A stretch of 63,945 nt of DNA, counting the filler. It is 4 parts of 4 records of this genome, joined end to end, with 100 filler letters (N's around TTAATTAATTAA, not from the genome) between each part and the next. Parts side by side here need not be neighbours in the genome. Positions count along the whole stretch, not along the records: positions 52,086 to 63,945 come from SRR20825019_1690; 3 more parts are not named here. One strand, given 5' to 3'. The notes beneath the pieces are model-generated. The model did no database searches. It had not been told where the DNA came from and saw nothing but the letters and a program-made list of their open reading frames with translations. The translations under genes were made by a program, and so were the position numbers. Shown here piece by piece: positions 1-63,945 of the stretch. Position 1 is the stretch's first letter; every line of letters starts with the position of its first letter.

Positions 1-1
1 C

Positions 2-112
2 TACAAAACGGCCTTTAAGCTTACCAATGCTTTTAGGGAGAATTTCAAGAAATTCGAGGAGCACGCCAGCGAGGAAATCCGGAGGGGAGGACCACAACGG
101 TACGCATTCTAG
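2..112 (+). CDS. pckA: Phosphoenolpyruvate carboxykinase (ATP), C-terminal fragment
   Basis: Frame from nt 2 reads YKTAFKLTNAFRENFKKFEEHASEEIRRGGPQRYAF*, resembling the flavobacterial PckA C-terminus; truncated by the window start. Confidence 0.8.
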   Translation, partial: YKTAFKLTNAFRENFKKFEEHASEEIRRGGPQRYAF

Positions 113-116
113 AAAA

Positions 117-156
117 AAAAGACGCCCCCGGTCTACCGAGGGCGTTTTAGTTTTTA
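117..156. terminator. Bidirectional intrinsic terminator between convergent pckA and hemD
   Basis: Imperfect hairpin GACGCCC-CCGG tcta CCGA-GGGCGTT flanked by A and T tracts. Confidence 0.7.
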
Positions 157-170
157 GGCCAGAATTAAAA

Positions 171-914
171 TTACTTGTTAACGCTGGTAATGTACTTTTG
201 TAATGCCATGGTCATGGAAGGAGTTTCGGGCGTTGGTGCCTGAATGTCTATCCTAAGACCTGCACTTGTTGCTGCTTTTACCGTACTATTGCCAAAAACG
301 GCAATTCTTGTATCGTTTTGTTCAAAATCGGGAAAGTTCTTCATTAAAGATTCGATTCCTGATGGGCTGAAGAATACCAAAATGTCGTAGTACACATTTC
401 TAAGGTCAGAAAGGTCGCTGATTACCGTTTTGTAGAAGATTCCTCTTGTCCAATTTACACCTAGTTCGTCCAACAATTCGGGAACAATAGGTTTTAATGA
501 ATCGGAAGAAGGCAATAGAAACTTTTCATCCTTGTACTTCTTGATCAAGGGAATCAACTCGTTAAAAGTCCTTTTCCCAACATAAATCTTCCTTTTTCTG
601 TACACCACATATTTTTGCAAGTAGTAGGCAACGGCCTCCGACTGACAAAAATATTTCATGGAATCCGGAACTTTGAAGCGCATTTCATCGGCAATCCTAA
701 AAAAGTGATCCACAGAGTTTCTGCTCGTAAGGATAATCGCCGTAAAGTTGTTCAAGTCGATTTTTTGCTGTCTCACATTTTTGGCCTCTACGCCTTCAAC
801 GTGTATGAAAGGTCTAAAATCTACTTTAACTTTCTCTTTTTCAATTAGTCTTGAATAGGGGGAGTTTTCGACTTTGGGTTCTGGTTGGGAAACCAAAATT
901 GTTTTTACTTTCAT
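171..914 (-). CDS. hemD: Uroporphyrinogen-III synthase (Bacteroidetes HemD family)
   Basis: MKVKTILVSQPEP start, TAIILTSRNSVDHFF and FFSPSGIESL motifs. Confidence 0.8.
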   Translation of the reverse strand: MKVKTILVSQPEPKVENSPYSRLIEKEKVKVDFRPFIHVEGVEAKNVRQQKIDLNNFTAIILTSRNSVDHFFRIADEMRFKVPDSMKYFCQSEAVAYYLQKYVVYRKRKIYVGKRTFNELIPLIKKYKDEKFLLPSSDSLKPIVPELLDELGVNWTRGIFYKTVISDLSDLRNVYYDILVFFSPSGIESLMKNFPDFEQNDTRIAVFGNSTVKAATSAGLRIDIQAPTPETPSMTMALQKYITSVNK

Positions 915-920
915 AAGTTA

Positions 921-1577
921 TCAACCTTTTAAATAGCTTCCAATTAACACCAAGGGCGCAATTTCGAGTGCGCAAAGGTACAAAATAAAATACAGAAAAT
1001 ACGGGAGGAGTGTTTTTTGATGGTTCTTTAATAGCTTGGTCAAGCCAATGCCATTTATAAGAAAAATCAGGGTCAATGCCGTGTATATTATTGTTTTTGA
1101 GTCGTTTGCGATGTAAATCAATAAAATATTGGCAATGCAGATTATAATGCTACTATAATTGAGGTAAGAAATTTTACTGAAAACAAAACTAGAAACCAAG
1201 CTTAAGTTGTTGAAAACGAATCCTGTAAACATCTGTACCAAGAACTTGACCAGTTCAAAAAGGGCCAAAAACCCTAGAATGATCAAATAGTTGGTCATGG
1301 TGTTATCCTGGGGAACCAAGTCGAAAGTATGAAGAATCAGAAAAATAAAAAAGGATAGGTTGACAAGCTGAAACAAGGTCAACAGCAAATGGAACCAATG
1401 CGAAAATTGTCCTTTTTTGTTATGGAGCAGGATGTATTTATCATTAAAAGGCAAAATGATAAAGTTTAAAAACTTCTTATGAAACAGGTATTTGCCAAGT
1501 GCGAAAACAACCAAGCTTGTAAACAGGGTTATGGTCATCCAATCCAATGAAACTATTGTTTTTTCAATGGGTTCCAT
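921..1577 (-). CDS. DUF4271-like membrane protein
   Basis: Multi-TM protein with C-terminal YFILYLCALEIAP motif; usual neighbour of hemD in Bacteroidetes. Confidence 0.75.
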   Translation of the reverse strand: MEPIEKTIVSLDWMTITLFTSLVVFALGKYLFHKKFLNFIILPFNDKYILLHNKKGQFSHWFHLLLTLFQLVNLSFFIFLILHTFDLVPQDNTMTNYLIILGFLALFELVKFLVQMFTGFVFNNLSLVSSFVFSKISYLNYSSIIICIANILLIYIANDSKTIIYTALTLIFLINGIGLTKLLKNHQKTLLPYFLYFILYLCALEIAPLVLIGSYLKG

Positions 1578-3235
1578 TATTCGATTTTAACAGGTTTTCC
1601 ATTGAGTCCGGGAAGAAGTCCGTTTTCTGCAATCCCAATCCTAAAATATGCAGGTCTTTCCATAGTGGATAAAGGTAGCTCAAAGGAGTAGTTGATGGTG
1701 TCTTTAGATTTCAACAAAGATTGTTGGGGCAAGGTGTTCTCAACCTTTAGGGGAAGCATCTGCTTAACCTGCTTGTACTTATTGGAGTAAGAAATAGTGT
1801 ATTCCAATTGTTCCAAGGGCACATCAAAAGGGTATGGGTTATACACCTTGAGCGAGTGTTTGATGCCGGTCTCCGGCTTTTCCACAATGCATTGCAATTT
1901 TCGGTAGGACTGAAAATCATCAATATATATTCCGTGAAAAACTGTACTGTCCAGATGCATGTAACTAATGTCGCCCCTTTTTCTGTACTGGGAAACATAT
2001 AAGATCTTTTTTCCGCGCACTCGCTCCTCAGAGTTATCAATGGAATACTGGTTTTTGCGGTACATAAAATTGTTGAGCGAAATGGCAGGTACATCCGAAT
2101 AAAACTCATACATGGAGGAACGGCGGTACGAGTTTTCAAAAACAACGGGAATCCCACCGGATTTTGTCTTAAGCTCGTTCACCCACTCCTTGTTTCCATG
2201 AGTTTCAAAGTACATTGGGAATAATCGGTAGTTGACCATCCAGGCTCTTGCGTACATCAAAAGAAGCAAACTTACGATACCCATCCGGTACATCCATTTT
2301 CTGCTTTTGGTGTTGTGTAAAAGATGGTCGAAAGCAATTAATGCCAAAGGAATTGATATAGCAATGGTCCATTGCGCCTGCACCCTCCGGTTGAAGCTGG
2401 AAATGAAAAAGAAAATCAATATTCCATAAACCAGATAAATCAATGCCTTCGAGAATTTGTCCGTTGCCTTGAATTTAAAAAGGGCGCCATAGACCCAATA
2501 GAAAAGCAGGCCAATAATAACTACAATGTTCAAGAAAAAGCCCAAGGTAAATTCATCAAACTTATATGCTTGGTTCGGGCGTTCGGATAAATGGAAGGTG
2601 ATGGAAACAAAATCGTTCTGATAGAGCCATATAAAATGGGGGGCGTAGCAAATAAGGGCCAAAATTACGGCGAACCACGCTTTTTTGTTGAAAATGAGCT
2701 TGTAGTTGGATAAGAACACAAAAAGAATTACCAATACTGCATGGTACTTGCTGTACATCAATGCGGCCATTGTTAACCCTAAGCCTATTGTGGTCATGAT
2801 ACCCTCATGCTTTAAAAAACGTTTGTACAGCCAAAGGAACAGGGCAGTGAAAAATAATAATGCTGTATCGGGGAGCGTCAAAAAACCATAGGCATTCATC
2901 AAAGTAAATGAGAATACCAAAAGGAAAAAATGGGTTACATAATCCTTTTTCCTTGGATTTTCCACCATCGACCACAATAGTATATAGGTCCCAGCAGAAA
3001 GTACGCAGCTCATAAATCGTACCCCAAGTTCTCCATCAAAAAGAAAACTGCTAAGCTTTATCAAAAACGCGACCATGGGCGGATGGTCAAAATACCCCCA
3101 AGCCATATTTTGCGCATAGTACCAGTAGTAGGCTTCATCATAAATGAGTTCTGTTACCGACGATTGCAGCAGGTTGAGTGCAAATAGAACGGCCAAGAGA
3201 ACAAAAAAAAGTCTGGGAAACTTTTGAGACATCAA
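1577..3235 (-). CDS. GT-C fold glycosyltransferase (PMT_2/ArnT-like)
   Basis: DEAYYW..GYFDHPPMVA luminal motif, SKY motif, about 11 TM helices. Confidence 0.8.
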   Translation of the reverse strand: MMSQKFPRLFFVLLAVLFALNLLQSSVTELIYDEAYYWYYAQNMAWGYFDHPPMVAFLIKLSSFLFDGELGVRFMSCVLSAGTYILLWSMVENPRKKDYVTHFFLLVFSFTLMNAYGFLTLPDTALLFFTALFLWLYKRFLKHEGIMTTIGLGLTMAALMYSKYHAVLVILFVFLSNYKLIFNKKAWFAVILALICYAPHFIWLYQNDFVSITFHLSERPNQAYKFDEFTLGFFLNIVVIIGLLFYWVYGALFKFKATDKFSKALIYLVYGILIFFFISSFNRRVQAQWTIAISIPLALIAFDHLLHNTKSRKWMYRMGIVSLLLLMYARAWMVNYRLFPMYFETHGNKEWVNELKTKSGGIPVVFENSYRRSSMYEFYSDVPAISLNNFMYRKNQYSIDNSEERVRGKKILYVSQYRKRGDISYMHLDSTVFHGIYIDDFQSYRKLQCIVEKPETGIKHSLKVYNPYPFDVPLEQLEYTISYSNKYKQVKQMLPLKVENTLPQQSLLKSKDTINYSFELPLSTMERPAYFRIGIAENGLLPGLNGKPVKIE

Positions 3236-3253
3236 AATGTGATTTTAAAGGGG

Positions 3254-3332
3254 CAAAGTTACAAATATTGGGGAAGTCCTGTTTAAGCATCCTATATCTC
3301 TTGCGTGTACAATTTAGAAAACCGTATTTTTG
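3254..3332. promoter_or_regulatory. Divergent Bacteroidetes primary-sigma promoters (TAnnTTTG)
   Basis: Minus-strand TAACTTTG at 3254-3261; plus-strand TTG at 3301 then TATTTTTG at 3325-3332 with a 21-nt spacer. Confidence 0.6.
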
Positions 3333-3352
3333 AACATTCTAATCCAGTGCGA

Positions 3353-4081
3353 ATGGCAGACGGCTTGGTCATTATACCCACATTCAACGAAATCGAGAAC
3401 ATCGAGGCCATAACAAAAACGGTCTTCGACCTAAAAAAGGACTTTCATGTTCTTGTGGTGGACGATAACTCCCCGGATGGTACTGCGGATTGTGTAAGAA
3501 CATTGCAGAAGGAATACCCGGACCGACTTTTTTTAGAGGTTCGCAAAGAGAAATCGGGTCTGGGTACAGCTTATATTCATGGTTTTAAATGGGCTCTGGA
3601 AAGAGGTTACGAGTATATTTTTGAAATGGACGCGGATTTTTCGCATCGGCCAGCGGATTTGTCCCGTTTGCACAGGGCCTGCTTAAATGGTGCCGATGTT
3701 GCCGTAGGCTCCCGATACAAAAAGGGTGTAAATGTGGTCAACTGGCCTTTGGCAAGAATATTACTTTCTTACGGGGCATCTTTTTATGTAAAATTGATTA
3801 CCGGAATGAAGGTACATGACCCTACTGCCGGATTTGTCTGTTACAAAAGAAATGTGCTGGAAACCATTAAATTGGATAATGTACGCTTTATTGGCTACGC
3901 TTTTCAAATAGAAATGAAGTACAGGGCCTATCTCAGAAAATTCAAGATAGAGGAAGTCTCGATAATTTTTACCGATCGGGTAAACGGAAAATCAAAAATG
4001 AACTCCGCCATTATTCGGGAGGCAATTTTTGGTGTGATAGCTATGAAGTTTAGGAGTATATTTTTTAAAAAGAGCTTTTAA
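3353..4081 (+). CDS. Polyprenol-phosphate mannose synthase (GT2, DPM1-like)
   Basis: IIPTFNE, VDDNSPDGT, MDADFSH motifs; ATG at 3353 lies downstream of the promoter. Confidence 0.88.
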   Translation: MADGLVIIPTFNEIENIEAITKTVFDLKKDFHVLVVDDNSPDGTADCVRTLQKEYPDRLFLEVRKEKSGLGTAYIHGFKWALERGYEYIFEMDADFSHRPADLSRLHRACLNGADVAVGSRYKKGVNVVNWPLARILLSYGASFYVKLITGMKVHDPTAGFVCYKRNVLETIKLDNVRFIGYAFQIEMKYRAYLRKFKIEEVSIIFTDRVNGKSKMNSAIIREAIFGVIAMKFRSIFFKKSF

Positions 4082-4083
4082 TT

Positions 4084-5418
4084 ATGTCAAAAATACTGTT
4101 GAAGAATGCCAAAATCGTGAACGAGAACAGCATTTTTGAATCGGATGTATTGTTGGATGGGGATTTTATCGCGAGAATCGATTCGGACATCTCGGATGCC
4201 AATGCCAAGGTGATAGATCTGGAAGGTGATCTGTTATTGCCCGGAATCATAGATGACCAAGTGCATTTTAGGGAGCCAGGACTTACACATAAGGGTACCA
4301 TTGCAACGGAAAGTAGGGCGGCCATTGCTGGGGGCATCACCACATTTATGGAGCAGCCCAATACAATTCCACAGACCACTACCATTGAAAAACTGGAAGA
4401 AAAATTTGCCATTGCCGCTAAGGATTCATCAGCCAATTATTCGTTCCTTTTTGGAGGTACCAACGATAACTTGGAAGAGTTAAAACGACTCGACAAAAAT
4501 GCATGTTCCGGGGTAAAACTGTTCTTGGGTTCTTCTACGGGAAATATGTTGGTTGACAATGAGGAAGTACTGGAAAAAATTTTCAGTAATACCGAAATGG
4601 TGATTTCAGCCCACTGTGAGGACGAAGGTACCATAAGGACCAACTTGGCCAAGTACAAGGAGATGTATGGGGACAATATCCCAATAGAAATGCACCCTAT
4701 TATCCGAAGTGCGGAGGCTTGTTACCTATCTTCATCAAATGCTATTGCCCTTGCCAAAAAAACAGGGGCAAGGTTGCACGTGTTCCATGTATCCACAGGA
4801 ATTGAAACCAATTTGTTTACGAACAAGATTCCCTTGGAGGAGAAGAAAATTACCGCTGAGGTATGTATTCACCATCTTTGGTTTTCCGATGAGGATTATG
4901 CAAAAAACGGCACCCATATTAAATGGAACCCAGCTGTAAAGACGGCAACCGATAGGCAGAAACTTTGGGAAGCGCTGTTGGACGACCGTTTTGATGTGAT
5001 TGCCACCGACCATGCACCACATACGCTCGAAGAAAAGGATAATCCATACACCACTGCGCCATCTGGTGGACCATTGGTACAGCACGCTTTGCTGGCTATG
5101 CTCCAAAAGGAAAAGGAAGGAATCATAAGTTTGGAGAAAATCGTCGAAAAAATGTGCCATAATCCTGCAAAGTTGTTTGATATTGACCGACGTGGGTTTA
5201 TACGCGAAGGCTATTACGCAGATTTGGTTCAGGTTAACCAGAGTTCCAAAAATGAGGTTAAAAAAGCCAATCTTTTCTATAAATGTGGTTGGTCTCCCTT
5301 TGAAGGTGTTACTTTTGATTCGGAAGTAAAGCGCACCTTTGTGAATGGTCTTTTGGCCTATGAGAATGGCAATTTTAGTGCAGAAAAGAAAGCAAAGAGG
5401 CTTACGTTTAATCGCTAG
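4084..5418 (+). CDS. pyrC: Dihydroorotase
   Basis: DDQVHFREPG, KWNP and ATDHAPH amidohydrolase motifs. Confidence 0.9.
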   Translation: MSKILLKNAKIVNENSIFESDVLLDGDFIARIDSDISDANAKVIDLEGDLLLPGIIDDQVHFREPGLTHKGTIATESRAAIAGGITTFMEQPNTIPQTTTIEKLEEKFAIAAKDSSANYSFLFGGTNDNLEELKRLDKNACSGVKLFLGSSTGNMLVDNEEVLEKIFSNTEMVISAHCEDEGTIRTNLAKYKEMYGDNIPIEMHPIIRSAEACYLSSSNAIALAKKTGARLHVFHVSTGIETNLFTNKIPLEEKKITAEVCIHHLWFSDEDYAKNGTHIKWNPAVKTATDRQKLWEALLDDRFDVIATDHAPHTLEEKDNPYTTAPSGGPLVQHALLAMLQKEKEGIISLEKIVEKMCHNPAKLFDIDRRGFIREGYYADLVQVNQSSKNEVKKANLFYKCGWSPFEGVTFDSEVKRTFVNGLLAYENGNFSAEKKAKRLTFNR

Positions 5419-5420
5419 GG

Positions 5421-5873
5421 ATGAAATATATCGTTACATACATTTTGGGTTTCATCATTTTGGTTTCCTGTGCCGAAAAGGTTGTGGATGAACCTGAAAA
5501 CCTTATTTCCAAGGAGAAAATGACCGAGATTTTACATGATCTTGCGATTTTAAATGCAGCAAAATCTGGCGCTGCCAGAAAATTTGAGGATTCAGGTATC
5601 GATATCATGGAGTTCCTATATACCAAATATGATATAGATAGCACCCAGTTTGCGGAGAGCGACCTTTATTATGCGTCTATTCCTTTGGAATACCAAACCA
5701 TATACAAAGATGTAGAAGCTAGGCTGAAGCGGCAAAAGGATACCTTGGAGGCTATTGGAAAGAGGCTGAACGACAGTATCCGTGAGGCAAGTATTCAACG
5801 AAATGATTCCTTAAAGGCCATTAGGGAGCAAAAGGAAGGTGTGAAAAAGTCAGATACTATTACTTCTCGATAA
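5421..5873 (+). CDS. DUF4296-like lipoprotein
   Basis: Lipobox LVSC, PENLISKEKMTEILHDL and IDSTQFAESDLYY motifs. Confidence 0.75.
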   Translation: MKYIVTYILGFIILVSCAEKVVDEPENLISKEKMTEILHDLAILNAAKSGAARKFEDSGIDIMEFLYTKYDIDSTQFAESDLYYASIPLEYQTIYKDVEARLKRQKDTLEAIGKRLNDSIREASIQRNDSLKAIREQKEGVKKSDTITSR

Positions 5874-6861
5874 ACCTATCACAGCAAAACTCGATTGCCT
5901 TATCCAAGTCTTCGAATTCAAAGTCTAATTCAGATTTTATTTTTTCGCTGCTGTAATCTTCTTTATGGAATAATCCTTTGGCTACAGCTTTGGATAATTT
6001 TCTTCTTTTCCCAAAAAGATTGCTTCTTGCCCAATCCCATCTCCAAAAGCACTCGATCATAAATTTTGAAACTTTTTTGGTGGGTGGGGAGACTTCAAGT
6101 TTAGGCGCAATTTTATCAAAAAACTCTTTGTAGGTCATATTTTGATTGACCAAAATAAAGCCCTCCGTGCGGATGTTCGACTCCATGAGCATAGTCATTG
6201 CTTTTACAACATCCGATACGGTAACAAAACCAGTTCCACCGGGAATGTAATATTTCTTTCCTTTGGAAGCATAGGTAAAAAAGGATCCACTACCCGACTT
6301 CCAAAATCCTGGGCCGATTACAACACCAGGGTTTACAACAACAATATCAAGTCCCTCTTGTGAGCCGCGCCAAACTTCTAGTTCTGCCTCATATTTGGTA
6401 ATGCCGTAAACTGTGGCCTTGGCTTCGTTCCATTCATTTTCCTCGGTTACTTCCGTTTGTTTGGGGTTGGACCCAATTGCAGCAATAGAACTTACGTAAC
6501 ACAGTTTTTTAATACCATATTTTAAGGATAGATTGACTACGTTCGCCGTGCCTTCAACGTTTGTACGCTCAAGAATTTTATAATCTTTAGGGTCGAAAGA
6601 AATCAGGGCGACGCAATGGTACACGTAGTCCACATCAATAAAAAGGTTGTCCAGATTCCCAAGTTCGGTGATATCTGCCTGTACCCAATCAATTTTCTCC
6701 ACTAAAGAGGATGGGTCATCGGTATAATACCCAAAAACCTTACGGACCTTTTCTATGGATGCTTTGCTCCTATAGTTGCTTCTGACGGTCTTCCCACTGT
6801 TGATCAAATGGAAAAGTAAATGGGAACCGATCAGTCCAGTGCCTCCTGTAACCAAAATCAT
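5860..6861 (-). CDS. NAD-dependent epimerase/dehydratase (extended SDR)
   Basis: TGGTGLIG Rossmann motif, YGITK catalytic motif. Confidence 0.85.
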   Translation of the reverse strand: MILVTGGTGLIGSHLLFHLINSGKTVRSNYRSKASIEKVRKVFGYYTDDPSSLVEKIDWVQADITELGNLDNLFIDVDYVYHCVALISFDPKDYKILERTNVEGTANVVNLSLKYGIKKLCYVSSIAAIGSNPKQTEVTEENEWNEAKATVYGITKYEAELEVWRGSQEGLDIVVVNPGVVIGPGFWKSGSGSFFTYASKGKKYYIPGGTGFVTVSDVVKAMTMLMESNIRTEGFILVNQNMTYKEFFDKIAPKLEVSPPTKKVSKFMIECFWRWDWARSNLFGKRRKLSKAVAKGLFHKEDYSSEKIKSELDFEFEDLDKAIEFCCDRFIEK

Positions 6862-6892
6862 AAAGTAAAAGTACCTATTTGTGACGTAAAAA

Positions 6893-6924
6893 TTGAGGGA
6901 AATGCCAACTTCATTTTATATTTG
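6893..6924 (+). promoter_or_regulatory. Bacteroidetes promoter for tyrS
   Basis: TTG (6893) - 21 nt - TATATTTG (6917-6924); supports the start at 6947. Confidence 0.6.
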
Positions 6925-6946
6925 CAGCTATTCCAAAAAACTGATT

Positions 6947-8245
6947 ATGACGAAGAATTTTGTTCAAGAACTGCAATGGAGGGGAATGGTGCACGATGTG
7001 ATGCCAGGAGCCGAAGAACACCTAATGGAAGAAATGCGAGGTGCATATGTGGGTATAGATCCAACAGCGGACTCCTTGCACATTGGGCATTTGGTGAGCG
7101 TGATGATGTTGCGGCACTTCCAACTGGCAGGTCATAAGCCTTATGCCTTGGTGGGAGGTGCAACCGGAATGATCGGTGATCCGTCGGGCAAATCTGCGGA
7201 ACGCAATTTGTTGGATGAGAAAACCCTACGTCATAATCAGGAGGCCATCAAGGCCCAGTTGGGCCGTTTTTTGGATTTTGAGAGCGGCGAGCCCAACGCG
7301 GCCGTTTTGGTGAACAACTACGATTGGATGAAGAATTTTTCGTTCTTGGAGTTTATCCGCGATGTTGGTAAGCACATCACCGTAAACTATATGATGGCCA
7401 AGGATTCCGTTAAAAAGCGTCTTTCTTCAGATGCGAAAGAAGGTATGTCCTTTACCGAGTTTACCTATCAGTTGGTTCAAGGATATGATTTTCTATATCT
7501 GTTCCAAAACCACAATTGTAGTCTTCAGATGGGAGGCAGTGATCAATGGGGCAATATAACTACTGGAACAGAATTGATTCGACGAATTGGTGGAGGAAAA
7601 GGTTTTGCACTTACTTGCCCGTTGATCACCAAGGCAGATGGAACCAAATTTGGAAAAACCGAAGGTGGAAATGTTTGGTTGGATGCAGAAAGAACATCTC
7701 CCTATAAATTTTATCAATATTGGTTGAATACTTCGGATGAAGACGCGGAGAAGTACATTAAAATCTTCACTTTTCTAAGTCAACAGGAGATAGAAAATTT
7801 GGTGTCCGAACATAAAAAAGCTCCCCATCAGAGGGCATTACAAAGAAAATTGGCCGAGGAAGTGACCATAATGGTGCATTCAGAAGAAGATTTGAACAAT
7901 GCCATTAAGGCAAGTGACATTCTTTTTGGCAGATCAACTTCCAATGATTTAAAACAACTTAACGAGAAAACGTTTTTAGATGTTTTCGAAGGTGTTCCAC
8001 AAGCTACGGTGAGCAAGGATGAACTTGAACCAGGTTTGGACATGATCGGCGCCCTTGCCGCAAAAACCGGTTTTTTGGGTTCCAATGGTGAAGCTCGAAG
8101 AGAATTGAAGCAAAACTCCATATCCGTGAACAAGGAAAAGGTGAAAGAGGATTACCTGATTACGTCGTCAGATTTGATCAACGATAAGTTTGTACTGTTG
8201 CAGCGCGGAAAGAAGAATTATTTTGTGCTAGTAGTCGTCGAGTAG
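6947..8245 (+). CDS. tyrS: Tyrosine--tRNA ligase
   Basis: HIGH motif, [15 protein letters not shown]-terminal S4 domain. Confidence 0.97.
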
Positions 8246-8246
8246 A

Positions 8247-9233
8247 TTACAACACCATTAAATTACATCCTCTGATATCCGAATCATCAAAACGGCCCAA
8301 AACTTCAAAAGTTCCGTTTGGGTGTGTTTTCCCCAAATCTTGGGTAGCGATAAAGGAGCAGGAATATAGGTTCGCCAGATCAATCACATTGACGCCGCCT
8401 GTTTTTCCATTGGGTTGGATTGAAAGTGGGTCTTCGGTGTCGCGCGTAACGATTTTCATCCAAGGAGGTGTCTCAAAAATTCCGTTGCCTTTGGAATAAC
8501 CTTGGGACAACAGTTCCGTCATACCGTATTCTGAGTGGATATGTTCAACACCCAATCCCTTTTCTAGGATTTGATGGAGTTCCTCCCGAATCAATTCTTT
8601 GCGTCTACCCTTCATGCCACCGGTTTCCATCACAATGGTGTTTGTTAAGGTTGAAGGAAATTGTTCAACCAGATCTAAGAGCGCAAAAGAAACCCCGATG
8701 AGCAATGTTTTGGTACCTTTACTTTCCAATACTTTTAATTTCTGATGAAGTTCTTCGAGATTATGAAGATAAAACCCACTGTGAGGATGTCCGGATTTTG
8801 CAATCAGGCTATTTACCATATAAATCAATGAAGAGCCTTCTCTTTCCAAATAGGAGGGTAAAAGAGCTAGAATGCAGAAATCTTTGGATTTTCCGTAGAA
8901 AAGTTCAAACGCTCTTAAAAAACTTTCTTCGTAAAGACCGATATCAGGAACAAAATGCTTGCTAGTAGTGCTTTGCGTGGTTCCGCTGCTGGTAAAGATG
9001 GTCTGTGACTCTTTTTGAGTTGAAATAACCCTATGTGTCTTAAAGAAGGAAATAGGCAGGAATGGTATTTCCAATGAGCTTGAAACATTTTTGGGAGACT
9101 TTCTTAAATAGATGCAAAAGTCCCTGTACACCTCATTGTTTTCGTATTGAAACTTGAAAATATCCAATGCGACTTCTTCAAAATCGTCCGCATTGTTGAT
9201 ATTGAAAATCCGATGGGTATCAAACTGTTTCAT
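8247..9233 (-). CDS. LuxE-like acyl-protein synthetase / acyltransferase
   Basis: FTSSGTT, ETGGMKGRR, SEYGMTELLSQ, GRFDDSDIRGCN motifs. Confidence 0.82.
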   Translation of the reverse strand: MKQFDTHRIFNINNADDFEEVALDIFKFQYENNEVYRDFCIYLRKSPKNVSSSLEIPFLPISFFKTHRVISTQKESQTIFTSSGTTQSTTSKHFVPDIGLYEESFLRAFELFYGKSKDFCILALLPSYLEREGSSLIYMVNSLIAKSGHPHSGFYLHNLEELHQKLKVLESKGTKTLLIGVSFALLDLVEQFPSTLTNTIVMETGGMKGRRKELIREELHQILEKGLGVEHIHSEYGMTELLSQGYSKGNGIFETPPWMKIVTRDTEDPLSIQPNGKTGGVNVIDLANLYSCSFIATQDLGKTHPNGTFEVLGRFDDSDIRGCNLMVL

Positions 9234-9256
9234 TGTGGATCAAAAGTACCCAAAAA

Positions 9257-9284
9257 TAAAAAAGCCCTTCGGGAAAAGGGCTTA
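9257..9284 (-). terminator. Intrinsic terminator after T9SS small gene
   Basis: AAGCCCTT-cgggaa-AAGGGCTT preceded by an A tract on the plus strand. Confidence 0.65.
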
Positions 9285-9306
9285 AAATGTGATATGCTGT
9301 TTGATT

Positions 9307-9630
9307 TTATTTGACGACCAGTTTTCGGGTCATTGTTTTTTTCTGTTCCGTAACCTGAAGTACATAAACGCCAGGTACTAGTCGGGAAATGTCCAAAGTA
9401 TTGGTGCTGATTCTTTCTGTTAGCACTACTTCACCAAAAACGTCATAAATCCTTATTTCTTTGGTGCCGTTGGTTTCTGTAGAGATGTATACCTCATTGC
9501 CATAAGCTGGATTCGGGTACATTTTAAAACCCTTGAGCTCCTGTACGGGCTCGTTGTTGACTGTAACTAGGTCTTGACCGAATGAGAGTAGTGGTAAAGC
9601 CATAAGTAAAACAAAGTAGATTTTCTTCAT
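9307..9630 (-). CDS. Small secreted protein: signal peptide + T9SS type A C-terminal domain only
   Basis: Signal peptide, then MYPNP...IYDVFG...LVPGVYVL...TRKLVVK; likely start ATG 9630. Confidence 0.85.
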   Translation of the reverse strand: MKKIYFVLLMALPLLSFGQDLVTVNNEPVQELKGFKMYPNPAYGNEVYISTETNGTKEIRIYDVFGEVVLTERISTNTLDISRLVPGVYVLQVTEQKKTMTRKLVVK

Positions 9631-9777
9631 GCAAGCTGATTTGGGGTATATGTGCATGATAAAAGTAGGTAAACAGTATATTGTTGACTATTTTATGTTG
9701 TGAAAGCACTAAAATGGGTTGTAAAGCGTTGAAAGCTGTGGTATATGATTGGCAGAAAAGCCGTGGAAATCGGTGAA

Positions 9778-10089
9778 CTACTTCACAATGAGCTTTCTAG
9801 TAGCTACTTTGTTTTGTTCAAAAACCCTTAAAATATAAACTCCTTTGCTTAGGTTTGATAAGTTGAGTTCTTTGCCTAAGATGGTGGTCTCGAGTACCTG
9901 CGTGCCCAATACATCAAAAACCAGAATTTTCTTGGGAGCGTTTTCTTTGGTTTCTATATAAACCTTGCCTTGGGTAACAGGGTTGGGATACAGCTTAAAC
10001 CCGTCAATATCCGCACTTGAACTGGCGCTTTGCTGAGAAAACCCAAGTGAACAGATAAAAAAGAAAAAGACGAAGTAAAAGTGCTTCAT
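9778..10089 (-). CDS. Small secreted protein: signal peptide + T9SS type A C-terminal domain only
   Basis: LYPNP...FDVLG...LSKGVYIL...TRKLIVK. Confidence 0.85.
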   Translation of the reverse strand: MKHFYFVFFFFICSLGFSQQSASSSADIDGFKLYPNPVTQGKVYIETKENAPKKILVFDVLGTQVLETTILGKELNLSNLSKGVYILRVFEQNKVATRKLIVK

Positions 10090-10213
10090 ACGTTAATGGT
10101 TGCAAACGGTATGCCACAAATATATAAAAATAGTGATGTGATTATTGAACTATTTGACGATTAGGGGGTTACTTTTCGATGAAATGCAACCAATTACAAG
10201 AAACCATAAAATA

Positions 10214-10243
10214 AAAATGGCGGATATGCTTACCCGCCATTTT
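10214..10243 (-). terminator. Intrinsic terminator
   Basis: AAAATGGCGG-10 nt-CCGCCATTTT. Confidence 0.65.
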
Positions 10244-10263
10244 AATATTCAAACGCTCGGTTT

Positions 10264-10785
10264 TTATTGTTTTAAATCTAAATAGTCTATCATTTGGTTA
10301 TAATCCCTTACATCTAGCTCATTACGTGTTAATCCAGATATTTTGGATGGCCTTACCGCAATGATATTGAGTTCCTTGAATTTCAAATTATTTCCGTAGG
10401 GCATAGAGCTATCAAATTTTTCAGCATGGAGAACAAGGGTCAAACCATTGCTTCTGGAATAATAAGTCTTTAGATTTTTTTCAATCTGCACATTTGGAAC
10501 AGGAAGCCAAGTTTTAGATTCCGCTTCAGCGGATTTATAGAACGGGAATAGTAATAATGGCTCAGTATTGGATAAACCATAGTCATTTTCTGGAATAACC
10601 AAGTCCAAGCTTAAACTATCTCTAAGGGTATTTTTGCCAAGAGCGATTAGGGCTGCATCAGCCTTTACAAGGCTTTGTTGTGTTTCTGGGTTCCCATCAA
10701 AGGAACTGTCATCGTTTGAGCATGATATAAACAATATGATTAAGCTTATTGAGAATATATTTGATATGAAGGATTTTGTTTTCAT
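10264..10785 (-). CDS. Hypothetical lipoprotein
   Basis: Lipobox FISC followed by acidic SNDDS; no family recognised with confidence. Confidence 0.7.
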   Translation of the reverse strand: MKTKSFISNIFSISLIILFISCSNDDSSFDGNPETQQSLVKADAALIALGKNTLRDSLSLDLVIPENDYGLSNTEPLLLFPFYKSAEAESKTWLPVPNVQIEKNLKTYYSRSNGLTLVLHAEKFDSSMPYGNNLKFKELNIIAVRPSKISGLTRNELDVRDYNQMIDYLDLKQ

Positions 10786-10833
10786 GTTATGGATTTTGTT
10801 TTCTTATGACAGAGTTATATTTGTTGAGTCTTT

Positions 10834-11937
10834 TTAGTTGATTGCAAAACGTAGAGCGAATACATTATTATTTTCATTGGATTCATCATTGTCATCATCA
10901 TCGTCAACTCGAATCAGCAACCAAAAATTACCACCGACACTATTAAAATCGTATGTAAAAAGTGTAACAGAGGAATAATCTCCACTGTTTGTACTGAGTG
11001 ATCCAATGTTGGATGTTTTTATTCGCGTATCTGAATTACTTTCAAAAGTGCTGTTTGCTGAAATATAATACCCAACTGTAGTGGAAGTAGAAGTGGCATT
11101 GCCAAGATTTTGGACGAGTACATCAATATTTGCAATTCCACTGGGATTATTTAAGTAGTGTCTATCTGTTCCAATTTGGCTGAAATAATTATCACAGCCA
11201 AAGCAATCGCTATTGATTACGGATCCGTTTAAATTGATGGAGAGATCAGGTTCTCCCGGACAACCATTATTGGATGCTGGACCGGATTCGTTGGGGCAGT
11301 TATCTTGGTCATCAGGTATGCCATCATTATCACTATCAATAACACAATTGATATTAATAGGATTTCCTATTGATTGTCCATCTAGACTAAAATCTGCATC
11401 ACCTTTTCCATTATATCTGTTTAAAATTCTGCAATATCTGGTTCCTAGACTGCCACCAAGATTTATTTGATAAACTTCATCATGATCTAATAATCTATCA
11501 ATTAAAATATTGACCTTATATCTACCATCATGGGCAGTTGAATTACCACAATATCTATCCTTTGCTTTTTGTAGGGTAGTGAACGTTTCAAACCTATGAT
11601 ATCTATTAAAAACATAGCTGCATACGTCCTTAGAAGACCCAATTCCTGAGCCATTCAAGTAAAAATCTGCATCCCCGGTTCCGGAGTATCTATTAAGAAC
11701 TTTTGCATACCGGACCCCCAGATTAAAGTTGCTGCCAAAATCAATTACATAATATTCCCCATTGTTCAACAAATAATCAATGTCTAAGTTCACTTTAACA
11801 ACAAAGGCATCAGAAGTATTCCCAACACATGCTTTTTCTGCTGTAGCATAGGTTTCGAACCTATGATAATTATAAGTCTGAGCGGAGGAAACGTAAAAAG
11901 AAAAGATTAAGCATAAACATAAAGTAATTTTTCTCAT
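10834..11937 (-). CDS. Secreted protein: two copies of an unknown ~88-aa domain + thrombospondin type-3-like repeat + CARDB-like Ig domain
   Basis: Signal peptide; YHRFET..NRYxGxGDADF twice; DSDNDGIPDDQDNCP; PDL..VQNLG..RVDDDDDNDESNENNN. Confidence 0.75.
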   Translation of the reverse strand: MRKITLCLCLIFSFYVSSAQTYNYHRFETYATAEKACVGNTSDAFVVKVNLDIDYLLNNGEYYVIDFGSNFNLGVRYAKVLNRYSGTGDADFYLNGSGIGSSKDVCSYVFNRYHRFETFTTLQKAKDRYCGNSTAHDGRYKVNILIDRLLDHDEVYQINLGGSLGTRYCRILNRYNGKGDADFSLDGQSIGNPININCVIDSDNDGIPDDQDNCPNESGPASNNGCPGEPDLSINLNGSVINSDCFGCDNYFSQIGTDRHYLNNPSGIANIDVLVQNLGNATSTSTTVGYYISANSTFESNSDTRIKTSNIGSLSTNSGDYSSVTLFTYDFNSVGGNFWLLIRVDDDDDNDESNENNNVFALRFAIN

Positions 11938-12019
11938 GGTATTAGTGTTTTATTTTGAACTAAAAATATAAGAAAAAGACTACCCTATGATTAAGTAATT
12001 ATTAATGAATAGTAAACAA

Positions 12020-12047
12020 AAAAGCCCCCGCAATTGCGGGGGCTTTT
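12020..12047 (-). terminator. Intrinsic terminator (perfect 28-bp palindrome)
   Basis: AAAAGCCCCCGCAATTGCGGGGGCTTTT. Confidence 0.8.
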
Positions 12048-12073
12048 AAAATTATAAGTATATATAATCTTGA

Positions 12074-12248
12074 TTAGTTGGCCCAATCAAAGATTGTTAC
12101 ATCTACAGTTGCAGTTGCATCATAAACTTCTGCAGGATCAGCATCTGCACCTTCAATTTGTACATTGGCCAATGGACCAGCATCGCTCATCAATACAGAA
12201 GTATCATACCCTGTTAAGGAAAGTCCTGTAATGGTTGCTCCAGATTCT
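12074..12248 (-). CDS. C-terminal fragment of an acidic, probably surface-exposed protein (not in ORF track)
   Basis: Open minus frame ESGATITGLSLTGYDTSVLMSDAGPLANVQIEGADADPAEVYDATATVDVTIFDWAN*, followed by a terminator. Confidence 0.65.
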
Positions 12249-12348
12249 NNNNNNNNNNNNNNNNNNNNNNNNNNNNNNNNNNNNNNNNNNNNTTAATTAA
12301 TTAANNNNNNNNNNNNNNNNNNNNNNNNNNNNNNNNNNNNNNNNNNNN
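12249..12348. other. Artificial contig linker
   Basis: 44 N + TTAATTAATTAA (stops in six frames) + 44 N. Confidence 0.99.
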
Positions 12349-13509
12349 GAGGATACGGCGCAGAACCCACATTTTCGAAAGCGTGCCCTGGTCGACCAGA
12401 AGTTCTTCTTTCCGGGTACCGGACTTGAGGATATCGATTGCCGGGAACACGCGCTTGTCTGCAACCTTGCGGTCAAGCACCACTTCCGAGTTACCTGTGC
12501 CCTTGAATTCCTCAAAGATCACTTCATCCATACGGCTACCGGTTTCAATCAGCGCCGTTGCAATGATGGAAAGCGAGCCGCCTTCCTCAATGTTACGGGC
12601 TGCACCGAAGAAGCGTTTCGGGCGCTGCAATGCGTTGGCATCCACACCACCGGTGAGTACCTTACCGGATGACGGTACCACCGTATTGTAAGCCCGTGCG
12701 AGACGAGTGATACTATCAAGAAGGATCACAACGTCCTTGCCGTGTTCCACCAGCCGTTTGGCTTTCTCGATCACCATTTCTGCAACCTGTACGTGGCGGG
12801 ATGCCGGCTCATCAAATGTGGATGAAACCACCTCACCCTGCACGCTGCGCTGCATGTCTGTCACTTCTTCCGGGCGTTCATCGATCAAAAGCACGATGAC
12901 ATAACACTCAGGATGGTTGGCAGAGACGCTTTTCGCAATGTTTTGCAGAAGCACGGTTTTACCGGTGCGCGGCGGCGCCACGATAAGCGCACGCTGGCCT
13001 TTACCGATCGGTGCAACAAGATCAATCACCCTTGGTGATTTGTCTTTCACCGTTGGGTCATCAGGATCGAGCTTCAGTTTTTCATCAGGGTAAAGCGGCG
13101 TCAGGTTATCGAAGTGCACCTTGTGTTTGGTTTTCTCAGGTTCATCAAAATTGATTTTGGAAACCTTCAGAAGCGCAAAATACCGCTCACCATCCTTGGG
13201 GGCGCGAATCTGGCCTTCAACCGTGTCACCGGTCCTGAGCGCAAAACGCCGGATCTGGCTGGGGCTCACATAAATATCATCGGGGCCTGGCAGATAGTTT
13301 GATTCCGGGCTGCGCAGGAAACCAAATCCGTCAGAAAGGATTTCAATCACGCCAGCACCCATGATTTCAATGTCATCATCAGCAAGATGCTTGAGGATGG
13401 CAAACATCATGTCTTGCTTGCGCATGCTGGAGGCGTTTTCAACGCCTACTTCTTCCGCGAGCGAAAGCAAATCCGCCGGGGTCTTTTCTTTGAGATCCTG
13501 TAAATGCAT
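12349..13509 (-). CDS. rho: Transcription termination factor Rho (3' truncated)
   Basis: [37 protein letters not shown]; likely start MHLQDLK at 13509. Confidence 0.97.
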
Positions 13510-13737
13510 GGGATCGTCCAACTTCTTGTTATTCAAGGGAATTTCCAGATTATTGGGGCTACAGGCCCAGTCTTTGGAAAATGATACTGCCGGGGGATAC
13601 ACACATCAAAAACCGGCAATTTCGGGAAATTTGGATGGCATGCGCCAGATATGGCACACACCGGATGCCTCAAGCTAGCATGTTGCCCTCGCCTGTCAAG
13701 GTATTTGGTACCAGAACAGTATAATTTAAAACCACCC

Positions 13738-14184
13738 TTAAAAGGCCTTTGGCACCACCAAAAGCACGATGGCAAAAATAAACACGGCCGGGATTTCATT
13801 GATGCGGCGAAAATAGGTCTCGCTTTTGGGGCGTTCCCCGCGTTCAAAGGCTTTGCGGTACTTTGATAACATGCCATGAAAACCGGACAGCAGGAACACC
13901 AGAAGCAGTTTCGCGTGCAGCCAGCCACCTGCATCAAGCCCGATATTGAACACAAGCATCAGGCCCAAAATCCAGGTGATGCTCATGGCCGGATTGATAA
14001 TGATCCGCATCAGGCGGCGTTCACGCTCAATCCAGTTCTTGTCTTCATCCGAGCCAACCTTTGTGGTTGAATGATAGGCAAGATAGCGCGGCAGCATAAA
14101 CATACCGGCCATCCAGAAGATAACAAAAATGATGTGAAGAGCTTTCACCCAGAGATAAAACTCGCCCAAATAGCCTTCCATCAC
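13738..14184 (-). CDS. hemJ: Protoporphyrinogen IX oxidase HemJ
   Basis: WVKALHII..FWMAGMFMLPR, ERRL, NEIP motifs; located between hemE and rho. Confidence 0.9.
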   Translation of the reverse strand: MMEGYLGEFYLWVKALHIIFVIFWMAGMFMLPRYLAYHSTTKVGSDEDKNWIERERRLMRIIINPAMSITWILGLMLVFNIGLDAGGWLHAKLLLVFLLSGFHGMLSKYRKAFERGERPKSETYFRRINEIPAVFIFAIVLLVVPKAF

Positions 14185-14222
14185 ATGTCCCCCAGTTTGA
14201 TTTTTCTGTTAGCACCTGGCTG

Positions 14223-15254
14223 TTAGCGCCGGAAATTTTTAATGGTTTTTGAGAGAAGTGCCACATTCTCAGGCGGCGTTTCGGGTACAAAACCATGGCC
14301 CAAGTTGAAAATGTGGGCACCACCCTTCAGCGTTTCAAGGATACGGTAAGCCTCGTCTACCATCAACTCGCCGCCGGAAACCACTAGGTGTGGGTCAAGA
14401 TTACCCTGAACACAGACCTTGTTTTGCACATTGTCCCGCGCCCACTCAAGCGGCACACCGGTATCAAGCGAAACCGCGTTCACCCCGGTTTTTGATACAA
14501 ACTCGGGCAGTATCGCGCCGGAAAGCCGCGGAAAACCAATAATAGGCACTTCCTTGTGCTTGGCGCGAATTTTATCCACGATCGCAACGGTCGGCTCGAT
14601 CACCCATTTCTGGAACATGGTTTCAGGTAGTGCTGCAGACCAGCTGTCAAAAATCTGCACCGCATCTGCACCCGCTTCAATTTGTGCACACAGGTATTCA
14701 GCCGTTGCATCCACAAGAATATCCAGAATTTTCTGGAACAATTCCGGGTTGCCGTATCCCATCTGACGTGCAGCAGCATGGTCTTTGCTGCCAGCTCCCT
14801 CAATCATATAGGTGGCAACAGTCCAGGGCGCGCCCGCAAAACCAAGCAAGGTTACATCTGAAGACAGTTCAGCCTTTAACCGGCGCACGGTCTCATACAC
14901 ATTGCCAACCTTGTCATGGAAAGCACCCAGTGAAAGATTGTCAAAACCGGTATGGTCTTTAATGGCTTCAAGTTTTGGCCCGTGCCCTGCTTCAAACCAT
15001 ACCTTCTGGCCAAGTCCGTCTGGTACAACAAGAATGTCCGCAAACAATATGGCACCGTCCATGCCGTAACGGCGGATCGGTTGCAGGGTTACTTCCGCTG
15101 CTTTTTCCGGGCTATAACAGAACTCCATAAAGCTGCGGGTTGTGGCACGAACTTCACGGTATTCCGGCAGATACCGTCCTGCCTGACGCATGAACCAGAA
15201 CGGGACCCGATCGCCGGGGTTACCTTGAAGGGTGTTTAAAAGCAGTTTTGGCAT
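14223..15254 (-). CDS. hemE: Uroporphyrinogen decarboxylase
   Basis: WFMRQAGRYLPEYR, GFAGAPWT, FNLGHG. Confidence 0.96.
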   Translation of the reverse strand: MPKLLLNTLQGNPGDRVPFWFMRQAGRYLPEYREVRATTRSFMEFCYSPEKAAEVTLQPIRRYGMDGAILFADILVVPDGLGQKVWFEAGHGPKLEAIKDHTGFDNLSLGAFHDKVGNVYETVRRLKAELSSDVTLLGFAGAPWTVATYMIEGAGSKDHAAARQMGYGNPELFQKILDILVDATAEYLCAQIEAGADAVQIFDSWSAALPETMFQKWVIEPTVAIVDKIRAKHKEVPIIGFPRLSGAILPEFVSKTGVNAVSLDTGVPLEWARDNVQNKVCVQGNLDPHLVVSGGELMVDEAYRILETLKGGAHIFNLGHGFVPETPPENVALLSKTIKNFRR

Positions 15255-15299
15255 GAAGTACTCCTGAACGGTCAGGCTCGGTTTCTAACCCGGGCACAT

Positions 15300-15660
15300 C
15301 CTTCCTACTACTCAATAATATATAAATAAATAATTGTAGTAGTTGTTGATGCCTGTGAATCATGTGGAAAACCATTTATCCACAATCTTGTGCACAAGCA
15401 ATGCATGTGCGGCATTTTTACCTGTCTTTTGTGGGTAAGGTACGGGAATAAAGTGTAATATTACTGTAATCACTTGTGAAAATACCCTGTGGAAAACGGG
15501 GAAAACATCAAAATATAGTGTTTTAGGCGCCAGGTTATCCTCCTAAACTTCGCCTGTGGGCAATAAGAAAACTTTCGCTAACAAACACTTCACAAATTGG
15601 GGTTAAACGCCGTAGGCTTTTTCTCAACCGGTTCATCCTCCAGTTATCCACAGGGTAATC
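15300..15660. other. oriC: Probable chromosomal replication origin (oriC)
   Basis: Perfect DnaA boxes TTATCCACA at 15376-15384 and 15644-15652; near-matches at 15354, 15363, 15388, 15430, 15488, 15555; AT-rich tract 15313-15335; position between hemE and ppsR as in Caulobacter and other alphaproteobacteria. Confidence 0.88.
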
Positions 15661-15704
15661 CCAAGGGCTTTCATACAATTATCAGCCGGCACAAAGGGGC
15701 ACAT

Positions 15705-16559
15705 ATGCCACAAAAACCCGATGACGAGTTTCACCTGCATCTGGTGTCAGATTCCACCGGTGAAACGCTTGAAGCCATAGTTCAGGCCGCACTTGTGCAG
15801 TTTGAAGGGGTGAATGTTAAAAAACATTATTGGCCGCTTGTCCGCTCTGCCATGCAAATGACGCGGCTGATGGAAGACATTCGCGAACAGCCGGGCCTTA
15901 TCATGTATACACTGGTGAATGTGCAGATCCGCGAGGCGCTTGAGCGCGACGCGATGGAAGCAAGCCTGCCGGTGCTGTCTATCCTTGATCCGGTGATCAA
16001 TCTGCTTGGTTCTTATTTTGGCGTGCAGGCGTCGCACAAACCGGGGCGGCAGCATAAGCTGGACGCGCATTATTTTGAACGGATTGACGCGCTTCAGTTC
16101 ACCATGGCGCATGATGACGGGCAACTAACTCAGGATATGCCGCAGGCTGACATCATCCTTGTGGGTGTGTCGCGATCGTCCAAAACACCCACCAGTATTT
16201 ATCTTGCGAACAAGGGCTATAAAACCATCAACGTGCCGTTTGTGCCCGGTTGCCCGATGCCGCGGGAGTTGGATGAAATCAGGGGCAAATTTGTTATTGG
16301 CTTGACCACAAGTGCTGAGCGTCTTGTTGCCATTCGCACCAACCGCCTTCGGTCCATCAATCAGGATGAAGAAGGTGATTACACTGATATCTCCCACATT
16401 CAGGAAGAGATAAAAGAATGCCGCAAATATTGCACCCAGCGCGGCTGGCCTACCATTGATGTAACACGCCGCTCCATTGAAGAAACAGCGGCAGCAATCC
16501 TCAACCGCTATAACCAGTGGATAGACAAAGAGATGGAAGCCCGAAATGGCAGGGACTGA
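15705..16559 (+). CDS. ppsR: PEP synthase/PPDK regulatory kinase-pyrophosphorylase (DUF299)
   Basis: HLVSDSTGET, HDDG, GVSRSSKTPTSIYLA, DVTRRSIEETAA; start revised to ATG 15705. Confidence 0.9.
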   Translation: MPQKPDDEFHLHLVSDSTGETLEAIVQAALVQFEGVNVKKHYWPLVRSAMQMTRLMEDIREQPGLIMYTLVNVQIREALERDAMEASLPVLSILDPVINLLGSYFGVQASHKPGRQHKLDAHYFERIDALQFTMAHDDGQLTQDMPQADIILVGVSRSSKTPTSIYLANKGYKTINVPFVPGCPMPRELDEIRGKFVIGLTTSAERLVAIRTNRLRSINQDEEGDYTDISHIQEEIKECRKYCTQRGWPTIDVTRRSIEETAAAILNRYNQWIDKEMEARNGRD

Positions 16560-17172
16560 CGGCGTAAGAGCTGACGTGCCTGAGCTCATCCTTGCGTCTG
16601 GCAGTGAGACCCGCGTGAAGATGTTGGCTGACGCCGGAGTGCGCTTTAAAAGCATCAAACCCGCTGTGGATGAAGACGCGATCAAGGCTGCCCTGTTGGC
16701 GGACGGCGCGTCCCCACGGGATATCGCCGATGCGCTCGCGGATATGAAAGCGCGCTCGGTTTCCTTTATGCACCCAGGTGCTCTCATTCTCGGGTCTGAT
16801 CAGGTGATATCGAAAGACGGCGTGCTGTTTTCAAAAGCCAGCACCCGCGAGGACGCCAAAAAAACGCTGATGGCGCTTGCTGGTGGCACGCATGAGCTGG
16901 TCTCTGCTGCTGTGATTTATCAGGGCGGTGAGGCGGTGTGGCGCGCACTTGATAGCGTGAAGCTGACCATGCGCACCTTGAGCGATGCATTTATTGATAG
17001 TTACCTTGATGATATTGGTGACGCGGCTTTATGGTCGGCGGGCGCGTATCAGCTGGAGGGCCAGGGCGCTCAGCTTTTCACCCGTGTTGACGGTGACTTT
17101 TTCACAGTGCTTGGCTTGCCCCTGTTGCCTGTGCTTGACTATCTGCGCCGAAGAGAGGTGCTTCCCTTATGA
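16546..17172 (+). CDS. maf: Maf-family nucleoside triphosphate pyrophosphatase
   Basis: LILASGSETR, LGSDQ, GAYQLEG, VLGLPL. Confidence 0.9.
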   Translation: MAGTDGVRADVPELILASGSETRVKMLADAGVRFKSIKPAVDEDAIKAALLADGASPRDIADALADMKARSVSFMHPGALILGSDQVISKDGVLFSKASTREDAKKTLMALAGGTHELVSAAVIYQGGEAVWRALDSVKLTMRTLSDAFIDSYLDDIGDAALWSAGAYQLEGQGAQLFTRVDGDFFTVLGLPLLPVLDYLRRREVLPL

Positions 17173-18005
17173 GTAACCCCCATAAAGCTGCGGTGATTGG
17201 CTGGCCGCTTACCCATACACTATCGCCGGTTATTCACAGTCACTGGATGGCCACTCATGGTGTGGACGGTGTTTATGAGAAAATGCCTGTTGCTCCCGAT
17301 GATCTGGGAAGCGCTATCAATAAAATGAAAATGGAAGGATATGTGGGGTTCAATATCACGGTCCCTCATAAGGAAATGATTATCCCACACCTTGATATAG
17401 TAGCGCCGCTTGCGCGCCTCATGGGGGCGGTGAACACTGTCAAAATTGATGAAAACGGCGTTATCACAGGTTTTAATACCGACGGCATTGGCCTTGTGGC
17501 AAACCTGCAGAAATCTGTCGCGTCCTGGCCGAAAGACAAACCAGCACTTGTGCTTGGCGCGGGTGGTGCCGCGCGGGCGGCGGCTCTTGGTCTTTTGAAC
17601 GAGGACCTGCCTTTTGTGATGATCTCAAACCGCACGCGTGAAAAGGCGGAAACGGTGGCGGCGGAGGTTGGCCGGGGCCGTATGGTCGTGATCGACTGGA
17701 ACAGCAGGCATGAGGCGGCGGCATCATCGGGCCTTATCGTAAACACCACGGTTCTTGGTATGCACGGCAACCCTGCCCTTGATGTTGACCTTTCCCGCGC
17801 AGGCAAAGACACCGTTGTGTATGACATTGTATACCAACCGCTTATCACACCGCTCTTGAATGAAGCGGCGGAGCGTGGGCTCAGAACGGTGACCGGGCTT
17901 GGCATGCTGGTCTATCAGGCGGCAGCGGCGTTCAAGATATGGTTTGATATCATGCCTGAGTATGATGATGTGCTTAAAGAACGGCTGGAGGCGGTGTTTC
18001 GATGA
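17169..18005 (+). CDS. aroE: Shikimate dehydrogenase
   Basis: SPVIH, NITVPHK, AVNT, NTDG, GAGGAA, GMLVYQA. Confidence 0.93.
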
Positions 18006-18595
18006 AGATCATTGGGCTCACCGGTTCTATCGGCATGGGAAAGTCTGAGACGGCGAAGATGTTTCAAACGCTTGGTGTACCTGTGTTTGATGCGGATGCC
18101 GCAGTGCATGCCTTGCAGGCGAAAGGTGGGCGCGCCATCCCTCATATAGAAGCGGCTTTCCCCGGCGTGATAGAAGACGGTGTGCTTGACCGTGCAAAAC
18201 TTGGCGAACGTGTTTTCAAAGATGACGCCGCGCGAAAAAAGCTGGAAAACATCATTCACCCCATGGTGGCTGAAGAGCGTGCGGCTTTTTTTAACGAGGC
18301 TGAAAAAGCGGGCGCAAAATTTGTTGTGCTTGATATACCGCTTCTGTTTGAAACCGGCGGCTATAAGGCTTGTGACAAGGTGGTGGTGGTATCTGCGCCC
18401 TCGGAGGTTCAGCGCGAACGCGTACTGGCCCGCCCCGGCATGACAGCTGAAAAATTTGACGATATCCTTGGCAAACAAACACCAGATAAAGTGAAGCGCG
18501 ACGGCGCTGATTATGTGATAGACACCAGCAAAGGCCTAGATCACGCGTTCGGGGCGGTTAAGAAAATAGTTGATGAACTGGAGAGATGGGCATGA
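18002..18595 (+). CDS. coaE: Dephospho-CoA kinase
   Basis: [18 protein letters not shown]. Confidence 0.95.
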
Positions 18596-19266
18596 GTATG
18601 CGTGAGCTGATTTTCGATACGGAGACCACGGGTTTTGACCCCCTGAGCGGTGACCGGCTTATCGAAATTGGCCTTGTTGAAATGGTGGATAGAAACCTCA
18701 CCGGTCGTCACTACCACCAATTTGTCAACCCGGAACGCGACGTGCCTGAGGCTGCGGTGAAGGTACACGGCCTGACCACGGATTTCCTGCGCGACAAGCC
18801 CGTGTTCTCTGAGATCATGGACGAGTTTCTCGAGTTTATCGGTGACGATAGCAAGCTTGTGGCTCACAACGCCGAGTTTGATATGCGCTTCATCAACTGG
18901 GAGCTGGAGAACGCAGGCCGCCCCATTGTTCACGCGAAACGTTTTATCGATACGCTGGCGATAGCGCGTAATAAATTCCCCGGTGCGGCCAACTCACTTG
19001 ATGCCCTATGCAAACGGTTTGGTGTGTCAAACGGTCACCGTACGCTTCACGGTGCGCTCTTGGATGCCGAGATTTTGGCCGATGTTTATATTGAGCTCCT
19101 GGGCGGCAGACAGGCGGGGCTTGATCTCGCGGTTGATAACGACAGCGGGCTTGCGGTGCGCGAGAAAAAAGTGCGGGAGAAACGCAGCTTTCCGGTGAGC
19201 GAGGAAGAGCGTGCGATCCACGCGGCTTTTATTGCCAAGCTCGAAAATCCGGTCTGGAACAGTTAG
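18586..19266 (+). CDS. dnaQ: DNA polymerase III epsilon subunit
   Basis: FDTETTG, AHNAEFD, HGALLDA (DEDDh); true start may be 18592 or 18598. Confidence 0.95.
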
Positions 19267-19358
19267 CACGGGCATTGGGGCAAGGCACATTGACCAAAAG
19301 CCCGATAACCTTACTTCATGAAAAGCAGAATAAGTTCATTTGAGAAGAGGGGCTGGGA

Positions 19359-19739
19359 ATGTTCAGTCATGTCATGCTCGGGGCGGAAGATGTCGCCGAG
19401 TCCAAGAAGTTTTACGACGCAGTGATGGAAGTATTGGGCCATCGGCCGGGCCTTGTGGATGAGAAGGGCCGTTGTTTCTATTATGAGAAAACCGGTGTTT
19501 TTTCACTTTCCAAACCTATTGACGGCCAACCGGCCACTTGTGGCAATGGCAGCACACTCGGTTTTGCGGCCTCAAGTCCGGAAATGGTCGATGCCTGGCA
19601 CGCAGCGGGCCTTGCTCATGGCGGCACGGCAATTGAAGACCCACCGGGCATTCGCGAAGGCGGTGGCAAAAAATTGTATCTTGCCTACCTGCGTGACCCA
19701 AGCGGCAACAAGGTCTGCGCGCTGCATTTCATCAAATAA
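19359..19739 (+). CDS. VOC/glyoxalase family protein
   Basis: MFSHVMLG..SKKFYDA..YLAYLRDPSGNK. Confidence 0.85.
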   Translation: MFSHVMLGAEDVAESKKFYDAVMEVLGHRPGLVDEKGRCFYYEKTGVFSLSKPIDGQPATCGNGSTLGFAASSPEMVDAWHAAGLAHGGTAIEDPPGIREGGGKKLYLAYLRDPSGNKVCALHFIK

Positions 19740-19765
19740 CTGGGCCCCATGTGGGGCAGCAAAAG

Positions 19766-19792
19766 GGGTTGTAGCCAAAGCGGCTGCAACCC
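19766..19792. terminator. Hairpin between convergent VOC and lepB genes
   Basis: GGGTTGTAGCC-aaagc-GGCTGCAACCC. Confidence 0.55.
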
Positions 19793-20565
19793 TATTTTAT
19801 GAGGGTGAAGAAGCGCCCGAGCGGGACACCGATGGGGCAGGTGATCTCCTTGCCCTGGTCGCAGTCATAAAGGCTGAAGGTGGTGACATCAGCGCGGCCA
19901 ACAAGGTAAGCGTGTTTCACAAAACCCATATTGCCCAGCTCCCGACTGTCAGCTGAGCCGTCCCGGTTGTCCCCCATCATGAAATAATGCCCCTGTGGCA
20001 CTACATAAAGCGAGGTGTTGTCATAGGGCGCGCGGTCGGTGCGCTCATAAATGCGGTGTTTCACGCCGCCGGGCAGTGTTTCTTCATATTCCTTCACCCG
20101 ACGCTCATGGCCACTATAGTCCGTATAGTTCACATCGCGGATGAAAGTGCGTTGTACAAGGTCACCATTAATGTAAAGGCGGCCGCCTTTCAGCTGGATG
20201 GTGTCGCCCGGCAGGCCGATCACGCGTTTGATGAAATCATTGTGGTTGCGGTGCGGCAGTGTGAACACAGCGACATCGCCGCGTTCAGGCGCGTCATCAA
20301 ACAGGCGGCTCTCGGGAATAAAGCTTGGGTCAAAATTAAAGGAGAACCGATTGTAACCGTAGGAAAGTTTGGAGACAAAAATACGGTCTCCCACCTCAAG
20401 TGTAGGTTCCATGCTGCCGCTTGGTATATGGAAGCTGCCCCAGCCGAAGGTGGTGAACACCAGATAAAAAAGAACGATAACCCCGAGATCTTTCAGAAGC
20501 ACGGCAGCTTCATTCTTGGCAGGTTTCTTGGCCTCTCCGGCCAATTCCTTGGTGTCTTCCGTCAT
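19792..20565 (-). CDS. lepB: Signal peptidase I (probable paralog)
   Basis: IPSGSMEPTL, FIKRVIGLPGD, MMGDNRDGSADSR; likely start MTEDTK at 20565. Confidence 0.9.
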   Translation of the reverse strand: MTEDTKELAGEAKKPAKNEAAVLLKDLGVIVLFYLVFTTFGWGSFHIPSGSMEPTLEVGDRIFVSKLSYGYNRFSFNFDPSFIPESRLFDDAPERGDVAVFTLPHRNHNDFIKRVIGLPGDTIQLKGGRLYINGDLVQRTFIRDVNYTDYSGHERRVKEYEETLPGGVKHRIYERTDRAPYDNTSLYVVPQGHYFMMGDNRDGSADSRELGNMGFVKHAYLVGRADVTTFSLYDCDQGKEITCPIGVPLGRFFTLIK

Positions 20566-20712
20566 TGGTTTCCCGCCCTTTGCTGTCGGCATTATTATTG
20601 GTTTTTGTGATCTAGATCCGGTGGCGAGTTTAGCCAGAAGGCTTTCGTTTTCAATCTTTGTTTCGCTTATCACGAGATCACATTCCTCTTATCAAGCATC
20701 AACGCTGTATGC

Positions 20713-20728
20713 TTAAAAGACTTTTAAC
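20713..20728. promoter_or_regulatory. CtrA-box match
   Basis: TTAA-aagactt-TTAAC, an exact TTAA-N7-TTAAC. Confidence 0.55.
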
Positions 20729-20763
20729 CTGTGAAAAACTTACAAAATTTATCACAACATACC

Positions 20764-20792
20764 CTTGCGGCCCTATGCTCCCGACCCTATAT
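20764..20792 (+). promoter_or_regulatory. RpoH (sigma32)-type promoter of dnaK
   Basis: CTTG-N18-CCTATAT, the alphaproteobacterial heat-shock consensus. Confidence 0.7.
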
Positions 20793-20923
20793 AGGCGCAG
20801 AAAGACGCTGAAAGCCGGACGTTTTGGCCAGAAGCGATGGAACAAAAAACATGAACCCAAAGAGGCTGTGAAACGGGTGCCATCTGGGCCCAAGCAGTCG
20901 GCTTGACGAAGGGAAAAGGTAAT

Positions 20924-22846
20924 ATGGGTAAAGTAATCGGTATCGATCTGGGTACGACAAACTCCTGCGTATCCATTATGGACGGGTCCAAACCAAAAGT
21001 TATTGAAAACTCTGAAGGCGCGCGTACCACGCCGTCTATCGTGGGTTTCACCGACGGTGGCGAACGCCTTGTTGGCCAGGCTGCAAAACGCCAGGCCGTA
21101 ACAAATGCCACAGACACTCTTTTTGCCATCAAGCGCCTGATTGGCCGCACATTTGATGACCCAACCACGCAAAAAGATAAAGGCATGGTGCCTTACAATA
21201 TCGTGAAAGCCGACAACGGCGACGCATGGGTAGAAGCCAAGGGTGAGAAATACTCCCCAAGCCAGGTTTCCGCGATGATCCTTCAAAAAATGAAGGAAAC
21301 CGCAGAAAGCTACCTCGGCGAAGACGTTGACCAGGCTGTGATCACGGTGCCTGCATATTTCAACGATGCGCAGCGCCAGGCGACAAAAGACGCCGGCAAG
21401 ATCGCGGGCCTTGAGGTTCTGCGTATCATCAACGAACCAACCGCAGCAGCGCTTGCTTACGGCCTTGAAAAAGAAGAAGGCCACACGATTGCAGTGTTTG
21501 ACCTTGGCGGTGGTACGTTTGACGTATCCGTGCTTGAAATCGGTGACGGTGTGTTTGAAGTGAAATCCACAAACGGGGACACCTTCCTCGGTGGTGAAGA
21601 CTTTGACATGCGCCTTGTTGATTATCTGGCCGAAGAGTTCAAAAAAGAGAACGGCATCGACCTCAAAGGCGACCGCATGGCGCTTCAGCGCCTGAAGGAA
21701 GCTGCAGAGAAAGCCAAGATCGAGCTTTCCTCTTCAACACAAACTGAAGTGAACCTGCCGTTCATCACCGCAGATGCTTCCGGCCCGAAACACCTTCAGA
21801 TCAAACTGACACGTGCGAAGCTTGAAAGCCTTGTGGAAGATCTGGTGAAGCGCACGCTTGAGCCTTGTAAAAAAGCGCTTAAGGATGCGGGCCTCTCTGC
21901 TGGCGAGATCGACGACGTTGTGCTTGTTGGTGGTCAGACCCGGATGCCGAAGATCCAGGAAGTGGTGAAAGAGTTCTTTGGCCGCGAACCACATAAGGGT
22001 GTGAACCCTGATGAAGTGGTAGCCATGGGTGCTGCAATTCAGGCTGGTGTTCTGCAAGGCGACGTGAAAGATGTTCTGCTTCTTGACGTAACCCCGCTGT
22101 CACTCGGTATTGAGACACTTGGCGGTGTGTTCACACGCCTGATCGAGCGGAACACTACAATCCCGACCAAGAAGGCTCAGGTCTTCTCAACGGCGGAAGA
22201 CAACCAGGGTGCGGTAACCATCCGTGTCTTCCAGGGCGAACGCGAAATGGCGGCGGATAACAAGCTCCTTGGTCAGTTTGACCTTGTGGGTATCCCGTCC
22301 GCCCCGCGCGGTGTACCGCAAATTGAGGTGGCCTTTGATATTGACGCGAACGGTATCGTAAACGTGTCTGCAAAAGATAAAGGCACCGGCAAAGAGCAGC
22401 AGATCCGCATTCAGGCATCTGGTGGTCTCTCCGATGCTGATATCGAGCAGATGGTCAAGGATGCGGAAGCTAACGCTGACGCAGACAAGAAGCGCAAGGA
22501 ACTTGTTGAAGCCAAAAACCAGGCTGAAGCACTGATCCATTCGGCTGAGAAAAACCTTGAAGAGCACAAGGACAAAGTTACGGATACAGACAAAGCCGCG
22601 ATTGAGGCCGCTGTGACCGAGCTGAAATCTGCCCTTGAAGGTGATGAGCCCGATGAGATCAAGCAGAAAACCGAAGTGCTTGCACAGGCAACCATGAAAC
22701 TTGGTGAGCAGATCTACAAAGCTGGCCAGGAAGAAGGCGCGTCCGACGCAGAGCAGGCTGACGCTGCAGCGAAAGCTGCGGAAGAAGGCGATGACGACAT
22801 TGTGGACGCAGACTTTGAAGAAGTCGAAGAAAACGACAAGAAATAA
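20924..22846 (+). CDS. dnaK: Chaperone DnaK
   Basis: [26 protein letters not shown]; start MGKVIG at 20924. Confidence 0.98.
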
Positions 22847-22975
22847 GATGGCTGCCTGACGCCATACCAATTTGGGCGCCGCCTCCCACAAGACTGTGGC
22901 GGGCGGCGTACCATTTTAAGCCAAGCGCGATGCTAGGTTTTGGTATGACGGGGCAAAAAGCGCGGGGAGCCGTTT

Positions 22976-24121
22976 ATGTCGAAACAAGATTATTACGAGC
23001 TTTTAGGTGTTGGCAAAGACGCTGACGAAACAACGCTGAAAAAGGCGTTTCGTAAGCAGGCGATGCAATACCACCCGGACAAAAATCCGGGTGATGCCGA
23101 AGCCGAGAAGAAATTCAAGGAAATCGGCGAGGCTTATGACGTCCTCAAAGACCCGGAAAAGCGTGCGGCTTATGACCGGTACGGCCATGCAGCATTTGAG
23201 CATGGCATGGGCGGCGGTGGCCGCGGTGGTCATGGCGGCGCAGGTTTTGATTTTTCAGATGTCTTTGAAGAGTTTTTTGGCGATTTCATGGGCGGCGGTG
23301 GCCGCAGGCGCCGTGGCGGTGGTGCCGCAGCCGGGCGCGGTAATGACCTGCGCTTCAATATGGAAATCAACCTCGAGGACGCTTACCGGGGCAAAACCGA
23401 TCAGATCCGCGTGCCCACTTCGGTTCCGTGTGAACCTTGTAGTGGCTCAGGCGCTGAACCTGGCTCCAAACCCGAGGTGTGTGACACCTGTGGTGGTGCG
23501 GGTAAGGTTCGGGCAAGCCAGGGCTTTTTCATGGTGGAACGCACCTGCCCTAAATGCCACGGCAACGGCAGTGTGATCCTGAACCCTTGCCGGTCGTGCT
23601 CAGGTGCTGGTCGTGTTCGCAAGGAAAAAACACTTCAGGTTAAAATCCCGCAAGGGGTTGAAGAAGGCACCCGTATTCGTCTTGCAGGCGAAGGTGAAGC
23701 TGGCTCGCGTGGTGCACCGCCCGGTGACCTCTATATCTTCCTCTCCATCCGACCACACCCGCTCTTCAAGCGGGACGGTGACATGCTCTATTGTCAGGTG
23801 CCTATCCCGATGTCGACAGCCACGCTTGGTGGTGACATCGAGGTGCCAACCATTGAAGGCAAACGCGCCCGCATCAAGGTGCCGGACGGCACGCAAAGTG
23901 GCCGCCAGTTCCGCCTTCGCGGCAAAGGCATGCCAGAGCTGAATGGTGGTTTCACGGGTGATATGATCATTGAAACTGTGGTGGAAACGCCGACCAACTT
24001 GTCCAAACGCCAGCGCGAGTTGATGGAAGAGTTTGCCGCTGAAGGTGGTGACAGTGTTTCACCGCGCTCGGAAGGTTTCTTCTCCAAGGTCAAGGACCTT
24101 TGGGATGACCTGACGGAATAG
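22976..24121 (+). CDS. dnaJ: Chaperone DnaJ
   Basis: HPD J-domain, G/F region, four CxxCxGxG repeats. Confidence 0.98.
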
Positions 24122-24149
24122 GCTGGGTTTTAAGCTAAATTCTAATGGG

Positions 24150-24186
24150 AGCCGCGTTGCCTGTACCAGGGTTGCGCGGCTTTTTT
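24150..24186 (+). terminator. Intrinsic terminator after dnaJ
   Basis: AGCCGCG...CGCGGCTTTTTT. Confidence 0.6.
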
Positions 24187-24187
24187 A

Positions 24188-24793
24188 TCAGCCGACGTAG
24201 AGGGAGAGCATCCGCGCCATTTCCAGAATCAGCGTTTCTGCGGTGTCCTCATCATCTTCCTCAATCGCCTGGTCGATCAACACAGAAAGTGTGGTGACAA
24301 TGGTGCGCAGCATCGCTTCGCGCCGGTCATCGGGCAATGTGACACCTGCGATCTCAAGCGTTTTGATAACCAGTTGCCCAAGGCTGCTTTCAGGGCCGGG
24401 TGTTGCATCCCAAAGGGACCGTTGGCTGTTGGCCCAGCGTGTGAGCGGACGAAAAGTTTTGTGGGCACGCGCGGCTTGCCAAAAGGCACGGACCAGTCGT
24501 TCATGTGTTTCCTTGAAACCCAGCCCGTGCTCGATGCCAACCATAACGGTGACGACCTCGCCTTCCACCTCGCCATAGGCGGTGTCATAAAGCGTTGAGA
24601 TCACATCGTCTTTATCTTCGAAATACTGGTAGATCGAACCGACAGGAATTTCGGCGGCTTGTGCGATTGTGGTCGTGGTTACAGACTGTGGCCCACCTTC
24701 CAGCAACAAAGCTTCCGCCGCAGACAAAATCTTGTCGCGGCGCTCAATCGCGCGTGCCTGCGTAGGCAGCTTTTTAGGTGTTCTCGGTTTCAC
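24188..24793 (-). CDS. TetR-family transcriptional regulator
   Basis: PTQARA..ILSAAEALL..TTTTIAQAAEIPVGSIYQYFEDK HTH. Confidence 0.9.
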   Translation of the reverse strand: MKPRTPKKLPTQARAIERRDKILSAAEALLLEGGPQSVTTTTIAQAAEIPVGSIYQYFEDKDDVISTLYDTAYGEVEGEVVTVMVGIEHGLGFKETHERLVRAFWQAARAHKTFRPLTRWANSQRSLWDATPGPESSLGQLVIKTLEIAGVTLPDDRREAMLRTIVTTLSVLIDQAIEEDDEDTAETLILEMARMLSLYVG

Positions 24794-24986
24794 GAAGGCT
24801 CCAGCAACCCGGGTACGGTTTTATTCTTAGCTTCATATGCCACCATAGTCCAATAATGAGAAAATGAAAGAATTTCACTTTTTCTTGACGAACGATTATG
24901 ATGAGCGCATGATCAATACTGAAATTAATGGATTCCATTGATGGATGAGTGATGGATATCCAGGGCGGAAGCCTTAGGGGGAAACA

Positions 24987-26219
24987 ATGAAGAAACTGAT
25001 TATCGCATTTTTTGTGCTCGCATTTGGCACGGCTGGCGCGCCGGCATTCTCGCAGCAGGTTATCGAAATCGAGCCGGGTGAGAATGTTCAGGAAGCGCTG
25101 CAGGAAGCTCTTATCCTGGCAGAACCGGGCAGCACTATTGAGCTGAAGGCCGGATTTTATGAGCTGACAAACGCACTTTCCCTTGATGTGCCGAATGTGA
25201 CCATTCGCGGTGCGGGTATGAATGAGACGGTACTGTCGTTTAAGAACCAGATCAGCGGTTCCGAAGGCCTTCTTATTACCTCTGACGGCGTGCGCGTTGA
25301 AGCGCTTGCGGTTGAGGATACGCCCGGCGACGGCATTAAAGCCAAAGGCGTAGACCAGATCTCCTTCATTAATGTGCGGGTTGAATGGACCCGCGGGCCA
25401 CACCCTGAAAACGGGGCTTATGGCCTTTATCCGGTCGAATCCAAAAATGTCCTGATCGACGGCGCTGTCGTGAAAGGCTGCTCTGACGCAGGCATCTATG
25501 TTGGTCAAAGCCAGGACATCATCGTGCGCAACAGCCGCGCGGAATTGAATGTGGCTGGTATCGAAATCGAGAACAGCTACCGCGCAGATGTTTATAATAA
25601 TGTCGCCACCCACAACACAGGCGGCATATTGGTGTTTGACCTTCCCAACCTGCCGCAAATGGGCGGGCATTCGGTGCGGGTGTTTGGCAACACGGTTGTG
25701 GCGAATGACACACCAAATTTCGCGCCCCCCGGCAACATCATCGCAACCGTTCCCATGGGCACCGGCATCATGGTGATGGCGAACCGTGAGATTGAAATTT
25801 TTGACAATGAGCTCAGCGAAAATGCTTCAACCAACATCCTGTTGGCCGCATACCCGCGCGAATATAATGACCCGACCTATAATCCGCTGCCGCGCGCTAT
25901 CTATGTGCACGACAACAAACACGGGCGCGCAGGTTATAACCCAGATGGTGCGGTCAAGGACCTGATTGCACCTGCTACCGGCATGCCGGTCCCCCAAATT
26001 GTGTGGGACGGTGCGGTTGACGGTGTCTGGGCGGCCTTCTTTGGCCCGGATGATGATCAGGCAATTTATATCCGCGAGCCAGAAGGCACCACTTTTGCCA
26101 ACCTGCAGTTCGTGAAAGATATGGTGCTGCCGTGGGGGGCGTCACCTGACACGGATATCAAAAACTATGATGGCTCTTTCCCCTCCCGCGAGCCGATTAG
26201 CCTGCCGCAGGAACAATAA
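24987..26219 (+). CDS. Secreted parallel beta-helix protein (TIGR03805-like)
   Basis: Signal peptide; GAYGLYPV, SDAGIYVGQS, NVAGIEIENS, NTGGILVFDLP. Confidence 0.85.
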   Translation: MKKLIIAFFVLAFGTAGAPAFSQQVIEIEPGENVQEALQEALILAEPGSTIELKAGFYELTNALSLDVPNVTIRGAGMNETVLSFKNQISGSEGLLITSDGVRVEALAVEDTPGDGIKAKGVDQISFINVRVEWTRGPHPENGAYGLYPVESKNVLIDGAVVKGCSDAGIYVGQSQDIIVRNSRAELNVAGIEIENSYRADVYNNVATHNTGGILVFDLPNLPQMGGHSVRVFGNTVVANDTPNFAPPGNIIATVPMGTGIMVMANREIEIFDNELSENASTNILLAAYPREYNDPTYNPLPRAIYVHDNKHGRAGYNPDGAVKDLIAPATGMPVPQIVWDGAVDGVWAAFFGPDDDQAIYIREPEGTTFANLQFVKDMVLPWGASPDTDIKNYDGSFPSREPISLPQEQ

Positions 26220-26256
26220 GCGGCACGTTTAAAACAGGAGATAAGGAGAGCTGCCA

Positions 26257-27321
26257 TTGTTCAGACGTGTTTTGAGTAAGCTTGTTTTTGGCCTTTGTTC
26301 GCTTGTCGTAATCACGGCTGTACCGGCGGGTGCAGAGGTCAATGATGCCGCGCTCATGAGCGCGCGGCCCGCTAAACTATTATCTGAATATGGTCTGTTT
26401 TCTGATGCTGTGCATCAGGCCCCGGCAGAGGGGGTGGTGCCCTACGATCTTATCACCCCTCTGTTTACCGACTATGCGCACAAATACCGTTTTGTTTATG
26501 TGCCAAAGGGCCAGAAGGCCGTTTATAATGACGCTGAAGCCTTTGAGTTCCCTGTTGGCACCACACTGATCAAAACCTTTGCCTACCCGGCTGACTTCCG
26601 TGAGCCATCCAAAAGCGTCCGCATTATCGAGACCCGCCTTCTGATCCATCAGGAAAAGGGCTGGAACGCCTGGGCTTATGTTTGGGACGAAGAAAAGCAG
26701 GACGGTGTTTTGAAGGTGGCGGGGAAAACGCTTCCCGTTGCGTGGACCGATAAAGCGGGTGCTTCTCGGCAAACCAATTATGTGGTGCCGAACAAGAACC
26801 AGTGCAAAGGCTGCCACACGTTCAATAAAGAATTCACACCCATTGGCCCGAAGGCCAGAAACCTCAACAAAACCTACCCTTATGAGGGCGGCGCAGCCAA
26901 CCAGCTTGCATATTGGAGTGAAGCGGGAATCCTCACGGGCGCACCAGCACATGAGGATGCGCCAAAAGTACCAGCGATGGATGATGAAAGCGCGGACCTG
27001 AACGCCCGCGCCCGCGCCTATCTTGATATCAACTGCGCGCATTGCCACCGGCTTGAAGGGCCAGCGTCAACATCCGGCCTGTTCCTCACCTGGGCAGAAG
27101 ATAACAAAACCGCATGGGGATATAAAAAGCGCCCCGTGGCGGCGGGCCGTGGCTCTGGCGGGTTTGACTATGACATTATGCCCGGCAAGCCCGAGCAATC
27201 GATCTTGATCCACAGGCTTAAGTCCACCGATCCCGGCGTCATGATGCCGGAAGTGGGCCGAACCACTGTGCATGAAGAAGGTATTAACCTGTTGAAAGAA
27301 TGGATTAACAGTATTGAGTGA
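26257..27321 (+). CDS. SO2930-family diheme c-type cytochrome (TIGR03806-like)
   Basis: PLFTDYAHKYRF, IETRLL, CKGCH and CAHCH heme motifs, MPEVGR; TTG start with AGGAG upstream. Confidence 0.85.
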   Translation: MFRRVLSKLVFGLCSLVVITAVPAGAEVNDAALMSARPAKLLSEYGLFSDAVHQAPAEGVVPYDLITPLFTDYAHKYRFVYVPKGQKAVYNDAEAFEFPVGTTLIKTFAYPADFREPSKSVRIIETRLLIHQEKGWNAWAYVWDEEKQDGVLKVAGKTLPVAWTDKAGASRQTNYVVPNKNQCKGCHTFNKEFTPIGPKARNLNKTYPYEGGAANQLAYWSEAGILTGAPAHEDAPKVPAMDDESADLNARARAYLDINCAHCHRLEGPASTSGLFLTWAEDNKTAWGYKKRPVAAGRGSGGFDYDIMPGKPEQSILIHRLKSTDPGVMMPEVGRTTVHEEGINLLKEWINSIE

Positions 27322-27446
27322 TAGTTGCGTAGTGACATTTTGAGGCGGCATGTGCCCGTTGCCAAACAAGGCAATGGGCGAACTGCCGTTTGGGGTCGTA
27401 AACGCGGTGGCAGCCAGACCACTGCTCGAAAGGGAGGGGAGCCCAT

Positions 27447-30176
27447 ATGTGTACTAAACGTTTTAAGAAGACCTTGATGCTTGGTGTCAGCGTTGGGGTC
27501 GTGTGTGGTCTAGCAGCACCCGCAAACGCACAAGACGAAACCAGCGAGGACATGTTCTCGCTTGAGGAAATTACCATCACCGCGCAAAAGCGCGAGCAGT
27601 CCGCTCAGGATGTACCCATCACGCTTAACGCCTTTTCAGGCGATTTTCTTCAAAATGTCGGCGCGGAAGACCTGCGTGATATTTCAACCTATACGCCCGG
27701 CCTTGAAATCAGCGGTGTGACGCAGCCGAGCTTCCGCCTGCGCGGCGTTCAGACCAGTGATTTTGGTGTTGGGACAGACCCGGCCGTTGGTGTGTTTATC
27801 GACGGTGTTTATGCCTCTCGTTCCGGTGCGGGCATCATCTTCTTCTCGGATATCGAGCGTGTTGAAGTGCTGAAAGGCCCGCAAGGCACATTGTTTGGTC
27901 GTAACACAGCGGCGGGGGCCATCTCTGTCATCACCCGCAAGCCGGTGATCGGTGAAACCGAGGCGCAAGTGCGGCTCAGGTACGGCCGGTTCGACAAGCA
28001 GCAGTTTGACGGCATGCTTAACCTGCCACTGACGGACACTGTCGCCATGCGGGCCAACTTCCTGATCAACAAGCAGGACGGGTATGTGAAAGACGCTGTC
28101 ACGGGCGATGATTATGGCCGTGAAGAAAACGTCACCGGCCGCTTGCAGTTCCGGTGGGAGCCATCAGACCGGACAACTGTCAATCTGGCGTATGAATTTG
28201 ATCATACGGAACAGGATGAGGATGAACCGCAGATCGGCGTTTCAGACGGTAGCCTGCGGGCGCCCGTTGGCGCTGAAACGGTGGGTGACCTGCCGGGGCA
28301 TGGTGATTTTCTCGCGGGCGTAGCACCACTTCTTGGCCTGCCCATCACCAAAGACACCCCGCTTGATGTGCTCTACGGTATACCGCTCGGGGCTATCTAT
28401 GGCGGTTTTGGCGCCTTTGGCTATACGCCTTCAAACCCGAATGCAGACTGGAACTTCTTCCGTGATGCTTCAAGCGTTGGTGGTGCGGACCCCTTGGGCC
28501 CGATCGCGAGCGATGTGGCAAACGGTGAAGAAAACCGCGATCTGGACGCCTTCACGCTCAATGTTACGCATGATTTTGGCTGGGCGACACTGACGTCCCT
28601 GTCCGCGTTCAAGAAGTTCTCCACCAACAATCTGGAAGAAGAGGACGGCACAGCCGACCCTGATTTCTATTTTGACACTAACAACGTGGAAGAGAACGAG
28701 CATTTCTATCAGGAACTGCGACTTAACGGTGTCTCTGGCGCCCTGACATGGACCGCAGGCCTCAGCTATTATTGGGAAAATGCAAAACAGCGGTCCGAAA
28801 CCCACGCCACCACGGATTCGATCGACACTGTGCTCTATAACCTTGGTGTCACGCCGGGTGTGCTGGCGGCGAGCTTTAACCCGCTTGATGGTATCAACAC
28901 GTGCGAAAGCCGGTTCCTTGACAGCCTTGGCGGTTTTATCGGTTTCAACAGCCTGCCGCTTAACTGTATCGATCCAGGCTTGCCCGGTCTCTCTCTGGAA
29001 GAGATTGCCAATCTTGGTCTGACGACCATGAGCGGCCGCACATGGACAGAAACCATGTATGGTGAGGGCACCTTCAAGGCCTATGCTGCTTTCGCGGACG
29101 TGACCTTCGCGGTGACCGACCGGTTCAACATCAACGCCGGTGCCCGTTACACCAAGGACAAGAAATCATGGGAGTGGTTCAACGACCGCCGGGAAATTTC
29201 CGGCAGTGCAAGGCTTGAAATCCCTGGCATTGGCAACCTGGCTGATATCCAGCAGCAGTTGCTCACAAGCATCTTCCAGGCTTTTGTGGGCCCAACAGCG
29301 TCGGGCGATATTGTCTTTGACGTTGGGGGCCTTGAGGGTGTTCCGCTCACGAGAGAAGAAAGCTGGGATAACTTCAGCCCCCGCATTGCGCTTGATTACC
29401 GCATCACAGACGACGCCATGCTCTATGCGTCCTACGCGCGCGGCTACAAAGCCGGTGGTTTCAACAGTGTAGAAATCAACAGCTACTTCGATAATGAGAA
29501 GGTCTGGAACGTTGAAGCCGGCCTCAAATCCCAGTGGTTTGATAACCGCGTCAGGTTCAACATTGCGGGCTGGAAGTATAAATATAACGACAAACAGTCG
29601 ATCCGTCTTGTGGAGGTCGATGCCTCAAGCGTGCCGCGCTATGTGACCCAAAACCAGGATGTATCGGGTAAAGGTATCGACGTGGAACTGCTGTGGGCAC
29701 CTGTTGCGGGCCTGCGGTTCTTCGCGAACGGTGGCTATCAGGACATTACCTGCACTGAGAGTTGCGGCAAATCTGCTGAAGGCGACCCCACAGGCGAACC
29801 TTCAACACGTGTATCCTTCGGTGGTGATTATACCTTTGCACTCAGCGATACGGCGGGCTCGATCACCCTCCATGCAGACCACAGCTACACAAGCGCACGC
29901 CGTGAAAACGGGGAATGTATCGCAGATGGCTCTTGTGGGACGGTGACATGGGGCAGCGTGACGTGGGAAACCGGCGAAGCTCGTAACTTCACCAACGCGC
30001 GGATCAGCTGGTCAAACCCGGACGATGATCTCAGCGTTTCCGTGTTTGCGCGCAACATTTTTGCCAACCGCTACCGTGGTGGTGCAGGTGGTCTTGCTGT
30101 TGATACCTTCGGTGCGCCCATCACGGGCATTGAAGAGCCCAGCACATGGGGTATTGACCTGACCGCGCGCTTCTAA
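27447..30176 (+). CDS. TonB-dependent receptor
   Basis: LEEITITAQKR TonB-box region, ERVEVLKGPQGTLFGRN plug motif, GYKAGGFN, C-terminal F. Confidence 0.93.
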   Translation: MCTKRFKKTLMLGVSVGVVCGLAAPANAQDETSEDMFSLEEITITAQKREQSAQDVPITLNAFSGDFLQNVGAEDLRDISTYTPGLEISGVTQPSFRLRGVQTSDFGVGTDPAVGVFIDGVYASRSGAGIIFFSDIERVEVLKGPQGTLFGRNTAAGAISVITRKPVIGETEAQVRLRYGRFDKQQFDGMLNLPLTDTVAMRANFLINKQDGYVKDAVTGDDYGREENVTGRLQFRWEPSDRTTVNLAYEFDHTEQDEDEPQIGVSDGSLRAPVGAETVGDLPGHGDFLAGVAPLLGLPITKDTPLDVLYGIPLGAIYGGFGAFGYTPSNPNADWNFFRDASSVGGADPLGPIASDVANGEENRDLDAFTLNVTHDFGWATLTSLSAFKKFSTNNLEEEDGTADPDFYFDTNNVEENEHFYQELRLNGVSGALTWTAGLSYYWENAKQRSETHATTDSIDTVLYNLGVTPGVLAASFNPLDGINTCESRFLDSLGGFIGFNSLPLNCIDPGLPGLSLEEIANLGLTTMSGRTWTETMYGEGTFKAYAAFADVTFAVTDRFNINAGARYTKDKKSWEWFNDRREISGSARLEIPGIGNLADIQQQLLTSIFQAFVGPTASGDIVFDVGGLEGVPLTREESWDNFSPRIALDYRITDDAMLYASYARGYKAGGFNSVEINSYFDNEKVWNVEAGLKSQWFDNRVRFNIAGWKYKYNDKQSIRLVEVDASSVPRYVTQNQDVSGKGIDVELLWAPVAGLRFFANGGYQDITCTESCGKSAEGDPTGEPSTRVSFGGDYTFALSDTAGSITLHADHSYTSARRENGECIADGSCGTVTWGSVTWETGEARNFTNARISWSNPDDDLSVSVFARNIFANRYRGGAGGLAVDTFGAPITGIEEPSTWGIDLTARF

Positions 30177-30200
30177 GCCTGCGCATCAGAAAAAATTGGT

Positions 30201-30230
30201 AAGGCCGGGTTTCGCCCGGCCTTTCCTTTT
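30201..30230 (+). terminator. Intrinsic terminator closing the TonB cassette
   Basis: AAGGCCGGG-tttcg-CCCGGCCTT followed by TCCTTTT. Confidence 0.75.
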
Positions 30231-30280
30231 GTGCATCCGCCTGATAGCAAAGGAAAAGCATAATTGAGCGAGAGCAAACC

Positions 30281-31075
30281 ATGGCAGATCAGGTGAAGGT
30301 TGGAATTCTTGGGGTGATGGGCCGGATGGGGCAGGCGGTGCTCAAGGCCGTTGAGGAAAATGATGATGCCAGCTTTGTTGCGGGCTGTGACCGGCCGCGG
30401 CATCCCGACATTGGCGCACCCATCACCGGCACGTCTGTGAACCTGAGCGCAACCATCGAGGATGTCTTTGAAGCCGCTGATGTGGTGATCGACTTTACCC
30501 CGCCGGGGGATACGGCGGCGCACGCGGGCCTCGCGGCCCGGCATAAAAAAGCACTGGTGGTGGGCACAACGGGGCTTTCGGGCGGCGACGAAAGCGCACT
30601 GATGATCGCAGCGGGCTCCACGCGCATCATGCAGGCAGGCAATTATTCGCAAGGTGTTAATCTCTTGATGGCTTTGGTGCGGGATGCGGCCAGCAAACTG
30701 GGGCCTGAGTGGGATATCGATATTCTCGAGATGCACCACCGGGACAAGGTGGACGCGCCGTCTGGCACCGCGCTTATGCTGGGGGATGCGGCGGCAGAGG
30801 GGCGCGGCGCATCGCTTGACGACCTGCGCACACCGGCGCGGGAAGGCCTGACCGGTGAACGCGTTGAAGGCACCATCGGTTTTGCAGCCCTCAGGGGCGG
30901 GTCGGTGATTGGAGAGCATGACGTGATTTTCGCCAGCGGTAGTGAGCGCATCACGCTTTCCCACAAAGCAGAGAACCGCAGCCTTTTTGCCGATGGTGCC
31001 GTGCGTGCAGCGCTTTGGCTTCACAGCCAGCCAAATGGCCGCTACAACATGCGCCACGTACTGGGCCTGAATTAA
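30281..31075 (+). CDS. dapB: 4-hydroxy-tetrahydrodipicolinate reductase
   Basis: GRMG, IDFT, GTTG, EMHHRDKVDAPSGTA. Confidence 0.96.
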   Translation: MADQVKVGILGVMGRMGQAVLKAVEENDDASFVAGCDRPRHPDIGAPITGTSVNLSATIEDVFEAADVVIDFTPPGDTAAHAGLAARHKKALVVGTTGLSGGDESALMIAAGSTRIMQAGNYSQGVNLLMALVRDAASKLGPEWDIDILEMHHRDKVDAPSGTALMLGDAAAEGRGASLDDLRTPAREGLTGERVEGTIGFAALRGGSVIGEHDVIFASGSERITLSHKAENRSLFADGAVRAALWLHSQPNGRYNMRHVLGLN

Positions 31076-31096
31076 TAGTCTGAGGGGGACAAGGTT

Positions 31097-31510
31097 ATGG
31101 AAGAAGCGTTGATGGCACTATGGGCCGGGCTGCCGGTATTTATGGTGCATTCGGGCACGAGCCTCGTGATCCTTCTTGTGGGTATCGCGCTTTATATGCG
31201 CCTCACCTCGCATGACGAGCTGGCGCTTATCCGCGAAGGAAATGTTGCGGCGGCGTTATCCCTTGGTGGTGCCATTGTGGGCCTCGCCCTACCAATTGCC
31301 TTCTCGCTGGCGGCTTCCGTATCGATCTGGGATCTTGTCTTCTGGGGCATTATCGCCCTTGTGCTCCAGCTTGTTGCTTTCCGCCTCGTTTCGCTTCTGC
31401 TGCCAGACCTGTCCCAGCGTATTGAAAAAAATGATATGGGCGCTGCCGTTCTGCTGGTGTCTTTCAAGCTGGCAACGGCCTTTATCAACTCGGCGGCGAT
31501 CACGGGCTAG
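31097..31510 (+). CDS. DUF350 membrane protein
   Basis: Y.RLT.HDELALIREGNVAAA motif, four TM helices. Confidence 0.82.
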   Translation: MEEALMALWAGLPVFMVHSGTSLVILLVGIALYMRLTSHDELALIREGNVAAALSLGGAIVGLALPIAFSLAASVSIWDLVFWGIIALVLQLVAFRLVSLLLPDLSQRIEKNDMGAAVLLVSFKLATAFINSAAITG

Positions 31511-31522
31511 GGACACGCCAGC

Positions 31523-32356
31523 ATGCGCCGCAGCCGCGAAATACTCACCTATCTGGTGATCATCATTTTCTTCATTGTGCGCTACGCCAATGTGGACGAG
31601 GTGGAGCCGCGCAGGCCGCTACCTGAAGGTGCTGAACAGCACGTGCCTCCTGTCCTGATCCCTGATGACGGGCCTCTGCCCGGTAACGATGATCGCGGCG
31701 TGACGGTGGAGCTGGACTTGGAGGTCAAAAACGGTATCGGAACAGCTTTTGCGGCACGCGGCGACGGTGTGTTCATCACCGCCCGCCATGTGGTGGATGG
31801 CTGCGGCAAGATATATCTGGTGAAAGGCCCCCGTATGCTGGAGCCGGTGGCATCTGCCACGAGCGAAACCAGCCGGGATTTTGCCGTATTGCGCGCGAAA
31901 GGGATGAAACCAAAGGCGTTTGAACTTTCGAGCGAAAGCCCAAACCGGGGTGACGACGGTTATATGATGGGGTTCCCGCAAGGCAAACCGGCTGATGTGC
32001 GCGCTACCGTTATCGGGCGCACAGAGATGCGCTCCACCGGGCGTTACCGTATGCGTGAACCTGTGGTGGCATGGGTGGAACGTGAACGTCGTCCCACGTT
32101 TGGTGGCTCATTGGGCGGCATATCCGGTGGTCCCGTCTTTAACGCGGAAGGTTATGTTGTCGGCACAGTGGTCGCGGGCGCACCGCGCCGGGGCAGGGTT
32201 TACACCACGCACCCCAGAGTTTTTGAGGATACGGGCCTGATTGCGGATGGTACGGGTACGCAGCGAACGTTGATAAAGCGTGAAAACTTTGATGAAAACG
32301 GAAATGCCTTCCGGGCCAACCGTTCCATTGCACAGGTTTATTGCGAGGCGCCTTGA
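31523..32356 (+). CDS. Membrane-anchored trypsin-like serine protease
   Basis: GTAF, TARHVV (His), RDFAVL (Asp), GISGGPV (Ser). Confidence 0.85.
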   Translation: MRRSREILTYLVIIIFFIVRYANVDEVEPRRPLPEGAEQHVPPVLIPDDGPLPGNDDRGVTVELDLEVKNGIGTAFAARGDGVFITARHVVDGCGKIYLVKGPRMLEPVASATSETSRDFAVLRAKGMKPKAFELSSESPNRGDDGYMMGFPQGKPADVRATVIGRTEMRSTGRYRMREPVVAWVERERRPTFGGSLGGISGGPVFNAEGYVVGTVVAGAPRRGRVYTTHPRVFEDTGLIADGTGTQRTLIKRENFDENGNAFRANRSIAQVYCEAP

Positions 32357-32910
32357 TCCGGGTGCGGGGTTCGCGCACGCCAGCGTGCCAGCGCAAGGTC
32401 AAGTGCCTCTCGAAAGTCGCGCCGCTCCTGCGCGGTCAAACAGTCACCAAAATAAACGGTTTCACCGTGCGAGCGCAGGTAAAGTTCATTCTCGTCTTCT
32501 CCTCGCTCCCGCACCTTCACACTGGCCCAATAAGGCTCAAACCGCCAGGTGGAAGACCGCCCGCGCGCGCTCACACGGGTCAAAAGCAGGTCCTTGTCCG
32601 TAAGCTGTACGGTCTCGAACGCTCGGGCCGCCCGGTAGTTGAAGAAAAATGCAAGCCACAGCGCGACCAGGTCAATGGCCACAAATATCACCACAGGCCA
32701 CGCCCCAATCATGATGAAACGCACCGCCGCAAACACGCAGAAAGCGGCAAGGATCAGGATCATGCGGTTGAAACTCTTTTTGGGAAGCGAGCGGTGTGCA
32801 TAAAGCGTGGCATTGAAATAGAGCGTACGCGCAGCCTCAATAGCAGGCGTCTCTGCCTTGGTATCATGAATGCGGAATCTGGTATCCGCGATATTGTGCG
32901 GCCGTTTCAT
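32338..32910 (-). CDS. DUF2244 membrane protein
   Basis: HRSL, GAWPV..D, NYRAARAFE, FEPYW. Confidence 0.78.
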   Translation of the reverse strand: MKRPHNIADTRFRIHDTKAETPAIEAARTLYFNATLYAHRSLPKKSFNRMILILAAFCVFAAVRFIMIGAWPVVIFVAIDLVALWLAFFFNYRAARAFETVQLTDKDLLLTRVSARGRSSTWRFEPYWASVKVRERGEDENELYLRSHGETVYFGDCLTAQERRDFREALDLALARWRARTPHPDQGASQ

Positions 32911-32922
32911 GCGTGCAGTATA

Positions 32923-34158
32923 TCAGGATGTGAGGCTTTCGCCGCGTAACAGTTTCGGGAGTTCCCCGACCGTGCCGCGTGCATGGCTCATGAAGAAATT
33001 CTTGAGCGGAGTGACTTCATTCACCGCCGCCATGCCAAGGTCGCGCGCCAGTTTAATGGGGCCAATATCGTTGGAGAACAGCCGGTTGAAACCGTCTGTG
33101 ATCGCATAAACAGCAGCATTATCTGTGGTGCGCCACTGGGCGTAGTTATCAAGCACAGAGGTGGCACCAATATCCAGGCCCACGTTCCGGGCCACCACCA
33201 GTACTTCAATCAGCGCCGCCACATCCTTGAGCCCCAGGTTCAGGCCCTGGCCTGAGATGGGGTGGATACCGTGGGCAGCGTCACCAATCAACGCAAGGCG
33301 GTCAGATACATAGCTGTGCGCATACTGCAGGCTGATGGGGTAAGCCCAGCGCCCGCCAACAACCTTCACCTCACCAAGGAAACCGCCAATACGCCGTGCC
33401 ACTTCGCTTTCAAACGCCCGGTCGGAGAGATTCATGATGGTATCGACCAGATGGCTCTTTTCCGTCCAGACAAGCGATGAGCGATTGCCGGTCAGCGGCA
33501 AGATGGCAAAGGGCCCTGACGGCAGGAACCGCTCGTGCGCAATACCGCAGTGGCTGTGTTCATGCTCGACCGAGCACACGATGCCGTGTTGTTTGTATTC
33601 AATACTGCTTGTTGGCAGGTCTGCGTGGCGGCGCACAACTGAGCCACGCCCATCTATGCCGAGCAGCAGATCAGCGTCAACACACACGCCGCTTTCAAGT
33701 GTGACAGAAACGCCCGAAGCGCTGCGGTTGATGTCAGCTACTTTCTCCGGCGCGAGGAAGCGGATGTTTTCAAACTCTTCCAACCGTTTGAATAGTGCAA
33801 TGCGGGTATGGCGGTTTTCCACCATGTGGCCAAGCGGGCCATCGCCCAGCGTTTCATTATCGAAATGCAGGTGCAACAGCGACGGGCCGTCCGATACCCG
33901 GATTTCAAGAATAGGCTGTGCATAGGGCTCCATATAAGGCCAAACCCCAATGGCTTTCAAAAGCTGGCAGGAGGCATAGGCCAGCGCGCTGGCGCGGCCG
34001 TCATAGCTTGCTGCGGTCAGGTCGCCCTTTGGCACCATATCAACCACAACAACCTCAAAACCATGCTGCGCAAGGCCAATGGCTGCCGTAAGGCCTGCCA
34101 TACCGCCACCAACGATGACAATCTCGCTTTTTATGGTTTTGGCTTTGTCTGCACCCAT
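32923..34158 (-). CDS. UbiH/UbiL-family FAD-dependent ubiquinone hydroxylase
   Basis: VGGGMAG, DGRAS, ERFLPSGPFAILP, GDAAHGIHPISGQGLNLG; start 34158 with AAGGAG upstream. Confidence 0.9.
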   Translation of the reverse strand: MGADKAKTIKSEIVIVGGGMAGLTAAIGLAQHGFEVVVVDMVPKGDLTAASYDGRASALAYASCQLLKAIGVWPYMEPYAQPILEIRVSDGPSLLHLHFDNETLGDGPLGHMVENRHTRIALFKRLEEFENIRFLAPEKVADINRSASGVSVTLESGVCVDADLLLGIDGRGSVVRRHADLPTSSIEYKQHGIVCSVEHEHSHCGIAHERFLPSGPFAILPLTGNRSSLVWTEKSHLVDTIMNLSDRAFESEVARRIGGFLGEVKVVGGRWAYPISLQYAHSYVSDRLALIGDAAHGIHPISGQGLNLGLKDVAALIEVLVVARNVGLDIGATSVLDNYAQWRTTDNAAVYAITDGFNRLFSNDIGPIKLARDLGMAAVNEVTPLKNFFMSHARGTVGELPKLLRGESLTS

Positions 34159-34387
34159 GGTTACTCTCCTTATGGCTTCATGTAGGCCCGATTGAAGGGC
34201 GCTGTAAAGAGACCTGATGCCGCAGCACGCCATTTCCTGGGGCTTAAAATGACTGCCATGAAATCGCCGCTCTTGTCCTAAACCCTTGTTGAGCATTAAA
34301 GTGCAGCGAACAGGACAAGAATATGAGCCTCGTCGCCACATTTTGGCACCGGGTTTGAGCCTTAGGGCTTGAGGGAGCAAGAAATCA

Positions 34388-36702
34388 GTGTCGTCACGCA
34401 AACCTGCAAAGGCGGGTACAGCAAATAATAAAGCCGCCAGGGACAAGGCGCCGTTACTGCCGCCTGCTTTTGTGGTGTTCCTCAAAAATACGGGTTGGCG
34501 GCTTCTTGGGCTTGCCCTGATAGCGTTTGCCGTCAGCGTTGTGTTGTCGCTTGCCTCCTATAACCCCACTGACCCCACGATCAATAATGAGGCAACACGG
34601 CCCGCCACCAACTGGCTCATGGCATATGGTGCCAATGTGGCCGATGTGCTGATGCAGACGCTGGCGCTGGCCGGGTATCTGTTGCCGTTGCCGCTTGCCA
34701 TCTGGGGTGTGAAAATCCTGCGGCTCAAGTGGCTGCCCATGTTCTGGCTCAACCTTACTTTTGTGCCGGTCAGCCTGATCTTGATTGCCATCGCACTCAG
34801 CGTGACCGCGCCCTCGCCTGATTTTATAGTGCAGGCCGGATACGGTGGTGCCCTTGGCCAGCGCCTTTACCTGATGGTGATTGAGCTGTTTGCTGGGATT
34901 GTGGTGCCTGCGTGGGTTTATGGTGTGGTGTTTGCCGTGCTTGGTGTGCCCGCATACGCCTTCTCCTTCGCGCTCAACCGGGAGGAATGGACAGCTGTTT
35001 ATAACGCTTTGAAAGCAGCCGTGCTTGCGGTGGTGCGCTCCGTGCTTTGGCTGCTGCGCACCATCGGCTCCGCTGTTGCTGCCACCTTCAGGCTTATCTT
35101 CCGCAGCCGTACACGCGGCGAAGATGATGAGTTTGACGATTATGACGATCCGCCTTTTGAGGCGGATAGCGCGCGCGTGCCCATGGCACCACGGAAGGCG
35201 GCCAAGAAAGCTCCTGTGCCGGAGAAGCGCGTGAAACCGCAGGCGAAACCGAGCCGGGGTAAACGCGAAACCAAAGAAGCCCAAACCGTGCTGGACTTTG
35301 GCGACAGCGGCGGCTTTGGCTTGCCCGCGCTTGAGCTTCTGGCACCACCCCCGCCCCCTGAAAAGCTGGGCCGTATCAGTGAAGAATCACTTGAGCAGAA
35401 CGCCCGCATGCTTGAAGGCGTGCTCGACGACTTTGGTGTACAGGGCGATATCAACGACGTGCGCCCTGGCCCTGTGGTTACGCTTTATGAGCTTGAACCG
35501 GCGCGCGGCACCAAATCTGCGCGGGTGATTGGCTTGGCGGACGATATCGCGCGGTCCATGAGCGCAATCTCTGCCCGTGTGGCGGTAGTACCGGGCCGTA
35601 ATGCGATCGGGATCGAGCTTCCAAACAGCGACCGCCAGACCGTTTTCCTGCGCGAACTGCTTGCCAGCCGGGATTATGAGGGCACCAAAGCCCGCCTGCC
35701 CGTTGTGCTTGGTAAAGACATTGGCGGCGCGCCTGTGGTGGCGGATCTTGCGTCCATGCCGCACTTGCTTGTGGCAGGCACCACCGGTTCCGGTAAGTCG
35801 GTCGGTATCAACACAATGATCCTGTCGCTTCTTTACCGGCACAGCCCCGAGACGCTCAGGCTGATCATGGTTGACCCCAAGATGCTTGAGCTTTCGGTTT
35901 ATGACGGTATCCCGCATCTTTTGACGCCGGTGGTGACAGAACCGAAAAAAGCGGTGGTTGCGCTTAAATGGGCAGTCCGGGAGATGGAAGACCGGTACCG
36001 CAATATGTCCAAGCTTGGGGTGAGGAACCTTGCGGCGTTTAACAAACGTGTTCATGAAGCCCGCGCGAACGGCGAACGCCTGACCCGCGAAATTCAAACC
36101 GGCTTTGACAAAGAAACCGGCCAGCCGGTGATGGAGGAGCAGGAGTTCGACTTCCAGCCGCTCCCGTTCATCGTGATTGTGATTGACGAGATGGCAGACC
36201 TGATGCTGGTGGCAGGCAAGGACGTGGAAGCCACGGTGCAGCGTCTTGCGCAGATGGCGCGGGCTGCGGGCATTCACCTGGTGATGGCGACACAGCGGCC
36301 ATCGGTGGACGTGATCACCGGTACGATCAAAGCCAATTTCCCGACCCGGATCAGTTTCCAGGTAACCTCGAAAATCGACAGCCGCACCATTCTGGGTGAG
36401 CAGGGTGCCGAGCAGCTTCTTGGTATGGGTGACATGCTCTTTATGGCCGGTGGTGGCCGCATCACCCGCGTGCACGGTGCTTTTGTGTCTGACAAGGAAG
36501 TCGAAAAAGTAGTGACCCACCTACAGAAACAGGGCGCGCCGGAGTATCTCTCAGAGGTGACGGAAGAACCTGAAGAGGGTTTTGACAGCCCGTTCATCCC
36601 AGGTCCATCTGGCGGAGGCGATGATAACAGCCTCTATGATCAGGCGGTGAATATTGTACTGCGTGACCGGCGGGCGTCCACCAGCTATATCCAGCGCCGC
36701 CT
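34388..36702 (+). CDS. ftsK: DNA translocase FtsK (3' truncated)
   Basis: N-terminal 4TM domain, PHLLVAGTTGSGKS, IDEMADLM, ATQRPSVDV, start of the gamma domain. Confidence 0.96.
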
Positions 36703-36802
36703 NNNNNNNNNNNNNNNNNNNNNNNNNNNNNNNNNNNNNNNNNNNNTTAATTAATTAANNNNNNNNNNNNNNNNNNNNNNNNNNNNNNNNNNNNNNNNNN
36801 NN
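36703..36802. other. Artificial contig linker
   Basis: 44 N + TTAATTAATTAA + 44 N. Confidence 0.99.
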
Positions 36803-37357
36803 CGGGGCCAACATCAACGCCTCGACCGGATCAGGTTCCACCTCTATCCACTCGTACTCATCATCGTCTTCCTCTTGTTTTCGCAAAGGTGCTGCAACTT
36901 CCGTGGTAACTTGTGGTGTACTCTTCCTCTCCACAGTGTCAGAGGGAGCAGCAGGCTTGTCTTGAACAGCCGCACGATTGGGCATCGGAGCCAGATGGCT
37001 ACTAGAATCTTTTCGTCCATCAGTGCCTTCACTGGAAGAATTCTTCATCCCTGCTATTGACTGGGCTTTCTTTAAAACTCCCTTCATGCGCCCCCACTTG
37101 CTCTTTCCTTCCTCAACCTTGCTGCTAGAAGATGCCCGTCCAACTGATTCATCGTCTCCGGCCGGTGTTCTTGTACCATCACCTTCGGTGGACGACTGCT
37201 CCCCAGTAGGCGCCGACCCAGGCATACCAAAACGGGCTCGTGCCGACAACACTGCGGCAGCCGCCGCCCCACTGCCTTGACCCTTACTGGTGCTCTGAGA
37301 CTGGGCCCCTGCTTCTATGACTATGGCCGAAGCCTTTTTCTTTTTCAATAGCCCCAT
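36803..37357 (-). CDS. Eukaryotic protein, low-complexity N-terminus (3' truncated)
   Basis: Open frame MGLLKKKK...EEDDDEYEWIEVEPD running to the contig end. Confidence 0.6.
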
Positions 37358-37362
37358 ATCTC

Positions 37363-37603
37363 TTACTTCTTACTCTTCGGATCTTCCAAAGATTCTGTAA
37401 TACGATCGAAAACGTTCACTGCGGTTTCGCGAATGGAGGGGATTGCATATTCCTGAGTTAGTTTGTCAGCAGGAGTCTCCCCCGAACAGGAAACAAATTA
37501 CCTGGTCAATGAAACACCCGACAAGGACCCCAGCAGAGAATGACAGGGCAACTGGATTGGTGACTAATCTGAGCGCTATGTAGTTGCGTGCAAACTTGAG
37601 CAT
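37363..37603 (-). CDS. STMP1 (C7orf73)-like short transmembrane microprotein, 63 aa, 2 exons (not in ORF track)
   Basis: Exons 37603-37502 and 37452-37363 with a 49-nt GTAATT..CTAACTCAG intron give MLKFARNYIALRLVTNPVALSFSAGVLVGCFIDQ|EYAIPSIRETAVNVFDRITESLEDPKSKK*; F..G..VG....Q.Y.IP.. pattern resembles STMP1. Confidence 0.7.
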
Positions 37604-38887
37604 GGAACTTCTGAGCTCGTGATCCTTATCGCTGGCTCTTATTTCAATGCTTCAAGGTCTTACTGTGCTTGCTGAGGCTGCGAGTTCAACTCTGCTCAGC
37701 ATAGTCCTTTTGGGGAAGTTAGGGCTCGTTCGGCGCCGGCGCAGCTACCAGTGAGGGCCGACAGACCCGGCCATCCACAGTGACGGTGGAGTCAAGCTCG
37801 GGGGGGGGAGGGGGCGGCTAGCTTCTCGGCAAGCGACGACCGTCGCTGGCCGGCCTTCACTGGTACACACTTCAGTGCCGCCGACGACGGACGGCCTGAC
37901 CTCGGCCCCACCCCCTGGCGGCCGGCGGCCGGCCCCTCAGTGGCCCCGCCCCGGGGCCGCCGCCGGGCCACGGCCAGCCTCGGCCGGCGGACGAGTGTCG
38001 GTGGGCGGCGACGGCGAGGGCCCCGCCGTTCGGGGGCCGGCCGGCGCCAATGGCGGCGGGCGGGCGCGGCCGCGGCCGCGGCCCACTGCCCGGCGGCCGA
38101 CTCGCACCTGGGGGTCAGTGAGCCGTTAGGCTGCACCGGGCTTCCCGTGCTCATCAATCAGGAGGTTCCCAGCAAAGTACTGAGTCCTAAATATGACTCT
38201 TAACCATTTAATAAGAACAACCATAATTTTACCAAGTAATGTTGGGATACCGGCAGATTGAATTGCAGCATGCTGTTTGCGGATGCCAACAGTTACCTGA
38301 TCCTCACTCAGAACTCGCCTCCCGCCGCCCACCAGGCCTGGCACTCCGGAACGCAAGCACGGACGCGACTGAGCCTGGCGGTGGTGAGTGTGTTGTACAC
38401 GGCACTGACCAGTTGGCCGTGTGCACCCGATCCGGATTTCAAAGCTCTGTTCAGTATCGTCATTGTGCCTCGGGCGCAGCACGAGAGCCAAACTCCTCTT
38501 CACTCTGTCATTGTGTGTTGCGGGAGTCGAGTTGAGCCAGTGTGCCGGGTCGTCGGGGGTGGCCCACATGTCCACTATCCCTTCCATCAATAGATCGTCA
38601 TCTTCAGTCGTGACGAGGTACGATGCCTGCGCAGGGACAACACCTTGCTGTATTGGAGGGCCAGGGTTGGACCAGCTGGCCGGCCTCAAGCAGTACCGCT
38701 GACTTCGGCGCAAAGAATCGGGTGGAGCGCCCTTGTGATTGTTGGTCCACCAATGCACTTCTTCATGCGGCAGTCACCAGTGGTCTTATATATCTAGCTT
38801 CGTCGGCTTCATAGGAACAAAGCTGGTTGAATACTGTTACATGATCTTAGATACCACCACAACGCGGATGCCGTAAGGGCATAGTCA

Positions 38888-41800
38888 GTGAAGATAATGA
38901 CTTTGGACGAGGGTTTAGCGTCTAGCGCCGCGCACTTGAGGCGCGACAGTTTGAAGACGCTCTTGGATGCCCTTCGAACAAATCCCTGGCACGTAAGCCT
39001 ATGCACTGCCTCCATCAAGGCAATGGTGAGTCTTGTGAAGAACAGCGACTTGGCGGAAACTTTGGTTGTTGAAGGGGGGTATAAGTTGATGCACTATCTG
39101 TTGGACTTGCACATTACGAACTCAGAGTTCACCGGAACCTTGGTGTCCACGTTGGTGTCGCTACTAGGTGTTTGCGACAAAAGTGCTCTTGACTTTTTGG
39201 GGGGAGACGGAGAGGCTAAGTTATTTGACATAGTTGGTAGATACGGTGGTGAGATGAGTGATATTCGTGGCTTAGTGGTCCAATTCCTCAAGTCTCTATA
39301 TTCAGCTGAAGCTATCGTGAAGTCAATATGCGACAGTTTGGGGCCGGAGCATTTTCGTAGGATGTTGCTGTGCCTTCGACAGTTGAAGGACCCATCTGAG
39401 ACGCAGGACAATCTTCCACTGGGGCCCGGGGTGGATGTGAAGGAAGTGGTGTCAGAGATCATGACGAAGTTGGAGTTTATAGACGTGTCTTCTATGCCAG
39501 TTGTTGTGCGCAAGGAAGCGGATGAGGATAGCTCGGAGAAGGAAGTCACTACGCCGCCTAAGACGAAATCTGAAGAAACCGATCGCAAAGTTTCTGTAAC
39601 TCGCGAGAGAAGTTTTGATGGCCTTAAGTGGGATCCATTTTCGGCTGTTCGGGGTGTCCCAACCCCTAGAACGGGCACAAGTCTTCGGCTTGTTCGCGGT
39701 GCACCAAAGTTCCCGACGCCTCACCAGGCGGAGGAGCCGACTTATGCACCGGAGGATAGAGGGTCTGGGAATGCAAAAGGAGATGCGAGGAACATGAACA
39801 CATCGTCGAACACGTTGCACAGAGTGGTTTTTGACAGTGTTGAACCGTGTCAGCAGGCTTCCGCACAAAGGGGAGAGAAGGTACTAAACTTTGAGTCGAG
39901 GTTTGAGAGTGCGAACTTGCGGCGTGCGATTCAGGTTTACGAGAACGAGTACGATTTGATTCTGAACCCCGATTTCAACACGAATGGCAACACGCAATGG
40001 TACTTTTTCATGGTGTCTAATACAACCAAGGGGGTGAAGTACAAGTTCAACATCATCAATCTCCTGAAGAATGACAGCCTCTACAATTACGGTATGAAGC
40101 CGCTGCTTTACTCTGTCAAATCCGCCCGGCGATCGGGCCAGGGTTGGATCCGGACTGGGACCAACATTTCGTATTATAGAAACCACATCAAGAGAAGTCA
40201 GGGCAACTATCACACCCTGTCGTTCACAATAGATTTCCCGCACGACGACGATTCGTGCTTTTTGGCCTATTGTTATCCGTACACCTACACTGATCTTATG
40301 GAATACCTTTCAGATATTGAACAGGACAAAAGGGGGCGCGCGAGACATTGCAAGAAGGAAACCATGTGTTTCTCTCTGGCCAACAATGAGGTCCCGGTAT
40401 TGACGATCACAGAGGGAGTTCATGCACGGCCACCCCCTAAGAGTAGAAAGGGCATTATTCTGACAGCCAGGGTTCATCCTGGAGAAAGCAATGCCAGCTG
40501 GATGATGAAGGGAACAATGGATTTTTTGCTAAGTGAGGAGCCAGAAGCTGTGGCCCTCCGCGAGAATTTTGTGTTTCGGATTGTACCCATGCTGAATCCA
40601 GATGGTGTGATTAACGGAAACTACAGGTGCTCACTCGCGGGTGTTGACCTAAACCGGCAGTGGGCCAACCCTGATCCGAAGAAGCACCCCACTGTCTACA
40701 ATACAAAGTTGATGATCAAGAGCGAAATGCTCAAACGTGAGGTTGTTCTCTACTGCGACATGCATGGGCATAGCAAGAAAAAGAACATATTTATGTATGG
40801 CAATGAGAATCATCATGGGGAGATGGTATCAAGAGAGCGGATATTCCCAGTGTTGTTGTCAAAAACGACCGATATGTTTTCGCTGAGTGATTCGTGCTTT
40901 AAGGTTCGAAAGGACAAGGAGTCCACTGCTAGGGTTGTTGTGTGGAAGGAGCTCGGCATCATCAATAGCTTCACTATCGAGGCCTCTTTCTGTGGGCCTA
41001 ACATTGGGGCTAACAAGGACTGCCATTTCAATATAGGTGCGCTGGAGGAAATGGGCAGAGCAATGTGCCGAGGTGCACTTGAGATCTGGGGTCCGAAGCC
41101 GAACACGGAGGAGGGCCACTGGCTCCATGTTAGCAATGATGAATTGATGAGTGAGGCACAGGGTATGACCACGGACAGCGAGGATGATGGATCCGATGCG
41201 GAGTTTGAAAGCGCACCAAAGAAAAACGGGAAGGAACGAAGGAGGAAGTCAACGAACTCGGAAAAGTCGAAACGACGTGAAGAGAGGTTGTCTCCTGAAA
41301 GTGTGCCCCGGAGGCCCAAGAGGTCATCATCAAAGGCTTCGGAATCTCAGGAGGGCTCGAGCCGTGCCACAAGTGCTACTAGTGCCAGTGAGATATCGTG
41401 CACGGAGGAAGAGCGTAGATCGGCACCTAGGAGGTTGGGAAGGCCTTTGCGTGGATGGGGTGCACCGAGTGCCGGCGGAGAGGGGAATGATAGGCGTGAA
41501 GTTTCAAGTAAGCCAATAGATACCGATTCATCGGATGGGTCGCGACCCCCGTCAGAACCCAAGTCTACTGACGAAGGGAGTCAGGCTGGACATCAAGCTG
41601 ATCGATTGTCTCAGGAGGGGTCTGGTGGCGCTCAGAGCGACTCGGCTGCATCGGATGGCCCGGGCATGTCATTCAGCCCGAGCCTTTTCGATGAAGAATC
41701 GAGTGCCTCTCAGATACGAAAGTACAACCCAAAGAATCGGGCAGTGGGCAGGCGGCGCCTGGAACAGGAGCAATCAGAGTCGGACCCGAGCGGAAAAGAA

Positions 41801-42637
41801 AAGGCAGATGATGCATCTTCGACAACCACTGCCCCGGACAGCGAGGTCTCCAATCCAAAGGACGGCCGCGATGCGTCGGGGCTTCCCTCCAGGGGGGCGA
41901 TCGCTGGTGGCATTCACATTGGGGGGGGGATTACTCTATTGGATCGTCGCGGAGGCGCCGTTACCGAGAGGATAAATAGGGACAGAGAAGTCGACGAGTC
42001 AGCCAAGTACAAGCTATTGTCCAAGGGAAGCCAGGATACTGGCAAGGACAGCTATTTCGCTGGGATGAGCGGGAATGGATTGCGCCAATCTGTAGTTCTG
42101 CCATCACGTCACCAGCGATCCGGCCAAGCTGCAGTGAGCGTGGCGGCACCTCCTGTAGGCAGGTCAAGACAAAAGAGCAATCCTGTCCACCTGCAATGGG
42201 CGGATAAATTCTCGCAGCCGAGAGATGTAGACCAGCAGCATGGTCTCTTCACGCCACGGCGCGGACCGGCCCAGAGGGCCAGGACGGGACCCCCTTCCTA
42301 CATTGTGCCCCATGCCCCTGCTGATGCGGATTCGTTGGTTATATCGCCCAGAATGCGAACTGTGGTCTCATCAGCCGCAGAGAAATCTAGTCCTGCCAGG
42401 TCAAGCAGGCGATTAAGAAATGCGAGCGAGGATGCATTCGCGGGAATGAATGGGCATCACGGAGAGCCAAACGCCGTGGTTGTCAGTGGCGGCAAAGTAT
42501 TCACATCTACCGTCGACACCACCCGGAAGACCAGCCAGCTAGGTTTCAGGGCAGTGAGTGTCGGTTCTCCACTGTCGAGCCATCCGATCTTCACAGGCTC
42601 ACAACCACTTCAAAAGAAGCCCTTCCCTGTCGTTTAA
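38888..42637 (+). CDS. Cytosolic carboxypeptidase CCP1/AGTPBP1-like (M14D tubulin deglutamylase); further 5' exons likely
   Basis: FESRFESANL, TQWYFF, YPYTY, ARVHPGE, NPDGV, DLNR, DMHGHS, FTIEASF; probable intron 38873-38925 joins an upstream exon. Confidence 0.9.
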   Translation: MKIMTLDEGLASSAAHLRRDSLKTLLDALRTNPWHVSLCTASIKAMVSLVKNSDLAETLVVEGGYKLMHYLLDLHITNSEFTGTLVSTLVSLLGVCDKSALDFLGGDGEAKLFDIVGRYGGEMSDIRGLVVQFLKSLYSAEAIVKSICDSLGPEHFRRMLLCLRQLKDPSETQDNLPLGPGVDVKEVVSEIMTKLEFIDVSSMPVVVRKEADEDSSEKEVTTPPKTKSEETDRKVSVTRERSFDGLKWDPFSAVRGVPTPRTGTSLRLVRGAPKFPTPHQAEEPTYAPEDRGSGNAKGDARNMNTSSNTLHRVVFDSVEPCQQASAQRGEKVLNFESRFESANLRRAIQVYENEYDLILNPDFNTNGNTQWYFFMVSNTTKGVKYKFNIINLLKNDSLYNYGMKPLLYSVKSARRSGQGWIRTGTNISYYRNHIKRSQGNYHTLSFTIDFPHDDDSCFLAYCYPYTYTDLMEYLSDIEQDKRGRARHCKKETMCFSLANNEVPVLTITEGVHARPPPKSRKGIILTARVHPGESNASWMMKGTMDFLLSEEPEAVALRENFVFRIVPMLNPDGVINGNYRCSLAGVDLNRQWANPDPKKHPTVYNTKLMIKSEMLKREVVLYCDMHGHSKKKNIFMYGNENHHGEMVSRERIFPVLLSKTTDMFSLSDSCFKVRKDKESTARVVVWKELGIINSFTIEASFCGPNIGANKDCHFNIGALEEMGRAMCRGALEIWGPKPNTEEGHWLHVSNDELMSEAQGMTTDSEDDGSDAEFESAPKKNGKERRRKSTNSEKSKRREERLSPESVPRRPKRSSSKASESQEGSSRATSATSASEISCTEEERRSAPRRLGRPLRGWGAPSAGGEGNDRREVSSKPIDTDSSDGSRPPSEPKSTDEGSQAGHQADRLSQEGSGGAQSDSAASDGPGMSFSPSLFDEESSASQIRKYNPKNRAVGRRRLEQEQSESDPSGKEKADDASSTTTAPDSEVSNPKDGRDASGLPSRGAIAGGIHIGGGITLLDRRGGAVTERINRDREVDESAKYKLLSKGSQDTGKDSYFAGMSGNGLRQSVVLPSRHQRSGQAAVSVAAPPVGRSRQKSNPVHLQWADKFSQPRDVDQQHGLFTPRRGPAQRARTGPPSYIVPHAPADADSLVISPRMRTVVSSAAEKSSPARSSRRLRNASEDAFAGMNGHHGEPNAVVVSGGKVFTSTVDTTRKTSQLGFRAVSVGSPLSSHPIFTGSQPLQKKPFPVV

Positions 42638-42749
42638 TGTATAATCTTATTGTTGGAAATTTTCGAACACCAACCCAGAGAGTGCCGAACTCTGTACATG
42701 CTGCAATTGACCATCAACGTGTAATGGTTTCTTTGTCAGCTTGCCCTCT

Positions 42750-43650
42750 CTAGATGACATTGACATTGATGGTTTGCCCTGGAGGCTGCTGTGGTGCCGC
42801 TCCTCCTTGTTCTACATTGAAGTCTTGATAAGCCTTCCCCTTGACTCCCGCATGGTAAATGCACACTATGCCAAAATAAATGGATAGAGCAACAATGATC
42901 AAATCGAACAAATATATAACTACATCAGTAAATGTTAGCCACACTTTCTTTTCACTTCATTACCTCACCATACTCACCCAGACCAACACCGGAGCTTATA
43001 ATCGCAGTAAGCAGCGCAATCAAAACCAACCCCCAGTAAAGAGTAATCGCGATGATTGCAATAGCAAAGTAAATAGACTTGATGGTCTTTGCAGCCGGGT
43101 GACCCAGCTTAATGTTGTAAGCCAATATCCCACAGCCCAAAAAAGGCACTAAGAAGGCTCCAACAATCTGAAAGATTGCCGCGATAATCCACGGACCAGG
43201 CTCTGCGTACGACTTCACTTAGGGTGAACTAAATATCAAAATAGGGTATGACGTACTCTCAACGGGTGCCATAGGCAGTCCCAACATAAAGATCCTCTCC
43301 CAGTTCACGGACTCCTGCTAGGCCCAATGTTAATATCGACTCTGCCCAAGCCCAAACCAGTATCTCATACATTGGATGCATTCTGCACGTATACCATTTG
43401 CGGATCCCCCCCTACAACACCCGGAGGAGAATTCGGCCCCATGGTAGCTGCACCCGTCAAGATGTAAGTCAGAGTCCACCGTCCACCACAGAAACCTCGT
43501 ACCCGCATGAGGCACCGATGAACTGTATCCTTGCGACGTCACGGGAACTGACCCAGGCGGGTACTGGGTTAACTGGGGGTTGGCGGCAGTAGCGCTGCTA
43601 AAGGCAAACTTCTGGCTTCCCTGCTGTGGAGCCTGGTTTCCCGCTGCCAT
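42750..43650 (-). CDS. Multi-exon membrane protein of unknown family
   Basis: Hydrophobic ORF pieces 42750-42944 and 42952-43218 plus a P/Q-rich N-terminus from ATG 43650, separated by short GT-AG introns; exact junctions uncertain. Confidence 0.6.
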
Positions 43651-44389
43651 AGCTAGTGTGATCTTAACCCTTGGAGAGAACTGGAGACTTATAAGCACTG
43701 CCAGTATTACGGCCCTCCAACTCAGTGGGGACCAGTCCTAGCCGAGCTAGGAGACGACATGTTTGCTGGTCTCTGGGAGTGGTTGTCGGGTAGGTGCGGC
43801 ACTTACGACTTCAGGCTGGCCGGGTCCACAATGTCACCATCACCGTAAGTTATTAGTGGACTCAAACTGACACCACAGTATGTGCTGTATCATTATCACT
43901 CAGCTGAGGGCCGGCCCGGCACTCGTCAGGCAACACTGAAGAAGGACCGGCGCGTGGCAACGCCTGCGTTTCATTGCCGCGTTGAACCCTGAAGCGCGTG
44001 ATCGTGGGTCCCGTGAACTGGTGACCCTAACAAGAGTGCCGGCCGAAAGGCACTCAACTCACCGTAATCCGAGGCACTTGGTAGCCGGGGATCAACTGAT
44101 CTCCGGTGGCGCTCACTGCAACTCCAGTCACAAATAGGTTCCCAAAATAGTTCATTCAAGTATACATTTATTGAGATCTTTATATTTAAATGATGCTTGT
44201 GTGTGCAATTCAGAAACAAGGCTCCTAACGGGATTCCAGTTAGCAAGGGCTGCTCGCCCCGGCGGGGCTGGACCCGTAAGCGAGTGCCGCACCGGCCCGC
44301 GGCCCCGGCACCGGCTGCGGCCCCGCACCGGGCCGCCTCCCGGTCCGGCTCGGCTCGGCCCGGCCGGCCCCGGCCGGGCCTGGGCCGCC

Positions 44390-47348
44390 ATGGCACGGCC
44401 ACCGATGGACTGGGCCAGCCCTGACTACCGGGAGTGGTATCGTGCGCAGGGAAAAGTCAAGTTTGAGCGTACACACTCTTATCTATTTGGGATAACTTAA
44501 GCAAGAGGGAGCAAATTTTTCGAAGAAACCACAGAACTCACTGATGACGGAGTCAACTCCTTCAAACTCTGGCCATGATGGCTCAGGCAGCGAAGAACCT
44601 CAAGTTGACCCGGATGCGGCACCTTATGAAGAAGCCCAGAAAACCAACGCGCTATACATCTCGAATCGAGACGGCACGGTAGAGGCTCCTAGGACTAGTT
44701 GGCCGAAATGATAAGTTCTGACATACGTTGTGTCTTTGTAGGTTATTGACCAAGCGATCGTCAGTCTTCTTCCGAATCTAACGCTTCTGGACGCAACTAA
44801 TAACTTCATTGTATTAGTCAGTGAGAGTGTCACAAGACTGACCAGGCTTGAGGTATACAGTTGTTGTGGTTTCTCTGGATCTGCTTTAACCCCGAGGTTA
44901 GAGTCTTTTCCTGAAAAACAACTCGTTGAAGACAAATAATGCACCAGGGGTTGCTGCTGTTGAAAATATTTTCTCGATAGAGAGTCTAACCGTATGGATA
45001 TGAAAAGCGCACTAATGCCAGGTGCTAACTTGTCGTTAATCAGGAGCTTGACCTATCCTTCAATGACATTGGAACGTTACCTACAGCCGTATCAACTACC
45101 AGGCTGGTGAAGTTGAATATGGGAAACAATGATCTGAGACTGTGCAAGCTGCCTGCTTTCTCAAATTTGAATACTCTGTACCTTCACAACAATCGCAATG
45201 TAAGGCAGCTCCGGAATATCGAAATGAGTGCTCATCCTTGATTCAGCTTGGGTCTGCTGCTCTTGGCGTTTGTGTTCACACGAACTTGACGGACCTGGAC
45301 CTATCGAATTGTGGAATCAGTGCGTCGGCAATGCAATGACACAGCCGCTGGCTAATGTTTCCACCCTTTCAGAATCGCTGCCGACTGAGGTCAAGTCTCT
45401 GGGAAAACTGAAGAAGCTTAATTTGAGCAACAACGACCTCATGGAGTTTCCAGATTCCTTGCTTCACTTCAAAAAGGTATGTGTCGCATTCTGTATGGAG
45501 GTAATGGCTTACTGGGGTACAGTTGATAACTCTCTCCTTGGCCCGCAATGACATTCTCAGCATTCCGGCGGATATTACGAAATTGAATAGTTTGGAGCAT
45601 TTGGGTGGGAGACTCTGGGCACCGACTAACTCGGCAGCATCTAACGGAAGCCTATCAGATATTAGAGGAAATATGCTGACCAAACTGCCGCGTGAAATCA
45701 ACAATATGGGAGCATTGAAAGTTTTACATGCACAAAACAATGAAATCACGGCCCTACCGCTGGTAAGATACTTGCTCACTTTTTCATGTTGATGGTCGGT
45801 TGACCTTGCCATAGATGAAGGATATGACATCTCTGGAAGAGATAGATGTATCCTTCAACAGCATTGACACATTGGACACAGTAGTGATGGAGTATGTATA
45901 GGATAAGGTTGATGCAGCAACGGCTCACACTTCCTTCTAGTTTAAGAGGGACTTGCAGACGCATCAATCTCTCTGCAAACGAGGTTGGCATCGTACCCGT
46001 TGATCTTAAGAAAGAGGTATTCTCTCGGACGGCGATGTGGTCCTTAGTAGCAGGCGGGCTATCCAAGGTCAAGGAATGGATCATTGGTGAAGCTGAGGAG
46101 CAACTAGGGAATGAGGAGCCAACGGAATACTATCGTGGCGCGAGGGAAGAGTTTGATGACACTGCCAGTGAGAGCACTGACGGCGATACCCCTCGAACTG
46201 AGAAATCGATGAGCCAAGTGATGGTTCGGCGGAGCAGTATTGCAAGCGTGGAACTCTGCGATATGGTGTTGGAATGGTGAGGGATCCCTGCGTGCATGTT
46301 GGGCAGGACCCTGATGTAGTTCAGGCTGTCGGTGGACTCCAACGATATTGCTTATGTTCCCCGAAGGATATTCGATGTTTTCAGTTTGACGTTCTTGTCG
46401 TTGAGAGGTAGCATTAGGGTCAATATGAATGTAATGGCGGAGCGCTCATTTTCATTGTAGATAACAAGATGAGGACTCTTCCTGCCGATATTGAGAAATT
46501 GTCGAATCTAGAGGTCCTCAACCTCCAGAATAATCTCTTGACTGATCTTCCACCAGAAATTGGTAGGTTCAACCATGCCGAATGCCCACTGACAGCTTAC
46601 GTTTCTTCTCTAGGAAGACTGAAGCAGCTTCGAGTACTATCACTTTCGCACAACAAGTTTATTGAGTTCCCACGGTCTATTTGGGGGGCAACATCGATCC
46701 AAATCCTTTCTGCGGACAATAATGAGTTGCAGGGGAGAATTCCCCGAGGACTTTACTACATGTATTTCTGTGAAACCTTGTATTGTGCTCCTTTTCTGAA
46801 GAAGATTACAGGCGGGAGCTTCGTTATCTGAACTTAAGTCGGAATCACATCAACGGGCTTCCAAAAGAATTTTCGTCTCTGAAGAACCTGGCTGAGGTCA
46901 ACATGTCCCACAATAATTTGGTTAGGCTTCCTGAAGAAGTTGGAAAATTGCCACGCCTAGTTCGATTGAACCTCAGGAGCAATTTGCTAAAGCGGCTTCC
47001 TGTACGGTTGGCCGAATGCAAGGTAAAGGCATCCCGTCAGCAATATTCATGCATCCAGTCTCACCCGACGTAGAATCTGATCCATCTTGACGTATCATAC
47101 AACGAGCTTCAGGCTTTCGATGGGAACATATACCAAATGCCTCATCTAGTCCAGGTGGGATGATCCGTGAGTGTGCACGCTCTGTGTGGCTGATTCCTTC
47201 CCCTCAGTTGTATCTGCACCCGAACCCTTTCTCGCTGCACGAAGATGATGGCGACATATTAGATGGCGAGGCCATGAAGGAATGGAAGGAACGCCAGATA
47301 GAGAAGCGAAGGAGCCAGCGGAGGCGTAGCTCGGAATCTGTGCATTGA
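44390..47348 (+). CDS. Leucine-rich repeat protein, many short introns
   Basis: GCCGCCATGG Kozak start; successive exons with LxxLxLxxNxLxxLP units separated by ~45-60 nt GT-AG introns. Confidence 0.8.
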
Positions 47349-47393
47349 GCACGGTATGTCTACACTTCAATGTCGGTTGCGCATTTCACCTGG

Positions 47394-48818
47394 CTATTCC
47401 GCCGCACCAAATTCGTTGTATAATGCGATTATCTGGTGACAAACAACTCAGTGCCATATACTGTGAGAGAGAATCATGGTTACCTGAGGTTGGTTCTCAT
47501 CCTCGGCGAGGTTAATCGGAGTCTCGTCCTGGTAGTCCGCTATGGTCAGGTCCCCTCCATTCTCGAGTAGGACCTTCGCATTGTCCACCATTCCAAACAT
47601 AGCCGCCGTATGAAGCGGCGTTCGTCCCCGCTGAGATATTTCCATTTGAGTAAACCCTTTTCATTCAGCCCCAAGATTGACTACTTACGATATCCTGCGC
47701 ATTCACTCTTGCACCAATGGATATAAGCAAACTCAAAATCTGTTTGTCTCGAAACCGTGTGGCCCGGTGCAATGCCGTGGAGCGATGTCTGTCTGATTGG
47801 TGGACTTGCTTAGGGTATGCCTTCGCAATGTGCTCAATGACATCCTGCCCTGCCCAGCGAACAGCGATAAGGAATGGTGACGCTCCACTTGATTCATCAA
47901 CCACTCTTCCATCGGCGCCAGCTTCCAATAGCGCCTTCACCGTCTCAATATCATCATTCTCAATGGCGGTATGCAGTGGCGTCCGCCCGTCCGATGACTT
48001 CACGTTCAGGTTGGCTCCAGCTCCAGCGAGCTTCGCTATAGTAGAATGGTCACCTTCTCTGGATAATTCATGGAGCACCGTCCTGCCCTTGAAAGACCTT
48101 TCTGAGGTCACCGCCTTGATTTTGGCGGGGCTGGCACAGCTCAGATCCATGTCTCGAACGTACTGGCGGGCCTCTTCGTAAGCATTCTCTTCTATCGCTT
48201 CTCTTGGCTCGTTTTTCTGAACGTGATCAGGGCAGTGAGCGCACTACATGCATGCCATATTGTATTCACTTACATTCACAACAGTAGGCTCTGTGGAGCG
48301 GCTGCTGTTGAGCCGGCTCGAGTCAGGCGGCTCCAAGTGAGGGGGGCTGCCCTGGATACTCCGGTGAGGGGTGTCGTGACTCAGGTTGTAGTAACTCGAG
48401 GATGGAGAGAGCGTGCTCATCGAGGCGACGGATGGGTCGCCCACAACACCACTCCTGAGAGGTGTGAGTGTTCTCCGTTTCCTTCAGGCCCTCAGCTTAC
48501 CTGGCTCTTATTATGGCGTGCGCACGGTCGACTCCCTTGAGGTAGTCGTCGGGGTGCTCCCGCGTGACTGCCTCATCCCCGTGCTGGGCCTCCGGGCCAT
48601 CAGACCTCGATACAAACCCATCCTCCGGCCCAAGAGTGACTTCGCAGCCATATATCACCGTCTGGGTCCCAACCTGTATGTAGGAGGTCACTACTCAACT
48701 CCGTTAGGTGGCACGCTAAGGCTGTCCCTACGCTGTTCTCGTATACCGCGCCTCCGCCCCCGCCGCGCCGTGGGGATAGGCACGCTGTGCCACCAAACTG
48801 CTGGAATATCTTTTTCAT
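47394..48818 (-). CDS. Ankyrin-repeat protein, multi-exon
   Basis: GRTVLH, GRTPLHTA, GASPFLIA, STALHRA, GRTPLHTAA; last exon IIALYNEFGAAE* ends at 47394; 5' end tentative. Confidence 0.78.
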
Positions 48819-49705
48819 GGCTTTGTGTATCCGTATGACGCAACAAGCCCGTAAAAGTACACCTCCTACTGGTAGGTCAATCAGAGAAGCTCCGGGAAGT
48901 TAGGGCTGGTGGATGGTAATTTGAAGGCACTGTGACTCGCGCCGCGGCTGTTAGGCTCCACCTGGCCCGAGGTGCCGCGGAACGCGGGGAGGCGGCGGCG
49001 GCCAGCCTGACCCGGCCCGAGCCCGCGGGCGCGTGTCCGCCGCGTTGCGGGGCAGTGCAGGGGGCCCACGGCGCCGGCTCGACCCGCGTCGCCCAGCGCG
49101 GCCAAGCGCCCCCGCCCACTGACCCCGGCAGGCCGCCCGCAACTGGCTCGACCGGCCGGTCGCTGGGGCCGGGGCTTGAGCGGCCCGCCGCTGTGGGGAC
49201 TTTCGAGGGTGATCTCGGATCCCCGAGATATTGATCTCCCTGCGTGGTCTGGTCCGTCCGCCCGGCCGTGTCGCCCAGGGCGCGCCCGCCCGGTGCGCCG
49301 CGCGGCTGCCTGGCCGCGGCGGTGTCATTGATGCGCCACCGCCCCCCTTGGGCCAGCGAGGCCAACCTTCGGCCAGGCTGCGGGCCCCGCGGCCCCGGCA
49401 GCCCGCGCCAGGCCCGCCGGCCGGTGCCGGGCCGGGACAGCATGTGGCCATGCTCGGACCATCATCGGATGGCAGTCCCGAGCTGGTTGCCGCTGGCCCG
49501 CGCAACCTGGCCCGTCCGGCCGCGCTGGCGATGAGTGGCGGCCTCGAGGCTGACAGAGCGCTGACATGCCGTATGTGAAGTCATTTGCCCAATGACACCT
49601 TGTCTCGACGCGGGTGTTGGACCAAGCCCATGCTTCCTGGGATATAAGAGGGCGGAGGGGTCCTGTTACTAAAAACTCAGGTCACCTAGGCGTGGCACCA
49701 GCGCT

Positions 49706-51985
49706 ATGCCGCCCAAATACAGTACGCCACCCGAGAGCCCCAAGTCGACTGCAGCCCGTCTCATGGCTGCAGCGCGGGCAACACTATCAGAGCGGACGCA
49801 GGACGACTCCCTGAAGCGTAAGGGGTTGGTGTGGTGTATATAGTTTGCTGACTAGGCTGCCAGGTCAAGTGGGTGGCCGCCGTACTGCGTCCACAACATC
49901 ATTGAGTGGCAGTGAAGAGTACAAAAGGGTTGAGAACTGCCGCCGGAAAAAAATCACAGAGTTGGATCTCGGCAAGCTTGGGTTGGAGGATACGCCCGAT
50001 GGAACGTTTGAATTGCAACATCTTGTCAAACTGAATATGTGTAACAACAAGCTTAACTCAGAGGCTGTAGTGGGCATTAGCGGGTTGAAGAACTTGGTGA
50101 AGCTCGACCTTCATGGAAACATGCTCACGTCCTTTCCGGACCTAGGGGAAATGTCCAGCCTCACCACCCTCTTCCTAGATCGGAATAAGATAGAGTACAT
50201 TCCGACGGACAGCGTCCTAAAGTTGAAAAAGTTGACCACGCTGAACGTGAGCATGAACAAGTTGAAGATGCTTCCCGGTGCCCTGGCATATCTGTCCTGT
50301 CTGGCCGGACTGAATATTTCTCACAACCAGCTGAGGACGATTCCGCCTTTCCTCGGGGTCATTTCTACTCTGAGAATGCTTGAGGTCAAGGGAAACCAGG
50401 CAGAGAACTTGAGTGAGGCAACACTGGCCGCTGGGAGCGCCGCTGTTCTCTCTCAGCTCCGAAAAATGTTCTTGCAGGTTCATTTGATTGACTCCGACGA
50501 ACAGATTTATGGCGACGTGAATGACAGTTTAGCAGTCGAGGTCGAGGCTCTCAGGAAGTCATTAGTACAAGTGAAAGATGAGCTTGAGAAGGTCGAGTTC
50601 AGGAAGGAGGAGGTGGAGGCACAATTGGCCGAGCGAGAAGATGAACTACGGGCTGCGAGAGACGAAATTGAATCTCTAAAGTTATCAAAGCCGGTGCAAG
50701 AGCCGCCGTCAGTCGAGGACAATGAAGCCCTAACCAGACGTGTGTCGTTGTTGGAGAGCCAGCTCGCGACCAAGACTGCGGATAATGCCCGGCTCGCAGC
50801 TGGTGGAGACTTGGATACGTCAACAGACTCAGGTGGCAAGAAGGAGAAAAAGATTTCAAATCTGAAGGCGCAGCTCACGGAGGCCGCTGATCTCATTGAT
50901 CAACTGAACGTTGCCATTGAAACGGAGAACCGCAAGTTCCACGAGGCCGATAACAAACGCATTGAGGCTGAAAAGGAGGCAATCATGCTACGGAAGAGAG
51001 TTGATGACGCGATGAATAGACCCGGGGCCGCTGGGTCAACTATAGAGAGCGAGCTGATGGAAGAAAACAAGGAATTGACCAACAAGGTAAAACAGCTGGA
51101 AGATGAGATTGAAGGTCTGATGGCCCAGATGCTTTCTGAGGAGGAGCAGCTTGAGACCCTCTCACAAGAGCTTGGTCATGAACGCAATCGTTCGCTCACT
51201 TTGACAAGTGAAATGACACGACTGGAGGAACAGCAAACCGTACTCAAGGCAGAACACCGCAAGAAATTGAACGAGGTGCAGTCCCAACTCATGCAGACTG
51301 GCCAATTGGTATCAGAGATGTCGTCGGCTATGAAGGTGACGGCGGACAAACTGGCCTCCAAAAGCAAGGAAAACATTGAGTTGAAAAAATCTGTCAAGAA
51401 GCTCAAGGCTGATATCAACGAAAGAGGTGGCACTGTAGATGAGAGCGTGTCCTCGCCTGTGCTGTCGTCTGCTGGAGACGACAGGCACCTAGCCATAGAG
51501 GATCTTGAAAAGCAGAACTTGGAGCTCCGCTCAAAGATTGCTGAGCATGCAATGCGAAATTCTGAGCTACTCAGTGAAACAGAGGGTCTGGAAGAGAAGC
51601 TTCAGCTCTCGGAATCCCGTGCGAGGAAATTGGAGGCGGATCTTGAAATTGCCCTAGAGCAGTCGCAAGCAAGAGTAGAACCAGTAGTGGATACATCCGC
51701 TGGAGTTAGTGACAAGAAGGAGAATATCCAGAAGGAACTAGATGCAGCTCGTGTAAAGCTGATCGAGTCAAACGAGCGAATCTTGCACCTGGAAAAAGAT
51801 GCATATGCCCAGAAAGATGAAAGCAACAAACTTGAGGATGCCCTCCGGGCGTTAGTAGGCGAACACAAGGACCTTCAAGAAAAGTATGACAGCGTTTGTA
51901 ATAAGATAGAAACAACAAACAAAGATGGAAATGAATCTGCACACGGGGAAATAAATCGCCTTGAGGAGGAGCTGGCGAAGGTGCG
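49706..51985 (+). CDS. LRR + long coiled-coil protein (3' truncated)
   Basis: Exon 1 MPPKYSTPPESPK.., 46-nt intron 49818-49863, about 7 LRRs, then E/K/L-rich heptads. Confidence 0.8.
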
Positions 51986-52085
51986 NNNNNNNNNNNNNNN
52001 NNNNNNNNNNNNNNNNNNNNNNNNNNNNNTTAATTAATTAANNNNNNNNNNNNNNNNNNNNNNNNNNNNNNNNNNNNNNNNNNNN
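51986..52085. other. Artificial contig linker
   Basis: 44 N + TTAATTAATTAA + 44 N. Confidence 0.99.
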
Positions 52086-52121
52086 CCGAGGCGAAGGATT
52101 GCAGCAGTCATGTCCGAGCGT

Positions 52122-52342
52122 GGAACCACCGGTCACCGGCGACCGTGGCTTCAAGAACCGAGGGGAACTATGGGCTGGTCTGCTGGCGGTCACATGCGGG
52201 GCGCGGTCATGCCATGGCCTTGGCCCGGGGGAACCACAGTGATTTTGGTGGAGGGGAACTATCGCCCGCCGCCGGCGGGGGAACCAAGCTTTCGGTGGAG
52301 GGGGAACTCAGTGATCCGATCCTGATGTCCGGCAGGGGAACC
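52122..52342 (+). repeat. Cluster of GGGGAAC(C/T) motifs with an imperfect 50-bp tandem unit
   Basis: CGGGGGAACCA..GGTGGAGGGG(G)AACT at 52226-52260 and 52276-52308; further copies at 52122, 52162, 52335. Confidence 0.6.
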
Positions 52343-52801
52343 GCTGCCCACGCCGCGCGTTCAGACCCCCGAGGCGCCGAACCGGCGGGCCCCCGACTGA
52401 GGACGTGAACTGATCGGAAGGCCAACCGACGCGGCGGGATACTGATCACGCTCGGTTGCCGCCCGTTCCGTACGCCGAGGCCGACACTGCCGCGTGAAAC
52501 CCGACTGAGCTGCCAACGGCCCGGCCGGCGGGGGGCGGAGCCCCGCGGCCGGCGTGCGCGGCCGGGCCCGGCCCGGCCCGGGCTGTGCCATGCCTTAGCC
52601 GCCCCCCCGTACGTTGCACCGGCCTTGGCAGCGGCCGTCCCGGGACCGAGGGCCTCGGGGCTGGCGGCCCGGCCTGGGTGTACCGTAACTTCATAACTCG
52701 AGCCGCGCTCCGCCGGCGTGTTCAGCACAGTGTCGACACACAGATATATCTCATTGAGTTTTTTAGTTTGGACTAGTAGTACTGAAACAAGAACCACAGA
52801 G

Positions 52802-54162
52802 ATGGCAACTGCGAAAGTACTCTCAAGACTGACTGGCCCGGCCGGCGCGGCTGCTGCCCGTGCGCGCCTGGCAGAGGGTCTTCCCCTCACTGTTGCACTT
52901 CTATTGTTTGATGGCGTTGAAGTGCTCGACGCCTGCGGCCCCCTCGAGGTACGTCGGCCCACCATATGACCTAGCTAGTGTTCACCTATATCGATCTCCA
53001 CACCCTCAACGCCACTTATTCCTGAAATGCATTGAAACACTAGTGTACAATACTTCATCTGAGAGACACGTTGCTTAGGTTTTGAGCAAAACTCGCTGGT
53101 GCAACAACGCAAGCGCTCAGAGCGAGCACCCATTCATTGTTCGTACGGTGGCGACGAAGCCGACAGTGCAGATGACAGGTATAGTGGCCTTGTCCAGTTC
53201 TGGTCGTCTTAAGTAGTGCATGGTGGAAAGGGGTAGCTGATTCGTATGCGTCAAGGGCAACTGAGCGTGAATGTGGCATGGACTCTTGATGATCTCGAAC
53301 GACAAGGACACGAGGGGGTGGATGTGCTGCTGGTACCCGGAGGTGAGGGTAGCCGATGGCTTGGGTGCGGCAGGCGTTAACTAGGGGATTCGTTCAAGGT
53401 CAGGGAACCCGTACGGTCGTGAACGATCCGACAATCCAGAGGTTTCTCCGCCGGGCACTCACTGGGCAGCTGCCCTGCACAGAGAGTATGGACTGGAGGA
53501 TTTCGGTTGACTTGCGTGAGATTAGGTGCTAATGAAGGGGTTCTGCAGGCAGACTGAGTATCGTCATGTCCGTCTGCACGGGCGCCGCCTTGTTGGGCAA
53601 GGTACGTTCCACTGCGTCCGGCCAGGCCGACGCGCCCATCGCAACTGCCACTCGCACTTGCCATCGATTAACTCTGTTTACTGAGTTGATCTTCGTCTCT
53701 CGTACAGACTGGTCTCTTGGGCGGAATGAAGGCCACAACTCACCACCGTGCATTTGACTTTGTCGAGGCGAATGCAGGTTTGAGCGAGTATTGTGTGCTG
53801 CGTTTGTGCTTGCCGGCTTACGTTGGACGATCAACCGCAGGTGGCATGGAGCTTCTGAGGGGACCGCGGGCTGTGGATAACGGCAGCGTCATATTCTCAG
53901 GTGGGTGAAACCTCTATACTCAAGCATCGGTTGTGATCTCTCACTGATGCGCCTGACGAATCATCTCTAGCCGGGATCTCTGCCGGAATAGATATGAGTC
54001 TATACACGGTGGGCAAGGTATGTGTACCGCCCATCATTTGATTCCGTTTCGTATAGTGGCGACTCGCTGATCTTCATTCCTACACAGCTCCTGGGTGCGA
54101 CCGTGGCTGAGGAGACGGCCGCCGCCATGCAATATGAGTATTCGAGCATCGATGTGGCATGA
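52802..54162 (+). CDS. DJ-1/PfpI family protein, isocyanide hydratase (InhA/ICH)-like, 9 exons
   Basis: Manually spliced across 8 GT-AG introns: VALLLFDGVEVLDACGPLEVL..DVLLVPGG..MSVCTGAALL..ATTHH..VDNGSVIFSAGISAGIDMSL..MQYEY; Ala/Arg-rich N-terminus. Confidence 0.85.
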
Positions 54163-55101
54163 GATTGAAGTGGCTCACAGCCAAAGATATTCGTCCCTCG
54201 GGCACCACAGTTAATGATCTGTCCGGCCATCTGCGGGAGTTCAGAAAGCCGGGGCGAGGGCGGGCCGGCGCGGCGGCCCAGAGGGTGACGGGCCCCGGCG
54301 GTCCCAGACGGCGGAGGAGGCGGGACTGGTTTCGTTCTCACGGGAGCTAGCTCGGGCCCAGGTGCAGGGCGTAAGCATCCCTGAAAGGTCCAACTCGGAG
54401 ATGGACTCGAGGGCTAGCCACCCTCTTACCCTCACTGATGAGTGTCCGATGAGGGTGGCGTAGTACGCATCAATTTTTATGATTCTTGTTTCGGGTGCTG
54501 TGTGAACTCGTGATGGATCGGATGCATCATTTCCGATTCCCATGCCGCCGCTGCGTGACCGGACTGGCCGGAGTCCAATCAGCCGCGCGCGTAAAGGCGC
54601 GCGGTCCAACCGTTTGATTGACAGTCCGCGCCGTTCCGTTGCCGCCGACGGTTCATTCAGATGCGGCCCGGGCACGCCGGGCTGGCGCGTAACTAGTTTA
54701 CGGCAACCTGAACTTGGTGGCCCGCCTGCTGGCGGTGGTCAGGTTCCGTTCCGGCCTGCCTCACTTGAGCACGCGGAACGTCCGGCGCCCCGCCGGCCGG
54801 CGGGCCCGGGCGCCGGCCCGGGCGGACTGTGCACGCGACATTCTACTGAGCAGCCGCGCCGGCGTCCGGGGCCGCCGGCGGGGTGACGACCCTAGCGTAC
54901 TCAACGGAGGCCAGCCGCCCACGGCGCGCCCGGACTGCTTAGCAAGTCCAACATGTCATGCTTCTTCTTCCCTCCCGGCCCACGGCGCGCCATGACAAAC
55001 GGTGTGAAATATATTCCCAGTACGGACTGCAGTGACCCTAGCGCCAACTGCTCCAAAAGTTACACCCCAGGCGCTCCCCATCTCAGTCAATCAACCAATA
55101 A

Positions 55102-58100
55102 ATGGGTGAAGCGGGCATGGCCGCCGGCGGGCCAGGGGCGAGTGTGGCGGTCGGGGGCTCAGCCAGCCCACTCTTTGGCTGTGTTCCGCGCATTGTGTTG
55201 AGGGAACTTGTGGCAACTCTGGGAAATCCCGCACCCCAGCCTGCCCGTGCCCATATCATGCGGAGCTCTGGGGCAGTTCTGCTCGTGGATGTGTCAGGAT
55301 TCACGTCTGAACTGAACGCGGTGTGTGACTCGAAAGGTTCACGGGGTGCGGTCCAGATCGGAGCGGAGGGCTTCAGCGACAGGCTCTCGCGTGTGCTATC
55401 GCGAGTTATTGATACGATCTATCGCTATGGTAAGGCGGCCCATGTCATGATACAGGCTCTAGCTGCACGAACTGACTCTGTTCGCAGGGGGCGATGTTGT
55501 GAACTTTATCGGGGACGCGTGCTTAGTGACCTTTACCTCGGTGCCGAACCCGGCGCTGGAAGATGACCGGAGGCGGCCGGTGGAGCGAGCGGTCGCGTGC
55601 GCTATGGAGCTCGTCGCCACCTCTGTCGAGCCAACTGATGCCACCAGTATGGCGCCACTATCGCTCGGGGCCGGGATGAGAGGTTTAGATCTGCACGCCA
55701 CCTTGGCTACCGGAGATTTTGGCGTCGTCGTTCTGGAGTCCAACGGCGCCACGGAGCCTTCCGGGAAGCCGACCGTGCCCTTCGCGGAGGTCCTTGTAGA
55801 TGGACCGGCGATGAAGTCGCTGGCTGCGCTGGCACGTGCGGGTTCTCCAGCCGGCTCCGTGACTGTGGACCTGACCACACGAACTTTGCTACAGCCGTCC
55901 AAGTCGCTAGAGTTTGAGTCGATTGGCGATGGCGACCGGGCCTTTGTAGTTAAGGGCATCGTCCCTAGGGAAGGTTGGGGCCTGCGAGTTGGAGGGGACG
56001 ACATTGCAATTCCGGACGGAGCGCCGCGGGGGGAGCTGCTGGAGAGACTGCAGCAACACCTCCTGGAGGCATGGGTGAGACTGCCGGGGGACCTGCTGAC
56101 CAGGCGTGAGATTCGTCAGTACACGGCGGAGGTCCGGCCTGTGACCCTCACGTTTCTCTGGCTCGGGCCGGCAGAGTTGTGGGGACTTGATACCACAGCC
56201 GGCGCCGAGCGATTGCTGCGGGTGTGTGAGGAAGTTTATTCGATTTGCAAGTGAGTGTTCTGGCCCCTCGCAGAGGGCGGGGGATATTTGATGTCTTGTG
56301 ACATGGGCTGGTGGGATGTGCCTCAGGTGAGGCTGGCAGGGCTCTACTAGTTTAGTACTGTGCCGGCTAAGCCGGCGAACTAACCCGAGTTGGGGTGCAT
56401 AGGGCGGTGAAGCGTTGGAATGAAGTTGTGTTTTGGCGTCTCTAACCCTTTTGCAGTCAATTCGACGGACGGGTTCAGAAAGTAGTGCACGACGAGAAGG
56501 GTATTATTGTCATGCAAGCCTGGGGGGACCCGCATCATAGCCACGAGGACGATGCAACCCGAGCGGTCCGCGCGCTGTTGAGCCAGGTACCTTAGGGCGT
56601 GTGGGGAACGGGGATCCGAGCACCCGCTCCGCCTCGTCAAAAGTCTCTTATCTGACCATCCGTTTCAGGCCCGCGCTATTCAGGCGATGGAAGGACTCTT
56701 ATGCAATGCAGGTGTCGCCACCGGGCCAGTATACATCGGGCCGGTAGGGAGTAACGCTCGGAGCACTTATGATATCATAGGTAAGCTGCTTCACCCCAAC
56801 CCCCGCCTGAAACTGGTCGGACTTGGTGTATCCCCCTTGTCCTGGAGCCATCGTTACTTATTCTGTATTTTCAGGAAATGCCGCGAACCTTGCCTCCCGG
56901 CTGATGGCCGCAAAGAATGGATTGATGTGTGATGACGCCACCGTGCGCGGTTTAAGCTCCGTGGACACGTCTTCAGTCACGCTGGCGTTGCCGGGGCTGG
57001 GGTTGGTGAGTTGCCGTCCCTTGATCCACAATCGCCCCATCTGAAATACCTTCAGGTCACGGCACACCGTCTCATTCCAACTGAAAAGAGCCTTCTTCAG
57101 CGCGGGGCCTCGGGGTGGTCATCTTCCAGTGCGTTGGCGTCGCCCCCCCGGCGCATGGCCGGTGCTTCATCATCCAGCGCCACATCAACAATCTATTCCG
57201 CGTTATGGCCGAGCAAGGTCTCTGGCGTCACAAGCAGCCCGAGTGACGCTGGCTTCCCGCAACTTCCGGGCCGCACCACAGCCCACGACAAACTGTGCAG
57301 GGCCTTGGAGAGCTTTTTGGTCGACCGGCAAGGGTCGACTTCAAGTGATGAAGGCATGGGTCGCGAGCCGGCAGCGTGCTTGTTCATTGAAGGAGCTGCT
57401 GGTAGGTTTCACATCATTCTTTTCACTTGTGAAAGGGCCAGTTACACCTGCGCGCCCATTTGGCAGTCACCATGTGGTATCATGTCTCGACTGACGCGGG
57501 CTTTGCAGGGTTGGGCAAATCGCACCTGCTGTCGGAGTTAATGAACGAGTACTTGCCAGCCATCCAAAACATTCCGTCCACGATCATCCGGGCGACTTCA
57601 TGCGATGTATATTCGCCTTACCGTTGTGTGGAGCGCGCGCTGTGGGAATTGTTCATAGAGCCAGCGAACCGCGACATCGGAGGGAATGAATCCGACATCT
57701 TTCGCAGCGTATTGGATGATATCTGCTCACTCGCGGACGCTGAAGACACGCGTCGGAAGACCGTTCAGGAGAACGCGGAAGCCCTCACACGTTTTTTTGT
57801 AGGTGAGATCGAGACGGATGGCGCGGGACCGTTAGCAGGCCCGGTGTTGCTAGATTTGTGTGGGCTGTGCCTGGATTCGAGGAAGCCCGGCAACACTGCT
57901 GTGATGATTGTGGTTGAAGATTTCCATTGGCTGGACCTTTCCTCCGTTAAGCTCCTTCTGTCCCTTCACACCACCCATCCCGGGTCCGTATGCCTATTGA
58001 TCAACACACGGCCGCCCTCGGAAATGTACAAGGAGCTGCAAGATGTTTATTCAAAGTTTCTTGCGCTGAGTGAAACGATTCACATCTCGCTAAATCCCCT

Positions 58101-60921
58101 TGAGGTAACGGATGTTGCTATCATGGTAGACACGCTTCTGTCCAAGCGGCCCGGGTACAACAGGATCTATGCACAAGCAATGGAGTACAACACGGCACAA
58201 CGGCTTCCCGGCCACGCGCTTCCCATGCGGCTGTACGCGCGGCTGGCAGATCTTGGTGGGGGCAGGCCCCAATCTGTAAGGGATCTTTGCGCTGCAATGC
58301 TGCCGACAATGCTTAAGGCATTAGTGGGATTGGAAGAGGAAGACGACGCCTGCTTCGAGGATAAATGGCTTTCGCTGTGGCTCACGATTAGAGACGAGCC
58401 CAGCGTGGATGACGGCGGGAGTGCCCTCCAGCGGTCCCTCATTGATCGGTTGCCCCTGGAACAGCAAATGGTTCTGAAGGTATGTACTATAGTATAATGG
58501 GTATATTGGGGTAGTAGTCTGGGGATTTGTCGATCCACTTACACCAGGACCGCAGGTGGCGTCGGTAATCGGTCCGACGTTCCAAACCAAGACCCTCCTG
58601 AAGGTGTTTCCAGAAGAATTACGTCTATTGATCAATATCCCCGTGGCACTGAGACAGCTGGTTGAGGTCTCTTTCCTGACGGTGGCACAGTCGGCGAAGG
58701 GGGCGGCCGGATCATGTGTTTCCTATACGTTTACCCATGTCACGTACCTATCCACAGCATATAGCATGCTGGGGTGGACCCAGCGGGCCCGAATACACAT
58801 GAACATGGCGGAGTTGGTCGAGGCGGGCGACTACGATGGCGTGTCGGCATCCGGTTCCGCATCCCTCGTGGCGTTCATGTGGGGCCGTGCCCTGGAGGGC
58901 GTCCGCGCGCGTTACGATGGCGATCTTGGCCGCGAGATGCTGGGAGATCTATCCCGGGAGAAGCTATCTCGCGTGGTTGCGGTCCAGGAGTCTGCGGGGG
59001 ACGCCGCGTATCGCGAGGGGTCATTCAGCAGTGCCAGCACCCTGTACAGTAACGCCCTTCACACGATCAATGTGTACGGACACCTCCTGCTCAGTGATTC
59101 ACCACTGGCCCGGGCCGGTCTCCAGCCCGACAGCTCCGACAGTGAAGTCGCGCGAGCGCGGTGGATGGTCCTTAAAGAGGCCGGGGCGCTCGAGACTGAA
59201 TTTGGCATTCTGGTGAAACTGACCGACACCTATTGCAGTGTCAGGGGGTGAGTGCGGGTGATGCTGAGAGTTCATGAACATATAGTAATTGTTTCCGTTG
59301 CTTGCAGCTTCTCTCATGAGGATACGAAACGATCGTTTGCGCTGCTGGAGGACCTCAGCGAATGTGTGGTCAAAGGAGAGTCTACTGAAGGCATTTCACC
59401 AGAGCACGCGGGTATGTACATCGATGCCCTGGTCCGGCAGCACTTGAGCCATAGCCAAGGTAGCTCGTATCACATGGCAGTCAAGACCGGGCGGAAGATG
59501 GTTGAGACAGCCAAGGCAATTGGCGGCGCTGACCAGCGCATCGAGGTGAGTACACGTGCCGGATGACGAAGCTGGCCTCACGAATAGAACTCTTTACACA
59601 GGCCGAAGCAAACCTAGTGGTGTCGTTGTGTCTGTTTGGCAAGATCAAAGAATCTTCGGAGCTGCTGCGAGTGCTTCACTCTGAAATGGAAAATCGCCGG
59701 CGTACTGGGGAGCCGTTGCATAATTCAAGCTTCTTCCTCACCCCGCCAGCTTTGATATGGGGCTTTGGCAGTGTCAGCGCCCTTTTCCGAAACGAGAGGG
59801 GCTTTTATAGTGATCTTTGGAGTAATTTTGAATGGCTGATGAAGAGCCAGCCGCGGCCGGCGCAAGATGGGATGTTCATGGCAGTGGCGGTGAGTCCGCT
59901 GTGTGATGGGACGGGGTCATGACTCCAAATCTGACGATGTGTGCAGGCTCTGGCATTGGCTGTGGTTGGAGACTATGAGAAATCGCGGGTGACGATGCTT
60001 CGGGCCAAAGACGTGGGGCACACAAACCGGCTTGCGATGCCAATGCGATACTGCAAATTTTTGGAGTCGTTCCTCCTTCTTTGTTTCGACAGTTGTGACT
60101 TGGCCGGGGGGGCGCTTGATACCGACTCGTTTGATGAGATCATGCTCCCCTGCTTATTAGGTACCGACAGCGGGCCAGTGGGGCCAGGGCGATGCTGTGC
60201 GGGATGGGAGGGGGCAATTTGGCGAGAGGATGCGTCGGTTACGGACGCTTGTGGCGGGATGATGTCGGTGGAGCTTCTGTCAACCATGTTGGACATTGTG
60301 GCTTCCTTCCCATGGGCACTCTACTATCCCCTCGTCGTCCGCGCCTGCATTGACAACGCCGAGTTTCCAATGGCGATGGCGCTGCTCTGGCAGTGGGAGG
60401 CCAAACGGACAAACGATCCCGGGAACACCTTCCTGTTAAGCGAGCAGCTGCGTCTGAATGCCGAAATGCTAATGGCCGTCCGAGCCGCGCCGAGTCGCGT
60501 CCGGCCGCCGTTTGTTGAGGTACCAAAAGCGTTTACGGAGGAGCTCAGGCGACGAGGCGGTGTTCTGGGGTCGGAATGGGATGAAACTGTGCTGGGCCTG
60601 GATAGATCCGATGACCGCATTCTATCGCTGCTGGAACAAGCCGCGACTCAGGCCAGGGACGCCGGGTCTACGGTATTTGAAGCAACGGTATCGGTGACGC
60701 GTGTGCACTTTGAGATGCTGCGTGCACGCGAGTTCAAGGCAAATTCAGAGAAAGGAGCTCCACAAGCCTGCCCTTGCGGAGAAGTGCGGAAACAAGCGGC
60801 ACACCACCTGGGCGACCTTATGTCGAGGGTGGGTCCACCTGAGGATGATCATGGCTGTACCGCAGTGGGCGCTGCGCGGAAGTTGGCGGGCATCTTGAAG
60901 GTGGGCCAGCCTGAGCACTGA
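55102..60921 (+). CDS. ADCY10 (soluble adenylyl cyclase)-like protein: two class III cyclase domains + STAND NTPase + helical region, multi-exon
   Basis: VDVSGFT, GGDVVNFIGDA, AEVRPVT, HDEKG, HEDDATRAV, GVATG..GPVGS.RSTYDIIGNAANLASRLM, Walker A GAAGLGKS, Walker B VVEDFHWLD. Confidence 0.87.
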
Positions 60922-61537
60922 CGACCGGACGGATGGTTCCCCGCCGCCAGCCGGACCGGGACTGATCACTGAATTGTGGGGGCAAATGAGGCTCAAGCGG
61001 GTGCCGTATGACTCAGTGACTGTACCAAAGTGCCAAAAGGACCTATAATTAGAAAAAGGCTCAGGGATGCCTGGCCTGCGGCGCCCCCGGCGTCGCGGCG
61101 CCCGGCCCGGCGCCGCCCGGCCTGGGCCCGCGGGCGATTCACCCGCCGCGAGCCGGGCGCAGTCTGAGCCGGCCGACTACGTTGTTGCCCAGGGCGCTCA
61201 AGCAAGCGGGCCCCTGCGGAGCCCCTGCGTGCGTGCCGAGAGCGGTGACCCTGACCTGCCCGTCCTAGGGGCCTGAGCGTGACCGGTGGCCACTGACTGG
61301 CCACTGATGAGTCAGGCACGCCGGACCGTGGATCTTCACTGACGGCGCGCGGCACACACCGCATCTGGCACTGATACCATAAATATAAATATAAACGAGT
61401 TGACGAGAGTGCACAATCACCCAGAGCTTACGGAAGCCGTCTTTAGTGTTCCTAGCTAGTGGCTGCGATAGACGGGTTTTGGTGTCGATCTGTGGTACCG
61501 CCCGCTCTGCTTGCTGACAAACGAAAGTACTGTCGTC

Positions 61538-62635
61538 ATGACGTCGATAGACGAGTTGTGGCGGCGTTGGCGTAGTGAGGCGGCGGCCGGCTGCGGGGTG
61601 CTCAGTCAGTCTAAGGTCTCCTCAGCACCGTTCAAGAGCCTCGTCGCAGCCGCGAAGAAGGCGGGCATCCCTGTGTTCCAACAGAGCAGACTCACCCTGG
61701 CCACTGCTCTGGCTCAATATAGCAAGAACTTTGACACCGATGCCAGTCATGACCATATAGCCCGCCACCCCCGACTTCCTGCCCTGGTGCGTAAGAAGGG
61801 CGAACGTATCATGCGGCTGCAGGCTGTGGACAGCATCACCCGCGTTGCCAGACTTGTGCAAAGGCGGGGCCTCCAAGGACCAGTCGAGTCTGAGGACTCC
61901 GGGGATGAGGTCCCGGTCAAGAGACGGAGGGTGGATCTGAGCGCGACGACAGCTGCTGAAGCTGACCCAAGCGGCGGTTCGGGACGGGCTGGATGCACGG
62001 AAGGTACCTCTGAAGAGCGGGACAAATGGTTGATACGAGAGACGGTGCCCGTGACAGGGGCTGGGGGAGATGCTATGGAGACGGAGGCGGTGGTGACGGA
62101 TTCGGGTAGTACAGATGTTTTTAGTGTGAAGATGCTGGTTGGAGAATACGTGGATGTGATGAAGGAATCGATCCGCAACCCGTCCAAGCGGCTGCGCCGG
62201 CCGCACTACCTGGCAGGATGGGCTGTGGGGGACCCTGCTTGTCACGTGCCCGGGGACTGTCTGAGCCAACCACGAGAGGTGGGCGACGGACTGGGCCGGC
62301 TGGTTGGATGCTCTATGAAAGAAAGGCGGACTGACTGGACAGGGAATATCACCATGACCACAACAAATATTGTCAAGTTCCGCGCCCTTCGCCCCGGGTT
62401 GTACTCATTGAGGATACTAGTTCCGGTTGACTTCGACTGCTGGCGTGGCACCCGTGGCCCGCGCTACAGATCTGCGAAAGTCATTGTCATTCAGGTTCTG
62501 GACAAGACACCGAGGCCGGGCGAGCCACCCCTGAGCGACACGGTGACGGCACGAGGTGTCTCAGACCACACATACAGCGAGCTTTCACTGGATCTACTCT
62601 CTTCACCTGCGCACGACATATCCTCAGTATATTGA
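61538..62635 (+). CDS. Hypothetical protein, possibly nuclear
   Basis: ~365-codon ORF downstream of a GC island; PVKRRRV NLS-like motif; no family recognised. Confidence 0.55.
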   Translation: MTSIDELWRRWRSEAAAGCGVLSQSKVSSAPFKSLVAAAKKAGIPVFQQSRLTLATALAQYSKNFDTDASHDHIARHPRLPALVRKKGERIMRLQAVDSITRVARLVQRRGLQGPVESEDSGDEVPVKRRRVDLSATTAAEADPSGGSGRAGCTEGTSEERDKWLIRETVPVTGAGGDAMETEAVVTDSGSTDVFSVKMLVGEYVDVMKESIRNPSKRLRRPHYLAGWAVGDPACHVPGDCLSQPREVGDGLGRLVGCSMKERRTDWTGNITMTTTNIVKFRALRPGLYSLRILVPVDFDCWRGTRGPRYRSAKVIVIQVLDKTPRPGEPPLSDTVTARGVSDHTYSELSLDLLSSPAHDISSVY

Positions 62636-62947
62636 CGGCATGGCACCCCCGCTCGCATTCTAATCCGAATATGGTGGTGTGATTCTAAAGGCAGTACCTC
62701 GGTTCTCCGGACACAACACTCGTCCCAATGTTCGCTCCATTTGTTTACCGAATGTGTGCTTTCGCGAGAAAACACTATCGCCATGGTGTGAAGACCCCTC
62801 GACCGCCACCACGCGACGGAGCCGCAGCTCTCGGGGCCGGCTCCATCAGTGCAGCGGTTGGTTGGTCCTCCGTATCATTCCACCATCGTGAGCAGAAGGC
62901 CCTGGGCTCACCGGATGGACGGCCGCACTTGGCGGCAGGGCAGTGAC

Positions 62948-63757
62948 TTACGCCTGGGTGAGGCCCAACTCCTCATCGGTGGCAATGCGGTCATACTTGT
63001 CCTTCGGGGGAGAAGGCCGCTTGGACCAGTGTGGTTCGAAGACAAACGATGACAGGGCCCTTCCCTTCGGAAGGGACCCATTGCCCGACCCCACGGCGTA
63101 GTCATAGTAAAGCGTCACGATCTCCTTCTGGCTCACCTGCTGACACGCTGGGTGCGCAAGGCATGCGTCCCTCCACTTACGCACACGGTCGTACTTGGAG
63201 TCCTCCGGAAGGTCGAAGCCCTCATAGTATTCCAAGAACCAGAAGCGCATGAACATGGGCGTATACACGGTCTCCGCCAGGCCAAACTTATCGAATAGGA
63301 AGACACCGTCCGGGTTGTGGACCCGCAGAAAGTCGTCTAACCACGCGTAGTGGCCGAGGAGGGTGTCACGCAGGCCCGCCGTCTTCTCCTTATCGGTGTT
63401 CATCACGTATAGATACCCAGCCATGGTGAAAGGTCCTTCCTTGGTCATCATCCATGATTCAATGGCCCGCTTGTACGGGTCCTCCTGCGCCACCGCCTCG
63501 CCCCCAAACGCCTCCTCCACGTATTTCAAGATCACCATGCTCTCCTTCAGCACCTTCCCATCGCCAAGGTCCATGAGGGGCAGCGCTGTGGTACCACGTG
63601 ACAACTTCAGCAGAAACTCCTCCCTCGGCTTGGTGATGTCCACCACCCGAAATTCAACCGCATCCGTCTTGCCCTTGAGATGCAGCAAAATTTCTATGCG
63701 CTGAGAGAAGGGGCAGACCGGGATGTGGTAGAGGATGGGACGGTTCGTCGCTGACAT
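62948..63757 (-). CDS. Omega-like glutathione S-transferase, LigG-type glutathione lyase family
   Basis: YHIPVCPFSQR, GTTALP, LKESMVIL, TPMFMRFWFLEYYE, LYYDY..G.GNG, SSF, RP.PPKDK..ATDEELGL match the LigG pattern as recalled; intronless; alternative start 63799. Confidence 0.85.
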   Translation of the reverse strand: MSATNRPILYHIPVCPFSQRIEILLHLKGKTDAVEFRVVDITKPREEFLLKLSRGTTALPLMDLGDGKVLKESMVILKYVEEAFGGEAVAQEDPYKRAIESWMMTKEGPFTMAGYLYVMNTDKEKTAGLRDTLLGHYAWLDDFLRVHNPDGVFLFDKFGLAETVYTPMFMRFWFLEYYEGFDLPEDSKYDRVRKWRDACLAHPACQQVSQKEIVTLYYDYAVGSGNGSLPKGRALSSFVFEPHWSKRPSPPKDKYDRIATDEELGLTQA

Positions 63758-63945
63758 GTCAACAAAATACTTCTCGAAGTGAGAGGCGAACAACCTCATC
63801 TATGAATAGACCGCATGGCGCCCTATTGTGTCCAGAGTGCACGCCCTCGGCTGGGGGTTTCGGAAGGCGCTACAACTCAGCGCACTGCGCCGTTCCTCTT
63901 TGAGTGAGAACTCGGCCTGGCTGCCCCCCCCCCCCCCCCCCCCCC

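Follow-up and report, generated by a model that had tools for sequence, protein, structure and literature searches.

The best-described relative of the gene reported here is LigG of Sphingobium sp. SYK-6 (PDB 4G10, 4YAP and 4YAV; the excerpted text of PMC4138524 ascribes 4G10 to LigG of the SYK-6 strain), an omega-like cysteine glutathione transferase (Cys-GST) that acts as a glutathione lyase. According to the excerpt of PMC4858972, HPV is released when Cys15 of LigG becomes linked by a disulfide to the glutathionyl sulfur of GS-HPV, a second glutathione (GSH) regenerates the enzyme and yields GSSG, and the C15S variant is inactive; the characterised members of the LigG family act on (betaR)-GS-HPV in the literature excerpts. 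Nu-class lyases (NaGSTNu, LigQ and E. coli YghU) are described as catalysing the same overall reaction on GS-HPV as LigG, but they belong to another GST class in which a second bound GSH, and not an enzyme cysteine, makes the attack (excerpt of PMC5892560). The literature on LigG-type glutathione lyases, as represented by excerpts, consists of bacterial work, one plant-engineering study and reviews, is set in the context of lignin breakdown and mentions no eukaryotic gene.

Here we describe a LigG-type gene, hereafter GST, in a window of 63,945 nucleotides (the whole stretch of DNA that was analysed). We consider it probable that the gene encodes a LigG-family omega-like Cys-GST, that a marine microbial eukaryote has this gene in its nuclear genome and transcribes it from there, and that the gene is of alphaproteobacterial, most likely Rhodobacterales, descent. 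Direct evidence comes from the family to which the protein belongs, its conserved active site, the gene's linkage to spliced genes, its presence on a cDNA-type contig and the bacterial identity of the nearest relatives.

The GST gene and the active site of its product

The gene lies in an uninterrupted open reading frame on the minus strand (62948-63799), whose first ATG would give a protein of 283 aa. A 1,213-nt contig of the public run X1 spans 62583-63773 and is collinear with the window, without any skip, over the whole coding sequence and 365 nt past the stop codon. Sixteen non-genomic letters stand at the 5′ end of this contig and agree with the final part of the SMARTer/Iso-Seq 5′ primer given in a methods passage. 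Because this contig starts at 63773, the usable start codon is the ATG at 63757, which defines an intron-free coding sequence of 269 aa plus stop (62948-63757, minus strand), a 16-nt 5′ leader (63758-63773) bounded by the adaptor letters, and a 365-nt 3′ flank or 3′ untranslated region (62583-62947). The upstream in-frame ATG at 63799 and the 14 extra codons that it would add (63774-63799) fall outside the observed transcript and are probably not translated; bacterial homologues of 264-267 aa cover just 92-95% of the 283-aa reading. With its 5′ end at 63773, the transcript thus encodes a protein without an N-terminal extension over its bacterial relatives, which points to a cytosolic location. 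An intronless GST of about 269 aa with a CPFS active site, as the earlier note had described from the letters of the window, is therefore what the transcript contains.

Pfam recognizes GST_N_3 (1.4e-12) and GST_C_2 (2.4e-06) in the product, and the search against known structures returned LigG (4G10) with an E value of 8.7e-78 and 265 bits (264.8), aligning query residues 22-282 (283-aa numbering) to chain residues 8-265 and so reaching the end of the chain. The Pfam domains and the full-length match indicate a GST fold, comprising a thioredoxin-like domain at the N terminus and a C-terminal helical domain. By hand count, approximately 124 of the 261 aligned columns are identical (~48%). Human GSTO1-1 and the plant lambda and DHAR Cys-GSTs share the fold, the catalytic cysteine and the deglutathionylation/thiol-transferase chemistry, as described in excerpts of PMC5399005 and PMC4138524. 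However, the next-best structures (omega, tau, lambda and DHAR) fell far behind the 265 bits of LigG, with scores of about 45 bits, E values of about 1e-10 and alignments that break off sooner. GSTO1 (44.6 bits, E 1.1e-10) aligned over residues 23-193 only and was not the closest structure over the whole length; the omega, lambda and DHAR alignments ended between residues 193 and 231. The LigG-specific C-terminal extension (approximately the last 50 residues) is aligned in GST, whereas all other GST alignments end by query residue ~231 and do not include it. The 55 matched PDB sequences contained no Nu-class structure.

We then mapped the substrate-contact residues of LigG listed in the excerpt of PMC4858972 onto the product through its alignment with 4G10. 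Thirteen of the 15 contact residues are identical, among them Cys15, which is encoded at 63713-63715 (minus strand) within the CPFS motif, and the remaining two are conservative replacements. On the glutathione side, all nine residues are retained (Cys15, Ile12, Phe17, Thr55-Ala56-Leu57-Pro58 and Glu70-Ser71); in the aryl-ketone pocket (Ser109, Tyr113, Leu117, Tyr214, Tyr217 and Asn223) identity holds at four of six positions, with Ser109 replaced by Thr and Leu117 by Met, and the cap loop that reads GGGNG in LigG reads GSGNG in GST. The same contact-residue pattern is found in 80 bacterial orthologues, Cys15 being invariant in all of them (80/80), and GST departs from these orthologues at 3 of the 101 columns that are at least 95% conserved. 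All of the motifs that had been listed in the earlier note are present and aligned with those of 4G10, and the full-length match together with the conserved active site upholds its assignment of the protein to the LigG family. Judged by sequence, GST is a LigG-family, omega-like Cys-GST.

Relatives, composition and descent of the gene

A search of 5.8 billion protein clusters gave 2,522 matches, the best of them 72-74% identical to GST, whose own protein was absent from the collection. Among the best 120 of the 2,522 matches none exceeded 74% identity, and the ten that bear an organism name are all bacteria, mostly Rhodobacterales; likewise, wherever members of the top clusters carry an organism name, it is Paracoccaceae or Rhodobacterales. 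From prokaryote genomes, the best 80 of 458 relatives were kept (top identity 74%, Roseicyclus salinarum), and from metagenomes the best 80 of 349 (top identity 72%). The Rhodobacterales GSTs recovered in this way (from Roseicyclus, Nioella, Limimaricola and Paracoccaceae MAGs; 264-267 aa) are uncharacterised proteins, 61-74% identical to GST, which share its length, its active site and a well-supported clade with it but differ in the GC content at third codon positions (GC3) of their genes (0.83-0.91 in the nearest), in having Shine-Dalgarno (SD) motifs and in their housekeeping neighbours.

In a quick maximum-likelihood tree of 90 rows, GST fell within a 14-row set composed entirely of Rhodobacterales (SH-aLRT 96), itself part of a 44-row set (SH-aLRT 99), and a quick tree of 62 rows gave supports of 94 and 99 for the same two sets. 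The 44-row clade around GST is dominated by Rhodobacterales. An approximately unbiased (AU) test did not reject a tree in which the 43 bacterial rows exclude GST (p-AU 0.725), with a constrained likelihood higher than that of the free quick tree; instead of being nested within the sampled bacteria, GST may thus be their sister. Its terminal branch is long (0.35-0.40, compared with a median of 0.09-0.18), and in a 210-row FastTree that included all 120 top matches it formed a lone long branch, joining an 11-row group of unnamed sequences with a support of only 39. The members of this group lie on densely coding contigs with a GC content of 0.66. Four loci (L015, L089, L090 and L091) were considered as mis-binned eukaryotic contigs and ruled out, given a GC content of 0.66 and an ORF cover of about 1.0. 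The tree comparison had a divided outcome: GST sits in a Rhodobacterales-dominated clade and no eukaryotic clade was seen, while the AU result leaves room for both nesting and sistership.

The base composition of the gene differs from that of its bacterial orthologues. The GC content of the coding sequence is 0.574, within the range of six host exons or ORFs (0.523-0.625) and below that of the ten nearest bacterial orthologues (0.634-0.684), and its GC3 of 0.770 lies between the host values (0.575-0.689) and the bacterial ones (0.826-0.910). The synonymous-codon likelihood ratio per codon is -0.006, whereas host controls range from +0.045 to +0.229 and bacterial controls have a median of -0.205; since this value is neutral, the codon usage is intermediate rather than host-like. 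As the earlier note had remarked, there is no clear SD sequence: motifs of the type GGAG, GAGG or AGGA are absent upstream of the GST start and present in 51 of the 80 bacterial orthologues. The lack of an SD motif also sets GST apart from LigG, as do the 16-nt leader and the 365-nt 3′ flank on cDNA.

These observations bear on an alternative to recent acquisition, namely that GST belongs to a wider, vertically inherited eukaryotic clade of LigG-type proteins and derives from an ancient transfer or was ancestral to the protist lineage. Several features would suit such a history: GST is ~26% diverged from every sampled bacterium and has a long terminal branch, its composition is partly host-like, and the AU test allows it a place outside the sampled bacterial clade. 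In addition, its Atlas cluster is just 84% Bacteria among members with a recorded phylum, and protist proteomes are sparse in the labelled collections. No eukaryotic relative or clade was seen in the collections searched, whose labelled entries are prokaryote-only or mostly unnamed, so that eukaryotic relatives could have been missed. Against such a history, the best 120 of the 2,522 matches include no sequence above 74% identity and no tight partner of GST in the tree, and the weakly attached nearest group comes from the GC-rich, densely coding contigs described above. Furthermore, GST is devoid of introns whereas the neighbouring genes are intron-rich, and the excerpts of the literature searched contain no LigG-type gene in a eukaryote. 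We therefore regard a vertically inherited eukaryotic clade as unlikely and favour descent from Rhodobacterales.

The GST contig and its spliced neighbours

The window is made up of four contigs placed end to end (1-12248, 12349-36702, 36803-51985 and 52086-63945), with artificial spacers of the form N44-TTAATTAATTAA-N44 at 12249-12348, 36703-36802 and 51986-52085, the GST contig beginning right after the last of these. Because the spacers split the window, statements about genes on the same contig as GST are valid only within 52086-63945. Two of the four contigs are bacterial. The second (12349-36702) is 100% identical to positions C1:2153147-2177500 of a closed 4.2-Mb bacterial genome (G001) and carries genes for FtsK, DnaJ and a TonB-dependent receptor, indicating that a bacterium was co-assembled with the eukaryote. 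The first (1-12248) is densely coding, with a GC content of about 0.40 (about 0.35-0.42) and bacterial-type genes for TyrRS, an amidohydrolase and a PMT_2 glycosyltransferase; it has no match to G001 and represents a second, different bacterial component. On the third contig lies the 3.7-kb exon (38888-42637) that the earlier note had named CCP1 and set beside GST in weighing the lack of introns; it encodes an M14 carboxypeptidase according to Pfam and is not on the GST contig. The third contig also shows a spike in GC content (0.78 at 49001-49500) just upstream of an ORF for a 713-aa leucine-rich-repeat protein (49845-51985) that reaches the contig end.

The GST contig (52086-63945; 11.9 kb), of which GST is the last gene, is eukaryotic. 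We mapped four public runs onto it, among them X1, which is registered under a single coded organism. Between 52946 and 53969, X1 contigs skip seven GT..AG intervals of 56-130 nt, and joining the flanking exons produces one open frame. The X1 contigs are therefore spliced and of cDNA type, and the putative DJ-1/PfpI-like gene to which these exons belong (52780-54474, plus strand; its name is taken from the earlier note) contains at least seven introns. One X1 contig stops at 54474 and has a tail of 12 letters without a counterpart on the GST contig, which may mark the start of a further exon of this gene. Downstream, a long plus-strand gene (55102-60921) changes frame between successive ORFs, and its sole Pfam domain is an AAA_16 ATPase domain in the exon at 57433-58497 (plus strand); the exons previously read as a cyclase contain no cyclase domain in Pfam, even at E<=10. 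Hence, of the two multi-intron neighbours with which the earlier note had linked GST on one contig, the intron-rich DJ-1-like gene is confirmed, whereas the cyclase label is without Pfam support, AAA_16 being the only domain found. The AAA_16 exon had no homologue at near or longer lengths, and the nearest Atlas AAA_16 clusters are 100% bacterial; the region 55102-60921 may be another bacterial-type (STAND ATPase) gene with acquired introns.

A convergent ORF of 374 aa without any Pfam family (61511-62635, plus strand) separates the long gene from GST; its coverage comes from an X1 contig and from two runs of marine metagenomes. The X1 contig that carries GST terminates within this ORF, with no loose end at 62583. 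The final 53 nt of that ORF (62583-62635) also belong to the 3′ flank of GST on cDNA, a sign of tight packing or of overlapping transcripts. Contigs of the runs leave 54858-57629, 58026-60005 and 61194-61585 uncovered, and the intervals 60839-61694 and 61935-62583 are bridged by none of them; these gaps speak neither for nor against any reading. Beyond the GST start, the contig ends in a run of 22 C residues (C22; 63924-63945, plus strand), 167 nt upstream of the start codon, where the assembly may have broken off at the homopolymer or the sequencing may have introduced an artefact.

Within 62583-63773, seven substitutions and two indels distinguish the X1 contig from the window. Only two of the substitutions, both synonymous and at third codon positions, lie in the GST coding sequence; the other five and both indels are in the 3′ flank. 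X1 thus represents a second, non-identical source in which the gene is intact, has the same flank and is under constraint. From X2, a marine metagenome, three 151-nt pieces match at 99-100% identity, one of them crossing the GST stop codon into the 3′ flank, and two of the X1 variants are present in X2 as well. No poly(A) tail was seen on the X1 contig carrying GST; X1 is classed as cDNA-type by its splicing, the run type being unrecorded.

As the assembly is mixed with bacteria, the prior probability of contamination is raised, and we considered whether the contig end with GST on it (about 62.6-63.9 kb) stems from a bacterial contaminant and was chimerically joined to the eukaryotic DNA. Besides the bacterial contigs in the assembly, such an origin would account for a gene that has no intron, stands last on its contig and shares 72-74% identity with proteins of Rhodobacterales; moreover, 61935 is joined to 62583 in the window assembly only, and no contig of any run bridges this interval independently. 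Against this, the X1 contig has the same 365-nt 3′ flank, enters the neighbouring ORF and starts with a template-switch adaptor, and at GST X1 diverges from the window to a degree comparable with that in the DJ-1-like gene. Each of the ten nearest bacterial orthologues has a higher GC content and GC3 than GST, which also lacks an SD motif, and 74% is the highest identity among the best-ranked matches from bacterial genomes and metagenome contigs. Nor does the co-assembled bacterium G001 account for the gene, as it has no GST orthologue (best match 33% identical) and no DNA match, and there is no repeat at the putative join or elsewhere near GST that could have caused a mis-join. In our assessment, a chimeric contig end is very unlikely.

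Taken together, the bacterial identity of all labelled close relatives, the linkage to spliced genes and the cDNA-type contig support horizontal transfer of GST, with the bacterium as the probable donor and the eukaryote as the recipient, and the earlier proposal of such a transfer gains from the spliced DJ-1-like gene on the same contig, from the adaptor on the cDNA and from the bacterial nearest relatives. Rhodobacterales-like bacteria are common associates of marine protists and algae, and it is a familiar pattern that protist genomes contain detoxification genes from bacteria. GST accordingly does not represent a new kind of biology: it would add a well-documented single-gene transfer from Rhodobacterales-like bacteria, in which the process and the family are known and the host is new. 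An intact, fixed and transcribed LigG-type gene in a marine eukaryote would extend the host range of the family.

Predicted reaction and genomic context of the orthologues

Because the contact residues are conserved, GST is expected to catalyse the Cys15-dependent deglutathionylation of keto-thioether conjugates. By analogy with LigG, the Cys15 thiolate would attack a thioether conjugate of glutathione at its sulfur (the typical conjugate being an alpha-glutathionyl aryl or alkyl ketone), releasing the de-glutathionylated ketone and leaving an enzyme-S-SG disulfide, which a second GSH would resolve to yield GSSG. The likely substrate class is thus modelled on that of LigG, and the gene provides a concrete candidate for a protist enzyme that deglutathionylates keto-thioether conjugates.

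The genomic setting of GST differs from that of LigG, which in SYK-6 is encoded in an operon with ligD, ligF and ligE (ligDFEG; excerpt of PMC7691349), whereas GST lies on a eukaryotic contig. Neither a LigD-type dehydrogenase nor a LigE, LigF or LigP beta-etherase is encoded on the 11.9-kb GST contig, and none recurs at the 80 bacterial orthologue loci, where no neighbour family occurs in more than 20 loci and a second GST cluster was not seen. The recurrent neighbours at these loci are LeuA-like, MORN, SDR (17/80), photolyase-related, LysR, MreB and cupin genes. The large Rhodobacterales clade of LigG homologues lies outside lig operons. As the nearest bacterial orthologues are found outside beta-etherase clusters and no partner is present on the GST contig, a role in lignin beta-aryl-ether catabolism, the setting that the earlier note gave for LigG, is not supported.

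A broader proposal is that GST is one piece of a bacterial-style, glutathione-dependent catabolic route for aryl ethers or keto-thioethers that a marine protist took over from associates of the Roseobacter group. We hold this to be highly improbable; if true, the eukaryote would process lignin-derived or algal phenylpropanoid glutathione conjugates, and a beta-etherase-type pathway is undescribed in eukaryotes. That GST acts as the terminal enzyme of a lignin beta-etherase pathway in the eukaryote, as LigG does in Sphingobium sp. SYK-6, is likewise highly improbable, because the retained aryl-ketone pocket residues and the activity of characterised family members on (betaR)-GS-HPV, with which it would agree, are set against orthologue loci at which no gene set like the ligDFEG operon recurs and a contig without any partner gene. 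One arrangement at the bacterial loci deserves mention in its own right: in the 17 loci with an SDR gene (for example, L007:4253-5014), this gene is found on the opposite strand, directly upstream of the LigG homologue. It is the only recurrent neighbour that might be linked in function to the LigG homologue, and LigD is also an SDR.
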